From the IMG/VR virus record IMGVR_UViG_3300042147_000020, positions 124,001 through 188,000 of that record: a DNA stretch of 64,000 nt; one strand, given 5' to 3'. The stretch's first letter is position 1, and each line of letters begins with the position of its first letter. Of the stretch, positions 1 to 64,000 are shown one piece after another. Below the pieces are notes generated by a model. It made no database searches. It had not been told where the DNA came from and saw only the letters and a list, made by a program, of their open reading frames with translations. Both the position numbers and the translations under genes were made by a program.

Positions 1-568
1 ACTTACGAGCAATGTCAATACCAGGCTCGTTCACGTAGTCCCAGGTGACGATCGTACGGATGTGCTTGACCAGACGTCCGCCTTCGATCTTGTCGTCCGT
101 CAGTGAGCGTACAGAGAAGCACACGCTTTCGTTCGGATTCTCCATCGACTCGCCCAACGCCTGACCTTTCGGACCAGATGGCTTGACGTGACCGATGACA
201 GCAACCACACGATTACCTGACTTGTCTTTGATAGCGTCCTTCTCGATGCGAACATCTTTGAAGTGGCAGCAGACGTTATCTTCGTAGATCGTTGACACAC
301 GACGCAGGAAGCTGCGCATGTCTTGACCCGGCAGTTGTTTGGGGTGACCATACTCGCCACGGCAAGCACCAGTCTCGATACGACGCATCAGGTTCGAGGA
401 TTGCTCGAACAGTGACTGAGCCGATTTCAGCGGATAGAAAGCACCACCGCTGTTGTAGGTGTCCAAACCGCCCAGAACGAACTCGTAATAGCCGTCACTG
501 TCTGCGGTCATCTTCCCTACTTTGTTTGTGCCACGCAACGCGACACAACCGTAACTTACACGTTCCAT
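1..568 (-). CDS. Prohead (head maturation) serine protease, phiKZ gp175-like; C-terminus runs off the window
   Basis: Not in the ORF track. Manual translation from the ATG at 568 gives MERVSYGC...GEYGHP...FSVRS...TWDYVNEPG, which matches the His and Ser motifs of T4 gp21/phiKZ gp175-type proteases. The frame is open to the window edge. Confidence 0.85.
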   Translation of the reverse strand, partial: MERVSYGCVALRGTNKVGKMTADSDGYYEFVLGGLDTYNSGGAFYPLKSAQSLFEQSSNLMRRIETGACRGEYGHPKQLPGQDMRSFLRRVSTIYEDNVCCHFKDVRIEKDAIKDKSGNRVVAVIGHVKPSGPKGQALGESMENPNESVCFSVRSLTDDKIEGGRLVKHIRTIVTWDYVNEPGIDIARK

Positions 569-575
569 AAGGCAC

Positions 576-1301
576 CTACCTTCTCAAGAGTCCTTCGATA
601 GGCTCCACTGTGTCAGATGGATTCACCAAAGCAGAGGTGAGGCCTTCTTCCCAGTAAGCACCTACCAGTTTTGCTGTAGTGTTACTTGCCCCGTACGTCA
701 CGCTTCGCAGAGGGATGTAGAACGCGGGGATAGTCCCCAGATCCTTTTCCAACTTCAAAGCGTGGCGATAGAACATTGACCGGTCTGCGGACAAACGACT
801 GATCGCAGCGATGATCATTTCCACGATGGCGAAGTTAGCACCCACAGACACACCAGCATGTTTCGGTGCACTCTCGAAGATACGCCCCAAGTCCTCGTAA
901 GACATGAACCAAGGAACGTGTCCCTTGGCAATGATCTCCGAATAGACTCGGTAAATGAAAGTGTCTCGTCTAACCAGGTTGAGGTCAGCAATAACCACAC
1001 TACCCGGATCGAAGACAAACTCAATGTAGTCCTCATCATCCAGTTTGATGTAGTTAGTACTTGTGGGTTCAATGCGCATCATGGCGTTGACCAACGACAC
1101 ACCGTAGTAGGCGTCATCGACCGTGATTGCAAAGATACCAGAGATCGAAGTCTCGGTACCTAAGAACGCCATCTGTTGTTCTGTAAAACGGGCAGGGATG
1201 TAAATCTTACACCCCTTCGTTGTTACCAACGTTCCGTCTTCCATCTCCCGCAGATACGCATGAACCTTCGAAGGATCTCGTTTGAACTTTCTCGGGTCCA
1301 T
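576..1301 (-). CDS. Conserved virion protein, phiKZ gp176-like (possibly vRNAP-associated)
   Basis: 241-aa ORF between the protease and the vRNAP genes; assigned by synteny. Confidence 0.6.
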   Translation of the reverse strand: MDPRKFKRDPSKVHAYLREMEDGTLVTTKGCKIYIPARFTEQQMAFLGTETSISGIFAITVDDAYYGVSLVNAMMRIEPTSTNYIKLDDEDYIEFVFDPGSVVIADLNLVRRDTFIYRVYSEIIAKGHVPWFMSYEDLGRIFESAPKHAGVSVGANFAIVEMIIAAISRLSADRSMFYRHALKLEKDLGTIPAFYIPLRSVTYGASNTTAKLVGAYWEEGLTSALVNPSDTVEPIEGLLRR

Positions 1302-1312
1302 CGGTTATTTCC

Positions 1313-2764
1313 TTAGGCGGACGGATTGACTTTGTCAGCGGTGATCAGAGTAGCAACCCAGTTCGGGATGTATTCGATCATTGCCAGCAGACCAGCCTCA
1401 CGAATGTCCAGGGTTGGGTTTTCTTTGGCCGCTGTGTCGAGCATGGTCAGAATTTCCAGTGCGTCGGTGTGCGGGAACATGACGTTGCAGACCACTTTGC
1501 GGCAGGTGAGGAACAGGCAGTCTTCGTACCAGTTGTTCGGCATGTCGCGCACGTAAGCGTGCAGGGCCGTGACGTAGATGCTGCGCTCGGTAACCAATAG
1601 GTCATCCGGCAGAGCAGCGATCTGTTGTTCAACCGCACGTACCAGACCAGTCAGGTAGTGGTTCGCCTTTTGCAGACGCAGGTTGGTCGACATCACACGC
1701 TCTTGGCTTTCCCAGATCTTGACGTACTGGTCTTTGCGATCGAGTAGCATGTCGAAGCTGTAGTTGCGGTCGGTCAGGAAAGCACCGAACAGAACTTCAG
1801 GAGAACCACCGGCTTCCAGGAACTTGCCGTACATGTCGCCGTTCACGCGGATCGCAATCGGAGTGATACCGATGTCGTCTTCACGGAACTGAGTCCAGTC
1901 GTTGATCAGAGTCTTCTTGCTAACAGCAGACTCACGACGCTCGAGCACACGCACCATCGCACGACCCGATTGGGCAACGATTTCAGCAACGAACTCTTTG
2001 TACTCGTTCAGTCCAGCACGCACACCTTCCGGAGTCACGTCCAACAGCTTGAGAGCCATCAGGTGGATCAGGAGGATCTGGTTCGGCTCAACGTACAGTG
2101 GGTTCAGCCACGACAGCAGGGACGGGTTGTAATCGTCGCCGCTCGAGACAAACACCTTGTTGTACAGGTCGGTGATGTAGTTCTCCGGCAGAGAAGCTAC
2201 GAACTCGGACAGGTCGCTGTTGAAACGGGAGATCCCAGTTTCGATCAACGCCATCGGAGAAGCCAGGTTTTCTGGCAGCGGAACAGTGATGCTCAGCTTG
2301 ACGTCCTTAACGGCAGTCTCGTTGAAGCGCTCAACCATACCGGCGAGGTAATGGCTACCCCAGATAGCGTGGTAGATGTCAGCCTTAACCGAGATCGCAG
2401 TGTTCTTCAAAGTCATCGCCGAAGCGGCGTAGTCTTCGATGAACTGGACAGCCGCATGAACGCACGGGTTAACTTGGTTACGTGCCAAGTCCATGCCCCA
2501 GGTGACGGTACGCTTCAGGACTTCGACCACTTCGTCCATGACGATGTCGTGTTCGCAGACGCCTTGAGCATTCTTGCAGGTAGAGCCGAACTGAATACGT
2601 TCTTCAGCCGACATATCCATACTACCGATGTCCGGGTTAGGTAGGTAGCCAGCAGTGATCAGCGTGGCCAGTGGAGTACCAGCGATTGCCTTGAGCTGCA
2701 AACCTTTCTTTTCCAGCTTGTCAGCCAAGCTGATGGCAGCGGTCAGGGAATTATAGTTAAGCAT
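1313..2764 (-). CDS. Virion structural protein, phiKZ gp177-like
   Basis: 483-aa ORF in the protease/vRNAP operon; assigned by synteny. Confidence 0.55.
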   Translation of the reverse strand: MLNYNSLTAAISLADKLEKKGLQLKAIAGTPLATLITAGYLPNPDIGSMDMSAEERIQFGSTCKNAQGVCEHDIVMDEVVEVLKRTVTWGMDLARNQVNPCVHAAVQFIEDYAASAMTLKNTAISVKADIYHAIWGSHYLAGMVERFNETAVKDVKLSITVPLPENLASPMALIETGISRFNSDLSEFVASLPENYITDLYNKVFVSSGDDYNPSLLSWLNPLYVEPNQILLIHLMALKLLDVTPEGVRAGLNEYKEFVAEIVAQSGRAMVRVLERRESAVSKKTLINDWTQFREDDIGITPIAIRVNGDMYGKFLEAGGSPEVLFGAFLTDRNYSFDMLLDRKDQYVKIWESQERVMSTNLRLQKANHYLTGLVRAVEQQIAALPDDLLVTERSIYVTALHAYVRDMPNNWYEDCLFLTCRKVVCNVMFPHTDALEILTMLDTAAKENPTLDIREAGLLAMIEYIPNWVATLITADKVNPSA

Positions 2765-2766
2765 GG

Positions 2767-2961
2767 TTACACCACCCCTTGGTCTTTGGACAGCCGACGT
2801 TGAATGGTCGCCGCGATGGCGCTCTTCATGGTAGCTGGAGGAATCTTTTTCCCGTTGACAGTGTTGGACACTGCTTCACCGGCAACTGCCATGATCAGGC
2901 ACGCCGACAGTTCGATCGCATTACCCAAAACGGTCAGGTTTTGTTCAGTTACTTTGTTCAT
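2767..2961 (-). CDS. Small hypothetical protein
   Basis: 64-aa ORF ending 2 nt before the next co-oriented gene. Confidence 0.55.
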   Translation of the reverse strand: MNKVTEQNLTVLGNAIELSACLIMAVAGEAVSNTVNGKKIPPATMKSAIAATIQRRLSKDQGVV

Positions 2962-2990
2962 AGGAAGAACCCGATATGAGAGTTAACGTG

Positions 2991-3014
2991 GGTTAGGGGG
3001 CGAACCCCCTAACC
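2991..3014 (-). terminator. Stem-loop downstream of the vRNAP beta gene
   Basis: Perfect inverted repeat ggttagggg-gcgaa-ccccctaacc immediately after the stop codon. Confidence 0.6.
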
Positions 3015-3015
3015 T

Positions 3016-6000
3016 TTAACCTTTTTTGTACGCCTCTACTACCTTCTTGCTCAACACCTTCAACAGAGTTGTGGTGGTCCCGATTAGCTCAGGAGAGAGA
3101 CAGATCCGGTTTGAGAAACTGGTGTACGAGAAGATAGCATCCAAGTCTTCCCCAGACTCAGTCTGGTTACGACCCGACATCACCCGACCAAAGATCGTCT
3201 TCATCTGGTTGACGAATACACCTTTGTCACCTACCCCAGCAGACACGCGAGTTGTGATGTAGACGCGAATAGCCATAGAATCCATGTTCAAAGGATTACC
3301 AGCTACTCGCAAAGCACCGTCAACGCTACCCGTCAGCACTTTACGGTTGAGGTTTTTGGAGAGTTTAGCACGCTCCTTGTCACCCAGATCCGCAATGGCC
3401 CGCAGGCTTGGAGACATGTCTTCTTTGTCCCCGTTGTAGAACACTTCAATGCGTTCGATCACACCGTTGTGCTTTGCTTTAGGAGTTTGAGACCCCAACA
3501 AACGTAGCGTATCAATGGTGTCCTCATCGAACAGATCAGTGTTCGCCGTAACAGCGTCTTCGATAGTACATAAAATATCCTCACTATCGACCGTTTGCCC
3601 AGATTTGACGAAGTTACGCAAGGTCTGATCAAACGTTACAACGATGTCCCGGATCTCTGTGACCGAGGTGGTCATCAGCTTAGCAACACGCTCAGAGATG
3701 ATCGAGGAGTCTTCCAGAGTATCCGCACACTCAAGGATCGCAGTCCGTACCATCACACCCGTCTTCATCGAAACCTGTTTAGGGTTCAGAGTGGAAGGTT
3801 GGAAGTACAGAGTGTTGTAGGAGATCACGTCACCCGCTTTCACCTTCTGGCCGATCTTGAGATCAGTCTTCAAGTTGTGTGGGAACGTCTTACCCGCAAC
3901 CGTACCGAAACGACGACCGAGTTCTACGGACTTGGTGCTACCGTCTTTATATTGCACGGTAATGGCATCGTCACCCACAGCAGTGATCTGTCCATCGTCT
4001 TTCGCCGTGTAAGCAAACAGGTCATTCACACGGTGAGCGATTACTTCGTCGTAGCCAGTCTGAACCGGCTGGACTTGATAACCTTCAGAGAACATTGTCG
4101 AGTGGTACTGAATGCCGATAAAGTTAACCCGCTTAGGGTCATCTCGGTCAGCACAAGGCGATACCAACGCAGCGGTTGAGATCAACTTGGTAGCACCGTC
4201 CACCCCTGGCTTGTAACGACCAGAGATACCACGCAGCGAAGTGAAGTTAGGGTCAGCAGTCAGGAACGTCGAGATAGCTACGTCACCGGAGTCCACTGTC
4301 GACTCGGAGATTACCCCCATGTCGTTAGGGTGGAACACACGAGAACGTTTTACCATTGAACGACGGGAACGACCACCCACGCCACCGAAGGTCACAGCCT
4401 CTTGGGTACGCAAGCACTCAATTGGGTTGGACTCTTCCACCAGACCTTTCGACGGGTCTTCTTGAATAGCCTGCCAGATAGCGTGTGGTGCCATCTCCAG
4501 TTTGTTACCCGAACTACCACGGCGAGCATTGTGGATACGAGTCGAACGAACGATCTCAGCATACACAGCACCAGCAATACGTTCGTAGCCTTTGATCCGC
4601 ATGTACTCCATGTCAGTCTCAGCCGGAGCCCAATCAGTGATCAACAGTTCCACTGCACGAGTCAGCAGTCCTTCCCACTGGGTAGGTTCTTTCATCTCTA
4701 CGAGCAAGTCGTAGGTGACCGGGTCAACAAACATGTCACGCAACAGATCCAGCTCACGCAAGAAGCGCACACCGATCTTGTTGGTTTCCAGAACGTTGAG
4801 GTAAACGTCCTTGCGGTTGAAGTCTTGAACGCTGTAGTTCTTGATCGTTTTGGCGTACGTGTTAAAGCCTTCCATCAACAGCGCAATGACTTTGTCGTCA
4901 CGATGGAAGATCAGGTTCTCGTCAGCAAAGCGAACCACGTATTCACCGTCAGCCAACTTCAGTCGCTCACCCACCGGACCACGACGGAACGAGGTAGGCT
5001 TGAGTGATTTGATCACGCGTTCCAGACCGAGGTAGTAGCTGAGCACCAGACCCAAAGGAATGGTCTTGTTGAATACCCGCAGCTCCGCCATCTCCATTGG
5101 CGCATTCGTGATGTCGAGTTCCAACAGCTCTTCGATCTTGCCGAGTGGTTCCAAACCTTTGGCCTTGACCGCGTAGAGAGTATCAAATTGATCGACCAGA
5201 ACCAGTTCAGTTCCTTTACGACCAATGACTACCAGACCTTTACCTTCCGCAGCTTGCACAGCCTTGGCGCCAAACTCTTCTTCACGCTTGGTGTACTCTA
5301 GCACGAACTCAATACCCATCGCTTTGAAACGACGGAAGTGTTGAGCCAAAGTACTGTAGAGCTTCGGAACGTTGAGCAGGTGATTGAACACGTTCGACGG
5401 TTTCATGTCCGTCACACGTTTGTCAGCGTCGTCCAGACCCATAGCACGGATCTTGTTGCACAGCCATTTCGGGTAATCGTTTACAGCTCGCTCTGAGCGG
5501 TCAACGAACACTTTACCGTAATAGCTAGTGAGAGCAACACGGGACGAACTAACCTTGCGAATCGGTACATCGCCACGTTGCTTACGAAGGCTGTACCGGA
5601 CGCCGTTTGCCAGATATGATCCATCGGAGTCCACCTTAGGAATTTTGAATCGGATAGTCGAAGACTGCCCAGTAGCGGGAGTCAGTTTGATGGTGTGGAT
5701 CTCGTAGTGGTTCAGAACGTCTTCCACGTCTTCAACTTCGTACGAGGTAACAGCCACGCCAGCATTCTGGATCGACATCACCGAGTTCACCACGTCCTTA
5801 GGGAGGATGTCTTCGATGTAACGTTTGTCGAACTCGAGCAAAGACGATTGTAACATCGACTTGTCGAATACCGTCGGCGAGTCAGGAATCAACACCGGCT
5901 TGGTGATCAGTAGCGACTCAGGTTTGATAACCATATGGTCAGCCAGAGTTCCTTTACCGTACGGGTTCGGGATCTCTTTATAGCTGTTAGCGAGTTTCAT

Positions 6001-7275
6001 CAAGCGACGATACTCGGCACCGGAAACCATCCCTGTGTCAGCCAGTTCATTGGCCTTCTCGATGATCCCTTGATCCATCCCTTTACGCTCACCACCCACC
6101 ACAATCAGGTCAGTAGCGGTAATGGCTTCCCCTTCCGCAGCTTCGGCGTTTTCTTCAATCATGGTCAGACCACTGAGGTCTTTGTCCAGATCGTCGTCCA
6201 TCAGGCCGTCGGCTTTGGCTTGCTCCAAGTCTTCCTTGAGATGTCGTTCAACCTCCTCTTGGAAGCTAGCGTCGGAGATCATCTCCTCTTCATCGGTCAG
6301 AGCAATCGGGTTGAGATCTTCAGAACGCCGTTTAGGGATCGACTTCTTCTCGTTGTCCACACCATGGAGATCGTCCTCATCGTCGACTTGTTCAGCCTCT
6401 TCTTCGATGTCCACGATGGTGTGGGCTTCTTGGAGAGTCATCATCGACTTGAGGAAACGTTTCTGCAAGACGAACGGATCAACACCGTCAGTCTTCTTCC
6501 CGTTGACGAGCTTGGCGCGCCACGAATCCAACAACCCGAGATTGATACAGAACCATTTGTCTTGGCTCTGGAACACCATGTTGACTTTATCGAAGTTGGC
6601 TTCCTTGAGGTTACCCATCGGGGAGTCAGCACGTAGCTCACCCAACCACTGGAACATGTCCAGCAAGTTGTAGGCTTCCCAACCCTTGAGCTTGCCCAAG
6701 GTAGTCCGGTCGATGCGTTTCTCAGCCAACATCAAAGCAGGTAGAGCAGGCAACACCTCCGGTAAGATCAGCCGTACGAACTGATGACGCTCAGGCTGAG
6801 CATCAATCAACGCATCCATCTGCTTCCACATCGTGTGGCGAATGTTCACCCAACGGTAGTAGTTAGCAAAGAAGCTGGTCGTGTAACGCTTGGTGAACAG
6901 CAACGGGGCAAAGTTCTCAAGCACAACGGTTCGGGGGTTTGCAAACGCCGCTTGAGGGTTAACCAACAGACGGAGCTTAGTCCGGTTCTTCCGTTGATAG
7001 TCACGCAGAGGCTTACCCATGATGAATGGGGTCGGCTTTGGATTACCGATGTCGCTCTTCATTTCAGTGATGTGTTCGATGAAGACCATGCGCTCGGCAG
7101 TCTTGATCATCGAGTCTTCCACTGACGGACCGAAGTTCACCGTGTCTTCAGGGAACCAGTTGATTACCGCCCCCTGTGGGAGCGACATCTTACCGATCCC
7201 AAACGTGATAGGTAACGTAAATTGCGGTAGGCGCCGCACACCGAACCGACGGTACCAAATGGGGTACAGAATCAT
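3016..7275 (-). CDS. Virion RNA polymerase beta-like subunit (large part), phiKZ gp178-like
   Basis: 1419 aa with RpoB-type motifs: DRDDPKRVNF, LEDSSIISER, VGDKGVFVNQMKT and DAIFSYTSFSNR. Confidence 0.9.
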   Translation of the reverse strand: MILYPIWYRRFGVRRLPQFTLPITFGIGKMSLPQGAVINWFPEDTVNFGPSVEDSMIKTAERMVFIEHITEMKSDIGNPKPTPFIMGKPLRDYQRKNRTKLRLLVNPQAAFANPRTVVLENFAPLLFTKRYTTSFFANYYRWVNIRHTMWKQMDALIDAQPERHQFVRLILPEVLPALPALMLAEKRIDRTTLGKLKGWEAYNLLDMFQWLGELRADSPMGNLKEANFDKVNMVFQSQDKWFCINLGLLDSWRAKLVNGKKTDGVDPFVLQKRFLKSMMTLQEAHTIVDIEEEAEQVDDEDDLHGVDNEKKSIPKRRSEDLNPIALTDEEEMISDASFQEEVERHLKEDLEQAKADGLMDDDLDKDLSGLTMIEENAEAAEGEAITATDLIVVGGERKGMDQGIIEKANELADTGMVSGAEYRRLMKLANSYKEIPNPYGKGTLADHMVIKPESLLITKPVLIPDSPTVFDKSMLQSSLLEFDKRYIEDILPKDVVNSVMSIQNAGVAVTSYEVEDVEDVLNHYEIHTIKLTPATGQSSTIRFKIPKVDSDGSYLANGVRYSLRKQRGDVPIRKVSSSRVALTSYYGKVFVDRSERAVNDYPKWLCNKIRAMGLDDADKRVTDMKPSNVFNHLLNVPKLYSTLAQHFRRFKAMGIEFVLEYTKREEEFGAKAVQAAEGKGLVVIGRKGTELVLVDQFDTLYAVKAKGLEPLGKIEELLELDITNAPMEMAELRVFNKTIPLGLVLSYYLGLERVIKSLKPTSFRRGPVGERLKLADGEYVVRFADENLIFHRDDKVIALLMEGFNTYAKTIKNYSVQDFNRKDVYLNVLETNKIGVRFLRELDLLRDMFVDPVTYDLLVEMKEPTQWEGLLTRAVELLITDWAPAETDMEYMRIKGYERIAGAVYAEIVRSTRIHNARRGSSGNKLEMAPHAIWQAIQEDPSKGLVEESNPIECLRTQEAVTFGGVGGRSRRSMVKRSRVFHPNDMGVISESTVDSGDVAISTFLTADPNFTSLRGISGRYKPGVDGATKLISTAALVSPCADRDDPKRVNFIGIQYHSTMFSEGYQVQPVQTGYDEVIAHRVNDLFAYTAKDDGQITAVGDDAITVQYKDGSTKSVELGRRFGTVAGKTFPHNLKTDLKIGQKVKAGDVISYNTLYFQPSTLNPKQVSMKTGVMVRTAILECADTLEDSSIISERVAKLMTTSVTEIRDIVVTFDQTLRNFVKSGQTVDSEDILCTIEDAVTANTDLFDEDTIDTLRLLGSQTPKAKHNGVIERIEVFYNGDKEDMSPSLRAIADLGDKERAKLSKNLNRKVLTGSVDGALRVAGNPLNMDSMAIRVYITTRVSAGVGDKGVFVNQMKTIFGRVMSGRNQTESGEDLDAIFSYTSFSNRICLSPELIGTTTTLLKVLSKKVVEAYKKG

Positions 7276-7278
7276 GGG

Positions 7279-8910
7279 TTAATCTCCGGTCATATTTCTC
7301 AAAACAAGTTTCACCGTGGTTACGTTACACGAAGCTCGGAAGCCCCCACGCGGATCGAGGAATGCTTCACGACTGTTGAGCAGCTTGTCAATCTCTGCTA
7401 CAGCCTCAGTGGTGTAGACCAGCGTAGACGAAGCCGTGTCACCATCGAAGTCGGCGTCCAGACCTGCAAGGCGTGAAGGGTGGATTACTTGACTGTCCAC
7501 GAAAGCATTGGGTAAACGGGTTGGGAATTCCAACGTCATAAACTCATCGCCCATCCGCTGCCAGTGTTGATCCAGCTCGTAGCGCATTTCGCCCACAATA
7601 CTGGTCTTGGTGTAGATAGTAGAAGGGTAGGTTGAGCCGATACCAATTACAGGGTAACGAGTTACGATGGTCTTCAGACTGTTCCACTTGCGGTAACCCG
7701 ACAGGTAGAGCAGTTCAACCAACGTAATAGGTTCCACGTACTTGCGATCGAAACCTTCCGGCAGTTCATTGATGTCGCCAAAGATACGGAACGTCATGTC
7801 CGGCCCTTTGTAGATCAAACCGAGGTAACGTCCTTCCACCACGATAGGCTTGTGACGGTTCTCAACGATCCGATACGACTCAATGACTTTCTCCAAACCT
7901 TCTACCGTAATCCAACGGTCTCGAGTGTCTGAAGGGAGGTCAACCATCTCTGACTTGAGGGTCTTGGCATCCACGAGTCTAGCCGTAGTAGCAGAACCAC
8001 CCACAGAGAACACTTCACCCAGCCAACCGTTACGCAGCAAGTTGATGGTCAGGGGTAGTGCACCTTTGATCACTTGGAATAACCCGAGGATTGTGTCAGT
8101 GTAATCAGGAGCCTGTACGCCATCCAGATCCGCTGTGGAGGTATCCATCGCAGAGATTACGTTTCGTGTACCGTTAAAGATACGACGAGAACCGAACTTC
8201 TCTTGGATGAAACCTTTCTTCCCGGTAATCATTCCGAGGACGGTGTCGTAGATGTCGTTGAAGCCCGCCTGGAGCGACTTACGACTGTTGTCGTACAGAG
8301 GGGAGGTTTCTGCCCCGTCAGCCCCCACGATGACTTTAGAGGCTCCGAGGATACGACGATACACGTCGTTGATTTCATCCTCAGTCCCACGTCCACTGGC
8401 ATCAATCACAAAGTCACGCAAGCCTGCTGGCATCACGAGGATTTGTTTGGTGGTGGAGATGGCAATGTACTTCTGAATCATCTTGATTCGTTCAATACGA
8501 ACCGGAGACTTGGAGTCTTTGAACTTGATTTTACGCCAGTGTTTCAAGAAGAAAGCGTAGCCCGTCTCACCAGTCATTTCGTTGGCTGGGACGAAGTCAC
8601 TCTCGTCATTACTCCACTGAGCGTAAGCAGTACCACCCATGATGTCGCGATACAGAGAACGCAACTGCACCAAAGCGCGGTAAATAGTAGGATGAAGGAC
8701 ATTCAAGTGCATGTCGATATAAGAGAACTTCTGATCTCGAATTTCGTCACCTACTCGACCGAAAGTCAACACTGAGAACAAGCCATCTTCATGGAAGTTG
8801 CCAGTAACTTGATCGTAAACGTCCGGGGACTTTACGGGACGTAACATCTTGAGTTTCTCAGGTGTAAGATTCAAGATGGAAACGTTAAAAGGAATCTGAC
8901 TATTTTTCAT
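7279..8910 (-). CDS. Virion RNA polymerase beta'-like subunit with the catalytic motif, phiKZ gp180-like
   Basis: Motifs GLFS..FG, GKKGFIQEKFGSRR, RNVI, TRYP and the catalytic DADFDGD. The start may be TTG 8916 or ATG 8910. Confidence 0.92.
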   Translation of the reverse strand: MKNSQIPFNVSILNLTPEKLKMLRPVKSPDVYDQVTGNFHEDGLFSVLTFGRVGDEIRDQKFSYIDMHLNVLHPTIYRALVQLRSLYRDIMGGTAYAQWSNDESDFVPANEMTGETGYAFFLKHWRKIKFKDSKSPVRIERIKMIQKYIAISTTKQILVMPAGLRDFVIDASGRGTEDEINDVYRRILGASKVIVGADGAETSPLYDNSRKSLQAGFNDIYDTVLGMITGKKGFIQEKFGSRRIFNGTRNVISAMDTSTADLDGVQAPDYTDTILGLFQVIKGALPLTINLLRNGWLGEVFSVGGSATTARLVDAKTLKSEMVDLPSDTRDRWITVEGLEKVIESYRIVENRHKPIVVEGRYLGLIYKGPDMTFRIFGDINELPEGFDRKYVEPITLVELLYLSGYRKWNSLKTIVTRYPVIGIGSTYPSTIYTKTSIVGEMRYELDQHWQRMGDEFMTLEFPTRLPNAFVDSQVIHPSRLAGLDADFDGDTASSTLVYTTEAVAEIDKLLNSREAFLDPRGGFRASCNVTTVKLVLRNMTGD

Positions 8911-8971
8911 TGGCAACTCTCAGGAATTTATATGAATACCAATACTTCACCCAAGAGCCGGGAGCGTAACC

Positions 8972-11900
8972 ATGGCTAAGGATAAGAACGAAATTGGGGA
9001 TGACGATCTCGATAATTGGGAAGACATGGAATTCGGTGATGATGACTTTGCCGACTTCGATGCACCGCCCCCAACAGACGATCGTAAACCTGTGGTTAAA
9101 GTTGCAACCTCGTTCTTAAAAGGTGCGGCTGAAGAACTCACAGACCCCACCAGGGTTCGCAAGATGGCCCTGGATGCGTTACCAGAAGGCTACGGTAAAG
9201 CAACTAATCTTGTCGATACTGTAGCGTCAACTGGACGCGAACTATACCATACGACCGCCGAGGAATTGAAGCCTGTAATTAAAGACGCAAAGCGCGTTGC
9301 CAGACGGGTTCTACCTCTTACCAAAAGCTTACTGCCAGATAAACTCCAAAAGAAACTGGAGGAGATGACTACTGACAACGACTATAAAGGTCCGTCGGTA
9401 GATCAAACCCGTGACGCTCAGATCAACTCTGAAGTAGCGGACATCTTCAAGCTTCAGATGGAGAATGATGCGCAGGACAAAGCTGAAGATCAAATCAACG
9501 ATGCGACCAAGCGTAAGCAGGACACAGCTCGGTTCAAGACTGAGTTGCAAACCCTCAACGCGATCTTGGGCGGCATTAACCGTCAGGTAGCCTACCAAGA
9601 CCAAATCGCTTCGAAGTATCAGAAGAAGCATCTGGAGTTACAATTTCTCCAGTACTTCACTCTGCGTGACACGTACGAGTTGCACAAGGCGTCCTCTAAG
9701 GAAACCAAACAGCAGCTCGATCTGGTGGTCAAGAACACCGGCTTGCCTGAGTATCAGAAAGCAAACCTCACCGAACACGCAGGTTTCTTGTTCCGTGAAC
9801 GGTTGTTGAACGCGGCTTCGTCGAAGGTGAACCAGTTCGCTAAGGGTTACATTGACAAGTACAAAGACAACATCATCAAATCCGGTAAGGAAAACATCGG
9901 AGCGTTTAAAGAAGCTGCGATGAACGGTATCATGTCAGGTGATGCCCTCTTGGATGCTCAAGAGTCTATGGCTGACATCGGTGAGAAGGCCGACAAGTAC
10001 AAGACTGGTGGTGGCTTCTTGGGTGGTCAGGCTGGTGGTTGGCTGGGAGGTAAGATCTCCAAGTTTGCTAAGCCGTTCCTCGAGAAGAACCCAGGCATTG
10101 CTAAGATGGGTAATAAGCTGGAATACGGGGTAGATAACTTTGCCTCGCTGGCTTCCGATTGGGCGAAAGGTGACCAAGGTGAAAACACCGGTTTGGATTG
10201 GTGGAACAAAGCTCTGCGGGGCTTTAAGAACCTGTCGCCTACTGAGGTTGTGGATTCCAGTCTGGGTGAGACTGACCTGACCAAGTCTCAGGACGCGGTT
10301 CCGTTCAACCATCTGGCTCGTAAAACACTCACGGACATTATCCCTGGCTACCTGTCTCGGATTCACCATGAGTTGGCAATCATCCGTACAGGTGATCCTT
10401 CGCTTAAGCGGTTGGGTTACGACCTGAAGGACGGTAGCTTTGCGAACATGGATAAGGTCACCAAGTCGATGGGTACGGCGTTGTTTGACCAGTCCAAAAA
10501 CTTCGACAAGGTTAAGGACACTACCAACAGTCTGATTGACGGTCTTGAAGAGAAGCACGGGAAGAAATTCTCGGACACTCAACGCAAGGCGCTCTATGAC
10601 AAGTTCATTGGAGAAGCTGCGTCGGGACAAGGTCGCTTCGACGTCAAGAAGTTCTCAGACGTGGATCAGTGGAAAGACCTGAGTGACGATGACGCTCTGC
10701 AACTGTCTTACATGTTCAGCGATGACGTGGGTGAAGAACAGCAGAATAAATACTCGAAAGAGTTCTTGAAGATCCGCGAAGGCGTCAACAACCCGACTGA
10801 CGCTATTAAAGGTCTGATTGATTCTGGTCAACTCGAGAGTATGCGAGCACTGGGACTGATTACAGGAGAAGGTGACAATCGCAAGGTATCACAGGAACGT
10901 ATCGTAGACATTCTACGTAATGGAGGTTTCGGTGAGCCAACTGATGAAGGAAATCCTCCTGTTGTTGATCCTCCTAACAATCTTAACAATCGTCCAGGTG
11001 GTGGAGGGCCTCTTGGCGATCTTCGCAATGCCAGCGACGCTCCTAAGGCTGCTGGGAAGAATGCTGGGGGGGTAGATGATCCCAAGAATCCGAACGATTT
11101 CATGGAGACCATCGGGGAGTACCAGATGCTGCTGTTGGAGGACATCCGTAAGGGTATCGCCAACCCGCAAGCGTTAGCGCAGTACGCTGATGCTGCACGC
11201 AGTGATCCAAAAGCAAGTGAGGAAGAATGCACTTGTGTGGACAAAATGATCGACGCCTACAAAGCAGGGAATGACGAACTGGCGCAACACTTAGCCAACG
11301 TCTACGAACTCCTCGCTTCAGGTCAGTTGCAAACCATGTCGATGAACATGCCGTTCGATGCTGAAGCCATGAAAGGTTTCAAAGGCTCGTTAGGTCGTGG
11401 TCTCGGGAAGATCAAGAACGCTGGTAAGTGGGGCTTCGGGAAAGTCGGAAGCTTCTACAAAGGTGCGATGGGTCTTCAAGCCAACATCATCAAAGGTGGC
11501 TTCAAAGGTGCGTGGGCTGGCATCAAAGGCACTGGTAAGATGCTGTTCGGCAAAGGGAAAGACAAGCTGAACGAATGGGGTGATGTCTACATCAAAGGAA
11601 CGGGTCGACCAATCCTGACGTGGGCTCAACTCAAGGCTGGCGAATACTTAAACGAAGACGGTACGCCGATCACTTCGTGGAAGGACGTCAAAGGTCCAGT
11701 GAAGAACAAAGCGGGTGCTTACGTTCTGACGGCTGAGCAGTTTGCAAAAGGCTTGGTTGATGAGCACGCTCGTCCAATGTTCACCAAGATCAAAGACTTC
11801 GGGATGAAATGGGCTGGTCGTTTGTCTAGCTTTATTACGTCTCCATTCCGTGGGATTAAAGATGCTATCAAAGGCACCTTTAACGCGGTGAAGGGCTTTG

Positions 11901-14900
11901 TTGAACGTCCTCGAGATATGTACCTGCCGGGCAATCCGATTCCGGTACTCTTGGCCTCTGTGATGTCTGCGGGTGGCTACAAGAACTCAGACGGTTCTCC
12001 TATCAAGAAGATGACTGACATCAAGGGTACGGTGTATGACCTCGAAGGCAACATCGTAATCTCGTTGGAATCTTTGAAAGCAGGTCTGGTTGACATTGCA
12101 GGTAAGAAATTCAAATCGTTGGGCGGTGCGGTGTGGGATGGTGCTAAGAAGTTAGTCGGTGGTGCGGTCGGCCTCGGCGTTAAAGCTTTCAAAGGCGTCA
12201 CTAACACGCTCAGCAAAACGATTGGTGGGCTGAAGAAAGGTGCTGGTAATCTCCTCAACAAAGGCAAGGGAATGCTGAAAGGCATGAAGATGCCTGGGTC
12301 GGGTGGTAGTTCAGAAATGATGGAAGTGATTGGTGAATACCAAATCCTTCTGCTCGAAGAGATTCGAGACGCTATCCGGGATCAATCGCCTAAGAAGATT
12401 AAAGGCGACTTTGATGGAGACGGTGTTCGTAACGGCGCTGGTTCGATGCTCAGTGCAGGTCGGAAGAAGAGCCGTGAAGAACGTGAGGCCAAACAGAAAG
12501 CCCGAGAGGAAGAACGTAACAAAGGTAAGGGTGAGAAGAAAGGCGGTCTCATGGGGTTGTTGACCATGATCGGTGGCGCTGTGATGGGGATGGCTAAAGG
12601 TCTTATGGATCTGCCTAAAACCCTGCTCACTGCAATGCGAGCCATGAGTGCAGCTAAGGCTCTGGGTGGCGCTGCTGACTTGGCTGGAGACGTAGCGGGT
12701 CGTGGTGGGAAGTTAGGGCGTGCGGCGAGAGGCGTAGGTCGTGGCTTGCTCGGTGGCGGTAAGATGCTCGGTCGAGCCGCCATGGGTGTTGGTCGTTTGG
12801 CGTTTGGTGGTGTCGGTGGCATTGCTCGTGGTGCTTGGGCCATTGGCTCTGCTGCGATTGGTGTCCTCGGTGCTCCAGTAGTCTTGGGTATCGCTGCTGC
12901 TGCGGCTGTTGGGTACTTAGGTTTCAAAGCTTGGAAGGCTTACAAGAAATCCAAGAACAGTGACCTGTTGAAGTACCGGGTAGCACAGTACGGTCTTGAC
13001 TACGATGATGATGATCAAACCAGCAAAGTGTTTGAGCTGGAAAGTATGATTGGTCCGAACATCAAGTTCAATTCCACAGCTCCGTCGATCGACTGGAAGA
13101 ACGTTGACGTTAAACGTATCCGTGAGGTCTTCGGGATTAAGGAAGACGATCCTGAGGCTATCGCTCGCTTCGGTAAATGGTTCGAGACTCGCTTTGGTCC
13201 GATCTTTGTTAGTCACATGAAAATGCTTCAGAAGTTTTCAAAAGCGACTAAGATCGAAGAGGCTGATGAAGCGGTTGAGATCAAGGACAAACTCAAGTTC
13301 CTCGAAGGTGTACAAGTCGATGATGCTGAAGCGACGTACGGGGAGCTGACCAGTCCGTTCGATGATGATGAACTTCCAATGGGTCCTTCTGCTGTTAAGA
13401 AGGTCTACGACGAAGTAGTTGCACACATCAAAGAGAACCTACCGGAGAATAAAGACAAAGCTGCGGCTAACGAGAGCACGCTGTCTAAAGTCGCTAGCAT
13501 GGCGGCTAATTTCACTCCGATGGGCTTAGCTGCCAAAGGGTTGAAGAAGCTGGCGGACATGACTGGGTTAACTGGTCTGGCTCAGAAGGCTGGCGCTTGG
13601 GTGTCCGACAACGCTAGCACGATCGCTAAGTTCGCAATGCCAGGCATCGGCTTGGGCATCATGGCCTACAACTGGCTTAAGGATAAGCTGATCGGGAAGG
13701 AGTTCAAAGTCCCGAGTATCCTGAATCGTAACATCGACCCACTGACGTCTATTCGTTACCGGTTGTACGGCGTGTTCTCTATGGAGTACGTCCGAGTGTC
13801 GCCGATCTCTAGGCTGGAAGAGCTGGTAATCAAAGACATCTCCTACAACGGGATGAAGAAAGCTGAATGGGATGGTGACACTGACGACGTCTGGAAAGAG
13901 GTGGGTAGTTCCTTTACCAACAGCCCTGATTCAGAAGACGTTAAGACCCGCTGGATGAAATGGTTCGGTGAGCGATTCCTCCCAGTCATGATCTCGTACT
14001 TGACTGCCGTTCAGAAGTTCTTGTCTAACGGTAACCCGTTCGAAGCTTACGACCGCTTGAAGCCGTCTCAGAGTTATGAGATTGCTCGTTTCATCAACGG
14101 TACTACCAGTAACGAAGAGAAAGACGGACCTTCAGTCTGGACTGTCTCTGCATCCCCGTTTGACGAATACCAGCTCAACACTGACTCTAGTATTGTGAAG
14201 CCATTCATGGACGCTCTGTTGGAGGAGGCTAACAAAGAGACTCTCAACGAGAAAGTCAAGACTGGTCAAGCAGCCAAGGTTCAGGCGTTGGTGGACAAAG
14301 TCACGGGCGGTACTGGTGCTAACGGACCCCCTAGTCCTTTGTATAAGGATCGTGGTGTTGCCGAGCGTAGTGGTGCTCCTAAAGCTTTGCTCAAAGCCAT
14401 GTACGGTACGATGCCGATGGCTGGTGGGGAAGCTGGCTACACGACCGGCGGTTTGGGTACGTTGGATGTGGGTGCTGGTTCCGGTGGTACGATTGCCGGG
14501 TTGCCAGAAGTCACAGGTCCAGATGGACAGTACTCAACCTACAAAGACATGATTATTGCTGTGTCGAAGATGGTGGGTGTTGACCCTGGTTTGATGGCTA
14601 CGATGGCCTCGATTGAATCGGGCTTCCGTGGTCGAGTCAAAGCCAGTACGTCGTCTGCTACAGGTCTGTACCAATTCATCAGTGGTACGTGGAAAACCAT
14701 GTTGGCGAAGTACGGTCCGAAGTATGGGTTAGATCCTAATACTCCGCCGTCCGATCCACGTGCCAACGCCCTGATGGGTGCTGAGTATATCCGTGAGAAC
14801 TCTGAGATCCTCAAGTCCAAGACTGGTCGGGCTCCTTCAGACACGGACATCTACTTGGCTCACTTCTTGGGTCCTGGTGGCGCGTCTAAACTACTGAAGG

Positions 14901-15763
14901 CTGATCCTGCTGCCAACGCCGCTACACTGATGCCTCAAGCGGCCTCTGCGAACAAGTCTATCTTCTTCGACAATGGTCGCCCACGCACAGTGGCTCAGGT
15001 TTACGCAGAGATTGACCGTCGGGTTAAGGTTCACCGTACCAAGTACGCGGGTGATGCTCGTAGTGCTGCCGGGTTCTCTGGCGACACTGCTACTGCTACC
15101 CCAACTCCAAACATTCCGGGCGTAACAGCTCCGGGTGGTTCGAGTGCAGCTCCTGGTGCGTCTGCTCCGGCAGCTCCATCGGGTGCTGGTACTGTAGGGA
15201 TCATGGCTCCGGCCTCGACTCCTACACCGGGTGCTCCAGCAGGTGAAACTCCTCCAGCAGCTCCGTCTGTTGAGGCTCCTGCGAACTCACTCTCACCGAT
15301 GGCTAAAACCGTTGGTGTGATGATGCCTACTCCGACCAGCAGTGCCCCTGTTACCGTAGCACCAGTGACTGCGAGTGTACCTGCAAGCGCTGGCGGTGGT
15401 ATGGGTGAACCCGCATTGGGTGGAGTTGTAGCTGAAGCCGCTGTAATCCGTAAGGCACAGGCTGAGAGACAAGCGCAAGCAACCTCGTTGCAAGACCAGG
15501 AATCTAGCGCTGCGTTGAATCAGAACTTCAGTGGTGTTGCGGACGTAATGAAGAAACAACTGGAAACTCAGTTGGCGATGGCTCAGTCGTTGGATAACAT
15601 CGACAAAGGCATCCAGTCACTGGTTCAAGGTGGCGGCACTTCTACCGGTCAAGAGGCTGCTCGACCAGAGTCTCAGACCACGCGAACCAACACCGCAGCG
15701 AAACCGACGGACGTGCCTGTACGGATGACGCCGATTAGCATGAAGCGGATTCAGTCGAAGTAA
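8972..15763 (+). CDS. Giant tail protein with a C-proximal lytic transglycosylase (SLT) domain, phiKZ gp181-like
   Basis: 2263 aa with long helical Gly/Lys-rich stretches. SLT motifs IESGF...ATGLYQFI..TW...YLAHFLG lie near 14600-14880. Divergent from the vRNAP beta' gene, as expected. Confidence 0.88.
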   Translation: MAKDKNEIGDDDLDNWEDMEFGDDDFADFDAPPPTDDRKPVVKVATSFLKGAAEELTDPTRVRKMALDALPEGYGKATNLVDTVASTGRELYHTTAEELKPVIKDAKRVARRVLPLTKSLLPDKLQKKLEEMTTDNDYKGPSVDQTRDAQINSEVADIFKLQMENDAQDKAEDQINDATKRKQDTARFKTELQTLNAILGGINRQVAYQDQIASKYQKKHLELQFLQYFTLRDTYELHKASSKETKQQLDLVVKNTGLPEYQKANLTEHAGFLFRERLLNAASSKVNQFAKGYIDKYKDNIIKSGKENIGAFKEAAMNGIMSGDALLDAQESMADIGEKADKYKTGGGFLGGQAGGWLGGKISKFAKPFLEKNPGIAKMGNKLEYGVDNFASLASDWAKGDQGENTGLDWWNKALRGFKNLSPTEVVDSSLGETDLTKSQDAVPFNHLARKTLTDIIPGYLSRIHHELAIIRTGDPSLKRLGYDLKDGSFANMDKVTKSMGTALFDQSKNFDKVKDTTNSLIDGLEEKHGKKFSDTQRKALYDKFIGEAASGQGRFDVKKFSDVDQWKDLSDDDALQLSYMFSDDVGEEQQNKYSKEFLKIREGVNNPTDAIKGLIDSGQLESMRALGLITGEGDNRKVSQERIVDILRNGGFGEPTDEGNPPVVDPPNNLNNRPGGGGPLGDLRNASDAPKAAGKNAGGVDDPKNPNDFMETIGEYQMLLLEDIRKGIANPQALAQYADAARSDPKASEEECTCVDKMIDAYKAGNDELAQHLANVYELLASGQLQTMSMNMPFDAEAMKGFKGSLGRGLGKIKNAGKWGFGKVGSFYKGAMGLQANIIKGGFKGAWAGIKGTGKMLFGKGKDKLNEWGDVYIKGTGRPILTWAQLKAGEYLNEDGTPITSWKDVKGPVKNKAGAYVLTAEQFAKGLVDEHARPMFTKIKDFGMKWAGRLSSFITSPFRGIKDAIKGTFNAVKGFVERPRDMYLPGNPIPVLLASVMSAGGYKNSDGSPIKKMTDIKGTVYDLEGNIVISLESLKAGLVDIAGKKFKSLGGAVWDGAKKLVGGAVGLGVKAFKGVTNTLSKTIGGLKKGAGNLLNKGKGMLKGMKMPGSGGSSEMMEVIGEYQILLLEEIRDAIRDQSPKKIKGDFDGDGVRNGAGSMLSAGRKKSREEREAKQKAREEERNKGKGEKKGGLMGLLTMIGGAVMGMAKGLMDLPKTLLTAMRAMSAAKALGGAADLAGDVAGRGGKLGRAARGVGRGLLGGGKMLGRAAMGVGRLAFGGVGGIARGAWAIGSAAIGVLGAPVVLGIAAAAAVGYLGFKAWKAYKKSKNSDLLKYRVAQYGLDYDDDDQTSKVFELESMIGPNIKFNSTAPSIDWKNVDVKRIREVFGIKEDDPEAIARFGKWFETRFGPIFVSHMKMLQKFSKATKIEEADEAVEIKDKLKFLEGVQVDDAEATYGELTSPFDDDELPMGPSAVKKVYDEVVAHIKENLPENKDKAAANESTLSKVASMAANFTPMGLAAKGLKKLADMTGLTGLAQKAGAWVSDNASTIAKFAMPGIGLGIMAYNWLKDKLIGKEFKVPSILNRNIDPLTSIRYRLYGVFSMEYVRVSPISRLEELVIKDISYNGMKKAEWDGDTDDVWKEVGSSFTNSPDSEDVKTRWMKWFGERFLPVMISYLTAVQKFLSNGNPFEAYDRLKPSQSYEIARFINGTTSNEEKDGPSVWTVSASPFDEYQLNTDSSIVKPFMDALLEEANKETLNEKVKTGQAAKVQALVDKVTGGTGANGPPSPLYKDRGVAERSGAPKALLKAMYGTMPMAGGEAGYTTGGLGTLDVGAGSGGTIAGLPEVTGPDGQYSTYKDMIIAVSKMVGVDPGLMATMASIESGFRGRVKASTSSATGLYQFISGTWKTMLAKYGPKYGLDPNTPPSDPRANALMGAEYIRENSEILKSKTGRAPSDTDIYLAHFLGPGGASKLLKADPAANAATLMPQAASANKSIFFDNGRPRTVAQVYAEIDRRVKVHRTKYAGDARSAAGFSGDTATATPTPNIPGVTAPGGSSAAPGASAPAAPSGAGTVGIMAPASTPTPGAPAGETPPAAPSVEAPANSLSPMAKTVGVMMPTPTSSAPVTVAPVTASVPASAGGGMGEPALGGVVAEAAVIRKAQAERQAQATSLQDQESSAALNQNFSGVADVMKKQLETQLAMAQSLDNIDKGIQSLVQGGGTSTGQEAARPESQTTRTNTAAKPTDVPVRMTPISMKRIQSK

Positions 15764-15765
15764 CA

Positions 15766-15788
15766 CAGAGTGGGGGCAACCCCACTCT
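15766..15788 (+). terminator. Stem-loop after the gp181-like gene
   Basis: Inverted repeat agagtgggg-gcaa-ccccactct. Confidence 0.5.
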
Positions 15789-15814
15789 ACCTTTACCTTA
15801 AACGAGATCAGGTT

Positions 15815-17773
15815 ATGGCCGAATTAAAGGACACAGACTGGATCAGACAATCGTTTATGTTGCCACGTAAGTCCATTGCGAATGCTGACTCCATTCGACG
15901 GACTCTGACGGATGCTCGGTTCAAGTTTACCGATACGACGTTAGGGGGCAACTTCGCGATTAACCCTCCTCCTCAGTTTACTCGTTATGCTGACTTGGTG
16001 GTGCCTAGCTTGTACAGTAAGTCCACGGGGATGGGTCGTTATTACAGTGAGGCCATCGACGACAACGCACAACTGATCCACATGCGTTTCGGTGTACCAG
16101 AGTTCAACTCCCTCACGAACTTCTTCTTCAACTTCTATAACCCCCAAGCAGCCACACTGGCTCGCACTGGTCGGGCGAACGAGATCTCGTTTGCTCTGGG
16201 TAAGTTGTTGGGGACGATTATCACCATTCCTGCACAGTTGTTTATCACCGCAGGTTCGGCACTGAACTTCTTCTTGGGTCGCCCTACGTCGAAGTACTAC
16301 TACCTCAAAGCAGCGATGCCTCTGTATTGGAACGCTGTGAACACCATCGCCAACGGCATTGCCGTGAACATGGGTCTGACTCCTCGAACCTTTCAGGACG
16401 ATGAAAAGAAATCCATTCCAGGTTCTATCGAGAACACGGCAGAGCAAGCCAAGCTCTACCACAAGCTTAATCCGGGTCTGTGGCACGAGTCTGGTCAACT
16501 CGACGTCTGGTCGATGGCAACCAAAGCACAGCGACTGGCAAACAGTCAACGTGACAAGATGGCAGAGATCCTCGAAACCCGAGAGACTCCTTCTGCTATC
16601 CGGAATGCGATCTTGGGGTTCAAAGAAAACCCTCAGCTCAGCGACAACCGAATCCACAAAGACTTCGAGTCTTACCTAGCTGCCTATCAAGGTCTCAACG
16701 AACGGAAGTCCGATACGGATGACGGTGCGGCTGAGATGACGGGTGACAAGCGTGAGTACAAGAAGAACTTCATGGAGTTCGTGGAAGCAGAGCACAACGA
16801 CGGTGCCCAGTGGGTGACCTTCAACGTGGAACACACAGGCACTGCTTCGGAGACTTTCAACTCCAGTGCTCGTGAGTCAGACATCTCCTCGAAACTGAAC
16901 GGGTTGTCTGCTGCTGGTCGTGGTGCTCGTTTCAGTTCTGCTGATGGTCAGTCTGGCATTAACTTTGTCGACGAAGCCATGAGTATGGTGGGTAGCTTCA
17001 TTGGTGGTGCTCTGGAATCTGTGAAGCTCTCGGGCTTGATGGCGTTCTCGGGTATGGCCATTGCGGACATTCCAAAGATGTGGGAATCGTCTTCAGCGAA
17101 CCTACCTCGGATGGACTACACCATCAAACTACGTACCCCGTACGGCAACAAGATGTCACGCTTCACCGACTTGTATGTTCCCCTGTCGATGTTGCTGGCT
17201 GCTGCTCTCCCGATCTCCACGGGTAAACAGTCGTACACCGCTCCGTTCCTTTGCGAGCTGTACAGTAAGGGTCGGGCACAAACGCGTCTGGGCATGATCG
17301 AGTCGCTGAGTATCACTCGCGGTACTGGTAACTTGGGTTGGACTCAAGACGGTGAAGCTCTGGGCATCGACGTGACGTTCTCGGTAGTGGACATGTCCTC
17401 TATCATGCACATGCCGATCAACGCAGGCTTTAAAGTCAACGACGCAGTAGGCGTTGCTTTGGGTGCTGCTACCGCTATTGCTGGTGGTGGTGGCGTTAAA
17501 GCTTTGGCTGCTGGTGCGTCTCTGGTTGCAGGCACTGACTTCGCTAAGGGTGTATTCGCTGAGGACACCATGTTCTCAGACTACCTTGCGATCCTCAGTA
17601 GTATGTCACTGGTGGAGCAAACATACACGTACCAAAAGCTCCGGCTGAACCTTGCGAAACAAATGGGTTCGATGGACACGTGGTTCTCCAAGTCGCACTT
17701 TGCTAACTGGTTCATGAACACCTCCCCCGCACGGCTGATCTCTAGCTTTGCCACGGGTACAGGTATCTACTGA
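15815..17773 (+). CDS. Tail/baseplate structural protein, phiKZ gp182-like
   Basis: Long ORF directly after the gp181-like gene. The ATG at 15815 (MAELKD) is preferred because the upstream GTG lies inside the hairpin. Confidence 0.7.
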   Translation: MAELKDTDWIRQSFMLPRKSIANADSIRRTLTDARFKFTDTTLGGNFAINPPPQFTRYADLVVPSLYSKSTGMGRYYSEAIDDNAQLIHMRFGVPEFNSLTNFFFNFYNPQAATLARTGRANEISFALGKLLGTIITIPAQLFITAGSALNFFLGRPTSKYYYLKAAMPLYWNAVNTIANGIAVNMGLTPRTFQDDEKKSIPGSIENTAEQAKLYHKLNPGLWHESGQLDVWSMATKAQRLANSQRDKMAEILETRETPSAIRNAILGFKENPQLSDNRIHKDFESYLAAYQGLNERKSDTDDGAAEMTGDKREYKKNFMEFVEAEHNDGAQWVTFNVEHTGTASETFNSSARESDISSKLNGLSAAGRGARFSSADGQSGINFVDEAMSMVGSFIGGALESVKLSGLMAFSGMAIADIPKMWESSSANLPRMDYTIKLRTPYGNKMSRFTDLYVPLSMLLAAALPISTGKQSYTAPFLCELYSKGRAQTRLGMIESLSITRGTGNLGWTQDGEALGIDVTFSVVDMSSIMHMPINAGFKVNDAVGVALGAATAIAGGGGVKALAAGASLVAGTDFAKGVFAEDTMFSDYLAILSSMSLVEQTYTYQKLRLNLAKQMGSMDTWFSKSHFANWFMNTSPARLISSFATGTGIY

Positions 17774-17777
17774 CCGA

Positions 17778-17813
17778 CGGCATAGAGGCTCCCTTCGGGG
17801 AGCCTCGTTATGC
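17778..17813. terminator. Bidirectional hairpin with flanking TATGC motifs
   Basis: cggcata-gaggctccc-ttcg-gggagcctc-gttatgc between convergent genes. Confidence 0.75.
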
Positions 17814-17815
17814 GC

Positions 17816-18820
17816 TTACAAATTGACACCGGGGTAGTACTGACGAATCAACGCCGGTAAGGCCACTGACTTGTGACTTGGTGCGATCATCACTGGGAGC
17901 TTGTATTCCTCTTTACGACCCAACAGCGTCAGGGCGTTAGCTGAGGCGTATGTGAACATCTCGAGGTTATCAATCATCTCACCGTTACGTTGGTACTTAG
18001 CCCAATTCGGGTTAATGTGATTCAAGACCGCTAGAAGCTCGGTGGTGCGTGCTTCGTACTGAGCCGGTGTGGTTTTATCGGCGTACTTGTAAAACATCAG
18101 GATGCGCTTACAGGCGTCTGGTAGCGTGCTTAACACACCCCCTGCCGTCATCGTTTCACCCATCAGGCTCAAAGCTTCGATATTACTCGACATCACAGCC
18201 ACAGTGTACGTCTTATTGAAAGCGTACAGCGTCACTGAATGATCACTGACCGAAGCAACAGCCTCTTGTAGTAAACCAGTACCACCAGACTTGATCGCGT
18301 AGTCAATGATAGTCGAAGCCATCGCTGCTTCTGCTGCCAAGTCGAACACGCTGAACACGTCAGACTTACCGGTCAACTCACGAGCCAAACTTGCCAGCCC
18401 ATTGATGTCGTCCAAGTTCCCAGACATATACGCTTTCACGCCAGTCTTGGTTGCCCCCATGATAGAAGCGACTGTCCCCTTCGAGACACCGAACTTATCA
18501 AAGGTATCGAACATCGTGTTTTGCATGGTTCCGGTTAGGCCCTTAATCAAACCTGAAGAACCCATGCTCTTACCGATACGCATCAACGCATCAGCCTTCG
18601 ACAGACGACCGCTCTTAGCAGCCACAACATCACCCATAATGCGTTTGAGCATTGCTGGGTTCTTACGGATGGTCTGTGCCGCATCCGCACTGAAGTTCTT
18701 AAGAACGTCAGGTAACGCATTGAGTGTTTGGTTGGCCTTCTGTTTGTAGGTGTCGACCGTTAGAAGTGCATCCACCGGTCCAGACTTAAACAGAGAACTT
18801 GCAATCTTACCTGTAGACAC
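17816..18820 (-). CDS. Hypothetical protein, probably virion-associated
   Basis: 334-aa ORF with a GTG start preceded by GGAG. Confidence 0.6.
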   Translation of the reverse strand: MSTGKIASSLFKSGPVDALLTVDTYKQKANQTLNALPDVLKNFSADAAQTIRKNPAMLKRIMGDVVAAKSGRLSKADALMRIGKSMGSSGLIKGLTGTMQNTMFDTFDKFGVSKGTVASIMGATKTGVKAYMSGNLDDINGLASLARELTGKSDVFSVFDLAAEAAMASTIIDYAIKSGGTGLLQEAVASVSDHSVTLYAFNKTYTVAVMSSNIEALSLMGETMTAGGVLSTLPDACKRILMFYKYADKTTPAQYEARTTELLAVLNHINPNWAKYQRNGEMIDNLEMFTYASANALTLLGRKEEYKLPVMIAPSHKSVALPALIRQYYPGVNL

Positions 18821-18837
18821 GGTTATCTCCTAATCGA

Positions 18838-18872
18838 GGCAAAAAAAAAAGAAGGGGCGAACCCCTCCTTCT
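18838..18872 (-). terminator. Intrinsic terminator
   Basis: On the minus strand: a GC-rich hairpin (gaaggagggg-ttcg-ccccttc) followed by T10. Confidence 0.75.
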
Positions 18873-18883
18873 TTCTTCAGAGC

Positions 18884-19192
18884 TTAGAAATGCTGGGTGC
18901 CGACTGGCCGCTCCAGTTTACACAGCTTCAGGAAACCAGCGGCTTCCAGCTTCTGCATGAACACAGCAGGAGGATACAACAGCTTACCGATCTGCACGAA
19001 GTCGCCATCTTGCACGTCTTCAGGCTGATGGAATTCAAAGCCAGCCATGGTAGGCGGTACCAAACGAACCATGTGGTCGTGATACGCTTTACCAGTAACT
19101 TTACGCCAGTACGTCATGTCGGTGGGATTCAGCTTCGGAAGCGGAGTTTCTTCACCAACAATGCGACACTTCAGAACAGATTCCAAACTCAT
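18884..19192 (-). CDS. Hypothetical protein
   Basis: 102-aa ORF coupled to the upstream gene and followed by a terminator. Confidence 0.6.
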   Translation of the reverse strand: MSLESVLKCRIVGEETPLPKLNPTDMTYWRKVTGKAYHDHMVRLVPPTMAGFEFHQPEDVQDGDFVQIGKLLYPPAVFMQKLEAAGFLKLCKLERPVGTQHF

Positions 19193-19194
19193 CT

Positions 19195-19695
19195 TTATTT
19201 CTTCCCAATCAATCCAGTATGACCAGCTTTCAAGAAGGCACGGATGTCTTCCAAGTCGGTCACCAACGTTCCTGTTTCCTTGGCGTTTACCACTTTACAT
19301 TTCTCCAAGGAGTCAGGGTCTCCATAGTAATAGTAATGGGTAAACGGTAGCTCGCTCTCGATGAACATCTCGAACAGCTCTTGGTTCTGTGTAATCTTGG
19401 CTACTAAGCCAATACGGAACATCCAGTCGAACTGTAGATCGAAAGCCATGTGTTCACGGCTCAGCTCTACACCCAACTCTTTTGCCTTGTAGCCCCACAG
19501 CTTACGGAACTCCTGAAACCGGCGTCCTGTCTTCAGGAAGTAATGGAGTCCCTCGGAGGATTCGAACTGACCCAGCAACGGATGCCAGAACGGTTCATGG
19601 GCGAAGTTAGTTAGCTTCAGTCCCAGTGGCGTCTTCGCCTTGGTGTATACGTTCAGATGGGTGATCCCATCGAACTTAGGGTGCCAATCGCTCAC
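19195..19695 (-). CDS. NADAR/YbiA-like protein (T4 gp30.3-like)
   Basis: The pattern LTNF..EPF....GQFESSEG....K...R.L.G..AK..G...AKITQNQEL resembles NADAR family motifs. Confidence 0.55.
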   Translation of the reverse strand: MSDWHPKFDGITHLNVYTKAKTPLGLKLTNFAHEPFWHPLLGQFESSEGLHYFLKTGRRFQEFRKLWGYKAKELGVELSREHMAFDLQFDWMFRIGLVAKITQNQELFEMFIESELPFTHYYYYGDPDSLEKCKVVNAKETGTLVTDLEDIRAFLKAGHTGLIGKK

Positions 19696-19717
19696 ACTAA
19701 AAACCTTTTCTTTTTTT

Positions 19718-19746
19718 GGGCATAAAGCCGCCTCGTTAGAAGCGGC
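19718..19746 (-). terminator. Hairpin plus TTTATGCC element
   Basis: On the minus strand: gccgc...gcggc-tttatgcc after the stop at 19753. Confidence 0.55.
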
Positions 19747-19752
19747 GGTGAG

Positions 19753-20229
19753 TTAGGCATCTTTGTGTGCATCAGTGATTGCTTTGATTGCCTCAGCGAG
19801 GTTCGCAGCAGTCACCCCAGGATGCTTAACGGGAATAGCAGTTTCATCAGACTCTTGCTCAGACTTGTCGCCCACATGAATGATAGCAGAGTACTCGGTC
19901 TTGAGTCCAGTGCGCCATTCAAATTCCAGAGTTAGCCGGACACGTCCCGGATTCAGGAATCGGATTGCTTTCTCAAAGACGCCCCATGTCATGGAACGCT
20001 TCAAGAGTTCTTTCGACAAGTTACCCCTTGCGGAGGACATGTCTCGAGAGTTTTGTGGGATACGGTTGCGGGGATCTTTCAAGTACCGCAGCATGTTACG
20101 GTTCCACGTGTTCATGCTGAAGTTCTGGTCACTCAAGATCTGCCGAAACAGTTTGCTCAACGTACCAGTGGCTTCTTCGGCCCTTTTCGTTTTAGAGCTG
20201 AGTACCTGATTGAGTTCCTTGTTTTGCAT
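19753..20229 (-). CDS. Conserved hypothetical protein
   Basis: 158-aa ORF with a GGAGG RBS upstream. Confidence 0.65.
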   Translation of the reverse strand: MQNKELNQVLSSKTKRAEEATGTLSKLFRQILSDQNFSMNTWNRNMLRYLKDPRNRIPQNSRDMSSARGNLSKELLKRSMTWGVFEKAIRFLNPGRVRLTLEFEWRTGLKTEYSAIIHVGDKSEQESDETAIPVKHPGVTAANLAEAIKAITDAHKDA

Positions 20230-20824
20230 ACGTTTGGACCTCCAGGAAAGCTTTAACTACGGCTTCCACATCACCCATCAGGTGCGTGAATTGACGGGTG
20301 TAGTAATCGACTCCGCTTTTAGAGTCAGCGCTTTCGAACAGCAAAGCTTTCTGGAGATATTCCAGTTGTAGGTTGAGTGCATTATAAACCTCCACAGGTT
20401 CTAGTTGATGACCCTTGTCAGTAGCCAAGTAGTCATCCAGTTTTACAAAGCGCACGTTACCGGGTAGGTTACGGCTTTTCTGGATACGTTCAGGCACTAA
20501 GCCTTTGTCATGTACGATGCGTGAACTCTCGTTCAGCAACAGTAACAAGGAATGTACCGTAGGGTTGATCACGCTGACATTGATAGAAAGTCCCATCAAT
20601 GGTGTGTATCGCTTGAGTTGTGCGGGATCAACCAACCGTGCCAAATCCATGCAGTAACGAACGTCGGCATGAACGACTCCGTCTACTGTGTGTTTCAGGA
20701 TCACCGATTCGATTTGATTCTGCAACGTGGGTGTCTTTCCAAATCCTCCACTAAGCAGTTTTCTCAAACTAGCTTCAATGGAATAATATACATTTGTAAT
20801 CTTTTTAAGCGAGGAACTGAACAT
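20192..20824 (-). CDS. Hypothetical protein; start uncertain (ATG 20824 or TTG 20767)
   Basis: Open frame overlapping the start of the next gene. The track start at 20965 would overlap the divergent gene. Confidence 0.5.
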   Translation of the reverse strand: MFSSSLKKITNVYYSIEASLRKLLSGGFGKTPTLQNQIESVILKHTVDGVVHADVRYCMDLARLVDPAQLKRYTPLMGLSINVSVINPTVHSLLLLLNESSRIVHDKGLVPERIQKSRNLPGNVRFVKLDDYLATDKGHQLEPVEVYNALNLQLEYLQKALLFESADSKSGVDYYTRQFTHLMGDVEAVVKAFLEVQTYAKQGTQSGTQL

Positions 20825-21251
20825 GTCTGAGGACCTTTTAACGGACGACAACATTCTACGGTTTACCCAAAAGCAACGTAAAGCCCTTGAGGCCGAGTTG
20901 ATGAAAAATGGGTGGCCTAAGGATTCCGACACCCAAGAGCAGTTGATGACTCTGTGGAACGACATGGACCGTCAGGCCTTGGGCAACAAGCGTATCGGCG
21001 CGGCAGAGAAACTGGCTGACTCTGATAAGTACGTAGCGAGCGTTATTGCTGACGTGGTGCGTAAGTTTGGCTCGAACATTCCTTATGAGAACGGTGCGGC
21101 CATGACTGTCGGTGGAGGCTTACTAATTGAACAGTACGTCGATGGCGAGCAACACAAACTCCCAGCAGCACTACCAGTTCCTGGGGAAATGGGTATCGGT
21201 ACAGCGAACATGAACTTCAACGACTTCGTGAAAGACTTCGAAGACGAGTGA
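20823..21251 (+). CDS. Hypothetical protein
   Basis: 142 aa, GAGGA RBS, followed by a hairpin. Confidence 0.65.
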   Translation: MSEDLLTDDNILRFTQKQRKALEAELMKNGWPKDSDTQEQLMTLWNDMDRQALGNKRIGAAEKLADSDKYVASVIADVVRKFGSNIPYENGAAMTVGGGLLIEQYVDGEQHKLPAALPVPGEMGIGTANMNFNDFVKDFEDE

Positions 21252-21290
21252 ACGACATAGTATCGTCATACACCGTAATTTTAAATACGG

Positions 21291-21326
21291 TCATAGAGAG
21301 AGGCCAGAAGGCCTCTCCTTATGCCG
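21291..21326. terminator. Bidirectional hairpin with TATG motifs
   Basis: cata-gagagaggcc-agaa-ggcctctc-cttatgccg between convergent genes. Confidence 0.7.
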
Positions 21327-22031
21327 TTACCGAACAGGACAGAACTGCTTAACCCCTAACAACTGAAGATTCATGTACAGCTTGTTGGTGAACTCCAGCA
21401 TCTCGAAAGGAGACACCACACCAACGTTGGGCACTGTAATGTCTTCCTCAGTGAAATCCCCTACCGCTGAGATCCCTGGGGCAAAGACAGTGATCGAGGG
21501 AATCACCTTGTCGATGAACCGCTGTTCCTGACATCCCATCCAGTGGTTGTAGTCATACAGGATGTAAGCCGAGTAGTCAGCATCCAAGAACGCAGGAGTG
21601 ATCTCGTCAGGAGCCATCCACGTGTGTTCCAGATGGACTTCATTGTTGACGAACACGGAGATGCTGGTGAGGTAAGCCTCGATCTCCTCGTTGGTCAAAT
21701 GGTACGGGTAGAAGTTGATGGTCAGCTTAACGTCCGACACTAGGGGCGTGTTGATCCGCTGGTCACACAGGTTTGCAAAGATGCTCGTCAAAGACAGACA
21801 CATCTCTGTGGCTAACCCACCCCGTAGCGTATCGACGTCCCTTTTGGCGTACTGAGCTTTGTAAGCCTCATTCGTGATCATCCCGTCCGTGTACTTCTCA
21901 AAGTCGTCAGACAGTCGCAGCCAATAATAGTCCATGACCATCTTGGCTGCTGCATCCGGATTGACCCGAGCAATGGAAGGGAGTCGGGTATCAATCAGGG
22001 CATCAATCTCGCAAAGGATGTGTTGATCCAT
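21327..22031 (-). CDS. Conserved hypothetical protein
   Basis: 234 aa, TAATG-coupled to the upstream gene. Confidence 0.65.
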   Translation of the reverse strand: MDQHILCEIDALIDTRLPSIARVNPDAAAKMVMDYYWLRLSDDFEKYTDGMITNEAYKAQYAKRDVDTLRGGLATEMCLSLTSIFANLCDQRINTPLVSDVKLTINFYPYHLTNEEIEAYLTSISVFVNNEVHLEHTWMAPDEITPAFLDADYSAYILYDYNHWMGCQEQRFIDKVIPSITVFAPGISAVGDFTEEDITVPNVGVVSPFEMLEFTNKLYMNLQLLGVKQFCPVR

Positions 22032-22510
22032 TACGCAACTTCCTCTTCAGGGCGCAGGCCAGCCAAAACGACGTTGAGGTCTAAGAAGTCAACCAGCAAC
22101 ACCAGCACCAACCACGGGTAGTAAGTCATGAAGAGTTTGAGGTTAGCCTTGGAGGCCATCCGCTCCAACAGGTCTTCACCAATGGTTTCCTCTTCGGTCA
22201 ACTCAATGCTGGCTTCGTAGTGGACGGTGAAAGCATCAGACAGGTCTTCGATCAAACTGGTCCAAGCTTCACTACCCAGAATGAAACGCATCTGCTGAGC
22301 ACCACCGTGAATGAAGTCAACCAGCACTTCTTTGTCACGAATGTGTTCCCACAGTTCCTGAATCTGAGTCGCAGTAGCCAGTTGGTTCAGACGGATGTCG
22401 TTCTGGAGGAAAAAAAGAAACTCCACTACATCCACTTTACCTGCGTCATCCAACATCGCATCGAAGCGACGACGGAGAGCAGCAGTGATGTCATTCAGTA
22501 ACTCTTTCAT
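22031..22510 (-). CDS. Hypothetical protein
   Basis: 159 aa, TAATG-coupled on both sides. Confidence 0.65.
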   Translation of the reverse strand: MKELLNDITAALRRRFDAMLDDAGKVDVVEFLFFLQNDIRLNQLATATQIQELWEHIRDKEVLVDFIHGGAQQMRFILGSEAWTSLIEDLSDAFTVHYEASIELTEEETIGEDLLERMASKANLKLFMTYYPWLVLVLLVDFLDLNVVLAGLRPEEEVA

Positions 22511-23181
22511 TACTTGTCCAGTGTGTTATCGAGGTGGATGGTTTTAAGTAGGGTTGACAGGGTAGTCACCGACTTAACCTTGGTGCCGAACTGGGCTAAG
22601 TATTCAATACTCACCCCACCGTTCTCGATGATGGCACGGTTCATGGCGTTAAAGGCCTTGGCGTCACCACCACGGAACTTAATCAGCTCAGTGATCGTTG
22701 CATCCAGACCCTGAGCGAACAACACCTGCAACTCAGGGAAGGAGATCTTCGAACCTTTGGAAGGGCCGGTGGATTGGCCAGACAGTTCGTCGATGTGCTT
22801 GTTGTTCTCAGGGATGGTTGCCTTACTCTGCAACAGTTGAACCTGACGACGCAGTGGAACGTCAATGACCAGATACTTCACAGGAGTCTTGTAGACCTCA
22901 CCGGTAGTCGGGTCTGTCAGGATCAGGTATTGGAAGAAGTCGTGACCCAGTTCCTTAGCGATTGCCAAGTTACGTTGCAAGTCTAACTTCTGCTTCGACA
23001 GGTTCGGAGTCTTGATGGTTAGGATCTCAGTCCCGTCATCCAGATTCTTCATGAAACGGTCGAACTCAGCGTCTGACATCTCAGCCAAACGTTTTGCGTA
23101 GAACGCGGTATTCGGGCTACCGGGTAGGATCTTTTCGATGTACTTCAAGATCATATCGGTAGCAGCTTTACGATTGCCCAT
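22510..23181 (-). CDS. Virion RNA polymerase beta C-terminal fragment, phiKZ gp149-like
   Basis: LSGQSTGPSKGSKISFPE...ELIKFRGGD aligns by eye with the RpoB C-terminal TQQP..G...GGQRFGEME...E.LT.KSDD region. Confidence 0.8.
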   Translation of the reverse strand: MGNRKAATDMILKYIEKILPGSPNTAFYAKRLAEMSDAEFDRFMKNLDDGTEILTIKTPNLSKQKLDLQRNLAIAKELGHDFFQYLILTDPTTGEVYKTPVKYLVIDVPLRRQVQLLQSKATIPENNKHIDELSGQSTGPSKGSKISFPELQVLFAQGLDATITELIKFRGGDAKAFNAMNRAIIENGGVSIEYLAQFGTKVKSVTTLSTLLKTIHLDNTLDK

Positions 23182-23211
23182 GATGAGTGTCCTAATTAGT
23201 TCCCTATAGGA

Positions 23212-23805
23212 TCACTCATTAAGAACGAACTTAAGATAAGACAGACCGTGTGCGTAGGTCAATGTAGCGAAGTGCGACTGTTGGGAGAAGTTCTGTGTGG
23301 CCATACGTCGCGATGTGAATTCGACAGCATGGGTACATTGTTTCAGGAGGTGATCCAACGCTTCTTGGGCTTCTACATTGTCTCTTGATAACCGAACGCC
23401 ATGGTGGGGTAGGCGTTGCTTGGTTACGCAGTAGGTCATTGCGTTAACAAACTCTGTACAACCTGACATGTGAACCACTACACCGACACGCGGTAGTTCT
23501 GGGTCCCATCCCAAGTCTTTCAATAAACTCAGCACGGTGTTCTCAATCGACACCATGTCCCCTACGAAATCTGAGCAATACACCAGCAGGTGTATGATGT
23601 CGTAAAGACCACGGGTTTGATACCGCACTTCATACGAAGGCATTGCGTCGTTGCATTCCCTCACACTACTAACATTGTTGAATAGCGTCTGATCAAAACC
23701 ATCTGGCATCACAATCCCCACCGGTGCCTTGCGGACAGCCTTCTGAACCAAAGCAAATATATCAATAGAACCATCAGCACGGATGAAAGGGATGTCGACG
23801 TTCAT
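23212..23805 (-). CDS. Hypothetical protein
   Basis: 197-aa ORF in a co-oriented run. Confidence 0.55.
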   Translation of the reverse strand: MNVDIPFIRADGSIDIFALVQKAVRKAPVGIVMPDGFDQTLFNNVSSVRECNDAMPSYEVRYQTRGLYDIIHLLVYCSDFVGDMVSIENTVLSLLKDLGWDPELPRVGVVVHMSGCTEFVNAMTYCVTKQRLPHHGVRLSRDNVEAQEALDHLLKQCTHAVEFTSRRMATQNFSQQSHFATLTYAHGLSYLKFVLNE

Positions 23806-23809
23806 GATC

Positions 23810-24091
23810 TTACTTCCAGGCAGGCAACCCGTAGGCTACAATTGTTGGGGCTACGTGTTTGTTAAAGAGACGCAACCATTCGCGCTCAGTGACATCATCC
23901 ATCAAGCATTCACGCTCGTTAACAGTCGAGCACGGCAACATGCCCAACTGAACCCGCAGGTAGTTGTTGAGGTGAACCATCGGACTCGCTCCGTTGTGGG
24001 CGTGAGCCGGGGCGTGTTGGGACAGTTTGGTTGCAGCATCGTTACTGTGTTTACTCAAGCATTGTACAACTGATTCGAAGAAGGGATTCAT
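23810..24091 (-). CDS. Hypothetical protein
   Basis: 93-aa ORF with a GAGG RBS. Confidence 0.6.
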   Translation of the reverse strand: MNPFFESVVQCLSKHSNDAATKLSQHAPAHAHNGASPMVHLNNYLRVQLGMLPCSTVNERECLMDDVTEREWLRLFNKHVAPTIVAYGLPAWK

Positions 24092-24169
24092 TTTCTAAGC
24101 CTCTAAAGTTAGGAGAAGGAGACACCACCTATATAGTTACCTCGTTGTATTAAGAATTACAGGGAATAA

Positions 24170-24201
24170 AAAAATAACCCTCTGGACAAGCCGGGTTATT
24201 T
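24170..24201 (-). terminator. Intrinsic terminator closing the early island
   Basis: Inverted repeat aaaataaccc...gggttatttt with a T-tract on the minus strand. Confidence 0.55.
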
Positions 24202-24210
24202 TGATTACGT

Positions 24211-24612
24211 TCAGTTGCTAATCCGATTACGGATAGCGTCGATCTCGTTATTGATCGCTGTGGCGCGACCACTGATGCGCTCAGCAATACATCCAATACG
24301 TTGAGCTTGATGCTGTCGCACCCGTTCGATTCGAATGCAGTACTGAATATCGGCACCGACTTGTTCGATAGCCGCCATCCAGAACTCCATCATAAACAAG
24401 TCCCAACTTAAGATTGCAGCGAGACTATGAGTCAACAGCGTCACCATGTTGTCTTCGGTGTACGGCATGTCGGGACTCTTCACCACACGATCAGCCAGAC
24501 CGCGCACTCGATGTAGCTTCTTTTGAAGCTTACCGAGTTCGATCATTTTGACATTGATCAGGATACGACCAGCGTTGTATTGTGCGTCAGTTACCATTTT
24601 CTCGTTCTCCAT
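24211..24612 (-). CDS. Hypothetical protein (putative early gene)
   Basis: 133-aa ORF downstream of the early promoter motif. Confidence 0.6.
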   Translation of the reverse strand: MENEKMVTDAQYNAGRILINVKMIELGKLQKKLHRVRGLADRVVKSPDMPYTEDNMVTLLTHSLAAILSWDLFMMEFWMAAIEQVGADIQYCIRIERVRQHQAQRIGCIAERISGRATAINNEIDAIRNRISN

Positions 24613-24636
24613 AGAACTTCAGATTAGTGTTGCAAC

Positions 24637-24975
24637 TTACCAGATGCGGGTAACGCCCCACAGAGTGTTGTCATCCCAGTCACGGTAGGTGCGAACACGT
24701 TCTTCCATAGGAAGGTTTTCAGCATTCAGTTTATTACCCACTGCCCCACGAGCCCAATGGAGTTCGTTGTTCTGGAAGTCCAGAGTGCACATGGTTACTG
24801 CTTCACCGTCCACCAGACCTACTACAGCTTCGTACTCACCTTCGTTACCGAAGAGAGCAGCGTGAGTCAGGCGTACAGTAGTCTTGCGGCGTTCGTCGTA
24901 AACGATACCGCCAGAAGCTTTCAGGGTGTTGATGATGGATTCATTACGAGCACGGCGGATTTCGATGTTGTTCAT
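24637..24975 (-). CDS. Hypothetical protein (putative early gene), 112 aa
   Basis: ATG at 24975 (MNNIEIRR) with a GGAG RBS. The longer track start runs through the promoter. Confidence 0.65.
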   Translation of the reverse strand: MNNIEIRRARNESIINTLKASGGIVYDERRKTTVRLTHAALFGNEGEYEAVVGLVDGEAVTMCTLDFQNNELHWARGAVGNKLNAENLPMEERVRTYRDWDDNTLWGVTRIW

Positions 24976-25039
24976 GATGTGTTCTCCATAGAACGATAGA
25001 TTAGGTTTGAACAAGAGATTTATTATCCTATTCACTTTT

Positions 25040-25068
25040 GTAATATATATCTGAGATTTTTTTAATTG
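25040..25068 (-). promoter_or_regulatory. phiKZ-type early (vRNAP) promoter
   Basis: On the minus strand: aattaaaaaaatctcagataTATATTAC, an exact TATATTAC at 25040-25047 with an upstream A-tract. Confidence 0.7.
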
Positions 25069-25074
25069 GACAAA

Positions 25075-25105
25075 CGGCATAAAAGCCCAACCCGAAGGTC
25101 AGGCC
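25075..25105 (-). terminator. Hairpin plus TTTTATGCCG element
   Basis: On the minus strand: gcctgacc-ttcg-ggttgggc-ttttatgccg. Confidence 0.7.
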
Positions 25106-25112
25106 TCTATGG

Positions 25113-25283
25113 TTAATCTTTGGAACGACGAAGACAGAGCCGAAGCAATCCACTTAGGGAAATCTTCTTAAGCTCCAACCGCCGGAGGGTGAACAACCAG
25201 AAGGTGATGCGATCATCAGTCACCAGATCGAGACACTTCTTTTTCAAGTCCATTCGCTTGATAGGACCAGGACGCCAATCCAT
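25113..25283 (-). CDS. Small basic protein (56 aa), not in the ORF track
   Basis: MDWRPGPIKRMDLKKK...RRSKD. It has a TAATG overlap with the uvsX stop and ends just before a terminator. Confidence 0.5.
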   Translation of the reverse strand: MDWRPGPIKRMDLKKKCLDLVTDDRITFWLFTLRRLELKKISLSGLLRLCLRRSKD

Positions 25284-26689
25284 TACGCTGCTGCCTTATT
25301 GACAGTACCTTTGTACCAGTAAGGAACGTACTCGCCTTTGGCCATACGCAACAGGTCGAAGGTGGACATGAACTGTTTAGGGTTCTTGTTCTCTTCGAAG
25401 TCCCAGTAACCACGAGTGTCCAACAACTCGTCCCAGTTGTAACCCATGGCCTTGATCTTCTCGTACAGATCTTTAGGCTCCATCAGGTAACCACGAGTTT
25501 GAACAAACCCGAGGTTTTCCATCTGGCACAGCTCGGAGGTGATTTCCATCGCCCGCTGGAGACGCACGTTGTCGCGGATCTTGCCTCGGACTGTGGTCCG
25601 CTGCATGGTGATCTCAGGACACAGTTCCATGTAGTACGCACGGTCGTGACCACCAATACCGTACTTGAAGAACTTACAGTAGTTGAACTCAGTCATCCCA
25701 ACCAACAAACCTTCACGCTGGGAGTAGATCACTTCGAACGGCATCCCTGTAGGGCCCGCCTTAGCTCGCAGGTTCTGTAGAACCAACAAGTTCAGGTCAG
25801 TGTCGCCTTCAAGGTTGTCATCTGGTCCTGCTGGGAACTCAGGAGCTTTGGTGGCCTTGTTCTGGAGTACCGTAACGCTGTTGCAGTACCACAGGTTGTT
25901 CGTGAGGAAGGTGAACTTCTCAGGAACGTTCTTGAAGACGTTCTTCCCTTTGAGGAAGGCCAGCTTCTTCGGATCAGGTGCGTACTGATCGAGCTGGTGT
26001 TTGTCGCCCACGTGTGCCGTTGCGATCAGGTAGTTGTTAGCACCCGCCGTCAGGTTCGGCAACTGCATCAACATCTGCGTTTTGGCCGCAGCAGAACGCA
26101 AGGCGTCAGTGTTAGCTGCCGAGTCACCGATCTCGTTCTTGTCGTAGATGCCTTCGACCGAGTCAGTGATGAACATACTGAGGGAGTCGATCTCGAACAA
26201 GTGCGGCAGGATGCACTTGATGAACTCACCTTTGTTGTCGATGAAAGGCATGGTCCGTTGTAGGGACTTCGCTTCTTTCTTCTTGAGGATCGACATGTCG
26301 CGGAACTTGTCGAACCACTTGTTACCCGACACCATGGTGGAGTCAGTCAGAACCAGCTTCTTCAGCTCAGCCAGATCTTCGCCCATGATTTCAGGGAATT
26401 GCATCGCCAGTTGATACAGGCGTTCCAACGTCATCGAAGTTTCGGTGTCGTAGAAGTTAGCCTTGGCCAGATAGCGTGCCATGATGCGCAGGATCATGAA
26501 GTGGGCAATGAGCGACTTACCCATGTTGCCGCGACCAGCGATACCAGTGAACGGAGACAGTCCCCCGTTCATGATCATCTCCCCGTTCTTACCTTTGTAG
26601 TAGCGTCCGGTAGGGAGGTCAAACAGGCAGCCCAAGTTAAAGAATGGGCGCAAGCGTGGTGCCTGTTCGAAAAAGTCGTCTAATTCCAT
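25283..26689 (-). CDS. uvsX: RecA/UvsX-like recombinase, phiKZ gp152-like
   Basis: Walker A GRGNMGKS, YDTE and the Walker B-like FEIDSL. Confidence 0.8.
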   Translation of the reverse strand: MELDDFFEQAPRLRPFFNLGCLFDLPTGRYYKGKNGEMIMNGGLSPFTGIAGRGNMGKSLIAHFMILRIMARYLAKANFYDTETSMTLERLYQLAMQFPEIMGEDLAELKKLVLTDSTMVSGNKWFDKFRDMSILKKKEAKSLQRTMPFIDNKGEFIKCILPHLFEIDSLSMFITDSVEGIYDKNEIGDSAANTDALRSAAAKTQMLMQLPNLTAGANNYLIATAHVGDKHQLDQYAPDPKKLAFLKGKNVFKNVPEKFTFLTNNLWYCNSVTVLQNKATKAPEFPAGPDDNLEGDTDLNLLVLQNLRAKAGPTGMPFEVIYSQREGLLVGMTEFNYCKFFKYGIGGHDRAYYMELCPEITMQRTTVRGKIRDNVRLQRAMEITSELCQMENLGFVQTRGYLMEPKDLYEKIKAMGYNWDELLDTRGYWDFEENKNPKQFMSTFDLLRMAKGEYVPYWYKGTVNKAAA

Positions 26690-26803
26690 GTTTTACTCGC
26701 TACTGTGAATGGAAAAATAATGTTCTAAACTCATTTGATACGTCCCGTGAGTTTAATTTTATGTGTCTTTGCTCAATCGAGCTTTCCCACTTAAGGTGAC
26801 CCC

Positions 26804-27616
26804 ATGCAAATCTCTTTAGAACAACAGGCCAGTGTCCTGTCAATGGAGGCGTTTAACCTACGTGCTTCTCTGACTACACTGACCAAAGTCTTCCCTGCGT
26901 ACGCTCGTGGCATTGGCGACACTATCAGTTCATATCTGGCCAATGACCAGATGCTGATCCCGTTGGTTAAGGTTGACAAGAAAACCAACCTCGCCAAATC
27001 GGTGGACTACTCAGCCCATCGTAAGACCGCTATCTATGGCCCTGCCGGTTTGCAGACCACGTACCTCAATTACCTGAGTGCCGTAGAAGGCTCTGTAGCG
27101 CTCGCTAAGGAAGTCTACGCCGAACAACTGGTACCGTTCAACGCGTGGATCGGTGGCCTCTTGGGCGACCCTGAGTCGCTCAGTACCATCGCTGTCAAGC
27201 AGGACGTGTTGAAGTTCGACGAGTCCGACATCGAGAAGTGCAAGAAGCAACTGGAGAAATGCGTTAACCGCGCCAGCTCCCAGACCAAGCACGAGTACGG
27301 TAAGCTCGTGAAGCAGAACGCTGAATGGGACGAGATCCTGACCAAGACCAACCAACTGGTCGTGTCCTACCAAACAGTCAACCGCACTGCGGTGCTGAAC
27401 GAAGTAGACGCCCTCAACGAACAACTGCTCAAGTTGGCTCAGCGTATTCAAGATGAACCCGAAGTCTATAAGGCTTCCGGCATCACCATCTCTGAACTGG
27501 CTAAGCGTTGCTTGGTGGTGGCTCGTTCGGTAGAATTCTACTCGATCACTGGTTACTTGATGACTGAACTGTCAACGACTGTCCAATCTTCAGTAGATGC
27601 ACTGAAGCGTCTGTAA
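26804..27616 (+). CDS. Virion head protein with probable protease-cleaved propeptide
   Basis: 270 aa. The N-terminal ISLE/LSME fits the S-x-E cleavage motif. Confidence 0.6.
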   Translation: MQISLEQQASVLSMEAFNLRASLTTLTKVFPAYARGIGDTISSYLANDQMLIPLVKVDKKTNLAKSVDYSAHRKTAIYGPAGLQTTYLNYLSAVEGSVALAKEVYAEQLVPFNAWIGGLLGDPESLSTIAVKQDVLKFDESDIEKCKKQLEKCVNRASSQTKHEYGKLVKQNAEWDEILTKTNQLVVSYQTVNRTAVLNEVDALNEQLLKLAQRIQDEPEVYKASGITISELAKRCLVVARSVEFYSITGYLMTELSTTVQSSVDALKRL

Positions 27617-27619
27617 GCG

Positions 27620-27668
27620 TCATAAAGACTGACTACCCGGCTGAGGCTAGGTAGTCAGTCTGCTATGC
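27620..27668. terminator. Bidirectional hairpin with TATG motifs
   Basis: cataa-agactgactacc...ggtagtcagtct-gctatgc between convergent genes. Confidence 0.65.
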
Positions 27669-27676
27669 TGGTTGTT

Positions 27677-28084
27677 TTAAACCAACCCCAACCGTGCCGT
27701 TTGAATAACAGTTCGGGCATCTTCTACCATTTTGGCAGTGTCGCCGTATTGCATCCACTTTGGCATTGCTTGCACTACCTGGTCTGCACCCGCTTTAAGC
27801 GAACCACAGGCAACCGCTTTGTCCAAGTCACAGTTCTGCCAAATCCGTTTGGAGAATAGAGCTGGAATCTCAAGCGCTTCTGCACAAGAAGCCAAGCTCA
27901 TCTTCTCATTCAGCAGTTCAAGGTCTTTCAACTCAGTATGGGAGAGTTGCTTCAGTCCCGCGAAAAGACTAACGACAAAGAATAGTCTCTTCCCGTAACG
28001 TGGCAACCCCACCCGCAAGAGACGCGACAGTAGACGTTTGTTCAACTCACTGACGCGCTCCGTGATGGAGGTGATAGGGTTCAT
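27677..28084 (-). CDS. Hypothetical protein
   Basis: 135-aa ORF downstream of RNase H. Confidence 0.6.
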   Translation of the reverse strand: MNPITSITERVSELNKRLLSRLLRVGLPRYGKRLFFVVSLFAGLKQLSHTELKDLELLNEKMSLASCAEALEIPALFSKRIWQNCDLDKAVACGSLKAGADQVVQAMPKWMQYGDTAKMVEDARTVIQTARLGLV

Positions 28085-28098
28085 AGGGCGTTCTCAGT

Positions 28099-29634
28099 TC
28101 AACTGGTCAATAGACAAATGTTGGAATAAATACCAGCCCAAATACCAATGTCGTCGTCCGTCTGAATGATGGTAGCGTAACGGAAGGCCGTATCGCTCTC
28201 ACGCCATGTGATCAAATGGACTTTGGGATTCAAGGCCGCCAACGCCGACAGCGTATTACGGTTTGCGATGTCAATCCCGATCGTGACCGGGAGTTTGAAC
28301 ACACCCGCCTTCACTCCTGTGTCATACGCCGCTTCAATCTCCAGACGTTTAACCGTGCTGTTAATTGCTGGGAGTAACTTCGTCACAGGTTTCTTCTTTG
28401 CGGTATTTACCTCATAGAGTAGACCTGTAATGTCGTTAACAACGACCCCCTTGGCAGTTGGGTTGCCAATGTAGTCGATCAACATGCTTTCCATGACACC
28501 CATCTGTTGCATCACACGGAAGGCGATACGAGGTGGACGGAGTTCTTTCGTCAGGAGCAGGTTGGCTGGCGTGAACAGATCCATCTTGCCGTAGTTGTGT
28601 TGATGGAGGAACTTGTCCCCGTACTTCTCCAACTCGGTGTAGACCTTAGCCGAGGTAATGTTGTTGACCCGACCGATAACCATGCTGTTGAAGCCACCGG
28701 TGTCCAAAGAATCTTGGTGCGCAGTGATCATCTCCAGTACAGGGTTACGCTCTTTGAGGAACAATACCGAGAAGGAAGCCGAGCTGACAGGTTTACCTAC
28801 GAAGTCGTCTTCTGCACCGTGTTCACCGAGGTAGTAGACCACACGACCATCGGGACTCTTCTGAGTCCCGCCCACGTTGGTATTGAAGTACCAGTATGGG
28901 TGAGAGATCATGCGGTTGTAGTCGGCCTTGAAGCTCCAGTAACCTTTGGAGTCTGTGAGTTCCACAGAACGAATCGACAAACCTTTCTTACCGGCAATGA
29001 CTGCCGATGAAGCCAGCAGGTCAACCGCATCGTTACCGAGATCACCACTGTGACCGCGTACCCAACGCGTGTAGATCTGCGTGCCACGTTCTTCGAGGAT
29101 GCGCTTGGCTTCCAAGACCTGTTGCCACAACTCAGCGTTAGCCACTGGTGTGGTGTCAGGTCGCACCCAATTGTTGGCTGCCCATTTACGCGACCAGTTC
29201 AGCAGGCCGTTCAGGGCATACTTGCTGTCGATTACCAACATCACGTCGACTACCGCTTTGTTCTCGATGACGACTTGAAGCGCCTCGAGTAAACCGGTGA
29301 CCTCGGCAATGTTGTTGGTCGACTCTGGAATTTGCGAACCGTACCCGTCAATGTACTGTAGAGGTGTGACGAGTCTGATCTGCGGGTCCACGAAATGCTC
29401 GACCTCAGGATCACGGTCCGCTGCTTTGTAGTTATAGAAGGAACTCCCCGGAGCCCCTTCCACTGCGTCGATGTACCCGAAGTTGGTTACTTGTTGGGGA
29501 CACCCAGTACCTTGTTTTGCTTTTTCGGTCGTGTAGATGTATCCATGGATACCCCAACCACCCACACCGCGAGACGGCTTGCAGCCACCGTCAGTGTAGA
29601 TCACGGCGTGAAGGCTTGCTTCCTCTTTGCTCAT
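28099..29634 (-). CDS. rnh: Ribonuclease HI-domain protein with a long C-terminal extension, phiKZ gp155-like
   Basis: Motifs YTDGG, TNNIAE, IDSKY, NAELW and WVRGHSGDLGNDAVDLLA. Confidence 0.9.
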   Translation of the reverse strand: MSKEEASLHAVIYTDGGCKPSRGVGGWGIHGYIYTTEKAKQGTGCPQQVTNFGYIDAVEGAPGSSFYNYKAADRDPEVEHFVDPQIRLVTPLQYIDGYGSQIPESTNNIAEVTGLLEALQVVIENKAVVDVMLVIDSKYALNGLLNWSRKWAANNWVRPDTTPVANAELWQQVLEAKRILEERGTQIYTRWVRGHSGDLGNDAVDLLASSAVIAGKKGLSIRSVELTDSKGYWSFKADYNRMISHPYWYFNTNVGGTQKSPDGRVVYYLGEHGAEDDFVGKPVSSASFSVLFLKERNPVLEMITAHQDSLDTGGFNSMVIGRVNNITSAKVYTELEKYGDKFLHQHNYGKMDLFTPANLLLTKELRPPRIAFRVMQQMGVMESMLIDYIGNPTAKGVVVNDITGLLYEVNTAKKKPVTKLLPAINSTVKRLEIEAAYDTGVKAGVFKLPVTIGIDIANRNTLSALAALNPKVHLITWRESDTAFRYATIIQTDDDIGIWAGIYSNICLLTS

Positions 29635-29689
29635 CGGGTTGTTCCTAAAAGTTAGTTCTTCTCAAGAGATTCGTGGTGACCGTAATTAC

Positions 29690-30115
29690 TTACTTGTGCT
29701 TATTACCCCGAGTGCGTTCGAACTCCAAACTCACTTCCAAGTCAGCAACTCGTTTCTCCATCCAGATCTTTTCGGCTTTCACCGCAGCATGATCTATCTC
29801 TTGATTGTGGTGTTCGTCGCGGAGGGCTTCGTATTTGCCAACCAGATCAGCATGGTCGGTGATCAGACTTTGGTACTTGGTAGTAGTCTCTCGACTCTCT
29901 CTCAAGACACGATCGTATAACCGAGCATACTCATGAGAACTCTTAGCGTTCCCAACAGTCAACAGCAGGAGCACCAACGATGAACACAGCAGGGTTACGA
30001 TACTTTTGTTGCTGACGATAGCATCCCTGAAGTCTTTGTTCTTGAAGAACACTTCCCTCACGAATGGCCACAGCTTCAAAAGAAACTTGAACAAAAGAAC
30101 AGCATTGGCGATCAT
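29690..30115 (-). CDS. Membrane-anchored coiled-coil protein
   Basis: Hydrophobic IVTLLCSSLVLLLLTVG followed by a heptad-rich C-terminus. Confidence 0.55.
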   Translation of the reverse strand: MIANAVLLFKFLLKLWPFVREVFFKNKDFRDAIVSNKSIVTLLCSSLVLLLLTVGNAKSSHEYARLYDRVLRESRETTTKYQSLITDHADLVGKYEALRDEHHNQEIDHAAVKAEKIWMEKRVADLEVSLEFERTRGNKHK

Positions 30116-30195
30116 GGTAAAGTTTGCTCCGTCTAATGCTCAAGAATGGTATAGGTAAATTCTTACTGAACCCTACCCACCCTCGAGGTCCTTAC

Positions 30196-31515
30196 ATGTA
30201 TAATCTTAAAGGGTTTATGGTCTTCGCGCCATTGGCTGACAACTCATTCGACGTAATTGCACCTCTTGGGGAACTCTCAACCCATTGTGCAACCTTTGCT
30301 AAAGAGAAGGGACAATACACTAACGCTACTTACGCTGATTCTAAACTAATCAGTTTCCTGAGTCAACAGGTAGCAGTAGACGGAACCAAAACTCAAGTCG
30401 CTACTCCGGTAATTCACCAGAACGCTGCACTGAGTTTGGCCCAATGGGTTTTCACCAAATCCATGGCTCAAGAGATCTCCCTCGACCGCGAAGCTTTCGG
30501 CTCCGCACTGATCACAAGTTACGGTCTGACTCACTTGGAGTTAGCCTTCGGTGAGATCATTGGTGACGGCTCTCGTTACATGCCTGAGTGGATCAGCTAT
30601 AAGCTGGACGACTCGGAAGACAACCGTGTACGTCTGTGGTTTGCCGATGACTCGTTCCGTCGTCAGTACGATGAATACGAACTGGGCTTCGTTCCACCGA
30701 TTCCTGTACTCGACGATTTCTTTAAAGACCCCCTGATCGTGAAGGCGGCAGTTGACGCGTGGACTCTGACCCAAGCTCTGGAAAAGGCAGACGTGTTGAA
30801 AAACCGTAAGCCTGAAACCGTGATGCTGAACAAGGTCTACAAGTACTTCGCTCAACTGGCTCCGTTCATTGATCTTGATACCAACTGGACCATCATCATC
30901 TGGGGTCCGGCTGGTAATAACCCAGACGTCATCAAGCAAGAACTGGCCAAATGGATTCTGGCGAACTCACAACATACCGAAGAAGAATGGATGGACATCT
31001 TTCCAGACATCTTCACGTCGACTGAGTACGTCATCACCCCGTTCTGGGATGAAGTGGCCATCGAACAGAAGACGATCATCACCGGTGTGTATTCACCGAC
31101 TGTTCTGGTCAAGGATGCCATTGCAGTTTCGAACCTGACCATCAAGGGTAAGAACTACAACCAGCTCCACATCGACGAGAACCTCTGCGTCTCCAGCGTC
31201 CTGTATGGCTCGCTGTGTATGTCCGTCTGTGGTGGTCCGTACAACCGTGATGGCATCAAGAAGTTCAACGACCAGTGGCCTGACTATATCAACGTGTCGA
31301 CCAACTCGCCAGACTTCAACCGCATGAAGTTGCCGACTCAAGACTTCGTCAACCTCCTGTACTCGATGTTGCTCGTCGCTGAGAACGCCACTCTGTTCTC
31401 TGACATTCCTTTGGGCATGTCTCGGGTTACTCGTGATGGTATCGTTTACATCGCGGCTTCCATGAACGACATTCTGTATCTGGTAGTTACCAAGTACTCG
31501 ATGCTCGACATCTGA
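30196..31515 (+). CDS. Virion structural protein (phiKZ gp157-like by synteny)
   Basis: Long ORF; ATG at 30196 (MYNLKG) with a GAGG RBS. Confidence 0.6.
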   Translation: MYNLKGFMVFAPLADNSFDVIAPLGELSTHCATFAKEKGQYTNATYADSKLISFLSQQVAVDGTKTQVATPVIHQNAALSLAQWVFTKSMAQEISLDREAFGSALITSYGLTHLELAFGEIIGDGSRYMPEWISYKLDDSEDNRVRLWFADDSFRRQYDEYELGFVPPIPVLDDFFKDPLIVKAAVDAWTLTQALEKADVLKNRKPETVMLNKVYKYFAQLAPFIDLDTNWTIIIWGPAGNNPDVIKQELAKWILANSQHTEEEWMDIFPDIFTSTEYVITPFWDEVAIEQKTIITGVYSPTVLVKDAIAVSNLTIKGKNYNQLHIDENLCVSSVLYGSLCMSVCGGPYNRDGIKKFNDQWPDYINVSTNSPDFNRMKLPTQDFVNLLYSMLLVAENATLFSDIPLGMSRVTRDGIVYIAASMNDILYLVVTKYSMLDI

Positions 31516-31523
31516 GGTGAGTA

Positions 31524-32135
31524 ATGGCTGGTATCACTCCTCCGCTGTTAACGAAAGGTCGCTACACGTTAGTTGAACCTTTCACCGCTCTACCCACCGT
31601 CCTTTATACGTGTTCTGCTCTGCGTACATTCGACGAGTGTTTGGCTGGTGGTGTGGATGTCCTTAACGGGATCTACATTCTCGCAGGCCTGACGAAGGCT
31701 GAGTACGACCGTGACTATAAGGCTGGCAAGAAGATTGTCACCCTGATGTCCGATACTGAGACTCCGATCTACGTACCGGATTCTTACATCGAGTCGTTCC
31801 CCAACTTCGACGCAGTTAACTACAACCACATCGTGTGCTCACTGGACTTCGGTGCGTTGCCGGACTTCATGAATCTGGCAAACTTGCAACTTGAGATTGC
31901 TGGGTTGGCTTCTGATGTCGTGGGTAAAGAACCTGTGGTGAAGATCCATCGAGCAGCTTCGAGTGGGCTGATCACTCCAACAGAACACGAAACGGCTGAA
32001 GTGGCACGGTTGGCTGCAATCAGTCGCCGCACTACCTACCGGGCTGAGAACATTCAACTCCGGGCACAGGTGACTACGTTGACAGAACAGAATGCGGTCT
32101 TGGTAGCACTGCTCCAAGAGAACAACATTTTGTGA
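31524..32135 (+). CDS. Conserved hypothetical/virion protein
   Basis: 203 aa, GAGG RBS, C-terminal coiled coil. Confidence 0.6.
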   Translation: MAGITPPLLTKGRYTLVEPFTALPTVLYTCSALRTFDECLAGGVDVLNGIYILAGLTKAEYDRDYKAGKKIVTLMSDTETPIYVPDSYIESFPNFDAVNYNHIVCSLDFGALPDFMNLANLQLEIAGLASDVVGKEPVVKIHRAASSGLITPTEHETAEVARLAAISRRTTYRAENIQLRAQVTTLTEQNAVLVALLQENNIL

Positions 32136-32174
32136 CGGCATAGGGAGAGGGCGTGAGCCCTCTCCTTTTATGCG
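32136..32174. terminator. Bidirectional hairpin with TATGC motifs
   Basis: cggcatag-ggagagggc-gtga-gccctctcc-ttttatgcg. Confidence 0.75.
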
Positions 32175-32680
32175 ATGAAACGGAAGATCGTAATCCCCCG
32201 AGCGTTAGCGTACTGTTGTACGAATAACAACTCGACCAACCAAGAGATGAAGGCGTCCGACCAAATACCGCGTAAGTCTCGAGTAAGAAATCTTTCAATC
32301 TCTTTCTGACGAGCCTGTCGACGGTTGTTGAGAATCGGAAACAACATCTGAACGTACAGCACAGCCAAAGTCACTTGAAGGTCAAACTGATTACGCCCAC
32401 GATCAATACAAAGCTCGTAAGCAAACTCGTTGGCCCGCTGTAGTTGTTCAGTCATCAACTCCGGCTTACTGAACAGGAGTACAACCCCAGCCTCAGTAAA
32501 CTGATGGAGTAGAGAGTTCACAGTCATTTCGAACGTGATGTTGTTCTCACCATCAAAGGTCCTGCTGAAGACCATGTCGCGGTGTTCCTTGAACAACCCA
32601 TCTCGCAAACGAGTGTAAGCCGGGTGGTATTGGAACAATGCTGACTGAGGGATGTAACCGTGAACGAAGGTTCTACTCAC
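32168..32680 (-). CDS. Hypothetical protein
   Basis: The GTG at 32680 overlaps the upstream stop (GTGA coupling). Confidence 0.55.
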   Translation of the reverse strand: MSRTFVHGYIPQSALFQYHPAYTRLRDGLFKEHRDMVFSRTFDGENNITFEMTVNSLLHQFTEAGVVLLFSKPELMTEQLQRANEFAYELCIDRGRNQFDLQVTLAVLYVQMLFPILNNRRQARQKEIERFLTRDLRGIWSDAFISWLVELLFVQQYANARGITIFRFIA

Positions 32681-33042
32681 ACGGAGTACTCCCAGCGAAG
32701 GTCTTGGTCCTCGTAACGGGAGAACCACCCCAGCCTGTTGGCATTCAGATCAGCACCTGAGAAACCAAACGCCGCAGTGGCACTGCCCATTACACCACGA
32801 TGTAGGCAAACTGCGTAGCGATCCCACGCCATTTCCAGACATGGCGTCACCTGAATGTCCATAGCGACTGGAGAGAAGCAGTAGTTATACGCTTCCAGAA
32901 CCTCACACTCACCAACGGCACACGGAATTCCATCACGTTTCGGGATGTAGAAAATCGGTACCCCAGAGATCAGCTCATGCTGCTCCAGTAAGAAATCTTC
33001 AACCTTTTCAACCACACCCAGCGCATCGAGATCACTCATCAT
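32677..33042 (-). CDS. Hypothetical protein
   Basis: 121-aa ORF in a co-oriented run. Confidence 0.55.
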   Translation of the reverse strand: MMSDLDALGVVEKVEDFLLEQHELISGVPIFYIPKRDGIPCAVGECEVLEAYNYCFSPVAMDIQVTPCLEMAWDRYAVCLHRGVMGSATAAFGFSGADLNANRLGWFSRYEDQDLRWEYSV

Positions 33043-33054
33043 TAAGCCGCCTTA

Positions 33055-33720
33055 TTACACGTCGTTAGAACCAGATTCTTCTTCCTCTTCTTCGTCAGAA
33101 GAGTCTTCTTCTTCGAGGTCGTCTTCTTCAGACTCCTCTTCGTCTCCGCCATCGTCCCCGGCGCCGGAGTCGTCACCGGAAGTATCGTCACCGGAGCCTT
33201 CCTCACCATCCGAATCGTCGGAACCGCCATCGCCGTCGCCGAGACCGTCGGAACCATCGCCGCCACCGGCACTGCCGTCAGCGTCATCAGCACCAGTACC
33301 ATCAGCACCCAGGCCTTCACCTTCACCTTCGCCATTGCCTTGGTCTCCGTCGCCACCGTCGCCATTATCTGGCAGACCGTTATCGGCTTCGTTCACCCCT
33401 TCAGGGCGTGGGTTTTGGTCGTCTTCGGACAGGACGAGGGTACCAGCTTTCATGGCCTCTTCCATACCCTGAACGATTACACCTTTGGCTTCACCTACGG
33501 CCACCGGATCACCGATGCCAGCCATAGCGATGCCACGGTCGCGCAGGAGTTCTACGCAGGCCAGGATTTCGTTGAGTTGCTTGATCGCATCCAGAACCAG
33601 AGGTTGGCCGGTTTCTGGGTCAGTGGCTTTGATGCCCATGAAGTTCAGCTTCGAAAGAGCCTTACCCAGCTCACAAGCTTCCTCAGTGGCCTTCGAGACC
33701 AGAGTTTCAATAAGGTTCAT
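33055..33720 (-). CDS. MazG-like helical domain fused to a Gly/Asp/Glu-rich acidic tail
   Basis: N-terminal ATEEACELGKALSK...LNEILACVELL; the C-terminal ~110 aa are mostly G/D/E/S. Confidence 0.55.
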   Translation of the reverse strand: MNLIETLVSKATEEACELGKALSKLNFMGIKATDPETGQPLVLDAIKQLNEILACVELLRDRGIAMAGIGDPVAVGEAKGVIVQGMEEAMKAGTLVLSEDDQNPRPEGVNEADNGLPDNGDGGDGDQGNGEGEGEGLGADGTGADDADGSAGGGDGSDGLGDGDGGSDDSDGEEGSGDDTSGDDSGAGDDGGDEEESEEDDLEEEDSSDEEEEEESGSNDV

Positions 33721-33847
33721 GCGTATTACCTTTACAGTGGGTTTAAAAGAGTACCGCACCGCCCAGCATTGGGTGGTGACTGAGCGGTGGTTGACGTCCT
33801 TTCACCTTATACGTGAAGGTGGAGTTATCAAACCATTAGTGCGGCGA

Positions 33848-36304
33848 TCAGACCATTGTAACGTGTTGGTTGTGTTTCACCGGGACAGAGATGTTGCTCG
33901 AATCCATCACCATGACTTCTGCTTGGGTGAAAGCCCCGTGAGAAGAAGCGTAGTGAGAGATCATGAATACTTGAGAGAATCCTTTCGATTCCACCAAGTC
34001 TTTAATGAAGTTCATCACGTTGACCTTGTGAGTTTCATCAAAGGTTGCCCCCAGTTCATCCAGATACAGCGGGTAGTTTGTCAGACGCAGATAGAACATC
34101 ACCAACAACACGAATGAGAAGTTGATCATCTCCTTCTGACCACGGGAAGTCCGACCCACGTCTTCAGGACCGTTTGGCTCACCCGCAATCCGAACAGGGA
34201 AGCGGTAGTTCAGTTCACCTGAGTCGGTCCCACACGCCAATACTTCCAACTGGTACGTCCACACGTTCTCAATGATGGCGTTCATGTGCTCAGTGAAGCC
34301 GGAGATAAAGCCAGACATCTGCTCAGCAATGTAACCGTCCTTAGGAGAGAGGATGTCAGCAATCAGCTTGTTAGCTTTATGTTTGACGTCCACCTCGTTA
34401 CGGAACCGTTCCATGTCCTCCAACAACGCTTGGATGGTTTTCTTCTCGTTCAACTTACCATTCAGGAAAGCCAGACGGGATTGGTGTGCACGCGTCATCT
34501 CAGCAATAGAGTCATCACGCATCTCTACCACGAAGTCTTCGAACGCAGTCAGAGACTTGTCGTAACCCTGACGTAGTTGGGCATCCATCTGCATAAGCTG
34601 TTCAGCCTTCTGCTTCATGATCACCAACTCGGTACGACTGGACTCCAGTTCGATCATCTGTTCTGTCAGCGAAGAGATCTTCTGATTGTTCTGTTCGATA
34701 CGTACAGACAGTTGTTCCGACCCATTGGTCTTGCGTAGAGCGTCTACCGTTAGCTCCAGCTTGTCAATGCGTTGCATCGCAGTATGGACTTCCAACCAGA
34801 CCTTAGCGTCCTTAGAGAAGCCAGAGAACTCAGCCAACCAAGACTTAGGATCATTGTTGACTGCATCCACGTCCAACATCGCATTCCAGAACAGACCCAG
34901 TGAAGGGTTGTTAGAAACCAATGCACGGAAACGCATGAAGTAGCCAGAGAACTCACTGGCCTCCTCCAGATACTTCTCCACTGCTTTCAAGTCGTCAGTA
35001 GCGTTCTGCAACTTCTGACGGAACTCAACAACATCATTCTCCGCGTTGATCCGACGAGACTCAGAGATACCCGGCAACCACGTATACGTACACTGTGGGC
35101 ACTCAGTCTTACAAGCACCAGCAATGTGTTCCAGAGTCGCTTCTTCTTTAGCCACTCGGTTAGCGAACCCTTCGACAGACTTCTTGAACTCCAGTCGAGA
35201 GTCACGAGCCTGTTGAACAGTCTGCTTATTGAAGTGCTTGTCAGAGTTGTTGGGGATATTGCGCAGTACGTCTCCCAGCTCCTCCTGCACGCTCTCAATC
35301 GAGTTGAGCATAGCGCGTGGGTCAGCCTCCCCAAAGTCTTTCCACTTCACCAGATGCGTCTGTAGCTCGCACACGGTGTCACGTAGACGCCCTAACTCGG
35401 CTTCGGCTTCTTCTAGTGACTCGACGCCCCCACCTTCCACTGTTTTCTGCAACTGGTGGAGGTCTTCGAGTGCTTCGGTTGTCCACTCACGCAAACCTTT
35501 GACGAGGTTCGCTTCCTTATCAATGGTGTTGATTCGGTCAGTGAGTTCTTCCATGGAACTGAACTTGCCTTTAATGGGATTACCCATTGCGAGCATACGG
35601 TCAGCCATCTGACATTCCCAGTCAATCATCTTGGCAATGCGTTGTTCACCACCGGAGAGGTTACGGTTGGAACGACTGAGGAACAGGATCTCCAATTCTT
35701 TCTGGAGGTGTTCTGCTTCTTCTGCCCATTCTTCTGTGTCACCCAGTGCTTTGAGTTTCTTCTGTTCGTTCACCAGACGCTCAGACAGCTCTTTAAACGT
35801 ACCCTGTGCATCTCGGGCAGAGCTGCTGTACTTCTTGAACATGTTGAGTGCGTAGGTGAAGTCAGTGTCGCTGAGCATAGTCAGCCACTTACGACGATCA
35901 GCAGTCGACATATCGGTGAACAAGACTTGACCCGTAACCAGTTCGTGGATCATGTCGGTCACGCGGAATTCTTGCCAGACCAGTTCTTTCTGGACTGAGA
36001 CGGTGCCCCCAGGGTTTAGTTCTACCCCGTTCTTCAAAAAGGAATGCTTGGCGCTACCCTTAAAGGTAGAAGTGAGGACGTAGTCTTGTCCTTCGTGCTC
36101 CCACACAGTCATCTTCAGACCACCCTTGATGTAATCCTTGGGGTCTGCTGGTAAAGGGGTTGCATCGTTGACTACAGAACTCTTGCCACTACCATTAGTG
36201 CCGATGATGATTTGGTACAGGTTGGTTGGCTTGTAGTGTAGGGTCTTGATGTTATTTAGCATCAGTCTACGACTGCCTTCCATTAACAGCTCTAGCATTC
36301 GCAT
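33848..36304 (-). CDS. SbcC/Rad50-like SMC-family ATPase, phiKZ gp165-like
   Basis: Walker A GTNGSGKS, coiled coils, a CPQC zinc hook, signature TSRGQ, Walker B LYLDE and the ISH switch. Likely start at ATG 36304. Confidence 0.88.
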   Translation of the reverse strand: MRMLELLMEGSRRLMLNNIKTLHYKPTNLYQIIIGTNGSGKSSVVNDATPLPADPKDYIKGGLKMTVWEHEGQDYVLTSTFKGSAKHSFLKNGVELNPGGTVSVQKELVWQEFRVTDMIHELVTGQVLFTDMSTADRRKWLTMLSDTDFTYALNMFKKYSSSARDAQGTFKELSERLVNEQKKLKALGDTEEWAEEAEHLQKELEILFLSRSNRNLSGGEQRIAKMIDWECQMADRMLAMGNPIKGKFSSMEELTDRINTIDKEANLVKGLREWTTEALEDLHQLQKTVEGGGVESLEEAEAELGRLRDTVCELQTHLVKWKDFGEADPRAMLNSIESVQEELGDVLRNIPNNSDKHFNKQTVQQARDSRLEFKKSVEGFANRVAKEEATLEHIAGACKTECPQCTYTWLPGISESRRINAENDVVEFRQKLQNATDDLKAVEKYLEEASEFSGYFMRFRALVSNNPSLGLFWNAMLDVDAVNNDPKSWLAEFSGFSKDAKVWLEVHTAMQRIDKLELTVDALRKTNGSEQLSVRIEQNNQKISSLTEQMIELESSRTELVIMKQKAEQLMQMDAQLRQGYDKSLTAFEDFVVEMRDDSIAEMTRAHQSRLAFLNGKLNEKKTIQALLEDMERFRNEVDVKHKANKLIADILSPKDGYIAEQMSGFISGFTEHMNAIIENVWTYQLEVLACGTDSGELNYRFPVRIAGEPNGPEDVGRTSRGQKEMINFSFVLLVMFYLRLTNYPLYLDELGATFDETHKVNVMNFIKDLVESKGFSQVFMISHYASSHGAFTQAEVMVMDSSNISVPVKHNQHVTMV

Positions 36305-36398
36305 TATAAATAGCTTCCCCAATGTTACTAACATAAAGTACAGAGAGCGGATAATAATTAACGTATGGTTTGAAAGCCCATAACTAAGGAGTCTCGTA

Positions 36399-37163
36399 AT
36401 GGAAGCTACCTGTTTTAAAATCGTCTCCTTAGGTATCGTTGCTGAGAACAAGCCGATGCGGAACGCAGACGGTAGTTGGTGCCACACCATTCAAGCCACA
36501 CCGATTGAAAGTCAGTCCATGCTTGACGGCGAACTGAAGTCTAACCCGACGGCGGTTGAAGTAAACGGTGTGGACGGTTCAGGACAAAGTTTCTCCTCTA
36601 AGGCCACTGTAGACTCGACGGTAGAGGCCACGTGGCTTCCACTGGGTCAGAACCGTATAACCGCCCCAGACGTTCGTAGGGGCGTTAGAGTGTACCTTTG
36701 GCAAGCAGCCGACAGTGATAAGTATTACTGGACGAACGCTGGTCTCGATGCTGGGATGTTCAAACTGGAAACGGTGATCTTTGCGTTCAGTGCTACTAAA
36801 GATGAAGGTAGCTCAGGCATCGACATCAACAAGTGTTACTTTATCGAAGTCTCGACTCACAGCAAAGCTATTACCTTACAGACCAGTTCTGAGAACGGCG
36901 AGCCTTTCGAATACACCTTCCAGTTCAATACCGCTGAAGGTGCAGTGACTCTGGCAGACGACGTAGGTAATTACTTCGAGTTGGACAGTCAAGCCCACAA
37001 GCTGACACTGAAGAACCAAGATCAGTCACACGTAATCCTCGACAAGACTCGCATCAACATCAAAGCCACTGATGAAGTAGTCATTGATGTAGGGGCCACT
37101 AAGGTTACGATGACTCCGAGTGGAACCATCTGGAAAACTCCGAAGTTCGATGGGGGTAGTTAA
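36399..37163 (+). CDS. Baseplate central spike (gpV/gp5-like), phiKZ gp164-like
   Basis: OB-fold-like ATWLP..NR.TAPDV..G..V followed by short beta-strand repeats; coupled to a PAAR gene. Confidence 0.7.
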   Translation: MEATCFKIVSLGIVAENKPMRNADGSWCHTIQATPIESQSMLDGELKSNPTAVEVNGVDGSGQSFSSKATVDSTVEATWLPLGQNRITAPDVRRGVRVYLWQAADSDKYYWTNAGLDAGMFKLETVIFAFSATKDEGSSGIDINKCYFIEVSTHSKAITLQTSSENGEPFEYTFQFNTAEGAVTLADDVGNYFELDSQAHKLTLKNQDQSHVILDKTRINIKATDEVVIDVGATKVTMTPSGTIWKTPKFDGGS

Positions 37164-37426
37164 TGTCTGGTATTTCTCAAGTAGGGATCGCTACAGCAGG
37201 CGGGGTTATCACAGGTCCCGGAGCAGCCAACTTCACGCTAGACGGTGCCAAGGTGTCTTTGTTAGGTGATGACGTCGCAGGACACGGCACAGGCTCTCAC
37301 GCAGGCCCTAAGATGGTTGAGGGTTCGGCATGGATGACATGGAACGGAATCCCTGTGGTCAGAGCCGGACATAAAGCCAGTTGCAGTGATCAAGCAACAG
37401 GTCACGGTACGTGGTCGATTGAATGA
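37163..37426 (+). CDS. PAAR-like spike tip protein
   Basis: 87 aa: DGAKVSLLGDDVAGHG..H....EGS....NGIPVVRAGH.ASC. Confidence 0.8.
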   Translation: MSGISQVGIATAGGVITGPGAANFTLDGAKVSLLGDDVAGHGTGSHAGPKMVEGSAWMTWNGIPVVRAGHKASCSDQATGHGTWSIE

Positions 37427-37427
37427 G

Positions 37428-37465
37428 CGCATAGAGGAGGGCACGAAGCCCTCCTCGTTATGCCG
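37428..37465. terminator. Bidirectional hairpin with TATGC motifs
   Basis: cgcata-gaggagggc-acgaa-gccctcctc-gttatgccg. Confidence 0.75.
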
Positions 37466-38710
37466 TCACAAATCAGAACCGATCTTCAGGAAGTACGCTT
37501 TGGAGAAACGGAACGGGTTGATAGTCGACTGAGTGTTGTCAATCGAATTACCCAGTCCCCAGTCCGTGGTTTCAAAGTTGTACTCTGGACGTTGGTTGTC
37601 AGCACCAGCCAACACGTAGGTGTCGCCCTCAGTGATGCTCCAGTAGTCGAAGATGCGACCCTTACCAAAGATCACCGGCCAGATAGGACGAGTCCGAGTG
37701 AAGTAACGATCTGGCGTCTGAGTCAAACCCAACTGCTCACGATCTACATAGACGTCGTTGTTGTTGATCACAATTAGGAAAGACTGTGACAGAGTCAACA
37801 TAGCCTTCACGACAGCGTCACTGCTGAATTCGTCCAAACCAATCTGGTCGTAACCACCGTTCTTGTAAGTCAGGTGATTCTCGATGGAGGTCAGGTCAAT
37901 GAGACGCTTGGCATCAAAGAACCAATCGGCCACCACTTGATTGCGCAGATCCAGACTGAATGCGGAATCCCCAATCCGACGGAACGCACGCTCCATTGGT
38001 AGCAAGTAACCCATGAAGCTGAACATCACCGTCTTATCCACAAACGATTCTTCTGTGGAGATAATGGCGTTGACATTGAGATCAGCCACCGTACCACCTG
38101 GAGTGATCATGTCTTCAGTGATCGGAATACAACGAACCCCACCGAGGTCTCGGAAGCTCAGGATACCAACGTGGTTGTCGTTAGTGATCCGTCGAGTGGA
38201 ACCAGCACCGTAGACATGGATACCATTAGAGTCGTAGTCGGAGTAGTGTAGCAGTCCGTTTACGTCCACCAAACAGTTCTCAAAGAACTGCTGATGGTTC
38301 AGGCCTTCTTTGGTCAACAGTAAGTCAGTCATGTCCGCTGGGACGACATCGTTACCCGGTGCGATGGTACGGTGAATTGGAGTCAGCGAGTAACCCGCTT
38401 GGACAGCATCACGGTACTGAACGTACTTGGCTTTCAGTTGTGGGATCGTGGTGCTAGTCGGCAAAGACTGATTCCCCAACCCTGCCAACCATTGAGTCAC
38501 GGTGGTGCCCGGCTTGACTAAGGTGATCCGACTGCGGACTTCATTCAAGTCCAAAGACACCTGCCCAACAACAACTGGGTTGGTCAAGATCAAGTAGATC
38601 CGAGAGTAATCTGTCCAGAGCTTGAAGACATCCATCTCTGAAAGATCAACTTCTGACCAACTACCAGTACGACCACGCGTTCTGGCTAACGATTTTACGA
38701 GTGAGTACAT
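37466..38710 (-). CDS. Virion structural protein
   Basis: Long ORF; likely start at ATG 38710 (MYSLVK). Confidence 0.6.
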   Translation of the reverse strand: MYSLVKSLARTRGRTGSWSEVDLSEMDVFKLWTDYSRIYLILTNPVVVGQVSLDLNEVRSRITLVKPGTTVTQWLAGLGNQSLPTSTTIPQLKAKYVQYRDAVQAGYSLTPIHRTIAPGNDVVPADMTDLLLTKEGLNHQQFFENCLVDVNGLLHYSDYDSNGIHVYGAGSTRRITNDNHVGILSFRDLGGVRCIPITEDMITPGGTVADLNVNAIISTEESFVDKTVMFSFMGYLLPMERAFRRIGDSAFSLDLRNQVVADWFFDAKRLIDLTSIENHLTYKNGGYDQIGLDEFSSDAVVKAMLTLSQSFLIVINNNDVYVDREQLGLTQTPDRYFTRTRPIWPVIFGKGRIFDYWSITEGDTYVLAGADNQRPEYNFETTDWGLGNSIDNTQSTINPFRFSKAYFLKIGSDL

Positions 38711-38813
38711 GGCTAAATTCTCTTGAAGGGCGGAACACGAGCCGGGTAATAGTATGGTGCGTATTCTTTTACAGGCAACTATAACATTCGCTGTTTTAAC
38801 AGGAGTCAACGGT

Positions 38814-41090
38814 ATGGCGCAAACCTATACTTACCCTTTTGACCCTACCGGTTCGGCGACATCGAACGCTGTTGCTAACGAGCGACACGTCCTGTCACCA
38901 CCGGCATGGAAGGACTATTACTTCATAGTCCCAAAGCAAGCCCCTTACTTCCGGGACTCGTTGCGCGTTATCCATCGTCCATCGGGTAAGCTCCTCGTCG
39001 AAGGTGTGGATTACCACTGCACTCACTATTTCCACGCAGCTTCACACGGCGTGGCACGGCGAGTGTACGGTTCGATCACGATGCTCGACAAGACGCTCAC
39101 GGGTGTCCTCGAGATCAGCTACCAGACCATTGGTGGCGATTGGATTCTGGATGCGTCGGCTGACCTCACCCGTCTGACCAATACGCAAACGAACCCTCGG
39201 ATCACTACGTGGGAAGAAGTGGTTGATGTCCCATACCAGTTCCCCCCGATTGACCACGAATGGAACCTCGAAGACCTGAAAGGCGTTGAAGCCATCCTCC
39301 CGATTCTGGAAGAGATGACTGAAGCCATTCGGACTGCCTCCGGTTCCGAGTTTGCAGCTCACGTTGCAGACAAAGAAAACCCTCACTCAGTCACCAAGAC
39401 TCAAGTGGGGCTTGACCAAGTTCAGAACTTCCCGTTGGCGAATATTGCAGAAGCCCAAGCTGGCTCTCTCAACACTCGCTACATGACGCCTGTTCGCACC
39501 AAGAACTTCGTTGACGCCTACCTGATTCCGATGCTCGACACTCACAAAGACGACCTGAATAACCCTCACGGGGTTACGAAGGCGCAAGTGGGTCTGAGTG
39601 CTGTCCTGAACTACGGTGTCGCTACTCAAGCGGAAGCCGAAGCGGGGAGTGTGGCCAACAAGTACATGACGCCTTTGCAGACCAAGCAGGCCATTGCGGC
39701 GCTGGCTACTACGGGTCTAACAGCTCACTTGGGTGATGTCAATAACCCACACGCTACAACCAAAGCTCAAGTAGGCTTGGCTAGTGTGGAGAACTTGCCA
39801 CTCGCCAGTATTGCTGAAGCAGAAGCGGCTTCGCGCAACGACCGTTACATGACGCCACTGATGACGGCGAAGCAGATCCAGGTCTTGGTAAAAGACTCGA
39901 TGGACCTGCACATCAACGCAACCAACAACCCTCACATGACGACCAAGTCTCAGGTGGGTTTGAGTGCCGTTCAGAACTACGGTCTGGCTACACAAGCCGA
40001 GGCTGAAGCCGGTCTGATTGCCACTGCTTACATGACTCCGTTGATGACCCGTAAAGCGATCGAAGCGATTGCGACAGGTTCCATCGGTGCTCACTTGGCA
40101 GACAGCAACAACCCGCACGCAACTACCAAGACTCAAGTGGGTCTGGGTTCGGTGCAGAACTACTCAGTGGCCAGTACAGTCGAAGCAGAGTTGGGTGAGT
40201 CCAACATTCGCTATATGACCCCTCTGTTGGTGAAAGCGGCTATCGACGCACAAGTGGGTGGCGGTATCGGGGATCACGTTGCCAACATCAGTAACCCTCA
40301 CCAAGTGACGGCGGCTCAAGTGGGTACGTACACCTCGGGTGCTCTGGACATCAAGTTCGATGAGAAGTTGAACAAGTTGGACCCAGCCACTGACAGTGCT
40401 AAGTTGGGTGGGCACACTTACGACGAAGTGTTGGAAGCAGCTCAGTCTCAACTGGCGGATGACAGTGCTAAGTTGGGTGGTCAAACGCTCCAACAAATCA
40501 TTGACACCATCACTGCGGACGGCGTAGACAACGCTACTAAGCTGGAAGGTAAATCCCTCGATGAAGTCAGTGACTACATTGATGGTCGAATCCCTTACAC
40601 CAAGCAGTACCGCGTACCTGACTACGAGTACACTCCTGGTGGTAGTGCTGTATATGTCCCACTGATCACTGCTACACCTGACCTCGGTGTGGACCACGAA
40701 GACATCGTGGTGTTGATTAACGGTTTGATCGAGTATGGTGACCTCGGCACTACGTCGATGTTGCGGATTAACTTCGTAGCGGACGTGGCACAAGTAATCG
40801 TTCTTTCAGGTCAAGCCAAAACGGTTGATCTGGTCTGGTCTCACGTGGGTGGCGTGGTTCGTGTTTGGTTGCGTACACTCGACGAACATTGCGGTACTAA
40901 CATCACCATTCTGTCTGGTAAGAAGTTTACATACCTCGACCCAGCAGCAACAGTGTTGACGTCGTTACCAGCTAACAGTGCTGACGTACCGGTCTTGGAA
41001 TTCACTACCGATGCTGAACACCAAACCACGCTGACTTCACTGACCACTGCCTTCGATACCATGAACACCACCCTCGCGGCGTTTGGTTAA
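38814..41090 (+). CDS. Tail fibre-like protein with ~61-aa NPH..TKAQVGL...YMTP repeats, phiKZ gp146-like
   Basis: N-terminal YPFDPTG..N....ERH motif, five full repeats and one partial repeat; AGGAG RBS before ATG 38814. Confidence 0.75.
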   Translation: MAQTYTYPFDPTGSATSNAVANERHVLSPPAWKDYYFIVPKQAPYFRDSLRVIHRPSGKLLVEGVDYHCTHYFHAASHGVARRVYGSITMLDKTLTGVLEISYQTIGGDWILDASADLTRLTNTQTNPRITTWEEVVDVPYQFPPIDHEWNLEDLKGVEAILPILEEMTEAIRTASGSEFAAHVADKENPHSVTKTQVGLDQVQNFPLANIAEAQAGSLNTRYMTPVRTKNFVDAYLIPMLDTHKDDLNNPHGVTKAQVGLSAVLNYGVATQAEAEAGSVANKYMTPLQTKQAIAALATTGLTAHLGDVNNPHATTKAQVGLASVENLPLASIAEAEAASRNDRYMTPLMTAKQIQVLVKDSMDLHINATNNPHMTTKSQVGLSAVQNYGLATQAEAEAGLIATAYMTPLMTRKAIEAIATGSIGAHLADSNNPHATTKTQVGLGSVQNYSVASTVEAELGESNIRYMTPLLVKAAIDAQVGGGIGDHVANISNPHQVTAAQVGTYTSGALDIKFDEKLNKLDPATDSAKLGGHTYDEVLEAAQSQLADDSAKLGGQTLQQIIDTITADGVDNATKLEGKSLDEVSDYIDGRIPYTKQYRVPDYEYTPGGSAVYVPLITATPDLGVDHEDIVVLINGLIEYGDLGTTSMLRINFVADVAQVIVLSGQAKTVDLVWSHVGGVVRVWLRTLDEHCGTNITILSGKKFTYLDPAATVLTSLPANSADVPVLEFTTDAEHQTTLTSLTTAFDTMNTTLAAFG
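39360..40325 (+). repeat. Tandem ~183-nt coding repeats (5 full + 1 partial)
   Basis: Unit HxxxxxNPHxxTKxQVGLxxVxNxxxAxxAEAxAGxxxxxYMTP; the first two units start at 39360 and 39543. Confidence 0.85.
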
Positions 41091-41150
41091 TTCCTGACGG
41101 CACTGTGGTGACATTCTTAGGGGTGTCACCCCTTTAACATTTCTTTTAGG

Positions 41151-41534
41151 ATGACAACTATGGCTACCACTGCCGCTTTGCTAGCCTCACTGAAGGCTAG
41201 TGTGGATACAGCGGTTGCAACGCTTGCGGCTCTCGTAAAGCACGTGCCCAAACGCATCGTGGGTGAGTTCGTAACAGTTGCAGCCGGGGGTAACAAAGAG
41301 TACGACTTACAGACGCTGCTCGGTGTTAAACACACTGCGTTCGACAAGGACGCTGCTCTGGTCCACGTTCGGGTTAAGGATACGGTATCTGGCTCCCCTA
41401 CTCTCAACATGTATATCAACTCCGAGGCGATGATTACTCACGCCGTTCGGGCGAACCGTTACGTTCGGGTACTCAACCAGACTGACGCTTCGTTGGACCT
41501 GTACATCGGTGTTTCTGTTCCACGTCTACCTTAA
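41151..41534 (+). CDS. Small tail-fibre-associated protein
   Basis: 127-aa ORF in the fibre operon. Confidence 0.55.
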   Translation: MTTMATTAALLASLKASVDTAVATLAALVKHVPKRIVGEFVTVAAGGNKEYDLQTLLGVKHTAFDKDAALVHVRVKDTVSGSPTLNMYINSEAMITHAVRANRYVRVLNQTDASLDLYIGVSVPRLP

Positions 41535-41544
41535 GGGGTGATTC

Positions 41545-43977
41545 ATGGCTAACTTAGCATTAAGCGTTGCTCCTGGGTATTACCTCGAAGCACAAAACGC
41601 AAGCTGGGTGCTGGGGGCGAACGTTGACTTCGTTAGCTTCACGGAGGATGGTCCTACACCGACCGTCTCTAAGTACATCGCTTACGACACCTTGGTGCCG
41701 CCTAACCCGTTTATCGCGGTGACACAGGACGGTACCGGGAACGTTGTTTACGATGGCGGTTTCCCCAAGTTCTATAACAACGTAGCCCCAGCCCTAGGTA
41801 CTCCGTTCGCTTCACTTGGTGCCCAATGGAAGTACCTGTACAACGCACTAAACTTCTGTGCCAACCCTACGAAAGTGGCGGCAGGTAATAAGAAAGTTCT
41901 GGTTCTGGGTGACGTCATTTCCACTGGTTCGTATCCGGTTAAGGGTACGGGGACCAATGGCTTCTTCACTGCCATGACCAACATCTGTAGTATCGCTGGC
42001 TACACGCCAACGTTCAAAGATGTGAGTGACTACGCTGGCGGTACAGTATTGAACCCTACCTTGGCTGAGTTGAATGAATATTGCTGCGTGTTGTTCTTCT
42101 CGACGGCGTACAACAGCCTGAACACGGACTTGATTACAGAGTCTGCGATCACTGACTTTGCAACCTATCGTCAGCAGGGTAACGGCATTACGTTCATCAC
42201 CGACCACGGTAGTACGCCGTTCACTGACATTTCTCAGATTCGCCTACACCCACAAGGCACTGGCTTCTACGCCACGGCTAACCGGATCATGGCAAACTTT
42301 GGCGCATTCTTCAGCGGCGACTACAACCGGACTCCGGTGAACGTTGGGTTTATTCGTAGCACTTACGGAGACCACCCACTGTACGCTGGGATGTTAGATA
42401 CCGAGAACATTGCGGCTGGTGGTTCTGAATCAAAGATCATCCTCCCGAACTTCACCAAGTACACGCAAGCTAACATCCCGAACGTGTCGATCGCCAACAA
42501 CGGTGTGAACTCGATCAAAGCCATTGCAATGATGAATGATGGTACGGTTGAAACCTACAACTTTGTCTACGTGATTGCGACGGGTCAGTTGTTGAAAATC
42601 ACCGATGCGAACGGTGTGGAGATCAACTCTCTTCCGTCTGGATTCCGTGTCAGTCGAACGTTCAACGTGGAGGTGATCGGCGCTGGGTTGGGGTCGATTG
42701 TAGGTGACATCTTGCTCAATGGTCGTCGTGTAGCTGAACTGAGTTACAGTGAGGCTTTGGGTTCGGTCGAAGCTTGGTACGTTGGCGGAAGTCAATTTAT
42801 CCCGGTTAGAAACGGCGACCTCTACGAGATCCGCATTACCAGCCCATTCACCTTTAGTCGTCAGTTACCGGTGACTCGTAACCACCCTGGGGTCGCTATA
42901 ACCGCTAGGTTGGCAATGAAGATCAAGATAATGAAAGACAACGGGTTGTCGGGGTCTCACCCTAACGCCGTAATTCGAGATGCTTTGGCCCAGATGAACT
43001 TGGACTACTCGCACCTTCAGAATTACTTACACGGTGACTCGGCGTCTAACCTGAAAGTGTTGTACAAGTACTTTGCAGGTGAGTTGGACCTAGCTCCGAT
43101 GAGCGTCTACGCCTATCCTTCGGTTGCTCTGGCTGCGGATGCGATGTCACGATTGGTACCGCCCTCACAAGCCGCGATCTTCAACACATGGGACCGGTTT
43201 GTGAACAACGAGTACTTCCCCGGTGGGGTTGGTGCTACGGGTGAAGCCGCTGGATGGGTTTGGGATGCTGCGAAACAAGCCGCAGTGATGCCGTTGAACA
43301 CCGGCGGTTGGGTTGGCTTTGTGTCTCCCGATCTCGTCGACAACTACGTGTTGGATGTCGTGATCAAGTCGGATAACGCAGACGACGATAACAACGGTTT
43401 GATTCTGGCCTTTAACCGGGTAGCGAGTGTCAACAACCGCTTAATCATCAACGCACAACGCGGTGGTGGTTTGAACCCGACGTTCTCACACGGAGTATAC
43501 GTTAACACAACGCTCCCTGCGATCGCCCAGTCGGATTTCGCGGGACACCAAGCCCCTAACGCTGGGGATGGTTGGTCAGGTCGTTTCACTCGTATCCGCG
43601 TTACTCGAACGGGGGACAACTTCAAGGTCGAGTGCAGTCCTTGGAACTCAATGCTATTCGATCCGGCGGGAACGTTTACCTTCACTCTGAATGATCGACC
43701 AGATCTGGCTCAGTTTAAAGGAAGGAAAGCTTACGGTCTCATCAACCAGTCTCAGTCGCAGACGTACTTCACCACCCTCTCCTTTAAAGGGGGTCAGTTG
43801 TACGACATCGTAGTGGATGCGTCCTCGAACAAAGTTTACCGTTACTCAAACGGAGCGTGGTCATTACTTACTGGGCTCGATGTCCGGGATGTCTTCAGCG
43901 CCCCACGTACCTTGGTGAACTCGGAAACCGATGCGTCGTTCAAGGTAAACCTCGACGGCTCGATCACCCCACTTTGA
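41545..43977 (+). CDS. Virion/tail protein with a possible C-terminal ConA/TSP_C-like lectin domain
   Basis: 810 aa, beta-rich, with DNADDDNNGLILAF...GWSG..TRIRVTRTG. Confidence 0.55.
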   Translation: MANLALSVAPGYYLEAQNASWVLGANVDFVSFTEDGPTPTVSKYIAYDTLVPPNPFIAVTQDGTGNVVYDGGFPKFYNNVAPALGTPFASLGAQWKYLYNALNFCANPTKVAAGNKKVLVLGDVISTGSYPVKGTGTNGFFTAMTNICSIAGYTPTFKDVSDYAGGTVLNPTLAELNEYCCVLFFSTAYNSLNTDLITESAITDFATYRQQGNGITFITDHGSTPFTDISQIRLHPQGTGFYATANRIMANFGAFFSGDYNRTPVNVGFIRSTYGDHPLYAGMLDTENIAAGGSESKIILPNFTKYTQANIPNVSIANNGVNSIKAIAMMNDGTVETYNFVYVIATGQLLKITDANGVEINSLPSGFRVSRTFNVEVIGAGLGSIVGDILLNGRRVAELSYSEALGSVEAWYVGGSQFIPVRNGDLYEIRITSPFTFSRQLPVTRNHPGVAITARLAMKIKIMKDNGLSGSHPNAVIRDALAQMNLDYSHLQNYLHGDSASNLKVLYKYFAGELDLAPMSVYAYPSVALAADAMSRLVPPSQAAIFNTWDRFVNNEYFPGGVGATGEAAGWVWDAAKQAAVMPLNTGGWVGFVSPDLVDNYVLDVVIKSDNADDDNNGLILAFNRVASVNNRLIINAQRGGGLNPTFSHGVYVNTTLPAIAQSDFAGHQAPNAGDGWSGRFTRIRVTRTGDNFKVECSPWNSMLFDPAGTFTFTLNDRPDLAQFKGRKAYGLINQSQSQTYFTTLSFKGGQLYDIVVDASSNKVYRYSNGAWSLLTGLDVRDVFSAPRTLVNSETDASFKVNLDGSITPL

Positions 43978-43999
43978 ATAATTAAGGAATAGGTTAGTC

Positions 44000-45625
44000 A
44001 TGGGCACAATCATTCTTAAGTACCCAGAAGACCCTACTGGTATCAATCCGAACAACTTGGTCATCAACGAACCTCATGACTTGGGACCTGCCCGTAACCG
44101 GGCATTCGTTCCCAACTACGGCTCCTACTTCACGGAGTCGATGATTGTCACTGAGGCGTCGACCGGTCGGGTGCTCACCAAGGGTGTTCACTACATCGCG
44201 GCACAACTGCAACAAGATGCCACTCTGGCGATGGACAAAGAGATTTGTGCTGTCGTCGTGGTAACTGATCCTGACGTTCTGGATAGCTTGCTGTTCACTT
44301 ACCAAGTTGTTGGTGGTGTGTTCAGTACTTCGGCTTCGGCCTTGGCGAAGATGATCGAGAACCTCGACATCGACGAGCGTGCAGTCGAGTGGGGTTCTGT
44401 TATTGGTATCCCTTCAGCTTTCCCTCCTGCTCCTCACTTACACGACATCGGTGACCTGTACGGTTTCGAATACCTCGTGGAAGCGTTGGATGCACTGCGT
44501 AACGCAATCCTGATTGGCGACGAAGCTGCTCATGATGAATTGCGTCAGTTCATCAACTACCAAGACGGGTTGCTCCAAGCCGCTCTGGATGACCTTCGTA
44601 GTGACTTCGAAACACACGAGAACAACAAGGCCAACCCACACGCGGTGACGAAACTCCAAGTGGGTTTGGGACAAGTCCAAGACTACGGGATTGCAACAAC
44701 CGCTGAAGCACAGGCCGGTACTGTTAACAATAAGTACATGACCCCACTGCTGACGTCTCAAGCAATCACGCAGTTGGCGTTGATCCCGCTGAACAACCAC
44801 ATCGCGGATAAAACGAACCCACACGCAACGACTAAAGCACAGGTCGGTTTGGCACTGGTAGAAAACTACCAACCTGCGACTCAAGCTGAAGCCGAAGCAG
44901 GGACTCGTAGCGATCGTTACCTCACACCGTTGACGACTAAGCAAGCCATTACCTTCCAGGCACTGGTTCCGCTGAACACGCACATCAACGATCAGACCAA
45001 CCCGCACAACACCACCAAGCTACAAGTCGGCCTCGGTAGTGTTCAGGACTACGCAATCGCGAACCAAGCCGAAGCGGAGATCGGTACCTCGAACCTGAAG
45101 TACATGACTCCCCTGCGGACTGCTAACGCCATTGCTACTCAAGCCCTTGTGCCTCTGACCACCCACATCAACAACGTCAACAACCCACACGCAACTACCA
45201 AGGCGCAAGTAGGTTTGGGTAGTGTTGATAACTACGCTACTGCCACCACGGCTGAAGCGCAAGTGGGCGCAGTGAATACGAAGTTCATGACTCCGTTGCT
45301 CACTGCTCAGGCCATCACACAACAAGCGGTTACACCGCTGAACAACCACATCAACAACCTGAGTAACCCGCACCAAGTCAGCAAGTCACAAGTTGGCTTG
45401 AGTCAGATCCCTAACGCAATCACAGCTTCACGGGCCTTCAACTCCGATGCTGCTCTGTTGACGGCCAAAGGGATGTACGACCACACAGTGTCGGCTGACC
45501 ACGATGCTCGCTACGCTCCAAAGAACACCGCTGGTGTTGACTGCTCGGTTCACTGGAACGGTTCGGGGGTGTACGTCTGGGGTGGCGGTACGTGGCGCCA
45601 GATTTGGCCTGCTCAGTGGTCGTAG
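44000..45625 (+). CDS. Tail fibre-like protein with the same repeats, phiKZ gp145-like
   Basis: N-terminal YPEDPTG..N....EPH, paralogous to 38814; four full repeats and one partial repeat; Trp-rich C-terminus. Confidence 0.75.
   Translation: MGTIILKYPEDPTGINPNNLVINEPHDLGPARNRAFVPNYGSYFTESMIVTEASTGRVLTKGVHYIAAQLQQDATLAMDKEICAVVVVTDPDVLDSLLFTYQVVGGVFSTSASALAKMIENLDIDERAVEWGSVIGIPSAFPPAPHLHDIGDLYGFEYLVEALDALRNAILIGDEAAHDELRQFINYQDGLLQAALDDLRSDFETHENNKANPHAVTKLQVGLGQVQDYGIATTAEAQAGTVNNKYMTPLLTSQAITQLALIPLNNHIADKTNPHATTKAQVGLALVENYQPATQAEAEAGTRSDRYLTPLTTKQAITFQALVPLNTHINDQTNPHNTTKLQVGLGSVQDYAIANQAEAEIGTSNLKYMTPLRTANAIATQALVPLTTHINNVNNPHATTKAQVGLGSVDNYATATTAEAQVGAVNTKFMTPLLTAQAITQQAVTPLNNHINNLSNPHQVSKSQVGLSQIPNAITASRAFNSDAALLTAKGMYDHTVSADHDARYAPKNTAGVDCSVHWNGSGVYVWGGGTWRQIWPAQWS
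44614..45400 (+). repeat. Tandem ~183-nt coding repeats (4 full + 1 partial)
   Basis: NPHAVTKLQVGL, NPHATTKAQVGL, NPHNTTKLQVGL, NPHATTKAQVGL and NPHQVSKSQVGL. Confidence 0.85.
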
Positions 45626-45685
45626 TAAAAAAATAAACACTCAAGGAATCCTATAAGAATTTACTTAGCCTTGAGGGATTGTGAA

Positions 45686-46195
45686 ATGTTGCGCAAGTTA
45701 GATGATTTCAAGTTTGACGGAATCACGGAGTCTACTCTACGGGTGGATGACGTTCTCGCAAGTCACTTTCCTTACGAACAGGGTTTGGTGAAGTACGTAG
45801 TAGGTGGGCGTTCGATGGACGCCCACAGTCCTTGGGACGCAGTTCAACATGAGGACTGCGTGTTTAAGGTTGAGGGTTACGATAAACTCAACCTTAAACT
45901 TTTTGACGAGTGTCGCTATCTAGCGGATCACTTCAAACATATCGGACCGGTGACCTGTCATCTGTTCAAGTCTCCTCTCGGAGCAACCAGTTTCCCAGCA
46001 CACACTGATCCTGATGACGTAGTGTTACTTATGGTTAGTGGTGCTAAGCAGTTTGAAACCGACGACGGTGTGATCACTCTCAATGAGGGTGAGATCCTGT
46101 TTATTCCCGCTGGTTCTAAACACCGAGCAATCAACACAGAGAGTTCTCTGATGTTGAGCTTTGGGTTAGAGCGTTTTCTAGTTGAGAAACTGTAG
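45686..46195 (+). CDS. JmjC/cupin-fold 2OG-Fe(II) hydroxylase (YcfD/ROXA-like)
   Basis: SFPAHTDPDDV..L.VSG.K...L.EGEILFIP.G..H.A provides the HxD...H triad plus Lys. Confidence 0.8.
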   Translation: MLRKLDDFKFDGITESTLRVDDVLASHFPYEQGLVKYVVGGRSMDAHSPWDAVQHEDCVFKVEGYDKLNLKLFDECRYLADHFKHIGPVTCHLFKSPLGATSFPAHTDPDDVVLLMVSGAKQFETDDGVITLNEGEILFIPAGSKHRAINTESSLMLSFGLERFLVEKL

Positions 46196-47233
46196 ATGAC
46201 GTTTAAGACAATCTTTGTGAAGACCACGGGAACGTGTAATCTGAACTGCGATCATTGCTTCACCAACGGTAAGTCCGGTGACAAGACTCACTTTGATCCT
46301 GTGCAAACGGGTCAGTGGGTTAAAGAATTCATTGCTAAGTACTCACCCGACACACACCACCACTTGGAGCTACACGGCGGTGAACCATTCTTGGTCCCGG
46401 TGCGGGTGTTGACTCAGTTTGCTGCACAGTTTCGTGACTACGACAACGTGTCGATGTGTGCGAACTCTAACCTGACCTTTAAGTTGACTCCAGAGATCCT
46501 CTCATTCATTGACGAGTACTTGGGTCAACAAGTGGGCACCAGTTGGGATTACTGGATTCGCTGGAGTAATCAGAAGCAGTTTGACCTGTGGAAGAGCAAC
46601 TTAGCGGTCTTGAAAGCTCGGGGTGTCAGGATCTGTTTGAAAGTGTCTGTCAGCAGGCCGCTGGTGGCTTCTACAGCCGATTGGTTCCTCGACCAGATGG
46701 ATGCACTGGGTGTCGATGAAGTAGCCTTAGAACGCATTACAGTCGGTGGGAATTCTGTGGTCAACATGGACGTCTTTCCCGACAATGAGGAGCAGGACAA
46801 TTGGTACCTAGCCCTCTACAAGCGTTATAAGGAACGTAATCCTTCTTATGACATTAAAACCCTAGACCTGATTGAGCAGAAGCTTAAGTTAGGTATGGTG
46901 AAAGTCGACACCAATTGTCGTAATTGCGAACAAAACGTGGTGACGATCAATTCAAACGGTACCTTGGGAGGCTGCCCTAACGTAGCCACCGAACACCGAC
47001 ATGCTACCATACAAGAACCTGTGAAGGTCTTTCTGGAGTCTGACGGGCGTGTTAATGAAATAGTCAAAGAACTTGATTTCTCTGAGTCTTGTGTGCGTTG
47101 TGACGTATTCGATCTATGTGGTGGCGACTGTCACCGACTACCTTGGCAAGAAGGTCGATGTGGCGGTTTAAAGAATACCCTCCGACACCTGTCAGGCAGA
47201 TCCACACAATCCAATTTAATTCTGAAGGTGTAG
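46196..47233 (+). CDS. Radical SAM/SPASM protein 1
   Basis: CNLNCDHC, HGGEPF, and C-terminal CRNC..GGC..CVRCDVFDLCGGDC..C. Confidence 0.92.
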   Translation: MTFKTIFVKTTGTCNLNCDHCFTNGKSGDKTHFDPVQTGQWVKEFIAKYSPDTHHHLELHGGEPFLVPVRVLTQFAAQFRDYDNVSMCANSNLTFKLTPEILSFIDEYLGQQVGTSWDYWIRWSNQKQFDLWKSNLAVLKARGVRICLKVSVSRPLVASTADWFLDQMDALGVDEVALERITVGGNSVVNMDVFPDNEEQDNWYLALYKRYKERNPSYDIKTLDLIEQKLKLGMVKVDTNCRNCEQNVVTINSNGTLGGCPNVATEHRHATIQEPVKVFLESDGRVNEIVKELDFSESCVRCDVFDLCGGDCHRLPWQEGRCGGLKNTLRHLSGRSTQSNLILKV

Positions 47234-47237
47234 CGTT

Positions 47238-47789
47238 ATGGCTAACTTAGCAAAAGCCGATGTTGCGTATTATGCGAATGTCCTCATTCGCAACAATGCC
47301 AACGCAGGCATCTCTTGGGGTACTAACAACTATCCAGCAGGGGCTCTACCGGAATGGTTCGGTGGCACAACTGCTGGGCGTGGGGAGATCTTCGGGGCTG
47401 GTGATTTGGCAAACCCACCCACTGGTCGTCAGGTCAGTTCTGCGCTCAACAATTTTGCAGCGATGTTTGCTGCTATCCGTGCACTGCGTATCGTTATCTA
47501 CTATCGCAAGACGGGCTCTAAGAACACCACGGCGGGTGACTACACGTATGTCGCTTATGACGGCACCGCGATTGCACACACGGCTTGGGCGGTAGGTGGC
47601 GTGGGTAACGACGTACCGCCGGTACTTACCAGAGGGGTTCCAGCTCGAGCTGGGGACGTCTGGTCCTACTGTGATCGCCTCTGGCAGCGCTACAACCAAC
47701 TGTGTCGCGCGACAGCCATGACGGCGTACAACACCATTTGCCACACCAGTTGCCATGGCGCTTGCCACGGTAGTCGCGGTCGTCGTTAA
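47238..47789 (+). CDS. 183-aa protein with C-terminal (CHxx)3-RGRR; candidate substrate of the rSAM/oxygenase cluster
   Basis: Gly/Ala/Thr/Asn-rich body ending ICHTSCHGACHGSRGRR, with no enzyme motif. Confidence 0.65.
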   Translation: MANLAKADVAYYANVLIRNNANAGISWGTNNYPAGALPEWFGGTTAGRGEIFGAGDLANPPTGRQVSSALNNFAAMFAAIRALRIVIYYRKTGSKNTTAGDYTYVAYDGTAIAHTAWAVGGVGNDVPPVLTRGVPARAGDVWSYCDRLWQRYNQLCRATAMTAYNTICHTSCHGACHGSRGRR

Positions 47790-47809
47790 TTAACCAAGGC
47801 GTGTTACCC

Positions 47810-48538
47810 ATGGAAAAGATTGTCACTACAGCCCCGATCCCAATTGCTGTGTTGAAGCGCAAGTTCACCGAAGACATCCACTTCGCCATCGACTACGCCA
47901 ACAGTAAGTTCAAGGGTAAGACCCTGATCACTTACCTCAGTAACCTCAACATCAAGTGCAACCTCATGTTGCAAGACGTTGAAGAAGCATTGGCGTTGAC
48001 TGCCGAATACCTCTACATTCCAGCCGTGGCTTCAATCCCCGATCTGGAAGACGTGGTGATCAACTTGCTGTTGGCCTATCAAGGTAAACAGAACTGGTTG
48101 AATTTTGACATCGACCCATTCGTTGCCGAGCACCGTGAAATCATCGAACTGTGGATCAAGCGTATCAACTCGCTTCCGCTGTTCGCCTTACACTGCTCCG
48201 GTCTGTACAAAGAACACGTCGACACCTTCCCTAAAGACGACGACAAGTCGATTGCAGGGATCAACTTCGTCCAACTGATCAAGCACCCATTGTTCCCACT
48301 GTTGGTTGCCAACATTGACGAGTGCGACTTCAGTTACAACGAAATGTGGTTCAACGAGTATGTATTTGCTGGTTCGAACCTGTTCTCGTTCTTCGCCGTT
48401 AAAGAGAACCCATTGTACCTTGGGTTGATCTCACAACTGGCACCTGATCCTGAAGACAGGGAGATTGATCAAATCTTGGCAGACACAATTGCCGAGTACA
48501 ACGCTGTCATGGGAGAATCCAATGTTCCACTTATTTAA
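47810..48538 (+). CDS. Hypothetical protein in the rSAM cluster
   Basis: ~242 aa, overlapping the next gene. Confidence 0.7.
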   Translation: MEKIVTTAPIPIAVLKRKFTEDIHFAIDYANSKFKGKTLITYLSNLNIKCNLMLQDVEEALALTAEYLYIPAVASIPDLEDVVINLLLAYQGKQNWLNFDIDPFVAEHREIIELWIKRINSLPLFALHCSGLYKEHVDTFPKDDDKSIAGINFVQLIKHPLFPLLVANIDECDFSYNEMWFNEYVFAGSNLFSFFAVKENPLYLGLISQLAPDPEDREIDQILADTIAEYNAVMGESNVPLI

Positions 48539-49586
48539 CGACGTCTACGTTCAGTCTGAGATCTTCATGGCGTCGGACTTGGACCGCATCAACATCTCCC
48601 CGACGACTGGTTTTGAGTACCACAAGACTTTCGCTGATGACCCCGAGTTGACCCAACTGGGTTTCGCCAAGAGTCTTGATGACTTCACTGGGGAGAAGTT
48701 CCTAGAGCTGTTGCGTCTGGCAGCTAACAACCCCACCAAGGTCTTTGTGTTTGTCGATTCGGCAACCTACTCACGACTTTACGCGATTCAACTCAAGGCC
48801 CTGTTCCCGAATATCTCGTACGAACACTTCAAGTTCTTCTTCGTTTGTAAGAAGGCAGTGATCGACGGTCGGGCTGCTACGTCCTACGCACCAAGCATTG
48901 ATCCTCGTGCCGGGGCTAAAATCAACAACGCAGTCGTGGACGAGCTATACCACAAAGACGACTCCGAATTGATCGAAGCGATGGCTGACGTACTGAACGA
49001 CGAAGGGGTTAACCTCTCCCTCGAATGGAACGTCCTGAAGTTGTTGACCGACGGTGAGATCGGCACTATCCCTGATAAGGTCAAGAACCTCGTCAAGCGG
49101 GTAGCGCTGTCAGTAGTCCACGAGACTCTGGGTTCGGTAGGGTTCTCGGTCACTGATCCTCGTAACTGGGAGTTCTTGGGTTGTGACGCTGACACCCTGT
49201 TGGAATACGACAGTATCTTCCAGGGCTGCACCAACCTCGGTTACATGAACAACCCTGCGTTCTTGGGCAAGTCGACCTTGGGCTTGAAGATGCCGGACCA
49301 GTGGATGATCGAGTTGATCAAACAAGTCCGTGAGTTCCTCGTGTTGAGCGGTGAAGTCAAGTCGCATCTGTTCATGGGCGTGATCCTTGAACTGTACGAG
49401 GGTGGCTTCAAGTACGAAACTGCTGAGGACTGCATCGCTGCGGTAACGAGCGTGTTTGCTAACGCTGAACGGACCGTCAGTCTGCCACACAGCGACCTCG
49501 GTAAGTACGACGAGAACTTGATCCGCTTCTTGCTACGTAGCGATCGCAAAGAAATCACTGCACTCCGGGAAGGTTCGCAATGGTAG
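48522..49586 (+). CDS. Hypothetical protein in the rSAM cluster
   Basis: ATG at 48522 (MFHLFND) with a GGAG RBS; acidic and helical. Confidence 0.7.
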   Translation: MFHLFNDVYVQSEIFMASDLDRINISPTTGFEYHKTFADDPELTQLGFAKSLDDFTGEKFLELLRLAANNPTKVFVFVDSATYSRLYAIQLKALFPNISYEHFKFFFVCKKAVIDGRAATSYAPSIDPRAGAKINNAVVDELYHKDDSELIEAMADVLNDEGVNLSLEWNVLKLLTDGEIGTIPDKVKNLVKRVALSVVHETLGSVGFSVTDPRNWEFLGCDADTLLEYDSIFQGCTNLGYMNNPAFLGKSTLGLKMPDQWMIELIKQVREFLVLSGEVKSHLFMGVILELYEGGFKYETAEDCIAAVTSVFANAERTVSLPHSDLGKYDENLIRFLLRSDRKEITALREGSQW

Positions 49587-50593
49587 GATTAATACCGCTA
49601 GTGGATGTCCTCCAAGACAAAAAGGGGGCAACTAAAGAAGCTCACCTGATTCTGTTCGAGAAGTGCAACCTGCGGTGTTCGTTCTGCCACCAGGATCACG
49701 ACTCCGAAGTAGGGATGGAAGCCGAAGCCATCATGCAGAAGGCTCTCACCCTCATTGAGACTGGAGACCCAGAAGCTCCAATCGTGATCAACCTCACAGG
49801 CGGGGAGCTGTTCTCGGACAACATCCCCGATTGGATGTTCGGTTACTACCTGTCGGCTGGACAACTGCTACTGCGTCACTTCAAGCGGGCTAAGTTGGTC
49901 TGGGGTACAAACCTGATCTACAGTGACCTCTTCCGAGTAATGCGGTTGATCAGCATGCTGCGGGCCGAGGCTAGTAAAGATCAGAACGTATGTTTGGCAA
50001 CGTCCCACGACCCAGCGGGACGCTTCACTGTAGGTAATCGGGAACTGTTTCTACGGAACCTGATGGTCGTCAAGCCTTACGTTGAAACTGTGAACGTGGT
50101 GATCACTCGACAGAACATCCAGTTGTTCCTCAGTGGTAATGAGGGTAAAGAGTTTGACTGGTTGTGTCGTAACTTCGATGTGTATTTCGATCACTACATT
50201 CCCTCCGAGCGTTACCAAGAGCACCAACCGACTGAGTCAGCTATCAGTCAGCTCTACTTAGCCCTCGACAAGAAGTACCCAAACTCCTACCCCATCAAAG
50301 CGTGGAAGGAGAACCGTTTCAATGACACCACCTGTCGCTCTACGAAGATCATCAACAAAGATGGCGTAGTGACAACGTGTTGGTCCGAAGCGGGTAAGGA
50401 CTCTGTCTTGGACGAAGGGGCTGGCTTGAAAGCCAAGAACGAAGCCGAAGAGCGTTTCCTTGAGCACTACGGTTGTATGTCGTGTGAGTACTTCCAACGA
50501 TGTGGCTTACGGTGCTTCTTGCACCACAGCTTCATTGAAGGTACGACTACCGAATGTGAAATCAAAAAGATGTTCGATCAGATACTGGTCTGA
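49580..50593 (+). CDS. Radical SAM protein 2 with a C-terminal Cys cluster
   Basis: CNLRCSFC, TGGELF and CMSCEYFQRCGLRC..C. Confidence 0.9.
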   Translation: MVGLIPLVDVLQDKKGATKEAHLILFEKCNLRCSFCHQDHDSEVGMEAEAIMQKALTLIETGDPEAPIVINLTGGELFSDNIPDWMFGYYLSAGQLLLRHFKRAKLVWGTNLIYSDLFRVMRLISMLRAEASKDQNVCLATSHDPAGRFTVGNRELFLRNLMVVKPYVETVNVVITRQNIQLFLSGNEGKEFDWLCRNFDVYFDHYIPSERYQEHQPTESAISQLYLALDKKYPNSYPIKAWKENRFNDTTCRSTKIINKDGVVTTCWSEAGKDSVLDEGAGLKAKNEAEERFLEHYGCMSCEYFQRCGLRCFLHHSFIEGTTTECEIKKMFDQILV

Positions 50594-50598
50594 AGTGT

Positions 50599-50625
50599 CG
50601 GGGTGGGTAACACCACCCCGGTTTT
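50599..50625 (+). terminator. Hairpin inside the rSAM cluster
   Basis: cggggtgg-gtaaca-ccaccccg-gtttt directly before ATG 50626. Confidence 0.55.
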
Positions 50626-51741
50626 ATGTTCGTCATTAAGGAGTCCTCTGTGGACCTTATCATTAAACCCACCGTGGCGTGCAATTTCAAGTGTACTTTC
50701 TGCTCCAGTACTAAATTGTCCGAGGACCCTAAAGAGATCGTAGAGCTAGAGGAAATTGAAGCTTTCATCAAGCGGTTTCCTAACACCAACACCGTGATCG
50801 TGAACGGTGGTGACCCTTTGATGATGCCTCCGAGTTACTACTGGTCGCTGATTGACATCTTGGACCGTCATAACTGTCCTGCCACGATTGCGTTTACCAC
50901 TAACCTGTGGGCGTTCTATAAAAAGCCTGAGCTGTGGGTAGACTTGTTTCGTCATCCGCGTGTGGGCGTTGCTACTTCGTTTCAATACGGTGACAAACGA
51001 CTCAAGGGTGACTTGAAACCGTTCACCGAAGCTGAATTCTGGGCCTGCTCTGATCTGATGTTGGAGCTGGTGGGTTATCGACCGACGTTCATTGCGGTCA
51101 TTGACAAAGACAATGAAGACTCTGTACTCGACACGGTGTTACTGGCTGCTCGTATGGGAGTAGAGGTCAAGCTGAATCACGCACTGGCTTCAGGTCCAGA
51201 GGTGGACTATAAAGGTGTGGTGATGGGGAACCAAAACAAGTTCTTCACTCAAGCTGACATCTACCGACACTACTTGGCCATTTATGACGCTGGGTTAGAG
51301 GAACACGAGTACAACACTAAACAGATGACCCGTCGTCTGCGTAATGGTGCAACCACCTGTCCGTTGGCTCGTAACTGCGACCAACACATCCGTGCATTAC
51401 AACCGGGTGGTGGTAACTACTTCTCGTGTGGAGCTTTCGGGGATGACAATGAATACCCTATCGACTTTCAGCGTGAGATGTCTGGCGAGTTCTTTACTCC
51501 GTTAGAGAGTCAACCTGAACTGTTCAGTATGAAAGACGCCTGTGCTGCGTGTCCGATGTTTGCGATCTGCAACGGGTGCAAGAAGACCATTGCCGACACC
51601 AAACGTTTGGGCCTAACTGAACACCACTGTCGCACAATGAAATCGTTGGCTCCTCGGATCATCGAGGCTAACGGTCTAACGGGTCAGTTAGAACCCACTC
51701 CGTATGAAGATGAAACTCCCGTTTTGATTGCCCGAGGTTAA
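50626..51741 (+). CDS. Radical SAM/SPASM protein 3
   Basis: CNFKCTFC, NGGDPL and TTCPLARNC..FSCG..CAACPMFAICNGC..HC. Confidence 0.92.
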   Translation: MFVIKESSVDLIIKPTVACNFKCTFCSSTKLSEDPKEIVELEEIEAFIKRFPNTNTVIVNGGDPLMMPPSYYWSLIDILDRHNCPATIAFTTNLWAFYKKPELWVDLFRHPRVGVATSFQYGDKRLKGDLKPFTEAEFWACSDLMLELVGYRPTFIAVIDKDNEDSVLDTVLLAARMGVEVKLNHALASGPEVDYKGVVMGNQNKFFTQADIYRHYLAIYDAGLEEHEYNTKQMTRRLRNGATTCPLARNCDQHIRALQPGGGNYFSCGAFGDDNEYPIDFQREMSGEFFTPLESQPELFSMKDACAACPMFAICNGCKKTIADTKRLGLTEHHCRTMKSLAPRIIEANGLTGQLEPTPYEDETPVLIARG

Positions 51742-51742
51742 A

Positions 51743-52714
51743 ATGAAGCCTGTTGTCCTCTCCGTGAATCCATGGTACTTCTGTAACTTTCGCTGCTCGT
51801 TCTGTTATCTGACCGAACAACAACTCAGTGACCGTAAACTATTACCGCTAGAACGGTTGGCGGAGATGGTAGACGAAGTACAAGCCGCAGGTTACACCGT
51901 TGAACACATCGACATCTATGGGGGTGAAGTGCTGTTACTGCCCGCTGATTACCTCAACGGGATGAAGCAAGTCTTCCACGACCGAGGGATTGACGATCTG
52001 TGTCTGATCACCAACCTGTCTCTGGTGAATGACGTAGCACTCGATGATGACTACGAGTTGTCGGTGTCGTACGATTTCGAAGCCCGTGAGAAACATGAGA
52101 AAGTCTTTGACAACATGCTTGCCTTACCTCGACAGTTTAACGTGTTGAGTTTGGTGGGTCGTAAGTTCTTGGACGTCGTTACTCCAGACGAATACGTACA
52201 CACCCTGAACCTGCTCTCCCAGCTCTGGTGTGTGGAACTTAAGCCGTACAGCGAGAACCAAGCCAACGCTGACGCAGTGTCGTTCAAAGAGTTCGAGGAC
52301 TTCGTGTGGGCAGTGATCAAACACCCTGACCGTGAGTTCTATCTGGAGAACGAATCCCTGATTCGCAAAGCGGCTGAAACCAAGACTCGTAATGCGTTCA
52401 GTGACAATCACATCTACATCACCCCTGCGGGTCGTTACGCGGTACTGGAGTTTGATGCCAACGACCGTGAGTTCTTCTTGGAGCTGGATGACTTAGCTGG
52501 TTATCAAGCCTGGTGTGCACTTGAAAAAGAGCGGGTTACCGCCAATGAGTTTTGCAGTAAGTGTCAATTCAAAGGCGGGTGTTTATCCGAACACCTAAGA
52601 GACGTTAGGTCGTTAGAGAACTCCTGTAACGGGTTCCACGACCTGTTAGTGAGGTGGGTAGATGAAGGTAGTCCAACACAGACAGAGACTCGAGATCACG
52701 CTCGATCTGTTTAA
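51743..52714 (+). CDS. Radical SAM protein 4
   Basis: CNFRCSFC, YGGEVL and CSKCQFKGGC..SC; ATG at 51743 with a GAGG RBS. Confidence 0.9.
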   Translation: MKPVVLSVNPWYFCNFRCSFCYLTEQQLSDRKLLPLERLAEMVDEVQAAGYTVEHIDIYGGEVLLLPADYLNGMKQVFHDRGIDDLCLITNLSLVNDVALDDDYELSVSYDFEAREKHEKVFDNMLALPRQFNVLSLVGRKFLDVVTPDEYVHTLNLLSQLWCVELKPYSENQANADAVSFKEFEDFVWAVIKHPDREFYLENESLIRKAAETKTRNAFSDNHIYITPAGRYAVLEFDANDREFFLELDDLAGYQAWCALEKERVTANEFCSKCQFKGGCLSEHLRDVRSLENSCNGFHDLLVRWVDEGSPTQTETRDHARSV

Positions 52715-53678
52715 AGGTTGTGGTCATTCCTGCGGTGGCTGCATGATTGATAAAAGTTTGGGTGGAGACGTGAAAGATCTCCCCGAACTCTTAGCCCTGA
52801 TTCAAGAAATGGTCGGGGTGGGTTACGTAGCGTTTGACCTCGGTGTAGGACCGACGGACTACATGACTGCTGATAACCGTCTCGAAGTGATGCAGAACCG
52901 AACCTTCCAAGAGATGGCTCAACAGTTTCATCAGGTAACATTCAACGCAGCCTTCCTCGACACTAACCTGCTCAACTACGGGGTGATGTGTTACGAGATT
53001 GATTGTGCAGTACCAGACAAGCCGATTCGCTTTCTGATCCCAGCCGTACCGGCTCATTTCAAGAATGAGAAGTTCGGCTTGATGATTAAAGAAAAGTTGG
53101 AGTACATCAAAAAGAACCTGATCGTAGCTCGACTGAACGAAGCAGGTTTTGTGGTGAACTGTACACAGGAAACTGTGGACGAGAAGTTTGAGGAGCACCT
53201 ACGTAATGGGTTTGATATTGAATTCGTGGTGGACAAAGACGACATCCTCACCATCCCTTACGGACGAGCCCCAAACAAAGACTTGCTGGTGGCGCAGAAT
53301 GTTCGTCGAGTGTCTCACCGAATCAGTTCTTTCTATGCGGGGCTGAATGGGGAAGACGAACGTCGACGTAACCCTGATCTCCACTACGACACTGGGACAA
53401 TGGTTAACCTGTTGTACACCGGGGGTAAACTGTACTGGGTTCCTTTCCTCAAAGACGACTGTCCGTTCATAGACGACGACTTTGTGATCCCTCGACCTTG
53501 GACTATGGCTAACCTGTTAGAAGCCCGTAATCGCGCTCGTGATAGCTCCTTGGACTATCTGGAAGGCAGTGAGTGTATGGAGTGTCCTCACCTCGGGAGC
53601 TGTGCCGAGAAAGGCATCACCAGCATCATGCAGAAGTTGTCGATTCGGGATTGCTTAGTGGGGTTGGCCGATGTTTAA
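52662..53678 (+). CDS. Divergent radical SAM-like protein 5
   Basis: CGHSCGGC; GPTD in place of GGEP; CMECPHLGSC..DC. Confidence 0.75.
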   Translation: MKVVQHRQRLEITLDLFKGCGHSCGGCMIDKSLGGDVKDLPELLALIQEMVGVGYVAFDLGVGPTDYMTADNRLEVMQNRTFQEMAQQFHQVTFNAAFLDTNLLNYGVMCYEIDCAVPDKPIRFLIPAVPAHFKNEKFGLMIKEKLEYIKKNLIVARLNEAGFVVNCTQETVDEKFEEHLRNGFDIEFVVDKDDILTIPYGRAPNKDLLVAQNVRRVSHRISSFYAGLNGEDERRRNPDLHYDTGTMVNLLYTGGKLYWVPFLKDDCPFIDDDFVIPRPWTMANLLEARNRARDSSLDYLEGSECMECPHLGSCAEKGITSIMQKLSIRDCLVGLADV

Positions 53679-54717
53679 CGAATATGGCGTGATCTCTGTC
53701 AACCTCACGATGGAGATCCTAAAAGGCTGTGGGTTCAGTTGTAGTGACTGTGCCGTACAGAAAGACTTCACTACCTCAGACATTCCTCCAGAGGACTCAC
53801 AGGACCTCCTAGGGCTACTGGATGACCTGCGTGTCAATGAAGTTCGTCTGTTTGAGTTCACTGTAGGTCCAACTGACTTTATCAGTGCCCAGAATGGCTT
53901 CGAGACCTTTAAGCATCCGTTAGTCTTGGGATTAGCTGAACGGTTTGAATCCATGACGTTGTCGTTGGCAATGTTGAGTGACAACCGCTTGGTGGAATTG
54001 GGTGGGGTGATTGACCGTATGATCCCCGAGAAGAAGTTCCGGTTGGTGATCCCTGCCACCCTAAAGAACTTACAGAAACCCAAGTACGTGGAAGCCTTAC
54101 GTCGCCGAGTACACTTGTTGCGCGACAGCCTCCATTCTGCGAAGTTCTACCAGATCTACTTGAACTCCAACATGGTACAGGAGAACCTGAACGAACTGTC
54201 GTACGAGACGGTGTCGAACTCAGGGGCGGCTGACTTAGGGGTTCGTACCACGTTGGAGCACGGCTTCGGTCATGCCCGAGCAGGCTTTCAAAACTTGTTT
54301 AACCGTGATCGGTTCATCTACGACCTGAAGCTCTACGTGGAGCGCAGTAAGGTGCTGAAGGACACCCGGTACCAACGTAAGCTGATTCCGATAACGACCG
54401 ATGCGTTAGAGCTGACGTACCGTGCAGGCAAGCTTTATTACACACCGGTGGTGATTGAGAAGTTCCACATCTTTGATCCGGTGTTTGAGATCCCTAAACC
54501 GTGGACAGCACAAGCGGTACTCGATTTCAAAGAGCAGTTGTACTACCGCATGTTAGAAAAATACGTGGTACACCCATTATGTAGAGATTGTTGCTTTGTC
54601 AACACCTGTGCTTTGGGGGATCATCATGTGGTCATGGATTACCTGAAACACGATGAGTGTTTGACCGACATGAAGAACCGCCACGATATGGATCGAAAGG
54701 ATACCCACGGTGAGTGA
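53671..54717 (+). CDS. Divergent radical SAM-like protein 6 (paralog of protein 5)
   Basis: CGFSCSDC, GPTD, Y..GKLY, IP.PWT and CRDCCFVNTC..EC. Confidence 0.75.
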   Translation: MFNEYGVISVNLTMEILKGCGFSCSDCAVQKDFTTSDIPPEDSQDLLGLLDDLRVNEVRLFEFTVGPTDFISAQNGFETFKHPLVLGLAERFESMTLSLAMLSDNRLVELGGVIDRMIPEKKFRLVIPATLKNLQKPKYVEALRRRVHLLRDSLHSAKFYQIYLNSNMVQENLNELSYETVSNSGAADLGVRTTLEHGFGHARAGFQNLFNRDRFIYDLKLYVERSKVLKDTRYQRKLIPITTDALELTYRAGKLYYTPVVIEKFHIFDPVFEIPKPWTAQAVLDFKEQLYYRMLEKYVVHPLCRDCCFVNTCALGDHHVVMDYLKHDECLTDMKNRHDMDRKDTHGE

Positions 54718-55138
54718 ACATAAAGAGTATCAACGCCTGTACGCCCAACTGGTCACAGATCACCCCGATGACTTTGCCAAGATGGAGATCGTCGAGTCTG
54801 AGGAGCTGGTGGAGAACGCTAAGCACTACTTCCGCGAAGCCACCTTCCCGCTGATCTATCCAGCGAAGTCAATGGCTGTCGCTGTAATCTACGCCCTGTT
54901 ACTGGAAGAGACTTACGGGTTACATCCGTTTGACTCCCTTAAAGACCCAGACCTATTCTTAGGTCAAGACCCATACTTCCGTCCGTATGACCAACATCCC
55001 CGTGAATACGATCAATTGATCTGGTGGGTGGCGGAACAACCGAACTGGAAAGAAATGGGCTGGGCACCAAAGACAGTTGAATACTTCTACCTTGAGTGCA
55101 CTGAAGCTGGTATCAGTAAAATCAACGAAGGGGTTTGA
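54710..55138 (+). CDS. Hypothetical protein in the rSAM cluster
   Basis: 142 aa with a GTG start overlapping the upstream stop. Confidence 0.65.
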   Translation: MSEHKEYQRLYAQLVTDHPDDFAKMEIVESEELVENAKHYFREATFPLIYPAKSMAVAVIYALLLEETYGLHPFDSLKDPDLFLGQDPYFRPYDQHPREYDQLIWWVAEQPNWKEMGWAPKTVEYFYLECTEAGISKINEGV

Positions 55139-55139
55139 A

Positions 55140-55697
55140 ATGAAATATGTTGAACCGTGGAGCACTCAATTAGCCCACTTCAATGTCGCAGACTTAGTCG
55201 ACTTGGGTGCCTTGCGTGACGAGATCTTCAATCTACACTGTTTGACCGAAGGGGACGACCCAGGACAGAAGTGGATCACCTCTGAGTTCGTACCTGAAAT
55301 TATCCGCATGCGTGATGAACTGATTACCCCACGGGTGATTCAGTACGCCAAAGAGTTGTGGGACTACGACATCCCCAAGATTGAAGTAGAGACCTCGGGT
55401 AAGTGGATTCCTGAAGGTGAAGGACTGTTCCCCCACGTTCATGGTGGTTCGTGTATCAGTACGATCTTTTACCCCTCACCAACTAACTTCGGGTTGAGTT
55501 TTTTCGACCCTCGTTCCAATGCTGGCCGGGGTTATCCGAAAGAGATCCGTGATCGGTTCTTTAAAGCCTTCCCGATTGTTCCTGCGGCGGGGGACATTTG
55601 GATCTTCCCAAGTTACTTACAGCACAGTGTGTCGCACGTCCAAGAGAACGTCCGGTTGAGCATGCTGTGTGAATACTACTTGCGGGAGAACGTTTGA
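55140..55697 (+). CDS. Putative 2OG-Fe(II) oxygenase 1 (TIGR02466-like)
   Basis: PHVH...STIFY...FDPR...P..GDIWIFPSYLQHSV...RLS. Confidence 0.82.
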   Translation: MKYVEPWSTQLAHFNVADLVDLGALRDEIFNLHCLTEGDDPGQKWITSEFVPEIIRMRDELITPRVIQYAKELWDYDIPKIEVETSGKWIPEGEGLFPHVHGGSCISTIFYPSPTNFGLSFFDPRSNAGRGYPKEIRDRFFKAFPIVPAAGDIWIFPSYLQHSVSHVQENVRLSMLCEYYLRENV

Positions 55698-56263
55698 TGG
55701 AACTGTTCCGTCCTTGGCAAACCAGTATTGCCAGAATCAACGTGGCTGAGTTGTGTGACTTGGATCAGCTTACTCAAGAGATCCTAATTGTCTCTGCCGG
55801 CGGCACTGTAGCCGTCCCACAAGACGCTACACGCGACGATCCGTTCGTAGGTGGCATCGTTACTCTACGTGACGACGTAATCACCCCCAGAGTCATGGAG
55901 TACATTCGCACAGAGTACGGTCTCAACTGTGATCCTGAAACGGTTGCTATGGAAACGTGGGGGATGAACATCGCTCCCGGTAGTGACTTGGAAACACACA
56001 TCCACGGTTTGTCCAACTTCACGACGGTGTTCTACCCCTGTGAGTCAGACGCTCGCTTAGTACTGGTTGATCCTCGTTTGAATGCAGCACGAGGGTTCTC
56101 TAAGTCTTTGCGTGACCGTAACTTCGGTAACCTACGAGTTGACCCTAAACCCGGAGACTTGTGGATCTTCCCAAGCTTCGTCCCCCATTCTGTGACGTCA
56201 GTAGGTAACGAGTTCCGCCTGTCTTTGGTGAACGATTACTTCCTAGACCCCACCCTCGATTAA
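55697..56263 (+). CDS. Putative 2OG-Fe(II) oxygenase 2
   Basis: THIH...TVFY...VDPR...PGDLWIFPSFVPHSV...RLS. Confidence 0.82.
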   Translation: MELFRPWQTSIARINVAELCDLDQLTQEILIVSAGGTVAVPQDATRDDPFVGGIVTLRDDVITPRVMEYIRTEYGLNCDPETVAMETWGMNIAPGSDLETHIHGLSNFTTVFYPCESDARLVLVDPRLNAARGFSKSLRDRNFGNLRVDPKPGDLWIFPSFVPHSVTSVGNEFRLSLVNDYFLDPTLD

Positions 56264-56274
56264 GAGACCTGAAC

Positions 56275-56829
56275 ATGGAACTGATTCAACCTTGGAACAC
56301 GTCGATCCTTAAAGCGAACGTGTCCCACATGTGTAACGTGGAAGCGATTGCCGATGAGATCCTGTCACTACACAGTCTCTCCCCACAACAGTCCACCACG
56401 CAGTACAAAATCACCCCAGAAGAGTTCCCAGCTCTGTGTGACTTCCGTGACCGGGTGGTAACTAACCTGGTGAAAGAATTCGTCAAACAAACGATGCGTT
56501 TCGACCTGACACAGTTCACCGTCGATACGTTCGGTAAGTGGTTCGAGAAAGGCATGGATCTTTCTCCGCACACTCACGGTAGCACTGGGATCACCTCTGT
56601 GTTCTACCCGGCTGACTACAAGTCGGGAATGACCGTGTACGATCCGCGTGGTAATGCTTGCCGTGGCTACCCGCGTCAAATCCGGGACGACTACTTCGCT
56701 CCCTTTTACGTCTACCCCAAGGCTGGTGATTTGATCATCATGCCGTCGTTCTTGCAACACTACGTCCCCACCGTAGAAGACGACCTGCGTCTGTCGTTGA
56801 TCAACGATTACATGTTCCCAAGCGTATAA
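56275..56829 (+). CDS. Putative 2OG-Fe(II) oxygenase 3
   Basis: PHTH...SVFY...YDPR...AGDLIIMPSFLQHYV...RLS. Confidence 0.82.
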   Translation: MELIQPWNTSILKANVSHMCNVEAIADEILSLHSLSPQQSTTQYKITPEEFPALCDFRDRVVTNLVKEFVKQTMRFDLTQFTVDTFGKWFEKGMDLSPHTHGSTGITSVFYPADYKSGMTVYDPRGNACRGYPRQIRDDYFAPFYVYPKAGDLIIMPSFLQHYVPTVEDDLRLSLINDYMFPSV

Positions 56830-56833
56830 ACAG

Positions 56834-56863
56834 AGGAGGGGTTCGTCCCCTCCTTTTATGCCG
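56834..56863 (+). terminator. Hairpin plus TTTTATGCCG closing the cluster
   Basis: aggagggg-ttcgt-cccctcct-tttatgccg. Confidence 0.75.
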
Positions 56864-56908
56864 TCATCTTATGTAAGCTTTTAGCAAATCACGGAAGGGT
56901 GAAGCATT

Positions 56909-57586
56909 ATGTTTGAAGTCGTGGATAAGGGCGCTATTAAAGAGAAACAGCGCAAGTTGAAAGAGCTGGGCCTGTATGAAGGGAATGTGGACGGTATCTG
57001 GGGACCTCTGAGTCAAGCGGCTTGGGATAAGACTCAAGGTGACAAAGTTGTGTCTGCTCCGTTTGATACCACTCGGATCATCTGGGCCACCAAGGTCTCC
57101 AAAGAGTTCATCCTCAAAGTACGGGACATCGCCAAACGTCTTGAGATGCCCACAGAGGGCTCTAACTGGTTGATGGCGTGTATGGCCTTCGAGACCGGTG
57201 AAACCTTCTCACCGACGATCAAGAACGGTGCTGGCGCTCCTTACTACGGACTGATCCAGTTCGGTGAAGCAGCAGCCAAAGATTGTGGCACTACGGTGGC
57301 CGCTCTGGTAAAGATGACTGCTGAGCAACAGCTCGACTACGTATACAAGTTCTTCAAGCCGTACACCGGTAAGCTGAAGACCCTCAGCGACGTTTACTCT
57401 CGCATCATCTGGCCAGTGGCCGTGGGTAAGTCAGAAGACTACGTGATCTTTGACACGAAGGTACGTCCTACTGCGTACGTTCAGAACAAGGGTCTGGACA
57501 TCAACAAGGACGGCCTCGTCACCAAAGCTGAATGTGCGGCGAAGGTCCAAGAAAAATACGTGCGTGGACTGAAGTTCGTCGCCTAA
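56909..57586 (+). CDS. Modular endolysin: N-terminal peptidoglycan-binding segment plus a lysozyme-like/transglycosylase domain
   Basis: Q..LKELGLY.G.VDGIWGP.S..A (PG_binding_1-like), then MAFETG.TF.P...N....YGLIQF. Confidence 0.8.
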   Translation: MFEVVDKGAIKEKQRKLKELGLYEGNVDGIWGPLSQAAWDKTQGDKVVSAPFDTTRIIWATKVSKEFILKVRDIAKRLEMPTEGSNWLMACMAFETGETFSPTIKNGAGAPYYGLIQFGEAAAKDCGTTVAALVKMTAEQQLDYVYKFFKPYTGKLKTLSDVYSRIIWPVAVGKSEDYVIFDTKVRPTAYVQNKGLDINKDGLVTKAECAAKVQEKYVRGLKFVA

Positions 57587-57598
57587 TGGAATCTATAC

Positions 57599-59164
57599 AT
57601 GAGTAAGCTAGCCGCCTACCTCCCCTCGATGGAGGAAGAACAATACGAACCAGAAATCCGTGACGATCACACTGAGTTCTCTCAGTTCGACGTGACTACC
57701 ACTGGTGCTGAAGTTGACCAAGCACTCGCCGACCACAGTACCACTGGTGAGATCATCGCCACGTTGGAAAGTATCCTCGACGACATCGAAGCTACTGACA
57801 GTCTGACTCCGCAGTCGCGTGTGTTTATCGGCCATTCGATTCAGTCGGTACAACACCGCATCGGCTTGGTTGTTCGCACGCCTTCGATGGAAGCGAATGA
57901 TGAAGACGGTCGCCAGATCTCCATGGAAGGGATCGCCCAAGGGTTGGCTAAACTCTGGGAAGGCACTGTTGAACTGATCCGTAAGATCCTTCGCAGCATC
58001 CGTGACTTCTTCGCCACGATCCTCGGCTTCGGTAAACGTAAAGAGAAGCGCATCAAGTATCAACTGGAGAAGGCCAAGGAAGGTGGCAACGATGCGTCGA
58101 TCTCCAAGCTGGCTGAGAAGAACCTGCTCAAGCACTTGAAAGACGTGTCTTCGGTACAGAAGGTTCTCGACAATCTGGTAGCTACGCCACTGGGGAAGGA
58201 ACGTCCAGAGCAACTGGTTCTACTGTCTCCAGCGTCAGCCCAGATCGTGGTGCGTGAAAGCGATGGTCAGGTGGACAGTTCTCGTCCAATGACGGTCAAC
58301 GGTCAAGACATCGTGGCCATGCGTAAGAAAGACGTGCAGGCCGTGAGTCATATGTCCTTGGGTCAGGTCAAACACGCTCTGATTACTGCCATGGTGGTTA
58401 ACGGTGGTCGTACGTTCCTTACTAAGGAGAAGGACTTCGTCTTGATGTCTCACGAAGACGTCAACGAGATGGTGTGGGACACTGCGTTCCGGGGTAAGGA
58501 AGCCCGTCAGAAAGGTAAGGAGCTGTCAGCACTGCTGATGAAGATTGCTAATAAAGCTGAGAAAGCTTTTACTAGCGTCGATGCTTTTAACCGACACAAT
58601 GTCAACATCTCAGACGAGTTGTTAAACGCCACTCGCATTGAGCGCGCCGCTGTCTTCAAGCTCTTCCGTGAGTTCGTTGGTAAGGGCGACATGGTACCGT
58701 TGGGTTCAGCAATGTTGCGCGTAGTGGATCATCATCCTGAACACTTGCAGATTGCCAAGTTCGATCACATTCCTGTGGTCAGCGAGAACATCGGTAAAGT
58801 CGTGAAGATCAAGTTCCCACAATACGGGGAAGTGAAGAAAGCGGCTGACGGTATCGTGACGGTTACACTGTTGAGTAACTTCAACGGTTCAATCGACGCT
58901 GCACTCAAAGGCTTCGAGGACGTACTGAAAGTCTACGAGCGGTTACAAGCGTGGGCGATTAGTAATGCGAAGGGTGATAACATCATCCAACGTCAGGTCA
59001 GTAGCTGCATCCGTGAAATGTACGACGAGCCAGTGAAGTACTTCAGTTCGTACATCCGTGCGGTTGGCGTAATGGAAACAGTCGTGATTGGTTGGGGTGA
59101 TTCTATCACTCACCCGTTGAGCAAGCTGACAGATTCCAAGAACCTGATGGCTGAACTCGCCTAA
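57599..59164 (+). CDS. Internal head protein of the phiKZ paralog type, with an acidic propeptide
   Basis: Acidic N-terminus with S-M-E sites (LPSME, TPSME, ISMEG), followed by the amphipathic LAKLWE..VELIRKIL..IRDFF helix. Confidence 0.7.
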   Translation: MSKLAAYLPSMEEEQYEPEIRDDHTEFSQFDVTTTGAEVDQALADHSTTGEIIATLESILDDIEATDSLTPQSRVFIGHSIQSVQHRIGLVVRTPSMEANDEDGRQISMEGIAQGLAKLWEGTVELIRKILRSIRDFFATILGFGKRKEKRIKYQLEKAKEGGNDASISKLAEKNLLKHLKDVSSVQKVLDNLVATPLGKERPEQLVLLSPASAQIVVRESDGQVDSSRPMTVNGQDIVAMRKKDVQAVSHMSLGQVKHALITAMVVNGGRTFLTKEKDFVLMSHEDVNEMVWDTAFRGKEARQKGKELSALLMKIANKAEKAFTSVDAFNRHNVNISDELLNATRIERAAVFKLFREFVGKGDMVPLGSAMLRVVDHHPEHLQIAKFDHIPVVSENIGKVVKIKFPQYGEVKKAADGIVTVTLLSNFNGSIDAALKGFEDVLKVYERLQAWAISNAKGDNIIQRQVSSCIREMYDEPVKYFSSYIRAVGVMETVVIGWGDSITHPLSKLTDSKNLMAELA

Positions 59165-59168
59165 CACG

Positions 59169-59207
59169 CGGCATAGAGGGAGGGCTCACGCCCTCCCTCG
59201 TTATGCC
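59169..59207. terminator. Bidirectional hairpin with TATGCC motifs
   Basis: cggcata-gagggagggc-tcac-gccctccctc-gttatgcc. Confidence 0.75.
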
Positions 59208-59617
59208 CCTTGTGCTCCAAGTAACAACTTCACCAGCTCCATGCCGGTACTGAAGATAGTGTTCAGGGTTTCTACGTCCATCCCACCTTCTTCACTAGAG
59301 TACATAAAGGTGGACATCGCTCCAATCACCACCATGGCCAACGCAATGATCACCGCACCGGCTTTCATAATGTTCACCCCACGGGATGAGCTTGAACCGA
59401 AGCCCTCCAGGTTACCGATGTCCATGGTCAGAATAGCGACTTGGGTTTTATCCTCCATCACTACAATCTTTTCCATAACTTGGTCACCAGTATCGGCCAA
59501 AGTAACCAGCTTGTCGTCTGGCAGATGGAAGTTGCAGATCTTCACGATCATTCCTCCCCATGACTTAGTGCCGATTGCCTCTGAACCGAGAACCCCTAGC
59601 GCGCCTCCGATGTTCAT
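59201..59617 (-). CDS. Membrane protein with a C-proximal TM helix
   Basis: AGAVIIALAMVVIGAMSTFM; GGGGAG RBS. Confidence 0.6.
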   Translation of the reverse strand: MNIGGALGVLGSEAIGTKSWGGMIVKICNFHLPDDKLVTLADTGDQVMEKIVVMEDKTQVAILTMDIGNLEGFGSSSSRGVNIMKAGAVIIALAMVVIGAMSTFMYSSEEGGMDVETLNTIFSTGMELVKLLLGAQGA

Positions 59618-59648
59618 ATTGCTCCCCTCGCTCGCAATGCGTGCTATA

Positions 59649-59891
59649 TCAGCTATCCATCTGGTACCTCGAGGTAATCTGGACTCTGGTCTGAGTCTTC
59701 AACCCCTTTGCCTCTATTTCCAACTGCTGGTTGGTTCCTTCCAAGCTCTCTGCCTTTTGAGCAGCTTCGGCTAAAGCTTTAGCAGTGTCATCGTAGTACC
59801 AATACAGTCCATAGAACAGACCGGTAACTAGAAGTAGTCGGAGACTATGTTTACCAGTCCCCCTGAAAATTAACACCATCCGTGATTTCAT
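59649..59891 (-). CDS. Small protein with an N-terminal TM helix and coiled coil
   Basis: LRLLLVTGLFYGLYWYY followed by AKALAEAAQKAESLEGTNQQLE. Confidence 0.5.
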   Translation of the reverse strand: MKSRMVLIFRGTGKHSLRLLLVTGLFYGLYWYYDDTAKALAEAAQKAESLEGTNQQLEIEAKGLKTQTRVQITSRYQMDS

Positions 59892-60478
59892 ATCCCCGCA
59901 CCCTTAACGAAATTGATTAACGCTAAGCATTTGAAGTAACCTACGGCGATGCTGTCAGTGGAGTGCTCGTCGAGATCCTCAATGCGCTTACCAGACATGT
60001 TCCGAAAGTTAGGCAACTTCAGAATAGCCCACTTGACATCATCTTTGTTCTTGCTCTTACCAGACACGCCCACTGCCATCTTTGCCGAAGGAGGATCAAC
60101 TGTCTCCAAAGGCATGCAGAGATCGTATTCGTAGAGCGCGCGACGGATGGCAGTCTTGCATTCAACCAGTGCTTCGAAGGCCTGCGGAAATCGCCCCAAG
60201 AAGGGCGACTCACAGATCAAAGAATGAATACCAAAGTAGCGCATCCAGTTCAACAGCTCCACGCCGTGAGAATGGAGTTTAGCCCATCGACCACCGTGTA
60301 CTTCTTCTACGCCGGGATACCGACGCATGTTACGGCTCCCGTGTAGGGTGTTGACGTCCCGAAGGATAATCTCCCCAGTAAAGAGATCCACGTCGAGGAT
60401 ACAAGTCCCCAAGGTGTCTGTACCAGGGTCGATAGCGCCTACACGAAAGTAACGACTGTGTTCAGGGATAAACAACAT
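59888..60478 (-). CDS. RuvC-like Holliday junction resolvase
   Basis: AIDPGT..LG, CESPF, P..AK.AV and DEHSTDSIAV. Confidence 0.85.
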   Translation of the reverse strand: MLFIPEHSRYFRVGAIDPGTDTLGTCILDVDLFTGEIILRDVNTLHGSRNMRRYPGVEEVHGGRWAKLHSHGVELLNWMRYFGIHSLICESPFLGRFPQAFEALVECKTAIRRALYEYDLCMPLETVDPPSAKMAVGVSGKSKNKDDVKWAILKLPNFRNMSGKRIEDLDEHSTDSIAVGYFKCLALINFVKGAGI

Positions 60479-60484
60479 AAGCGA

Positions 60485-61351
60485 TTAACCGTTGTTAGCA
60501 CTCACGTAGTCGGCGTCAGACAGCAACGGCTCGGTAGCACCCAGTTCGATGTCCTGAGTGAAGCCTTTGTTAGTGAAGGCTACGGAGTGGTGAGTAGTGA
60601 TGAAGGAGTTCACCTGACAGGCGATAACTTCTTTCATGTTGAACTGCGTGTTACCTGGACCTTGAACAGTCAGGGTACGGTCAACACCGGAACACAGACC
60701 GATCTCGGAGATCACGGCGTAGGCTTCGTTGTCGAACAGAATGCGGCAAGCGTCGATCAGCTCTTTCACGTCTTCGGCACTGAAGATCAGTGTCAAGATA
60801 CTCGAGGTCGACAGGTAGTCGCCAGACGAACTGATCACACCGGTGTTCGACATCACTGGTGGAGTCGGGTTCAGGTTAGCCAGGTTCGGTACGTACGGTT
60901 CGGTAACTTTCTGGTCACCGTCGACGATCGTGTGGTTGATGGCCGGAGCAGTGTTCGCCAAGCTGATGCGCTTGAGGTAGTACGCCCAGTAGTTGGTACC
61001 AGCGATGTTCAACAGTACCCGCAGTGCGTAACGACTACGTTCGATGACGGTCAGGTCATTGTCGACGCGGCGCAGTACAAAAGGCAGGTGACGGTACAGA
61101 GCAGCATCGGAAGCTCGGTGTGGCAAAGGAGATGTGTAAGGAACACCATCGGCGCCCACCATGTTCTTGTGACCGCCGTTACCGATACAGTAGTACTGCA
61201 TTGCGGGGCGTTCGAGTTCACTGAGTTCTTCATCAACAAAGACGTTGAACTTCTCGTTGAGAGTGGTGTGGTCCAGAATCGTTGGGCGTTGACCCAGAAG
61301 CAATGAGGTCTGAAGGGATGAGCCCCAGACACTACGGGTAATTGTTTTCAT
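60485..61351 (-). CDS. Conserved virion (baseplate/tail) protein, phiKZ gp139-like
   Basis: TLNEKF..YYCIGNGGH..LY.HLPF..R..DL...YYLK..ISEIGLCSGVD; ATG at 61351. Confidence 0.7.
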   Translation of the reverse strand: MKTITRSVWGSSLQTSLLLGQRPTILDHTTLNEKFNVFVDEELSELERPAMQYYCIGNGGHKNMVGADGVPYTSPLPHRASDAALYRHLPFVLRRVDNDLTVIERSRYALRVLLNIAGTNYWAYYLKRISLANTAPAINHTIVDGDQKVTEPYVPNLANLNPTPPVMSNTGVISSSGDYLSTSSILTLIFSAEDVKELIDACRILFDNEAYAVISEIGLCSGVDRTLTVQGPGNTQFNMKEVIACQVNSFITTHHSVAFTNKGFTQDIELGATEPLLSDADYVSANNG

Positions 61352-61434
61352 TTGAAAAACCTTTATCAACAAGAGGTGACAGAGTCGACACAGGGCCAAC
61401 TAAATTAATCTGGTTCACAGTATAACTGTACAGA

Positions 61435-61466
61435 CGGCATAGAAGGAGGCCGAAGCCTCCTCGTAT
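61435..61466 (-). terminator. Hairpin plus CTATGCCG element
   Basis: On the minus strand: aggaggc-ttcg-gcctcct-tctatgccg. Confidence 0.7.
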
Positions 61467-61468
61467 GT

Positions 61469-62041
61469 TTAAGCATCCATCGTGGTAACAGAACCCAGCG
61501 TAGTAGTACCCGCCAAGTAATCCAATTGACCACCACTCGGATCAACCACCTTAATGTAGAAACTGCCACCACCAGCGCTCTTCGGAATGAACCGAGGAGA
61601 CTTGTCAGCGACCTTCAACTCGAACACACCCGCCACAGCCATCGCAGCCGTGATCTGAGTATCGTCAGTCATCAACGTGGTCGTGTTTGGAATCAAGACG
61701 TCTTGTGCCTCGATCACCAAACCGTACTGTACTTTGAGACTGGCTTTCAGTGTAGAGAAGCTGAAAGGGAAGTTGGCAGGGAATGGTAGTTGCACCACGC
61801 CGTTCATCAGGGTCGTGACGTTACCGCGTTTGTACTTCAGAGTCATCGCCCCTTTGTACTTACCCGGAGTCCCGTCGGTGGCTACGATCCGAGCGGTACC
61901 CACCACTGTGATCATGTCAGCAGCGTGGGTGTAGATCAGATCCAGATGAGGAATCTCCAGATACACATCGTTCGAATCTTGGAACAATGCGATCAGCGTT
62001 TCGTCACCCGTGCTCTTTAAAACTGTTGCTAATTCCAACAC
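61469..62041 (-). CDS. Tail/baseplate protein (phiKZ gp131-135 family-like N-terminal domain)
   Basis: Y.G...LKYKR motif and SPRF; GGAG RBS before the GTG. Confidence 0.5.
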   Translation of the reverse strand: MLELATVLKSTGDETLIALFQDSNDVYLEIPHLDLIYTHAADMITVVGTARIVATDGTPGKYKGAMTLKYKRGNVTTLMNGVVQLPFPANFPFSFSTLKASLKVQYGLVIEAQDVLIPNTTTLMTDDTQITAAMAVAGVFELKVADKSPRFIPKSAGGGSFYIKVVDPSGGQLDYLAGTTTLGSVTTMDA

Positions 62042-62053
62042 GGCGATTACTCC

Positions 62054-63304
62054 TTACAATTTACTCAGGTTATAGTGGATCAACAGTTTGCCCCGCGCGT
62101 TAGTACAGAACTCCTCATTCAACTTCACAACGAAGATGTAACCAAAGTACACGTTGTATGCTTCAGGGTACCGTCTGTTGTAACCGTTGAACTCCACCGT
62201 GGCCCCGTAGAGGTTGTTGGGTGATGGGCGATTCACACATTTAAAGCGTGCTTCGCCCACAGCGTCTGCTTGACGATAGATGTCATTCAGGAACGCTACA
62301 TCCAAGTTGTGAGTGAGGAACTGGTAGTCGGTTGGGAACTGGACAATCTGTGCAGGGTAGTTGTGTCCGTGGACTTGACCCAGACCTAACAACTCAGCCG
62401 GTTGCTTGAACACAATCGGGAACTCTGGAATGATGACCGGAATCCGTGAGTTGTAATAGACGACCAACGTACCCGAGACATCGGTACAGTGGGCTGGTGA
62501 CAATTGAATCACCAACACCTTAGTCGAAGCACGGTTATACGGTACCGCACCAATGTCTTCCACTCGACCGTTAAACGTCACACGAGCACCGAAGAGGTTC
62601 TTAGGTCCAGGTGTAGCAGCGTACGTCCAAGTCTGACCTACACCGACTCCAAGGTTGGCGTAGAGGGTATCCATGATGGTAGCGAGATACGCACCGTCTT
62701 GAACCGCCCCACGTTTGATCACCTTCAGATAACTACCGTAGTAGATACCGTCGGTGAAAGGTTTGTCGTAGGTGACGAAAGGACGGCCTTGGTTCTGTAC
62801 TGGATTCAACGAACCCAAGTCAGTTACCAGAGCAATGTCCGCCAAGTCTTCCCGAGGCATCAGGTTGACTACGAGTTCCCCAATCCACCGGAGAGAACGA
62901 GGAGTAGCACGCAGCCGATAACCGTGAGCATTGGCCACAGTAATGATTTCTTCATAGAAGTCGTCCGAGTCGAACTGGTAACCATAAGCATCCCGCAAGA
63001 TGTCTAGGAACGCTGAGGTGGTGGTGGGTAAGTCCATCGTGACGTTGATCTTAACGCCATCGAAGAACGTGGCTGCATCCAGCCGGTTGTATGTGAAGTC
63101 TGCCTCACCCACAAACGGGACTGGGGCAAACGGATCAAAGCTTTTACGTACCTTGAGCAGTACTTTGGTTTCACGACCAGAAACGACTGTTGGGTTCAAG
63201 ATGGCAATAGTGTCGTCTTGCAACTGTATAGTGTTTCGTGAGTTGATCAGTTCAAGCAAAGCCGCTCTAGGAGATAAGTTGAGCAAACCAATCGTGTCTA
63301 GCAC
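62054..63304 (-). CDS. Tail/baseplate protein (phiKZ gp131-135 family-like)
   Basis: LLELIN..N...G...FTYNRLD...SLRWIG.L N-terminal domain, then a duplicated NL(F/Y)GA.V.FNG...V..L....CT...G.L...YN module. Confidence 0.6.
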   Translation of the reverse strand: MLDTIGLLNLSPRAALLELINSRNTIQLQDDTIAILNPTVVSGRETKVLLKVRKSFDPFAPVPFVGEADFTYNRLDAATFFDGVKINVTMDLPTTTSAFLDILRDAYGYQFDSDDFYEEIITVANAHGYRLRATPRSLRWIGELVVNLMPREDLADIALVTDLGSLNPVQNQGRPFVTYDKPFTDGIYYGSYLKVIKRGAVQDGAYLATIMDTLYANLGVGVGQTWTYAATPGPKNLFGARVTFNGRVEDIGAVPYNRASTKVLVIQLSPAHCTDVSGTLVVYYNSRIPVIIPEFPIVFKQPAELLGLGQVHGHNYPAQIVQFPTDYQFLTHNLDVAFLNDIYRQADAVGEARFKCVNRPSPNNLYGATVEFNGYNRRYPEAYNVYFGYIFVVKLNEEFCTNARGKLLIHYNLSKL

Positions 63305-63384
63305 TATCCTCACTCCTTTACACAAAAAAGAAAAGGCCCCCACACACCCTGTGTTAAAGGATGTGTGGAGACCCTCCGATGGGG

Positions 63385-64000
63385 TTAATCAGGTGGGTTC
63401 AATGACAAACCTAGCAGTAGAGATGCCTCAACTCCTAGCAATCGTTGTAGCACCAACCCAGGCTGTCGCGTAGTGAGGATCACGTCAGCCAGAGGGGTGG
63501 CGTACGTGAATCCAACGAGCTGAGGATTCAGTACGAGCTGGTCAGGCGACGGTGGATAGTCTAAACCACCCATGTCAGGGATCAGGTTCAGTCGGCGTTC
63601 AGTGTTCTTATAATCGAACCCTAAGCCAACATCATTGATCGCCAGTGCAGGTGGCGGTTCTGGATAATCCAACCCATCCGACTCAGCAGCTATCAACAGC
63701 GGCTGTTGTACAGGCTCATACTCAAACCCAGACAGTGTAGGACTTACGGTCAACTCGCCCTCTGGTGGCGTGTAGTCAAACCCGTCTTGAACCGCTGTCA
63801 ACTCTAAGTGAGGTGGAACGATCTCGTACGTAAAGCCGTCCAATGTATCAGCCAGTACCATTGTTGGAACAGGGCTTGGGCTGTAGTCAAAACCGTTAGG
63901 CTGAACCAAGGCCAAAGCTGTTTCATCAAAGACTGGGTAATCAAACCCATTGACAGTAATCTCTTCCCACGGAATGTCCGTAGTCGGAGCGTAGTCAAAG
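63385..64000 (-). CDS. Virion protein C-terminus with G(F/L)xY repeats; start lies beyond the window
   Basis: The frame is open to the edge (FDYAPTTDIPWEEITVNGFDYPV...), with GFDY/GFTY/GFEY/GLDY every ~16-18 aa. Confidence 0.7.
   Translation of the reverse strand, partial: FDYAPTTDIPWEEITVNGFDYPVFDETALALVQPNGFDYSPSPVPTMVLADTLDGFTYEIVPPHLELTAVQDGFDYTPPEGELTVSPTLSGFEYEPVQQPLLIAAESDGLDYPEPPPALAINDVGLGFDYKNTERRLNLIPDMGGLDYPPSPDQLVLNPQLVGFTYATPLADVILTTRQPGLVLQRLLGVEASLLLGLSLNPPD

Follow-up and report, generated by a model that had tools for sequence, protein, structure and literature searches.

A cassette of radical-SAM and iron oxygenase genes in jumbo phages may tailor the C-terminal tail of a small virion protein

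The 64,000-nt window analysed here (positions 124,001 to 188,000 of IMG/VR record IMGVR_UViG_3300042147_000020, a giant phage) contains, between positions 45686 and 56829, 14 co-oriented, abutting or overlapping genes on the + strand (g1–g14). They encode one small cupin oxygenase, four clear radical-SAM/SPASM-twitch enzymes, two divergent radical-SAM-like paralogues, three PF13759 oxygenases, three proteins of unknown fold and a 183-aa protein, g3, with a Cys/His-repeat tail. With starts refined from orthologue conservation, the successive junctions are +0, +4, +11, −17, −7, +32, +1, −53, −8, −8, +1, −1 and +11 nt, and the minus-strand ORFs inside the island are short and fully overlapped by these genes. 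The existence of the island, which an initial annotation had proposed from sequence alone, is confirmed.

The island lies downstream of, and in the same gene string as, two genes of structural type. The first (41545–43977, +) encodes an 810-aa virion structural/tail-fibre-like protein (phrog_11065, virion structural protein, 1e-156, with further tail-fibre PHROG hits), and the second (44000–45625, +) encodes a 541-aa tail-fibre-like protein (phrog_2163 and several tail or tail-fibre PHROGs), homologues of which sit directly upstream of the cassette in the phiKZ-like subgroup. The gap of 60 nt between the stop at 45625 and the g1 start codon (ATG 45686, preceded by a GAGGGA ribosome-binding site) holds no hairpin. 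In contrast, a GC hairpin followed by TTTATGCCG lies at 56834–56863 (+), after the g14 stop, and closes the island. TATGCCG occurs 8 times in the window against 3.5 expected, and each copy follows a hairpin after a stop codon. These boundaries agree with the initial annotation, which however missed a 10-bp GC hairpin between g6 and g7 (50597–50622, +), followed by TTTATG (to 50628), where the ATG is the g7 start. This is probably an internal terminator or promoter-like junction, and relatives carry insertions exactly here, such as an HNH gene plus two DHFR genes in RSF1, and gaps in two other loci (L017 and L021).

Six proteins carry an N-terminal CxxxCxxC and C-terminal Cys clusters, both of which are conserved in orthologues. 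The g2 protein (46196–47233, +) conserves C14/C18/C21, GGE and 8 C-terminal Cys, scores 30 bits on the SPASM model TIGR04085 (cut-off 27), and its profile hits a cyclopropyl synthase (8vpo), anSME, CteB and ChlB. The g6 protein (49580–50593, +; phrog_1802) conserves C29/C33/C36, GGE and 7 C-terminal Cys, and hhalign gives 99% to g2, although no PDB sequence hit was found. The g7 protein (50626–51741, +), encoded by the most conserved gene of the cassette, scores 47.5 bits on Pfam Radical_SAM; a search returned 1358 clusters at E<=1e-10, the top 120 being at 59% identity or more, and its profile aligns full-length to anSME (4k37), indicating an anSME-like architecture. Whereas g2, g6 and g7, with 7–8 C-terminal Cys, show the full SPASM pattern, g8 (51743–52714, +; Radical_SAM 40.3 bits) has a single, twitch-like 4-Cys cluster, and its best PDB relative is the peptide epimerase YydG (8e-9). 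The paralogues g9 (52662–53678, +; C20/24/27), specific to the phiKZ-like subgroup, and g10 (53671–54717, +) have 4 conserved C-terminal Cys, no Pfam or NCBIfam hit, and only 67% hhalign probability to g6. We therefore regard these two proteins as probable, but not proven, radical-SAM enzymes, so that the six enzymes of the initial annotation comprise four clear and two probable members. The DT01 orthologues are annotated as radical SAM by CDD.

Four putative oxygenases flank this set. The g1 protein (45686–46195, +), a small cupin Fe(II) oxygenase, passes Pfam JmjC_2 (36 bits against a cut-off of 22; 5e-9), but only over profile positions 88–121, and otherwise looks like a generic small cupin (Cupin_2, 1e-8) for which only generic cupins were found in the PDB. 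It conserves HxD...H and a Lys (H106, D108, H146 and K121, at least 90%). The analogy with JmjC Arg/His hydroxylases drawn in the initial annotation thus rests on a partial HMM match. The paralogous g12 (55140–55697, +), g13 (55697–56263, +) and g14 (56275–56829, +) proteins pass PF13759 (2OG-FeII_Oxy_5) with 37.5, 35.7 and 31.8 bits, respectively (37.5 against a cut-off of 27 for g12), but score only 18–27 bits on TIGR02466, to which they had been likened and whose cut-off is 62.5. HxH...D...H...R is conserved in g12, hhalign gives 100% between g14 and g12, and the only PDB relatives of g14 are uncharacterised (3bvc, 2rg4). Of the remaining proteins, g4 (47801–48538, +; phrog_20767) is present in all loci with flank, and its AF2 model (pLDDT 91.5) has no PDB fold or sequence match. 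The g5 gene (48522–49586, +), whose likely start is M20 of the listed ORF (M20 and H22 are conserved), has no family hit and occurs in many but not all cassettes, and g11 (54710–55138, +; phrog_20737, 1e-37), present in nearly all complete cassettes, has no meaningful PDB hit.

The g3 gene (47238–47789, +) contains the only CHxxCH motif in all six frames of the window. Its AF2 model (pLDDT 86.5) shows a predicted folded body of about 165 aa with no PDB fold match and a 16-residue C-terminal tail of low confidence (pLDDT about 55), C-H-T-S-C-H-G-A-C-H-G-S-R-G-R-R (residues 168–183, encoded at 47739–47786, +). The protein belongs to a phage-restricted family of at least 729 clusters at 50% identity, in which the body diverges to about 25% identity but the last 16 residues stay (C-H-x-S)x3-R-x-R-R. 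Although overall identity falls to 24–30%, C168, C172, H173, C176, H177, R180, R182 and R183 are invariant and H169 is over 90% conserved in the 80–82 sequences aligned, and 130 of 146 family representatives at 50% clustering end in (CHxx)3RxRR. The same tail is found in Atu_ph07 and Phosso, which are not phiKZ-like. Only 5 loci were found in 185,579 species genomes, all of them MAG or short contigs with phage synteny.

In order to determine whether g3 and the enzymes are linked, we compared loci seeded on either gene. Among 83 loci seeded on g3, every one with enough flank has the cupin, g2, g3, g4, (g5), g6, g7, g8, g11 and an oxygenase in the same order and on the same strand, g2 always being the gene immediately before g3. 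In the reverse test, 65 of 69 informative loci, out of 79 seeded on g7, carry g3; the other four have rearranged cassettes with no g3 in the fetched DNA. The cassette occurs in phiKZ-like phages, Atu_ph07-like phages and aquatic jumbo phages, usually just after a tail-fibre-like gene (in three lineages), and lies beside baseplate genes.

A link with the particle comes from the Atu_ph07 homologue of g3, gp170, a published virion protein that was detected with 8 peptides and 35% coverage. Despite its verified mass of 31.89 kDa, gp170 peaks in band 1 at the top of the gel, whereas other proteins of about 30 kDa peak in band 8, although this position could reflect aggregation. None of the enzymes was detected in virions. 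On the other hand, the RSF1 record labels neighbouring genes 'virion structural protein' but the g3 homologue ORF071 only 'hypothetical'.

Since paired Cys and His residues are classic metal ligands, six Fe-S enzymes need cluster and electron supply and tail-fibre-like genes are always nearby, we considered the possibility that the tail is not modified but binds a metal or Fe-S cluster, g3 serving as a cluster or electron carrier or as a scaffold while the fibres or other virion proteins are the real substrates. We consider this unlikely. The fibre-like proteins have only 2–5 scattered Cys and no shared motif, and they differ between lineages, so nothing points to them as substrates. A carrier would not be expected in virions or at the top of a gel, nor to multiply its motif five-fold (see below), and metal binding alone does not explain the invariant RxRR end and the Ser/Asn positions, even though a CHxxCHxxCH string could simply bind metal.

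One contig has five tandem core copies with the same enzymes, and another has two tandem g3 genes, a substrate-like variation that also supports the reading of g3 as the substrate favoured below. Such multi-core variants are typical of RiPP precursors, raising the possibility that g3 is a true RiPP precursor, its body acting as a very long leader and the modified (CHxS)n core being released to act on the host or on competitors, for example as a metallophore, a signal or an inhibitor of a host defence. The C-terminal, disordered position of the core in the model and the RiPP maturases among the closest enzyme relatives are consistent with this reading. However, no leader cleavage, protease, exporter or recognisable RRE was found in the cassettes examined, the body is a conserved, confidently folded domain of 165–300 aa, gp170 is found in purified virions, and the cassette is embedded in structural gene strings, so that this explanation also appears unlikely.

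Alternatively, the island might make or modify a nucleotide, a DNA base or a cofactor, with g3 an unrelated structural gene that happens to be linked. RSF1-type phages have two dihydrofolate reductase genes inside the cluster, and the radical-SAM cores give weak viperin, MoaA and QueE hits. However, the DHFR and HNH genes sit exactly at the g6/g7 junction, an insertion hot-spot, and are absent elsewhere; the viperin and MoaA hits cover only the shared core; the SPASM-type auxiliary clusters and the full-length anSME similarity point to peptide substrates; and linkage to g3 is near-universal across lineages. We regard this reading as very unlikely.

The enzymes have no N-terminal extension, and their nearest solved relatives are peptide or protein maturases (anSME, CteB, ChlB, a cyclopropyl synthase and YydG), but all matches to named families are far below the curated cut-offs and the chemistry therefore cannot be read from homology. 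In the HXS antiphage system (PMC13128918), HxsA, a folded protein rather than a short peptide that carries His-Xaa-Ser repeats flanked by basic residues, is matured by the radical-SAM enzymes HxsB and HxsC plus the small protein HxsD, and the g3 tail can be read as C-[H-x-S]-C-[H-x-S]-C-[H-x-S]-R. However, HXS is bacterial and defensive, its effector is periplasmic and binds peptidoglycan, and it has no interleaved Cys and only two radical-SAM enzymes; g3 matches no HxsA or HxsD model, and the weak enzyme hits to HxsB and HxsC (about 23 bits) are far below the cut-offs (268–370), while the phage product is a virion protein. Triceptide three-residue cyclophane synthases (YhhB, HaaB, MscB; PMC11002830) are SPASM enzymes that link an aromatic residue i to C-beta of residue i+2, with precedents for C2(His)-C-beta(Ala/Arg) and Phe-C-beta(Ser). 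YhhB and FxsB are the top NCBIfam hits for g2, and ChlB is among its PDB hits, but the scores (43–48 bits against cut-offs of 370–445) cover mainly the first 85 residues, triceptide precursors are short peptides with leaders, and a cross-link in g3 would be by analogy only. The ranthipeptide/SCIFF and QhpD-type thioether maturases (CteB, PapB and QhpD, the last acting on the protein subunit QhpC) mature Cys-rich C-terminal cores with Cys every fourth residue, and CteB and PapB are among the g2 hits; g3, however, does not hit the SCIFF model, no Asp, Glu or Thr acceptor pattern is conserved, and His is as invariant as Cys, which thioether formation alone does not explain. Finally, anSME acts on a protein and has no RRE domain, the g7 profile aligns full-length to it, SPASM domain included, and the last g3 repeat is an invariant C-x-x-x-R, like the sulfatase C-x-P/A-x-R. 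Nevertheless, the E-value is only 3e-5, TIGR03942 scores 35–43 bits against a cut-off of 349, the Pro/Ala position is variable in g3, and g3 is not a sulfatase.

The same cassette has already been noticed as multi-radical-SAM clusters in the jumbo phages pPa_SNUABM_DT01, RSF1/RSL2, S13 and 332-Vera, DT01 and RSF1 being syntenic gene for gene. These papers (PMC8541153, PMC12390700, PMC11898562) list the genes, call their number unusual and suggest DNA repair or a metabolic boost, but give no substrate, conserved cassette or function, and no paper that we found describes the pathway proposed here.

The interpretation offered in the initial annotation is partly supported. The island behaves as one dedicated protein-tailoring pathway, and the 47238 protein is its best substrate candidate, as had been proposed; the fibres as alternative substrates are not supported, a receptor-binding or metal-binding tip stays a hypothesis, the strict features of a RiPP pathway are absent, and the statement that no nucleotide-modification or cofactor genes accompany the island in the window rests on that annotation alone.

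We favour, with moderate confidence, a dedicated post-translational maturation pathway whose substrate is the exposed C-terminal tail of g3, on a small folded protein that ends up in the virion. What the analysis shows directly is that g3 and the enzymes form one conserved cassette across very distant jumbo phages, that only the tail of g3 is invariant, that the cassette sits in tail-fibre or baseplate gene strings and that one homologue is a virion protein running anomalously high on SDS-PAGE; the modification itself, its chemistry and its role are inferred rather than observed. In this view, the universal radical-SAM/SPASM enzymes g2, g6, g7 and g8, plus the lineage-specific g9 and g10, would abstract hydrogen atoms from tail residues and install covalent changes there. 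The candidate reactions, in order of preference, are His(C2)-to-Ser(C-beta) three-residue cyclophanes and/or Cys thioethers (g2, g6), Cys-to-formylglycine-type oxidation at the invariant C-x-x-x-R (g7) and epimerisation (g8), while the cupin g1 and the PF13759 oxygenases would add hydroxyl groups. That g4, g5 and g11 are non-catalytic substrate-presenting partners is a guess. The finished tail would be rigid, cationic and possibly metal-binding or cross-linking, and would act in the tail-fibre/baseplate region, either in attachment or penetration or as a very stable joint. Phages thus appear to use peptide-antibiotic-style chemistry to finish a part of their own particle.

The island occupies positions 45686 to 56829 on the + strand, where 14 abutting or overlapping genes (g1 to g14, numbered in order) follow three tail-fibre-like or virion structural genes (38754–45625). 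The layout described in the initial annotation was confirmed. The 60-nt gap after the last fibre gene holds only a ribosome-binding site, and the island ends at a GC hairpin followed by TTTATGCCG. That element occurs 8 times in the window against 3.5 expected, always right after a stop codon and on both strands (positions 17778, 21320, 25075, 32136, 37459, 56857, 59169 and 61435). These hairpins followed by (T)TATGCCG look like combined terminator and late-promoter elements of this phage. In addition, a strong, similar hairpin followed by TTTATG, which the initial annotation did not list, was detected between g6 and g7 (50597–50628), raising the possibility that the island comprises two units. 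Relatives carry insertions exactly at this point, for example an HNH endonuclease and two dihydrofolate reductase (DHFR) genes in phage RSF1 (locus L002, 10700–11989; L numbers denote the loci retrieved for comparison). We considered these DHFR genes as a possible part of the pathway but rejected this reading, since they sit at an insertion hot-spot and are lineage-specific. The GC content of the island matches that of the rest of the window. The window belongs to a phiKZ-like jumbo phage, with an internal-head-protein hit and phiKZ-related phages as its closest isolates, and is part of an uncultivated 238,799-bp IMG/VR contig; a near-identity DNA search of the phage collection found nothing. 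Downstream of the island, the gene called an endolysin (56909–57586) matches the C-terminal part of baseplate-hub proteins (phrog_196, phrog_4928) and has a weak peptidoglycan-binding hit, and may encode a virion-associated lysin.

In order to assess the enzyme assignments, we compared each protein with its orthologues and with curated profiles. All six candidate radical-SAM proteins carry an N-terminal CxxxCxxC motif in which each Cys is at least 90% conserved (g2, C14/18/21; g6, C29/33/36; g7 and g8, C19/23/26; g9 and g10, C20/24/27). Against PF04055, whose gathering threshold is 29.5 bits, g7 (47.5) and g8 (40.3) passed, whereas g2 (26.3) and g6 (19.2) fell short; however, g2, g6, g7 and g8 are paralogues that all hit phrog_1802 and are 96–99% related by hhalign, and each keeps a GGE/GGD motif. 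C-terminal Cys residues for auxiliary 4Fe-4S clusters are conserved in number as expected for SPASM enzymes (7 Cys) in g2 (8), g6 (7) and g7 (8), while g8, g9 and g10 have 4 each, which for g8 is twitch-like; only g2 passed TIGR04085, at 30 bits against a cut-off of 27. Although g9 and g10 are paralogues of each other with the same Cys layout, they have no HMM support, with no PF04055 hit and only 67% probability to g6, and we regard them as no more than probable family members. The g1 product is a small cupin with a conserved HxD...H motif and Lys (H106, D108, H146 and K121); the JmjC type calls for an HxD/E...H triad with a 2OG-binding Lys. Its JmjC (PF08007) score of 36.2 bits exceeds the cut-off of 22, but only 34 profile positions align and the PDB returned only generic small cupins. 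The g12, g13 and g14 products passed PF13759 (37.5, 35.7 and 31.8 bits against 27) but not TIGR02466 (27, 27 and 18 against 62.5); their only solved relatives are uncharacterised, and we found no member of this family with a tested function.

The remaining cassette proteins, g4, g5 and g11, matched nothing informative. Profile searches of the PDB found nothing for g4 and only spurious hits to designer repeat proteins for g11, and a confident model of g4 (pLDDT 91.5) had no PDB fold match. Against NCBIfam, g3, g4 and g11 had no hit at all, and g5 had only a chance-level TrbH hit (E 0.0089, 16 bits against a cut-off of 160).

The substrate candidate g3 (47238–47789, 183 aa) is the only CHxxCH-bearing ORF in six frames of the window. 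Its family is large, with 80 clusters at 90% identity in one search and 729 clusters at 50% identity at E<=1e-3 in the exhaustive search. Whereas identity in the body drops to about 25%, the last 16 residues are fixed as [V/I]-C-H-[A/S/T]-[S/N]-C-H-x-x-C-H-x-x-R-x-R-R-end, and 130 of 146 representatives end exactly this way. Homologues in Atu_ph07 and Phosso, which are 296–306 aa long and belong to a non-phiKZ lineage, end the same way. The AF2 model of g3 is confident (pLDDT 86.5, pTM 0.81) except for the tail, at about 55, and its predicted fold matched nothing in the PDB. Only uncharacterised viral relatives appeared in the fold search: the BFVD entries A0A8S5USV2, A0A8S5USJ7 and A0A8S5USJ8, proteins of 504–660 aa from an uncultured myovirus, share the fold of the g3 body, which may therefore be a reusable structural module. 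Natural variants look like substrate evolution. A 4.3-kb contig filed under a Dysosmobacter segnis assembly, probably phage DNA, encodes a g3 homologue with five tandem CHxS cores (L087, 3–359) next to enzymes nearly identical to those of the window, another contig has two tandem g3 genes, and others have two or four repeats.

To test whether g3 and the enzymes travel together, we retrieved 79 viral loci around g3 homologues and added four isolate genomes. Every locus with enough flank has the same gene order and strand (cupin, g2, g3, g4, (g5), g6, g7, g8, g11, oxygenase), with g3 lying directly after g2 in all loci. The g9 and g10 genes and the extra PF13759 copies are specific to the phiKZ-like subgroup, and other lineages instead interleave prolyl-hydroxylase-type oxygenases. 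In one aquatic phage contig, two adjacent flavin-dependent 'tryptophan halogenase' genes (phrog_2928; L054, 3247–6406) lie upstream of the cassette and may encode further tailoring enzymes. In the reverse test, 79 loci were seeded on g7, of which 65 carry g3, 10 are cut off upstream and four are rearranged, with no g3 in the retrieved DNA. In L146 (whole locus), L144, L159 and L140, the cassette consists of cupin, g2, g7, g8 and g11 with g6 elsewhere, and g3 may lie elsewhere in those genomes. The initial annotation had named clusters that routinely lack the CHxx protein as a finding that would count against it; this is not what the g7-seeded loci show. Among 185,579 species genomes only five loci appeared, all on MAG or short contigs with the phage gene order. 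A 241,743-bp contig filed as Streptomyces sp. CHB9.2, the size of a jumbo phage genome, carries both g3 and g7 homologues and is likely a phage genome in a bacterial assembly.

One lineage (L117 and L168–L170) has a reduced cassette that keeps only a fibre-like gene, an oxygenase, g2, g3, g4, g5, g7 and a PF13759 protein (L117, 6564–11643; L168, 8317–14566), with only two radical-SAM enzymes. Its g3 has four CHxS repeats but a Gly-rich end instead of RxRR. This suggests, although weakly since it rests on a single lineage, that g2 and g7 serve the repeats, while g1, g6, g8 and g11 go with the Arg-rich end.

As to the destination of the product, detection in purified particles is known only for a homologue. 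The Atu_ph07 virion proteome (PMC6102473, Table S5) lists gp170, whose mass of 31.89 kDa we verified, detected with 8 unique peptides and 35% coverage, whereas none of the neighbouring enzymes is listed as a virion protein. The gp170 protein is most abundant in gel band 1, where proteins of 75–140 kDa run, while other proteins of about 30 kDa peak in band 8. This is consistent with a covalently or very stably bound form, but aggregation is not excluded. In the aquatic lineages the cassette follows a giant structural protein and a tail-fibre-like gene, and in a reduced variant it lies beside PAAR and muramidase baseplate genes. Against a virion location, the RSF1 record does not flag the homologue ORF071 as a virion protein. 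Virion proteomics for RP31 and AP-J-162 gave no usable information on g3 homologues. The Ralstonia phages RP12 and RP31 carry a different, only analogous radical-SAM cluster right after two fibre-like (YomR) genes, comprising a 537-aa radical-SAM protein, an 'arylsulfatase regulator' Fe-S protein, a MoaA-like protein and an MgoB-like protein (PMC5468394, supplementary tables); g7 does not hit it.

Profile searches against solved structures were used to ask what the enzymes might do. The g7 profile aligned full-length to the anaerobic sulfatase-maturating enzyme (anSME), g2 hit a cyclopropyl synthase, anSME, CteB and ChlB, g8 hit the peptide epimerase YydG, and g6 hit nothing. All NCBIfam hits of the enzymes are far below cut-off, the best for g2 being the cyclophane-forming YhhB and FxsB. 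The tail can be read in three ways, among which sequence alone does not allow a choice: as three His-x-Ser units, for which His-C2 to C-beta cyclophanes and Phe to Ser-C-beta links are precedented (PMC11002830); as a core with Cys at every fourth residue, like the thioether peptides; or as a C-x-x-x-R site in its last repeat, like the sulfatase motif. The anSME profile TIGR03942 gave only 43 bits (g2) and 35 bits (g7) against a cut-off of 349, and although C-x-x-x-R is invariant, the third position, Pro or Ala in the anSME substrate motif C/S-x-P/A-x-R, varies among G, S, C, N, A, T, V and F. The nearest functional analogue is the newly described bacterial HXS defence system, in which a protein with His-x-Ser repeats is matured by two radical-SAM enzymes and a small partner, with an addition of +8 Da (PMC13128918). 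The g3 tail has three H-x-[S/N/A] units, each preceded by Cys, but this is a resemblance only. HMM membership fails: HxsB reached 23.8 bits against 370 and HxsC 23.3 against 267.9, and g3, g4, g5 and g11 had no relevant NCBIfam hit.

Other readings were considered and dropped. A heme-attachment role for the overlapping C-x-x-x-C-H strings was rejected because the overlapping sites cannot all be used and no heme lyase or export signal is present. A viperin or MoaA-like nucleotide role for g8 was rejected because those matches cover only the shared core, whereas YydG scores much better. PADLOC gave only generic viperin-core hits, so there is no sign of a defence or anti-defence family. With its precursor-like gene next to the presumed maturases and its invariant tail, the cassette resembles a RiPP pathway. 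However, the leader-removing protease, export function and RRE domain of a RiPP pathway in the strict sense were not recognised: no protease, transporter or PqqD-like hit was found in the window cassette or in the variants examined, and the enzymes start at the cluster motif.

The interpretation in the initial annotation was supported in part. Its central inference, a dedicated tailoring pathway acting on the 47238 protein, is strongly supported by comparative evidence, whereas action on the fibres and a role as a receptor-binding tip remain conjecture. What the comparisons establish is the cassette's conserved order and the invariance of the g3 tail; that the tail is modified, by what chemistry and to what end is inferred. 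The cassette has been noticed in isolate genomes only as 'many radical SAM genes' (PMC8541153, PMC12390700, PMC11898562), and within the searchable literature we found no description of the tail motif or of the cassette's substrate, conservation or function. A more far-reaching reading, which we hold only tentatively, is that jumbo phages of several unrelated lineages may share a phage-only pathway in which four to six radical-SAM enzymes and several iron oxygenases would build a polycyclic, cross-linked, aldehyde-bearing or metal-binding 'warhead' on the C-terminus of a tail-fibre- or baseplate-associated virion protein. This would be the first case of RiPP-type radical chemistry used to manufacture a structural part of a virus particle, and the chemistry on a Cys-His-x-Ser repeat may itself be new.

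Radical-SAM/SPASM maturases are known from bacterial peptide natural products, from a few enzyme cofactors and, very recently, from an antiphage effector. Here the same enzyme type, in four to six paralogues together with two kinds of iron oxygenase, is tied to a single putative virion protein across hundreds of phage lineages, and one 183-aa protein plus defined enzymes makes a simple test system. If the tail is indeed modified, it would define a new substrate class, the (CHxS)n-RxRR tail, and would probably involve new enzyme chemistry on a Cys/His repeat. It would also explain the puzzling piles of radical-SAM genes reported in jumbo phage genomes, and would add a new principle in virion assembly, the enzymatic, cofactor-expensive finishing of a tail component.

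Follow-up and report, generated by a model that had tools for sequence, protein, structure and literature searches.

A family of phage proteins with a Cys-His repeat tail, encoded within a radical-SAM cassette and probably modified by it

We describe a small phage protein that ends in a Cys-His repeat tail and whose gene sits inside a cassette of four to six radical-SAM (rSAM) enzymes and iron oxygenases in essentially every locus not cut by a contig end. A homologue of the protein is present in phage particles. This suggests that phages probably rebuild one of their own structural proteins chemically, although the chemistry is unproven, and we found no paper that studies this system. The protein was first noticed in the window, a stretch of 64,000 nucleotides (positions 124,001 to 188,000) of the IMG/VR virus record IMGVR_UViG_3300042147_000020, where it is encoded together with the genes listed in Table 1.

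Sequence and predicted structure of the CH-tail protein

The open reading frame encodes a 183-aa basic protein that is rich in Gly, Ala, Thr and Asn and ends in ICHTSCHGACHGSRGRR. It starts at ATG, with a GAAGGTG Shine-Dalgarno-like site upstream, and its stop codon lies at 47787-47789. Residues 168-183 comprise three Cys-His-Xaa-Xaa units followed by R-G-R-R. This is the only CH..CH match in all six frames of the window, while 1.1e-4 CH..CH..CH matches are expected from six-frame composition, and we reject chance as its origin. The underlying DNA is only a weak 12-nt repeat with 2.1 copies. A sequence-only reading of the window had proposed that this is a folded structural protein carrying a RiPP-like core, unlike the acidic enzymes around it in composition. 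The composition claim holds: G+A+T+N+W+Y amounts to 52.5% with a pI of 9.5, against 21–30% and pI 4.5–6.1 for the cassette enzymes and accessory proteins, and 38–40% for the neighbouring fibre proteins. Two of the three units are H-x-S (HTS and HGS), as stated in that reading. The two upstream Cys residues that it also counted, C145 and C157, are present but are not conserved in the family, and we reject a role for them.

Table 1. Coordinates and assignment of the CH-tail gene, its tail elements and the surrounding genes in the window.
Feature	Position	Strand	Assignment	Observations
CH-tail protein	47238..47789	+	183 aa; predicted folded alpha/beta body (residues 1-169), flexible C-terminal tail	AF2 pLDDT 88.8, pTM 0.83, tail about 57
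CH units	47739..47774	+	CHTS CHGA CHGS; proposed modified core	Fourth position S, N or A in more than 98% of cases
Terminal R-G-R-R	47775..47786	+	Proposed recognition or anchoring element; family consensus R-x-R-R	Once, at the very end, even in 13- and 14-unit tails
Cupin	45671..46195	+	Cupin / JmjC-like Fe(II) oxygenase, first gene of the cassette	Pfam JmjC_2 5e-9, Cupin_2 1e-8; syntenic in 73 loci
rSAM1	46196..47233	+	Radical SAM enzyme with full SPASM motif; stop 4 nt before the CH-tail gene	CNLNCDHC and CX2CX5CX3C; SPASM TIGR04085 30 bits against a cut-off of 27; motifs kept in 78-80 of 80 orthologues; profile hits to 8vpo, anSME 4k36, CteB 5wgg and YydG
hypA	47801..48538	+	Universal 245-aa accessory protein, no catalytic signature	phrog_20767 1.5e-44; immediately downstream in 80 of 80 loci
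hypB	48522..49586	+	Accessory protein of about 355 aa	Likely start ATG 48522 (M20 of the listed ORF, which starts at TTG 48465, is invariant in alignment)
rSAM2	49580..50593	+	Radical SAM / SPASM enzyme	CNLRCSFC and CX2CX5CX3C; phrog_1802 9e-35
rSAM3	50626..51741	+	Radical SAM enzyme with the architecture of an anaerobic sulfatase maturase	Pfam Radical_SAM 2.9e-12; full-length profile alignment to anSME 4k36 at 1.8e-6
rSAM4	51728..52714	+	Radical SAM enzyme	CX2CX5C auxiliary motif
rSL5	52662..53678	+	Divergent radical-SAM-like enzyme, mainly in the jumbo-phage clade	CGHSCGGC; CX3CX2C in 26 of 26 orthologues; DT01 orthologue annotated as radical SAM
rSL6	53671..54717	+	Divergent radical-SAM-like enzyme, mainly in the jumbo-phage clade	CGFSCSDC; CX3CX2C in 28 of 29 orthologues
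p142	54710..55138	+	Conserved acidic accessory protein	Syntenic in 42 or more loci; no Pfam hit
2OG-Fe(II) oxygenases	55077..56829	+	Three genes (55077-55697, 55694-56263, 56275-56829)	Pfam 2OG-FeII_Oxy_5 3e-9, 1e-8 and 2e-7
Upstream context	38754..45625	+	Two NPH-repeat tail-fibre-like proteins (38754-41090, 44000-45625) and an 810-aa protein (41545-43977)	Fibre-like proteins syntenic across the jumbo-phage clade; 810-aa protein in only four of those loci

The AF2 model supports a folded body with a low-confidence tail. Neither Pfam nor NCBIfam yields a hit for the protein, and PHROGs gives only a weak hit to phrog_35144. A sequence profile search of the PDB gave no match, and the AF2 model finds no solved fold with Foldseek against the PDB (best E 0.47, TM below 0.2), while BFVD returned only uncharacterised phage proteins. 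Among cultured phages, a megablast search with 12 kb of the window found nothing, tblastn of the protein found only DT01 and tblastn of a T4-like member found nothing. BLAST masks the tail itself as low complexity, and cultured homologues had to be reached through hypA.

Conservation of the tail

The family contains at least 734 cluster representatives, essentially all from phages. The tail consensus [VI]-CH[AST]S-CHS[SN]-CH[GS][SA]-R-x-RR is retained while the body falls to about 25% identity. In a 55-sequence alignment at 24–51% identity, C168, H169, C172, H173, C176, H177, R180, R182 and R183 are invariant, and 208 of 226 family proteins end in exactly three CH units plus R-x-RR. The tail behaves like a modular core. 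Relatives carry 2, 4, 5, 13 or 14 CH units, and it also sits on tandem short paralogues with a different body, still next to the cassette. In one minor lineage (P0213, gene L059:7998-8945), the body is followed by four CH units, a Gly/Asp/Pro linker, the S-D-E-R-L-K cleavage-type motif and a Peptidase_S74 domain (E 1.5e-11), so that linker and S74 domain replace the terminal Arg motif. Gly_rich_2 fusions are also found in relatives. These fusions point to a fibre-type protein. In contrast, the window protein and more than 95% of the family have no S74 domain and end in R-x-RR, and the AF2 body is globular alpha/beta and not a beta-helix fibre.

The expansion to 13–14 units resembles multi-core RiPP precursors, and the cassette resembles a RiPP gene cluster in its architecture. 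An alternative reading is that the body is a long leader and that the modified tail is cleaved off to give a diffusible RiPP or a redox or metal cofactor, by analogy with PQQ or mycofactocin. We consider this unlikely. No protease or exporter is conserved in the cassette, the body is conserved and confidently predicted to fold, a homologue is found in virions, and the S74 fusion places the tail inside a fibre-type protein.

Synteny with radical-SAM enzymes

In about 90 loci, the gene lies in one co-directional cassette next to fibre or baseplate genes. The order is cupin, rSAM1, the CH-tail protein, hypA, hypB (not in every case), rSAM2, rSAM3, rSAM4, with two more rSAMs in jumbo phages, p142 and 2OG oxygenases. 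This arrangement holds in essentially every locus not cut by a contig end, in 80 viral loci, 10 genome-collection loci and in phages DT01, RSF1 and Atu_ph07, and no homologue with readable flanks lacks rSAM neighbours. T4-like relatives have baseplate or DUF4815 giants at the position of the upstream fibre-like genes of the window. No terminator lies directly after the CH-tail gene that would set it apart from the enzyme genes. Ralstonia phage RP31, which we considered as a second source of proteomics data, carries a different rSAM cluster and no CH-tail protein.

The enzymes look active. CX3CX2C is kept in 97–100% of each of the six rSAM orthogroups, and the SPASM-type Cys motifs are kept, with CX2CX5CX3C in rSAM1 and rSAM2 and CX2CX5C in rSAM3 to rSL6. 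Their nearest solved relatives, anSME, CteB and YydG, modify proteins or peptides. rSAM3 is 55–73% identical across the family, better conserved than the body of the CH-tail protein. Among the non-enzyme cassette proteins checked, only the CH-tail protein has conserved Cys and His, while hypA and hypB have none. hypA and hypB gave no Pfam hit and no solved relative, apart from a weak rhodanese-like stretch of about 50 aa in hypB that has no conserved Cys. The confident AF2 model of hypA (pLDDT 91), the only accessory protein modelled, matches no PDB fold. No RiPP recognition element (RRE/PqqD-like) was detected by Pfam or NCBIfam in any cassette protein, and the enzymes could instead act on the body of the protein or on neighbouring fibre proteins.

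Another possibility is that the tail is an unmodified metal or iron-sulfur site, in which Cys3His3 of an oligomeric virion protein would ligate Zn, Fe or an Fe-S cluster while the rSAM enzymes act on another target. The regularly spaced Cys-His pairs, the basic end, the virion location of a homologue and the fibre-type fusion are compatible with this view, the number of metal-binding repeats can vary, and comparable sites probably exist in phage lambda gpL, with an Fe-S cluster, and in T4 gp37 and gp12, with Fe and Zn bound through His. However, it does not explain why four to six rSAM enzymes co-occur with this protein across very different phages whose fibre genes differ. In addition, the near-invariant fourth position of each unit (Ser/Asn, or Ala) is not needed for metal ligation, and no other conserved candidate substrate was found among the cassette proteins checked. 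We regard this explanation as improbable, but it is the strongest of the alternatives.

Presence of a homologue in virions

Published mass spectrometry of Agrobacterium phage Atu_ph07 detected the homologue gp170 in virions with 8 unique peptides and 35% coverage (PMC6102473, Table S5). gp170 is a family member according to hhalign (98.7%) and Foldseek (E 2e-4), and its computed mass matches at 31.894 kDa. It was most abundant in the top gel band, band 1, although 30-kDa proteins peak at band 8. The loading buffer described for this gel lists no reducing agent, so that the band-1 species could be disulfide-linked through the tail Cys rather than cross-linked by an enzyme, and the published data do not report the C-terminal peptide. 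The rSAMs gp165, gp168 and gp171, hypA (gp169) and the cupin (gp172) are absent from the virion list. RSF1 ORF071 is annotated only as a hypothetical protein and not as a virion structural protein.

The packaging of the homologue without the enzymes bears on a further reading, in which the protein is an iron or Fe-S chaperone or scaffold that delivers iron or clusters to the cassette enzymes. Every enzyme in the cassette depends on iron, Cys/His-rich C-terminal tails may also occur in metallochaperones, and marine T4-like genomes rich in rSAM genes also carry Fe-S assembly genes (PMC5332604). Given the virion packaging, the fibre-chaperone fusion, a composition and pI resembling structural proteins, and the lack of similarity to IscU, NfuA or A-type carriers in our family and PDB searches, this reading is very unlikely and is largely rejected.

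Comparison with known radical-SAM systems

The sequence-only reading had drawn on HxsA and SCIFF, which remain analogies only. In the His-Xaa-Ser system (HxsA with the paired rSAM maturases HxsB/HxsC and HxsD; TIGR03976-03979), a C-terminal run of His-Xaa-Ser units is likewise encoded beside several radical-SAM/SPASM enzymes, and H-x-S is found in 197, 151 and 174 of 208 tails for units 1, 2 and 3 (95%, 73% and 84%). The CH tail differs in its period of 4, with an invariant Cys before each His, in its R-x-RR end and in its carrier, a folded phage virion protein of 180 aa and not a peptide of about 100 aa. The protein matches no NCBIfam family at E <= 0.01, including HxsA (TIGR03979). The rSAMs score 15–24 bits against the HxsB and HxsC cut-offs, with 23.8 bits against 370 for HxsB and at most 23.3 bits against 267.9 for HxsC, and the cassette also holds a cupin, 2OG oxygenases, hypA and hypB.

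For anSME, which acts on the C/S-x-P/A-x-R motif of sulfatases, the similarity lies in rSAM/SPASM enzymes of about 340–370 aa without an N-terminal RRE that would act on a whole protein rather than a short peptide. The last unit, C-H-x-x-R, has Cys and Arg at the sulfatase spacing. However, only one of the three units has the Arg, and position +2 is G, S, N or C, with Ala in 4 of 208 and never Pro. The TIGR03942 scores of 43.0 bits for rSAM1 and 34.8 bits for rSAM3 lie far below the cut-off of 349.

Thioether-forming SPASM maturases (SCIFF/CteB, PapB ranthipeptides, QhpD on the QhpC protein subunit) share the repeated Cys in a C-terminal core. PapB, CteB and QhpD are among the weak full-length rSAM hits, and QhpD appears to be a precedent for an rSAM that cross-links a protein subunit. 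The C-x3-D type of pattern with an Asp, Glu or Thr acceptor is absent, no SCIFF or PapA family hit was found, and all enzyme scores are far below the cut-offs, with 20.3 bits against 425 for the SCIFF maturase TIGR03974.

As for His-containing triceptides and dynobactin (HtkB/HaaB; DynA), the CH tail has an aromatic-X-X motif with His as the first residue, in the form H-x-S, and a His-C2-to-Lys-C-beta link has been described (PMC11499958). YhhB, FxsB, AmcB, GrrM and DynA are among the best NCBIfam hits for rSAM1, rSAM3 and rSAM4, but these hits cover mostly the N-terminal rSAM core and lie far below the cut-offs. Here, the substrate would be a folded virion protein, and four to six different rSAMs would serve one short core.

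Discussion

The conservation of the motif and the presence of rSAM neighbours support the interpretation of the sequence-only reading, while neither an actual modification nor metal binding nor the adhesin role it also considered is shown. We favour, with moderate confidence, that the protein is a virion component associated with the tail fibre or baseplate, whose folded body carries a flexible, exposed tail, (Cys-His-Xaa-Ser)3-Arg-Xaa-Arg-Arg. In the infected cell, the co-transcribed cassette would modify this tail before or during assembly, with hypA, hypB and p142 acting as non-catalytic helpers, and only the modified protein would enter the particle. The most likely chemistry is radical cross-linking of the Cys and/or His side chains, followed by hydroxylation. 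The cross-links could be thioethers as made by sacti-/ranthipeptide synthases, or His-to-C-beta links as in His triceptides and dynobactin. The product would be a rigid, protease-resistant knot, possibly metal-binding or linked between subunits.

In a further-reaching view, which we consider about as likely as not, phages from at least two unrelated lineages, phiKZ-like jumbo phages and T4-like myoviruses, carry a portable pathway that converts the (Cys-His-Xaa-Ser)n tail of a virion protein into a new protein-derived cross-linked or metal-binding structure at the tail or baseplate. This would be the first RiPP-style radical maturation of a virus particle protein, with a new protein fold, new accessory folds and probably new rSAM chemistry on Cys-His pairs.

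Radical-SAM maturation of ribosomal peptides and of a few cellular proteins is well known, but a dedicated multi-rSAM pathway aimed at a structural protein of a virus particle is not. Genome papers on jumbo phages (DT01, RSF1/RSL2, FLC6, S13) and on marine T4-like genomes list these rSAM, cupin and 2OG genes as unexplained accessory or metabolic genes, and our finding gives them a concrete, testable substrate. With a 16-residue tail, a defined enzyme set and cultured phages, the system is small and tractable, and tail plus cassette might work as a portable protein cross-linking or tagging module. Its study could uncover new rSAM chemistry on Cys-His-Xaa-Ser units and a new way for phages to stabilise or functionalise their host-recognition apparatus.

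The CH-tail protein and its family

The open reading frame encodes 183 aa and ends in YNTICHTSCHGACHGSRGRR, with the three Cys-His units at residues 168-179 followed by R-G-R-R at residues 180-183. No other CH..CH match exists in any frame of the window, and from six-frame composition 1.1e-4 CH..CH..CH matches are expected. The protein is basic with a pI of 9.5 and consists to 52.5% of G+A+T+N+W+Y, while the surrounding enzymes are acidic (pI 4.5-6.1) with 21-30% G+A+T+N+W+Y. The sequence-only reading, which had described a Cys-His triple repeat with a basic end on a body unlike the acidic enzymes around it, is accurate in this description. The only correction concerns the two further Cys that it counted just upstream, as C145 and C157 are not conserved in relatives.

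The window is part of the IMG/VR contig UViG_3300042147_000020 (238.8 kb). A phiKZ-type internal head protein encoded downstream of the cassette identifies it as a phiKZ-like jumbo phage. The protein has no Pfam or NCBIfam family. A word-indexed search found 80 homologues at 28-50% identity, and 79 of them end in CHxxCHxxCH followed by two or three residues and R-x-RR; one has Asn in place of the first His. An exhaustive profile search found 734 cluster representatives at E <= 1e-3, of which 115 reach E <= 1e-30. In an alignment of 55 sequences, the invariant columns are G28, P33, G43, T45 and G47, which belong to an N-terminal N-x-G-I-x-W-G-T-N...F-G-G-T-T-x-G motif, and C168, H169, C172, H173, C176, H177, R180, R182 and R183 in the tail. 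Over 208 three-unit tails, the consensus is [NTDS]-[VI]-C-H-[AST]-S-C-H-S-[SN]-C-H-[GS]-[SA]-R-[GS]-R-R. The fourth position of each unit is S, N or A in more than 98% of cases, so that the true unit is Cys-His-Xaa-Ser.

Coordinates of the features in the window and in related loci
Feature	Location	Strand	Remark
Tail-fibre-like proteins (two)	window 38754-41090 and 44000-45625	+	Repeats of about 40 aa, NPHxxTKxQVGLxxVxNxxxAxxxEAxxGxxxxxYMTPLxT; neither has a Pfam hit
CH-tail protein	window 47238-47789	+	183 aa
Three Cys-His units	window 47739-47774	+	Residues 168-179
hypB (accessory protein)	window 48465-49586	+	Probable true start ATG 48522, because M20 is invariant in the alignment
Terminator-like hairpin	window 50597-50622	+	10 pairs, 7 of them G-C, followed by TTTATGTT
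Protein directly after the cassette	window 56909-57586	+	Weak, below-threshold match to a peptidoglycan-binding domain; DT01 counterpart annotated as a putative transglycosylase
phiKZ-type internal head protein	window 57599-59164	+	
P0213, relative with Peptidase_S74 domain	L059:7998-8945		Four CH units
B12-binding radical SAM enzymes of the T4-like clade	L002:13515-15245; L004:14563-16164		Class B type, 533-576 aa
Contig in the 'Dysosmobacter segnis BX15' assembly	L094:1-4268 (NZ_JACOQI010000054.1)		13-unit CH tail
rSAM cluster of Ralstonia phage RP31	L100 (AP017925 76000-88000)		No CH-tail protein

Modularity of the tail

Of the 146 new top representatives, 134 have three CH units, 5 have two, 3 have four, one has five, one has thirteen and two lack the regular repeat. 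The jumbo-phage contigs L021 and L077 and the probable contaminant contig L094 carry 13-14 units, which are arranged as CHxSCHxxCHSNV(P)V modules with a single terminal (A/N)RGRR. Two contigs from Rhodobacteraceae MAGs (L095, L096) carry tandem paralogues of about 140 aa with a different body and the same tail, again beside cassette enzymes. In P0213, four units are followed by G-D-S-P-G-T-G-D-G-T-D-S-D-E-R-L-K and a Peptidase_S74 'chaperone of endosialidase' domain (E 1.5e-11), the hallmark of trimeric phage fibres and spikes. A further relative, P0130, adds an N-terminal Gly_rich_2 domain.

Genomic context

We matched the proteins of the window with phmmer against the ORFs of 86 loci. The order cupin, rSAM1, CH-tail protein, hypA, (hypB), rSAM2, rSAM3, rSAM4, (rSL5, rSL6), p142, 2OG oxygenase appears on one strand in essentially every locus not truncated by a contig end, where hypA, hypB and p142 denote accessory proteins and rSL5 and rSL6 divergent radical-SAM-like enzymes. 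hypA lies directly downstream of the CH-tail gene in 80 of 80 loci. A strong terminator-like hairpin lies between rSAM2 and rSAM3 of the window and may split the cassette into two transcription units.

The ten loci from bacterial and archaeal genome collections show the same arrangement, and most of them are MAG contigs. Five of the ten (L087, L088, L089, L092, L093) are contigs binned into Bdellovibrionota MAGs, and some of these have rearranged cassettes, such as an extra rSAM1-like gene or inverted blocks. The 4.3-kb contig L094 from a bacterial isolate assembly starts with the Nextera adapter AGATGTGTATAAGAGACAG and is most likely contaminant phage DNA. The 241-kb 'Streptomyces sp. CHB9.2' contig holding the entry P0004 likewise looks like a jumbo phage.

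Cultured phages with the cassette
Phage	Homologue
Pseudomonas pPa_SNUABM_DT01	37% identical, tail NTICHTSCHTSCHSARGRR
Ralstonia RSF1, RSL2, RsoM3USA, FLC4 phages	RSF1 ORF071, tail TVCHSSCHSSCHGSRGRR
Burkholderia FLC6, FLC8, SURPRISE13	Matches RSF1 ORF071
Agrobacterium Atu_ph07	gp170, tail DFCHSSCHASCHNSRSRR
Sinorhizobium Phosso	hypA match only

The upstream neighbours are always fibre or baseplate genes. In jumbo phages they are NPH-repeat fibres, and the two tail-fibre-like proteins of the window are conserved upstream of the cassette only in the jumbo-phage clade. In T4-like contigs they are DUF4815 giants, baseplate wedge, gp15 or S74 proteins, and the T4-like cassettes contain an extra B12-binding rSAM that the window lacks. 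In Ralstonia phage RP31, a different rSAM cluster lies directly after two YomR fibre-like genes. It holds a 537-aa rSAM, an anSME-like enzyme, a MoaA-like enzyme and MgoB, and its small ORF070 is rich in His and Tyr. rSAM clusters next to fibre genes may be a wider theme in jumbo phages.

Cassette enzymes and accessory proteins

All six rSAM orthogroups keep CX3CX2C in 97-100% of members. rSAM1 and rSAM2 keep CX2CX5CX3C, and the other four keep CX2CX5C. Every NCBIfam hit to a named rSAM family lies far below its family cut-off, with the hits spread over anSME, PapB, DynA, YhhB, FxsB, AmcB, HxsB, HxsC and SCIFF maturases. Profile searches against PDB sequences give 8vpo, anSME 4k36, CteB 5wgg, ChlB and YydG for rSAM1, and a full-length anSME alignment for rSAM3. 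The enzymes have no N-terminal extension that could be an RRE. rSAM3 is 55-73% identical across clades in which the body of the CH-tail protein is only 24-50% identical.

hypA and hypB have no conserved Cys or His and no known relatives, although about 50 aa at the N-terminus of hypB weakly resemble the inactive N-domain of rhodanese (3p3a, E 1.7e-4). The AF2 model of hypA (pLDDT 91) matches no PDB fold.

Predicted structure of the CH-tail protein

AF2 with the family alignment predicts a compact alpha/beta body with pLDDT 88.8 and pTM 0.83. The first Cys-His pair sits at the end of the last strand (E161-169), and the remaining tail has a pLDDT of about 57. Foldseek finds nothing in the PDB. 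In BFVD, it finds only uncharacterised phage proteins, including the DT01 and Atu_ph07 homologues and three larger paralogues of 504-660 aa in one uncultured myovirus, Myoviridae sp. ctijX18 (A0A8S5USV2, A0A8S5USJ8, A0A8S5USJ7). These three share part of the fold of the CH-tail protein body (Foldseek E about 1e-3), and the body domain may therefore also occur inside larger virion proteins.

Published virion proteomics

Supplementary Table S5 of Attai et al. 2018 (PMC6102473) lists gp170 among the Atu_ph07 virion proteins. It is recorded as 31.89 kDa with 8 unique peptides, 35.16% coverage and presence in bands 1-9, and it is most abundant in band 1. The mass that we computed for the CH-tail homologue is 31.894 kDa, and hhalign against the family profile gives 98.7% probability. 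In that table, proteins of about 30 kDa peak at band 8 and proteins of 87-127 kDa peak at band 1, so gp170 runs mainly as a much larger, SDS- and heat-stable species. Given that the described loading buffer has no reducing agent, disulfides through the tail Cys could explain this shift. The rSAMs gp165, gp168 and gp171, hypA (gp169) and the cupin (gp172) are not in the table.

Interpretation and relation to known systems

The invariant tail on a diverging and sometimes replaced body, the variable repeat number, the obligate, co-directional enzyme cassette with intact catalytic motifs, the absence of another candidate substrate among the cassette proteins checked and the packaging of the protein but not of the enzymes in Atu_ph07 together fit a structural protein whose tail is the substrate of the cassette, although that the tail is the substrate is inferred. 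The chemistry remains open, the options being thioethers on Cys, His-to-C-beta links on H-x-S, oxidation of Cys as by anSME, and hydroxylation by the cupin or 2OG enzymes. Alternatively, the tail could be an unmodified metal or Fe-S site, it could give rise to a cleaved diffusible product, or the protein could act as an iron chaperone, but each of these explanations accounts for less of the evidence.

Papers on phages that carry the cassette only list the rSAM, cupin and 2OG genes as accessory genes or guess at 'DNA repair/host metabolism', and full-text literature searches found no study of the system. The nearest concept is Haft's His-Xaa-Ser system, followed by the sulfatase/anSME pair and the thioether or cyclophane RiPPs. 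Membership of the His-Xaa-Ser system, of the sulfatase/anSME pair and of the thioether RiPPs was not supported by the family scores. For the cyclophane RiPPs, the motif is present as H-x-S, and the enzyme hits to their families are far below the cut-offs. rSAM maturation of a ribosomal product is already known, and it would here be applied to a virus particle protein. The predicted folds of the protein and of hypA match no solved fold, and the core motif is new.
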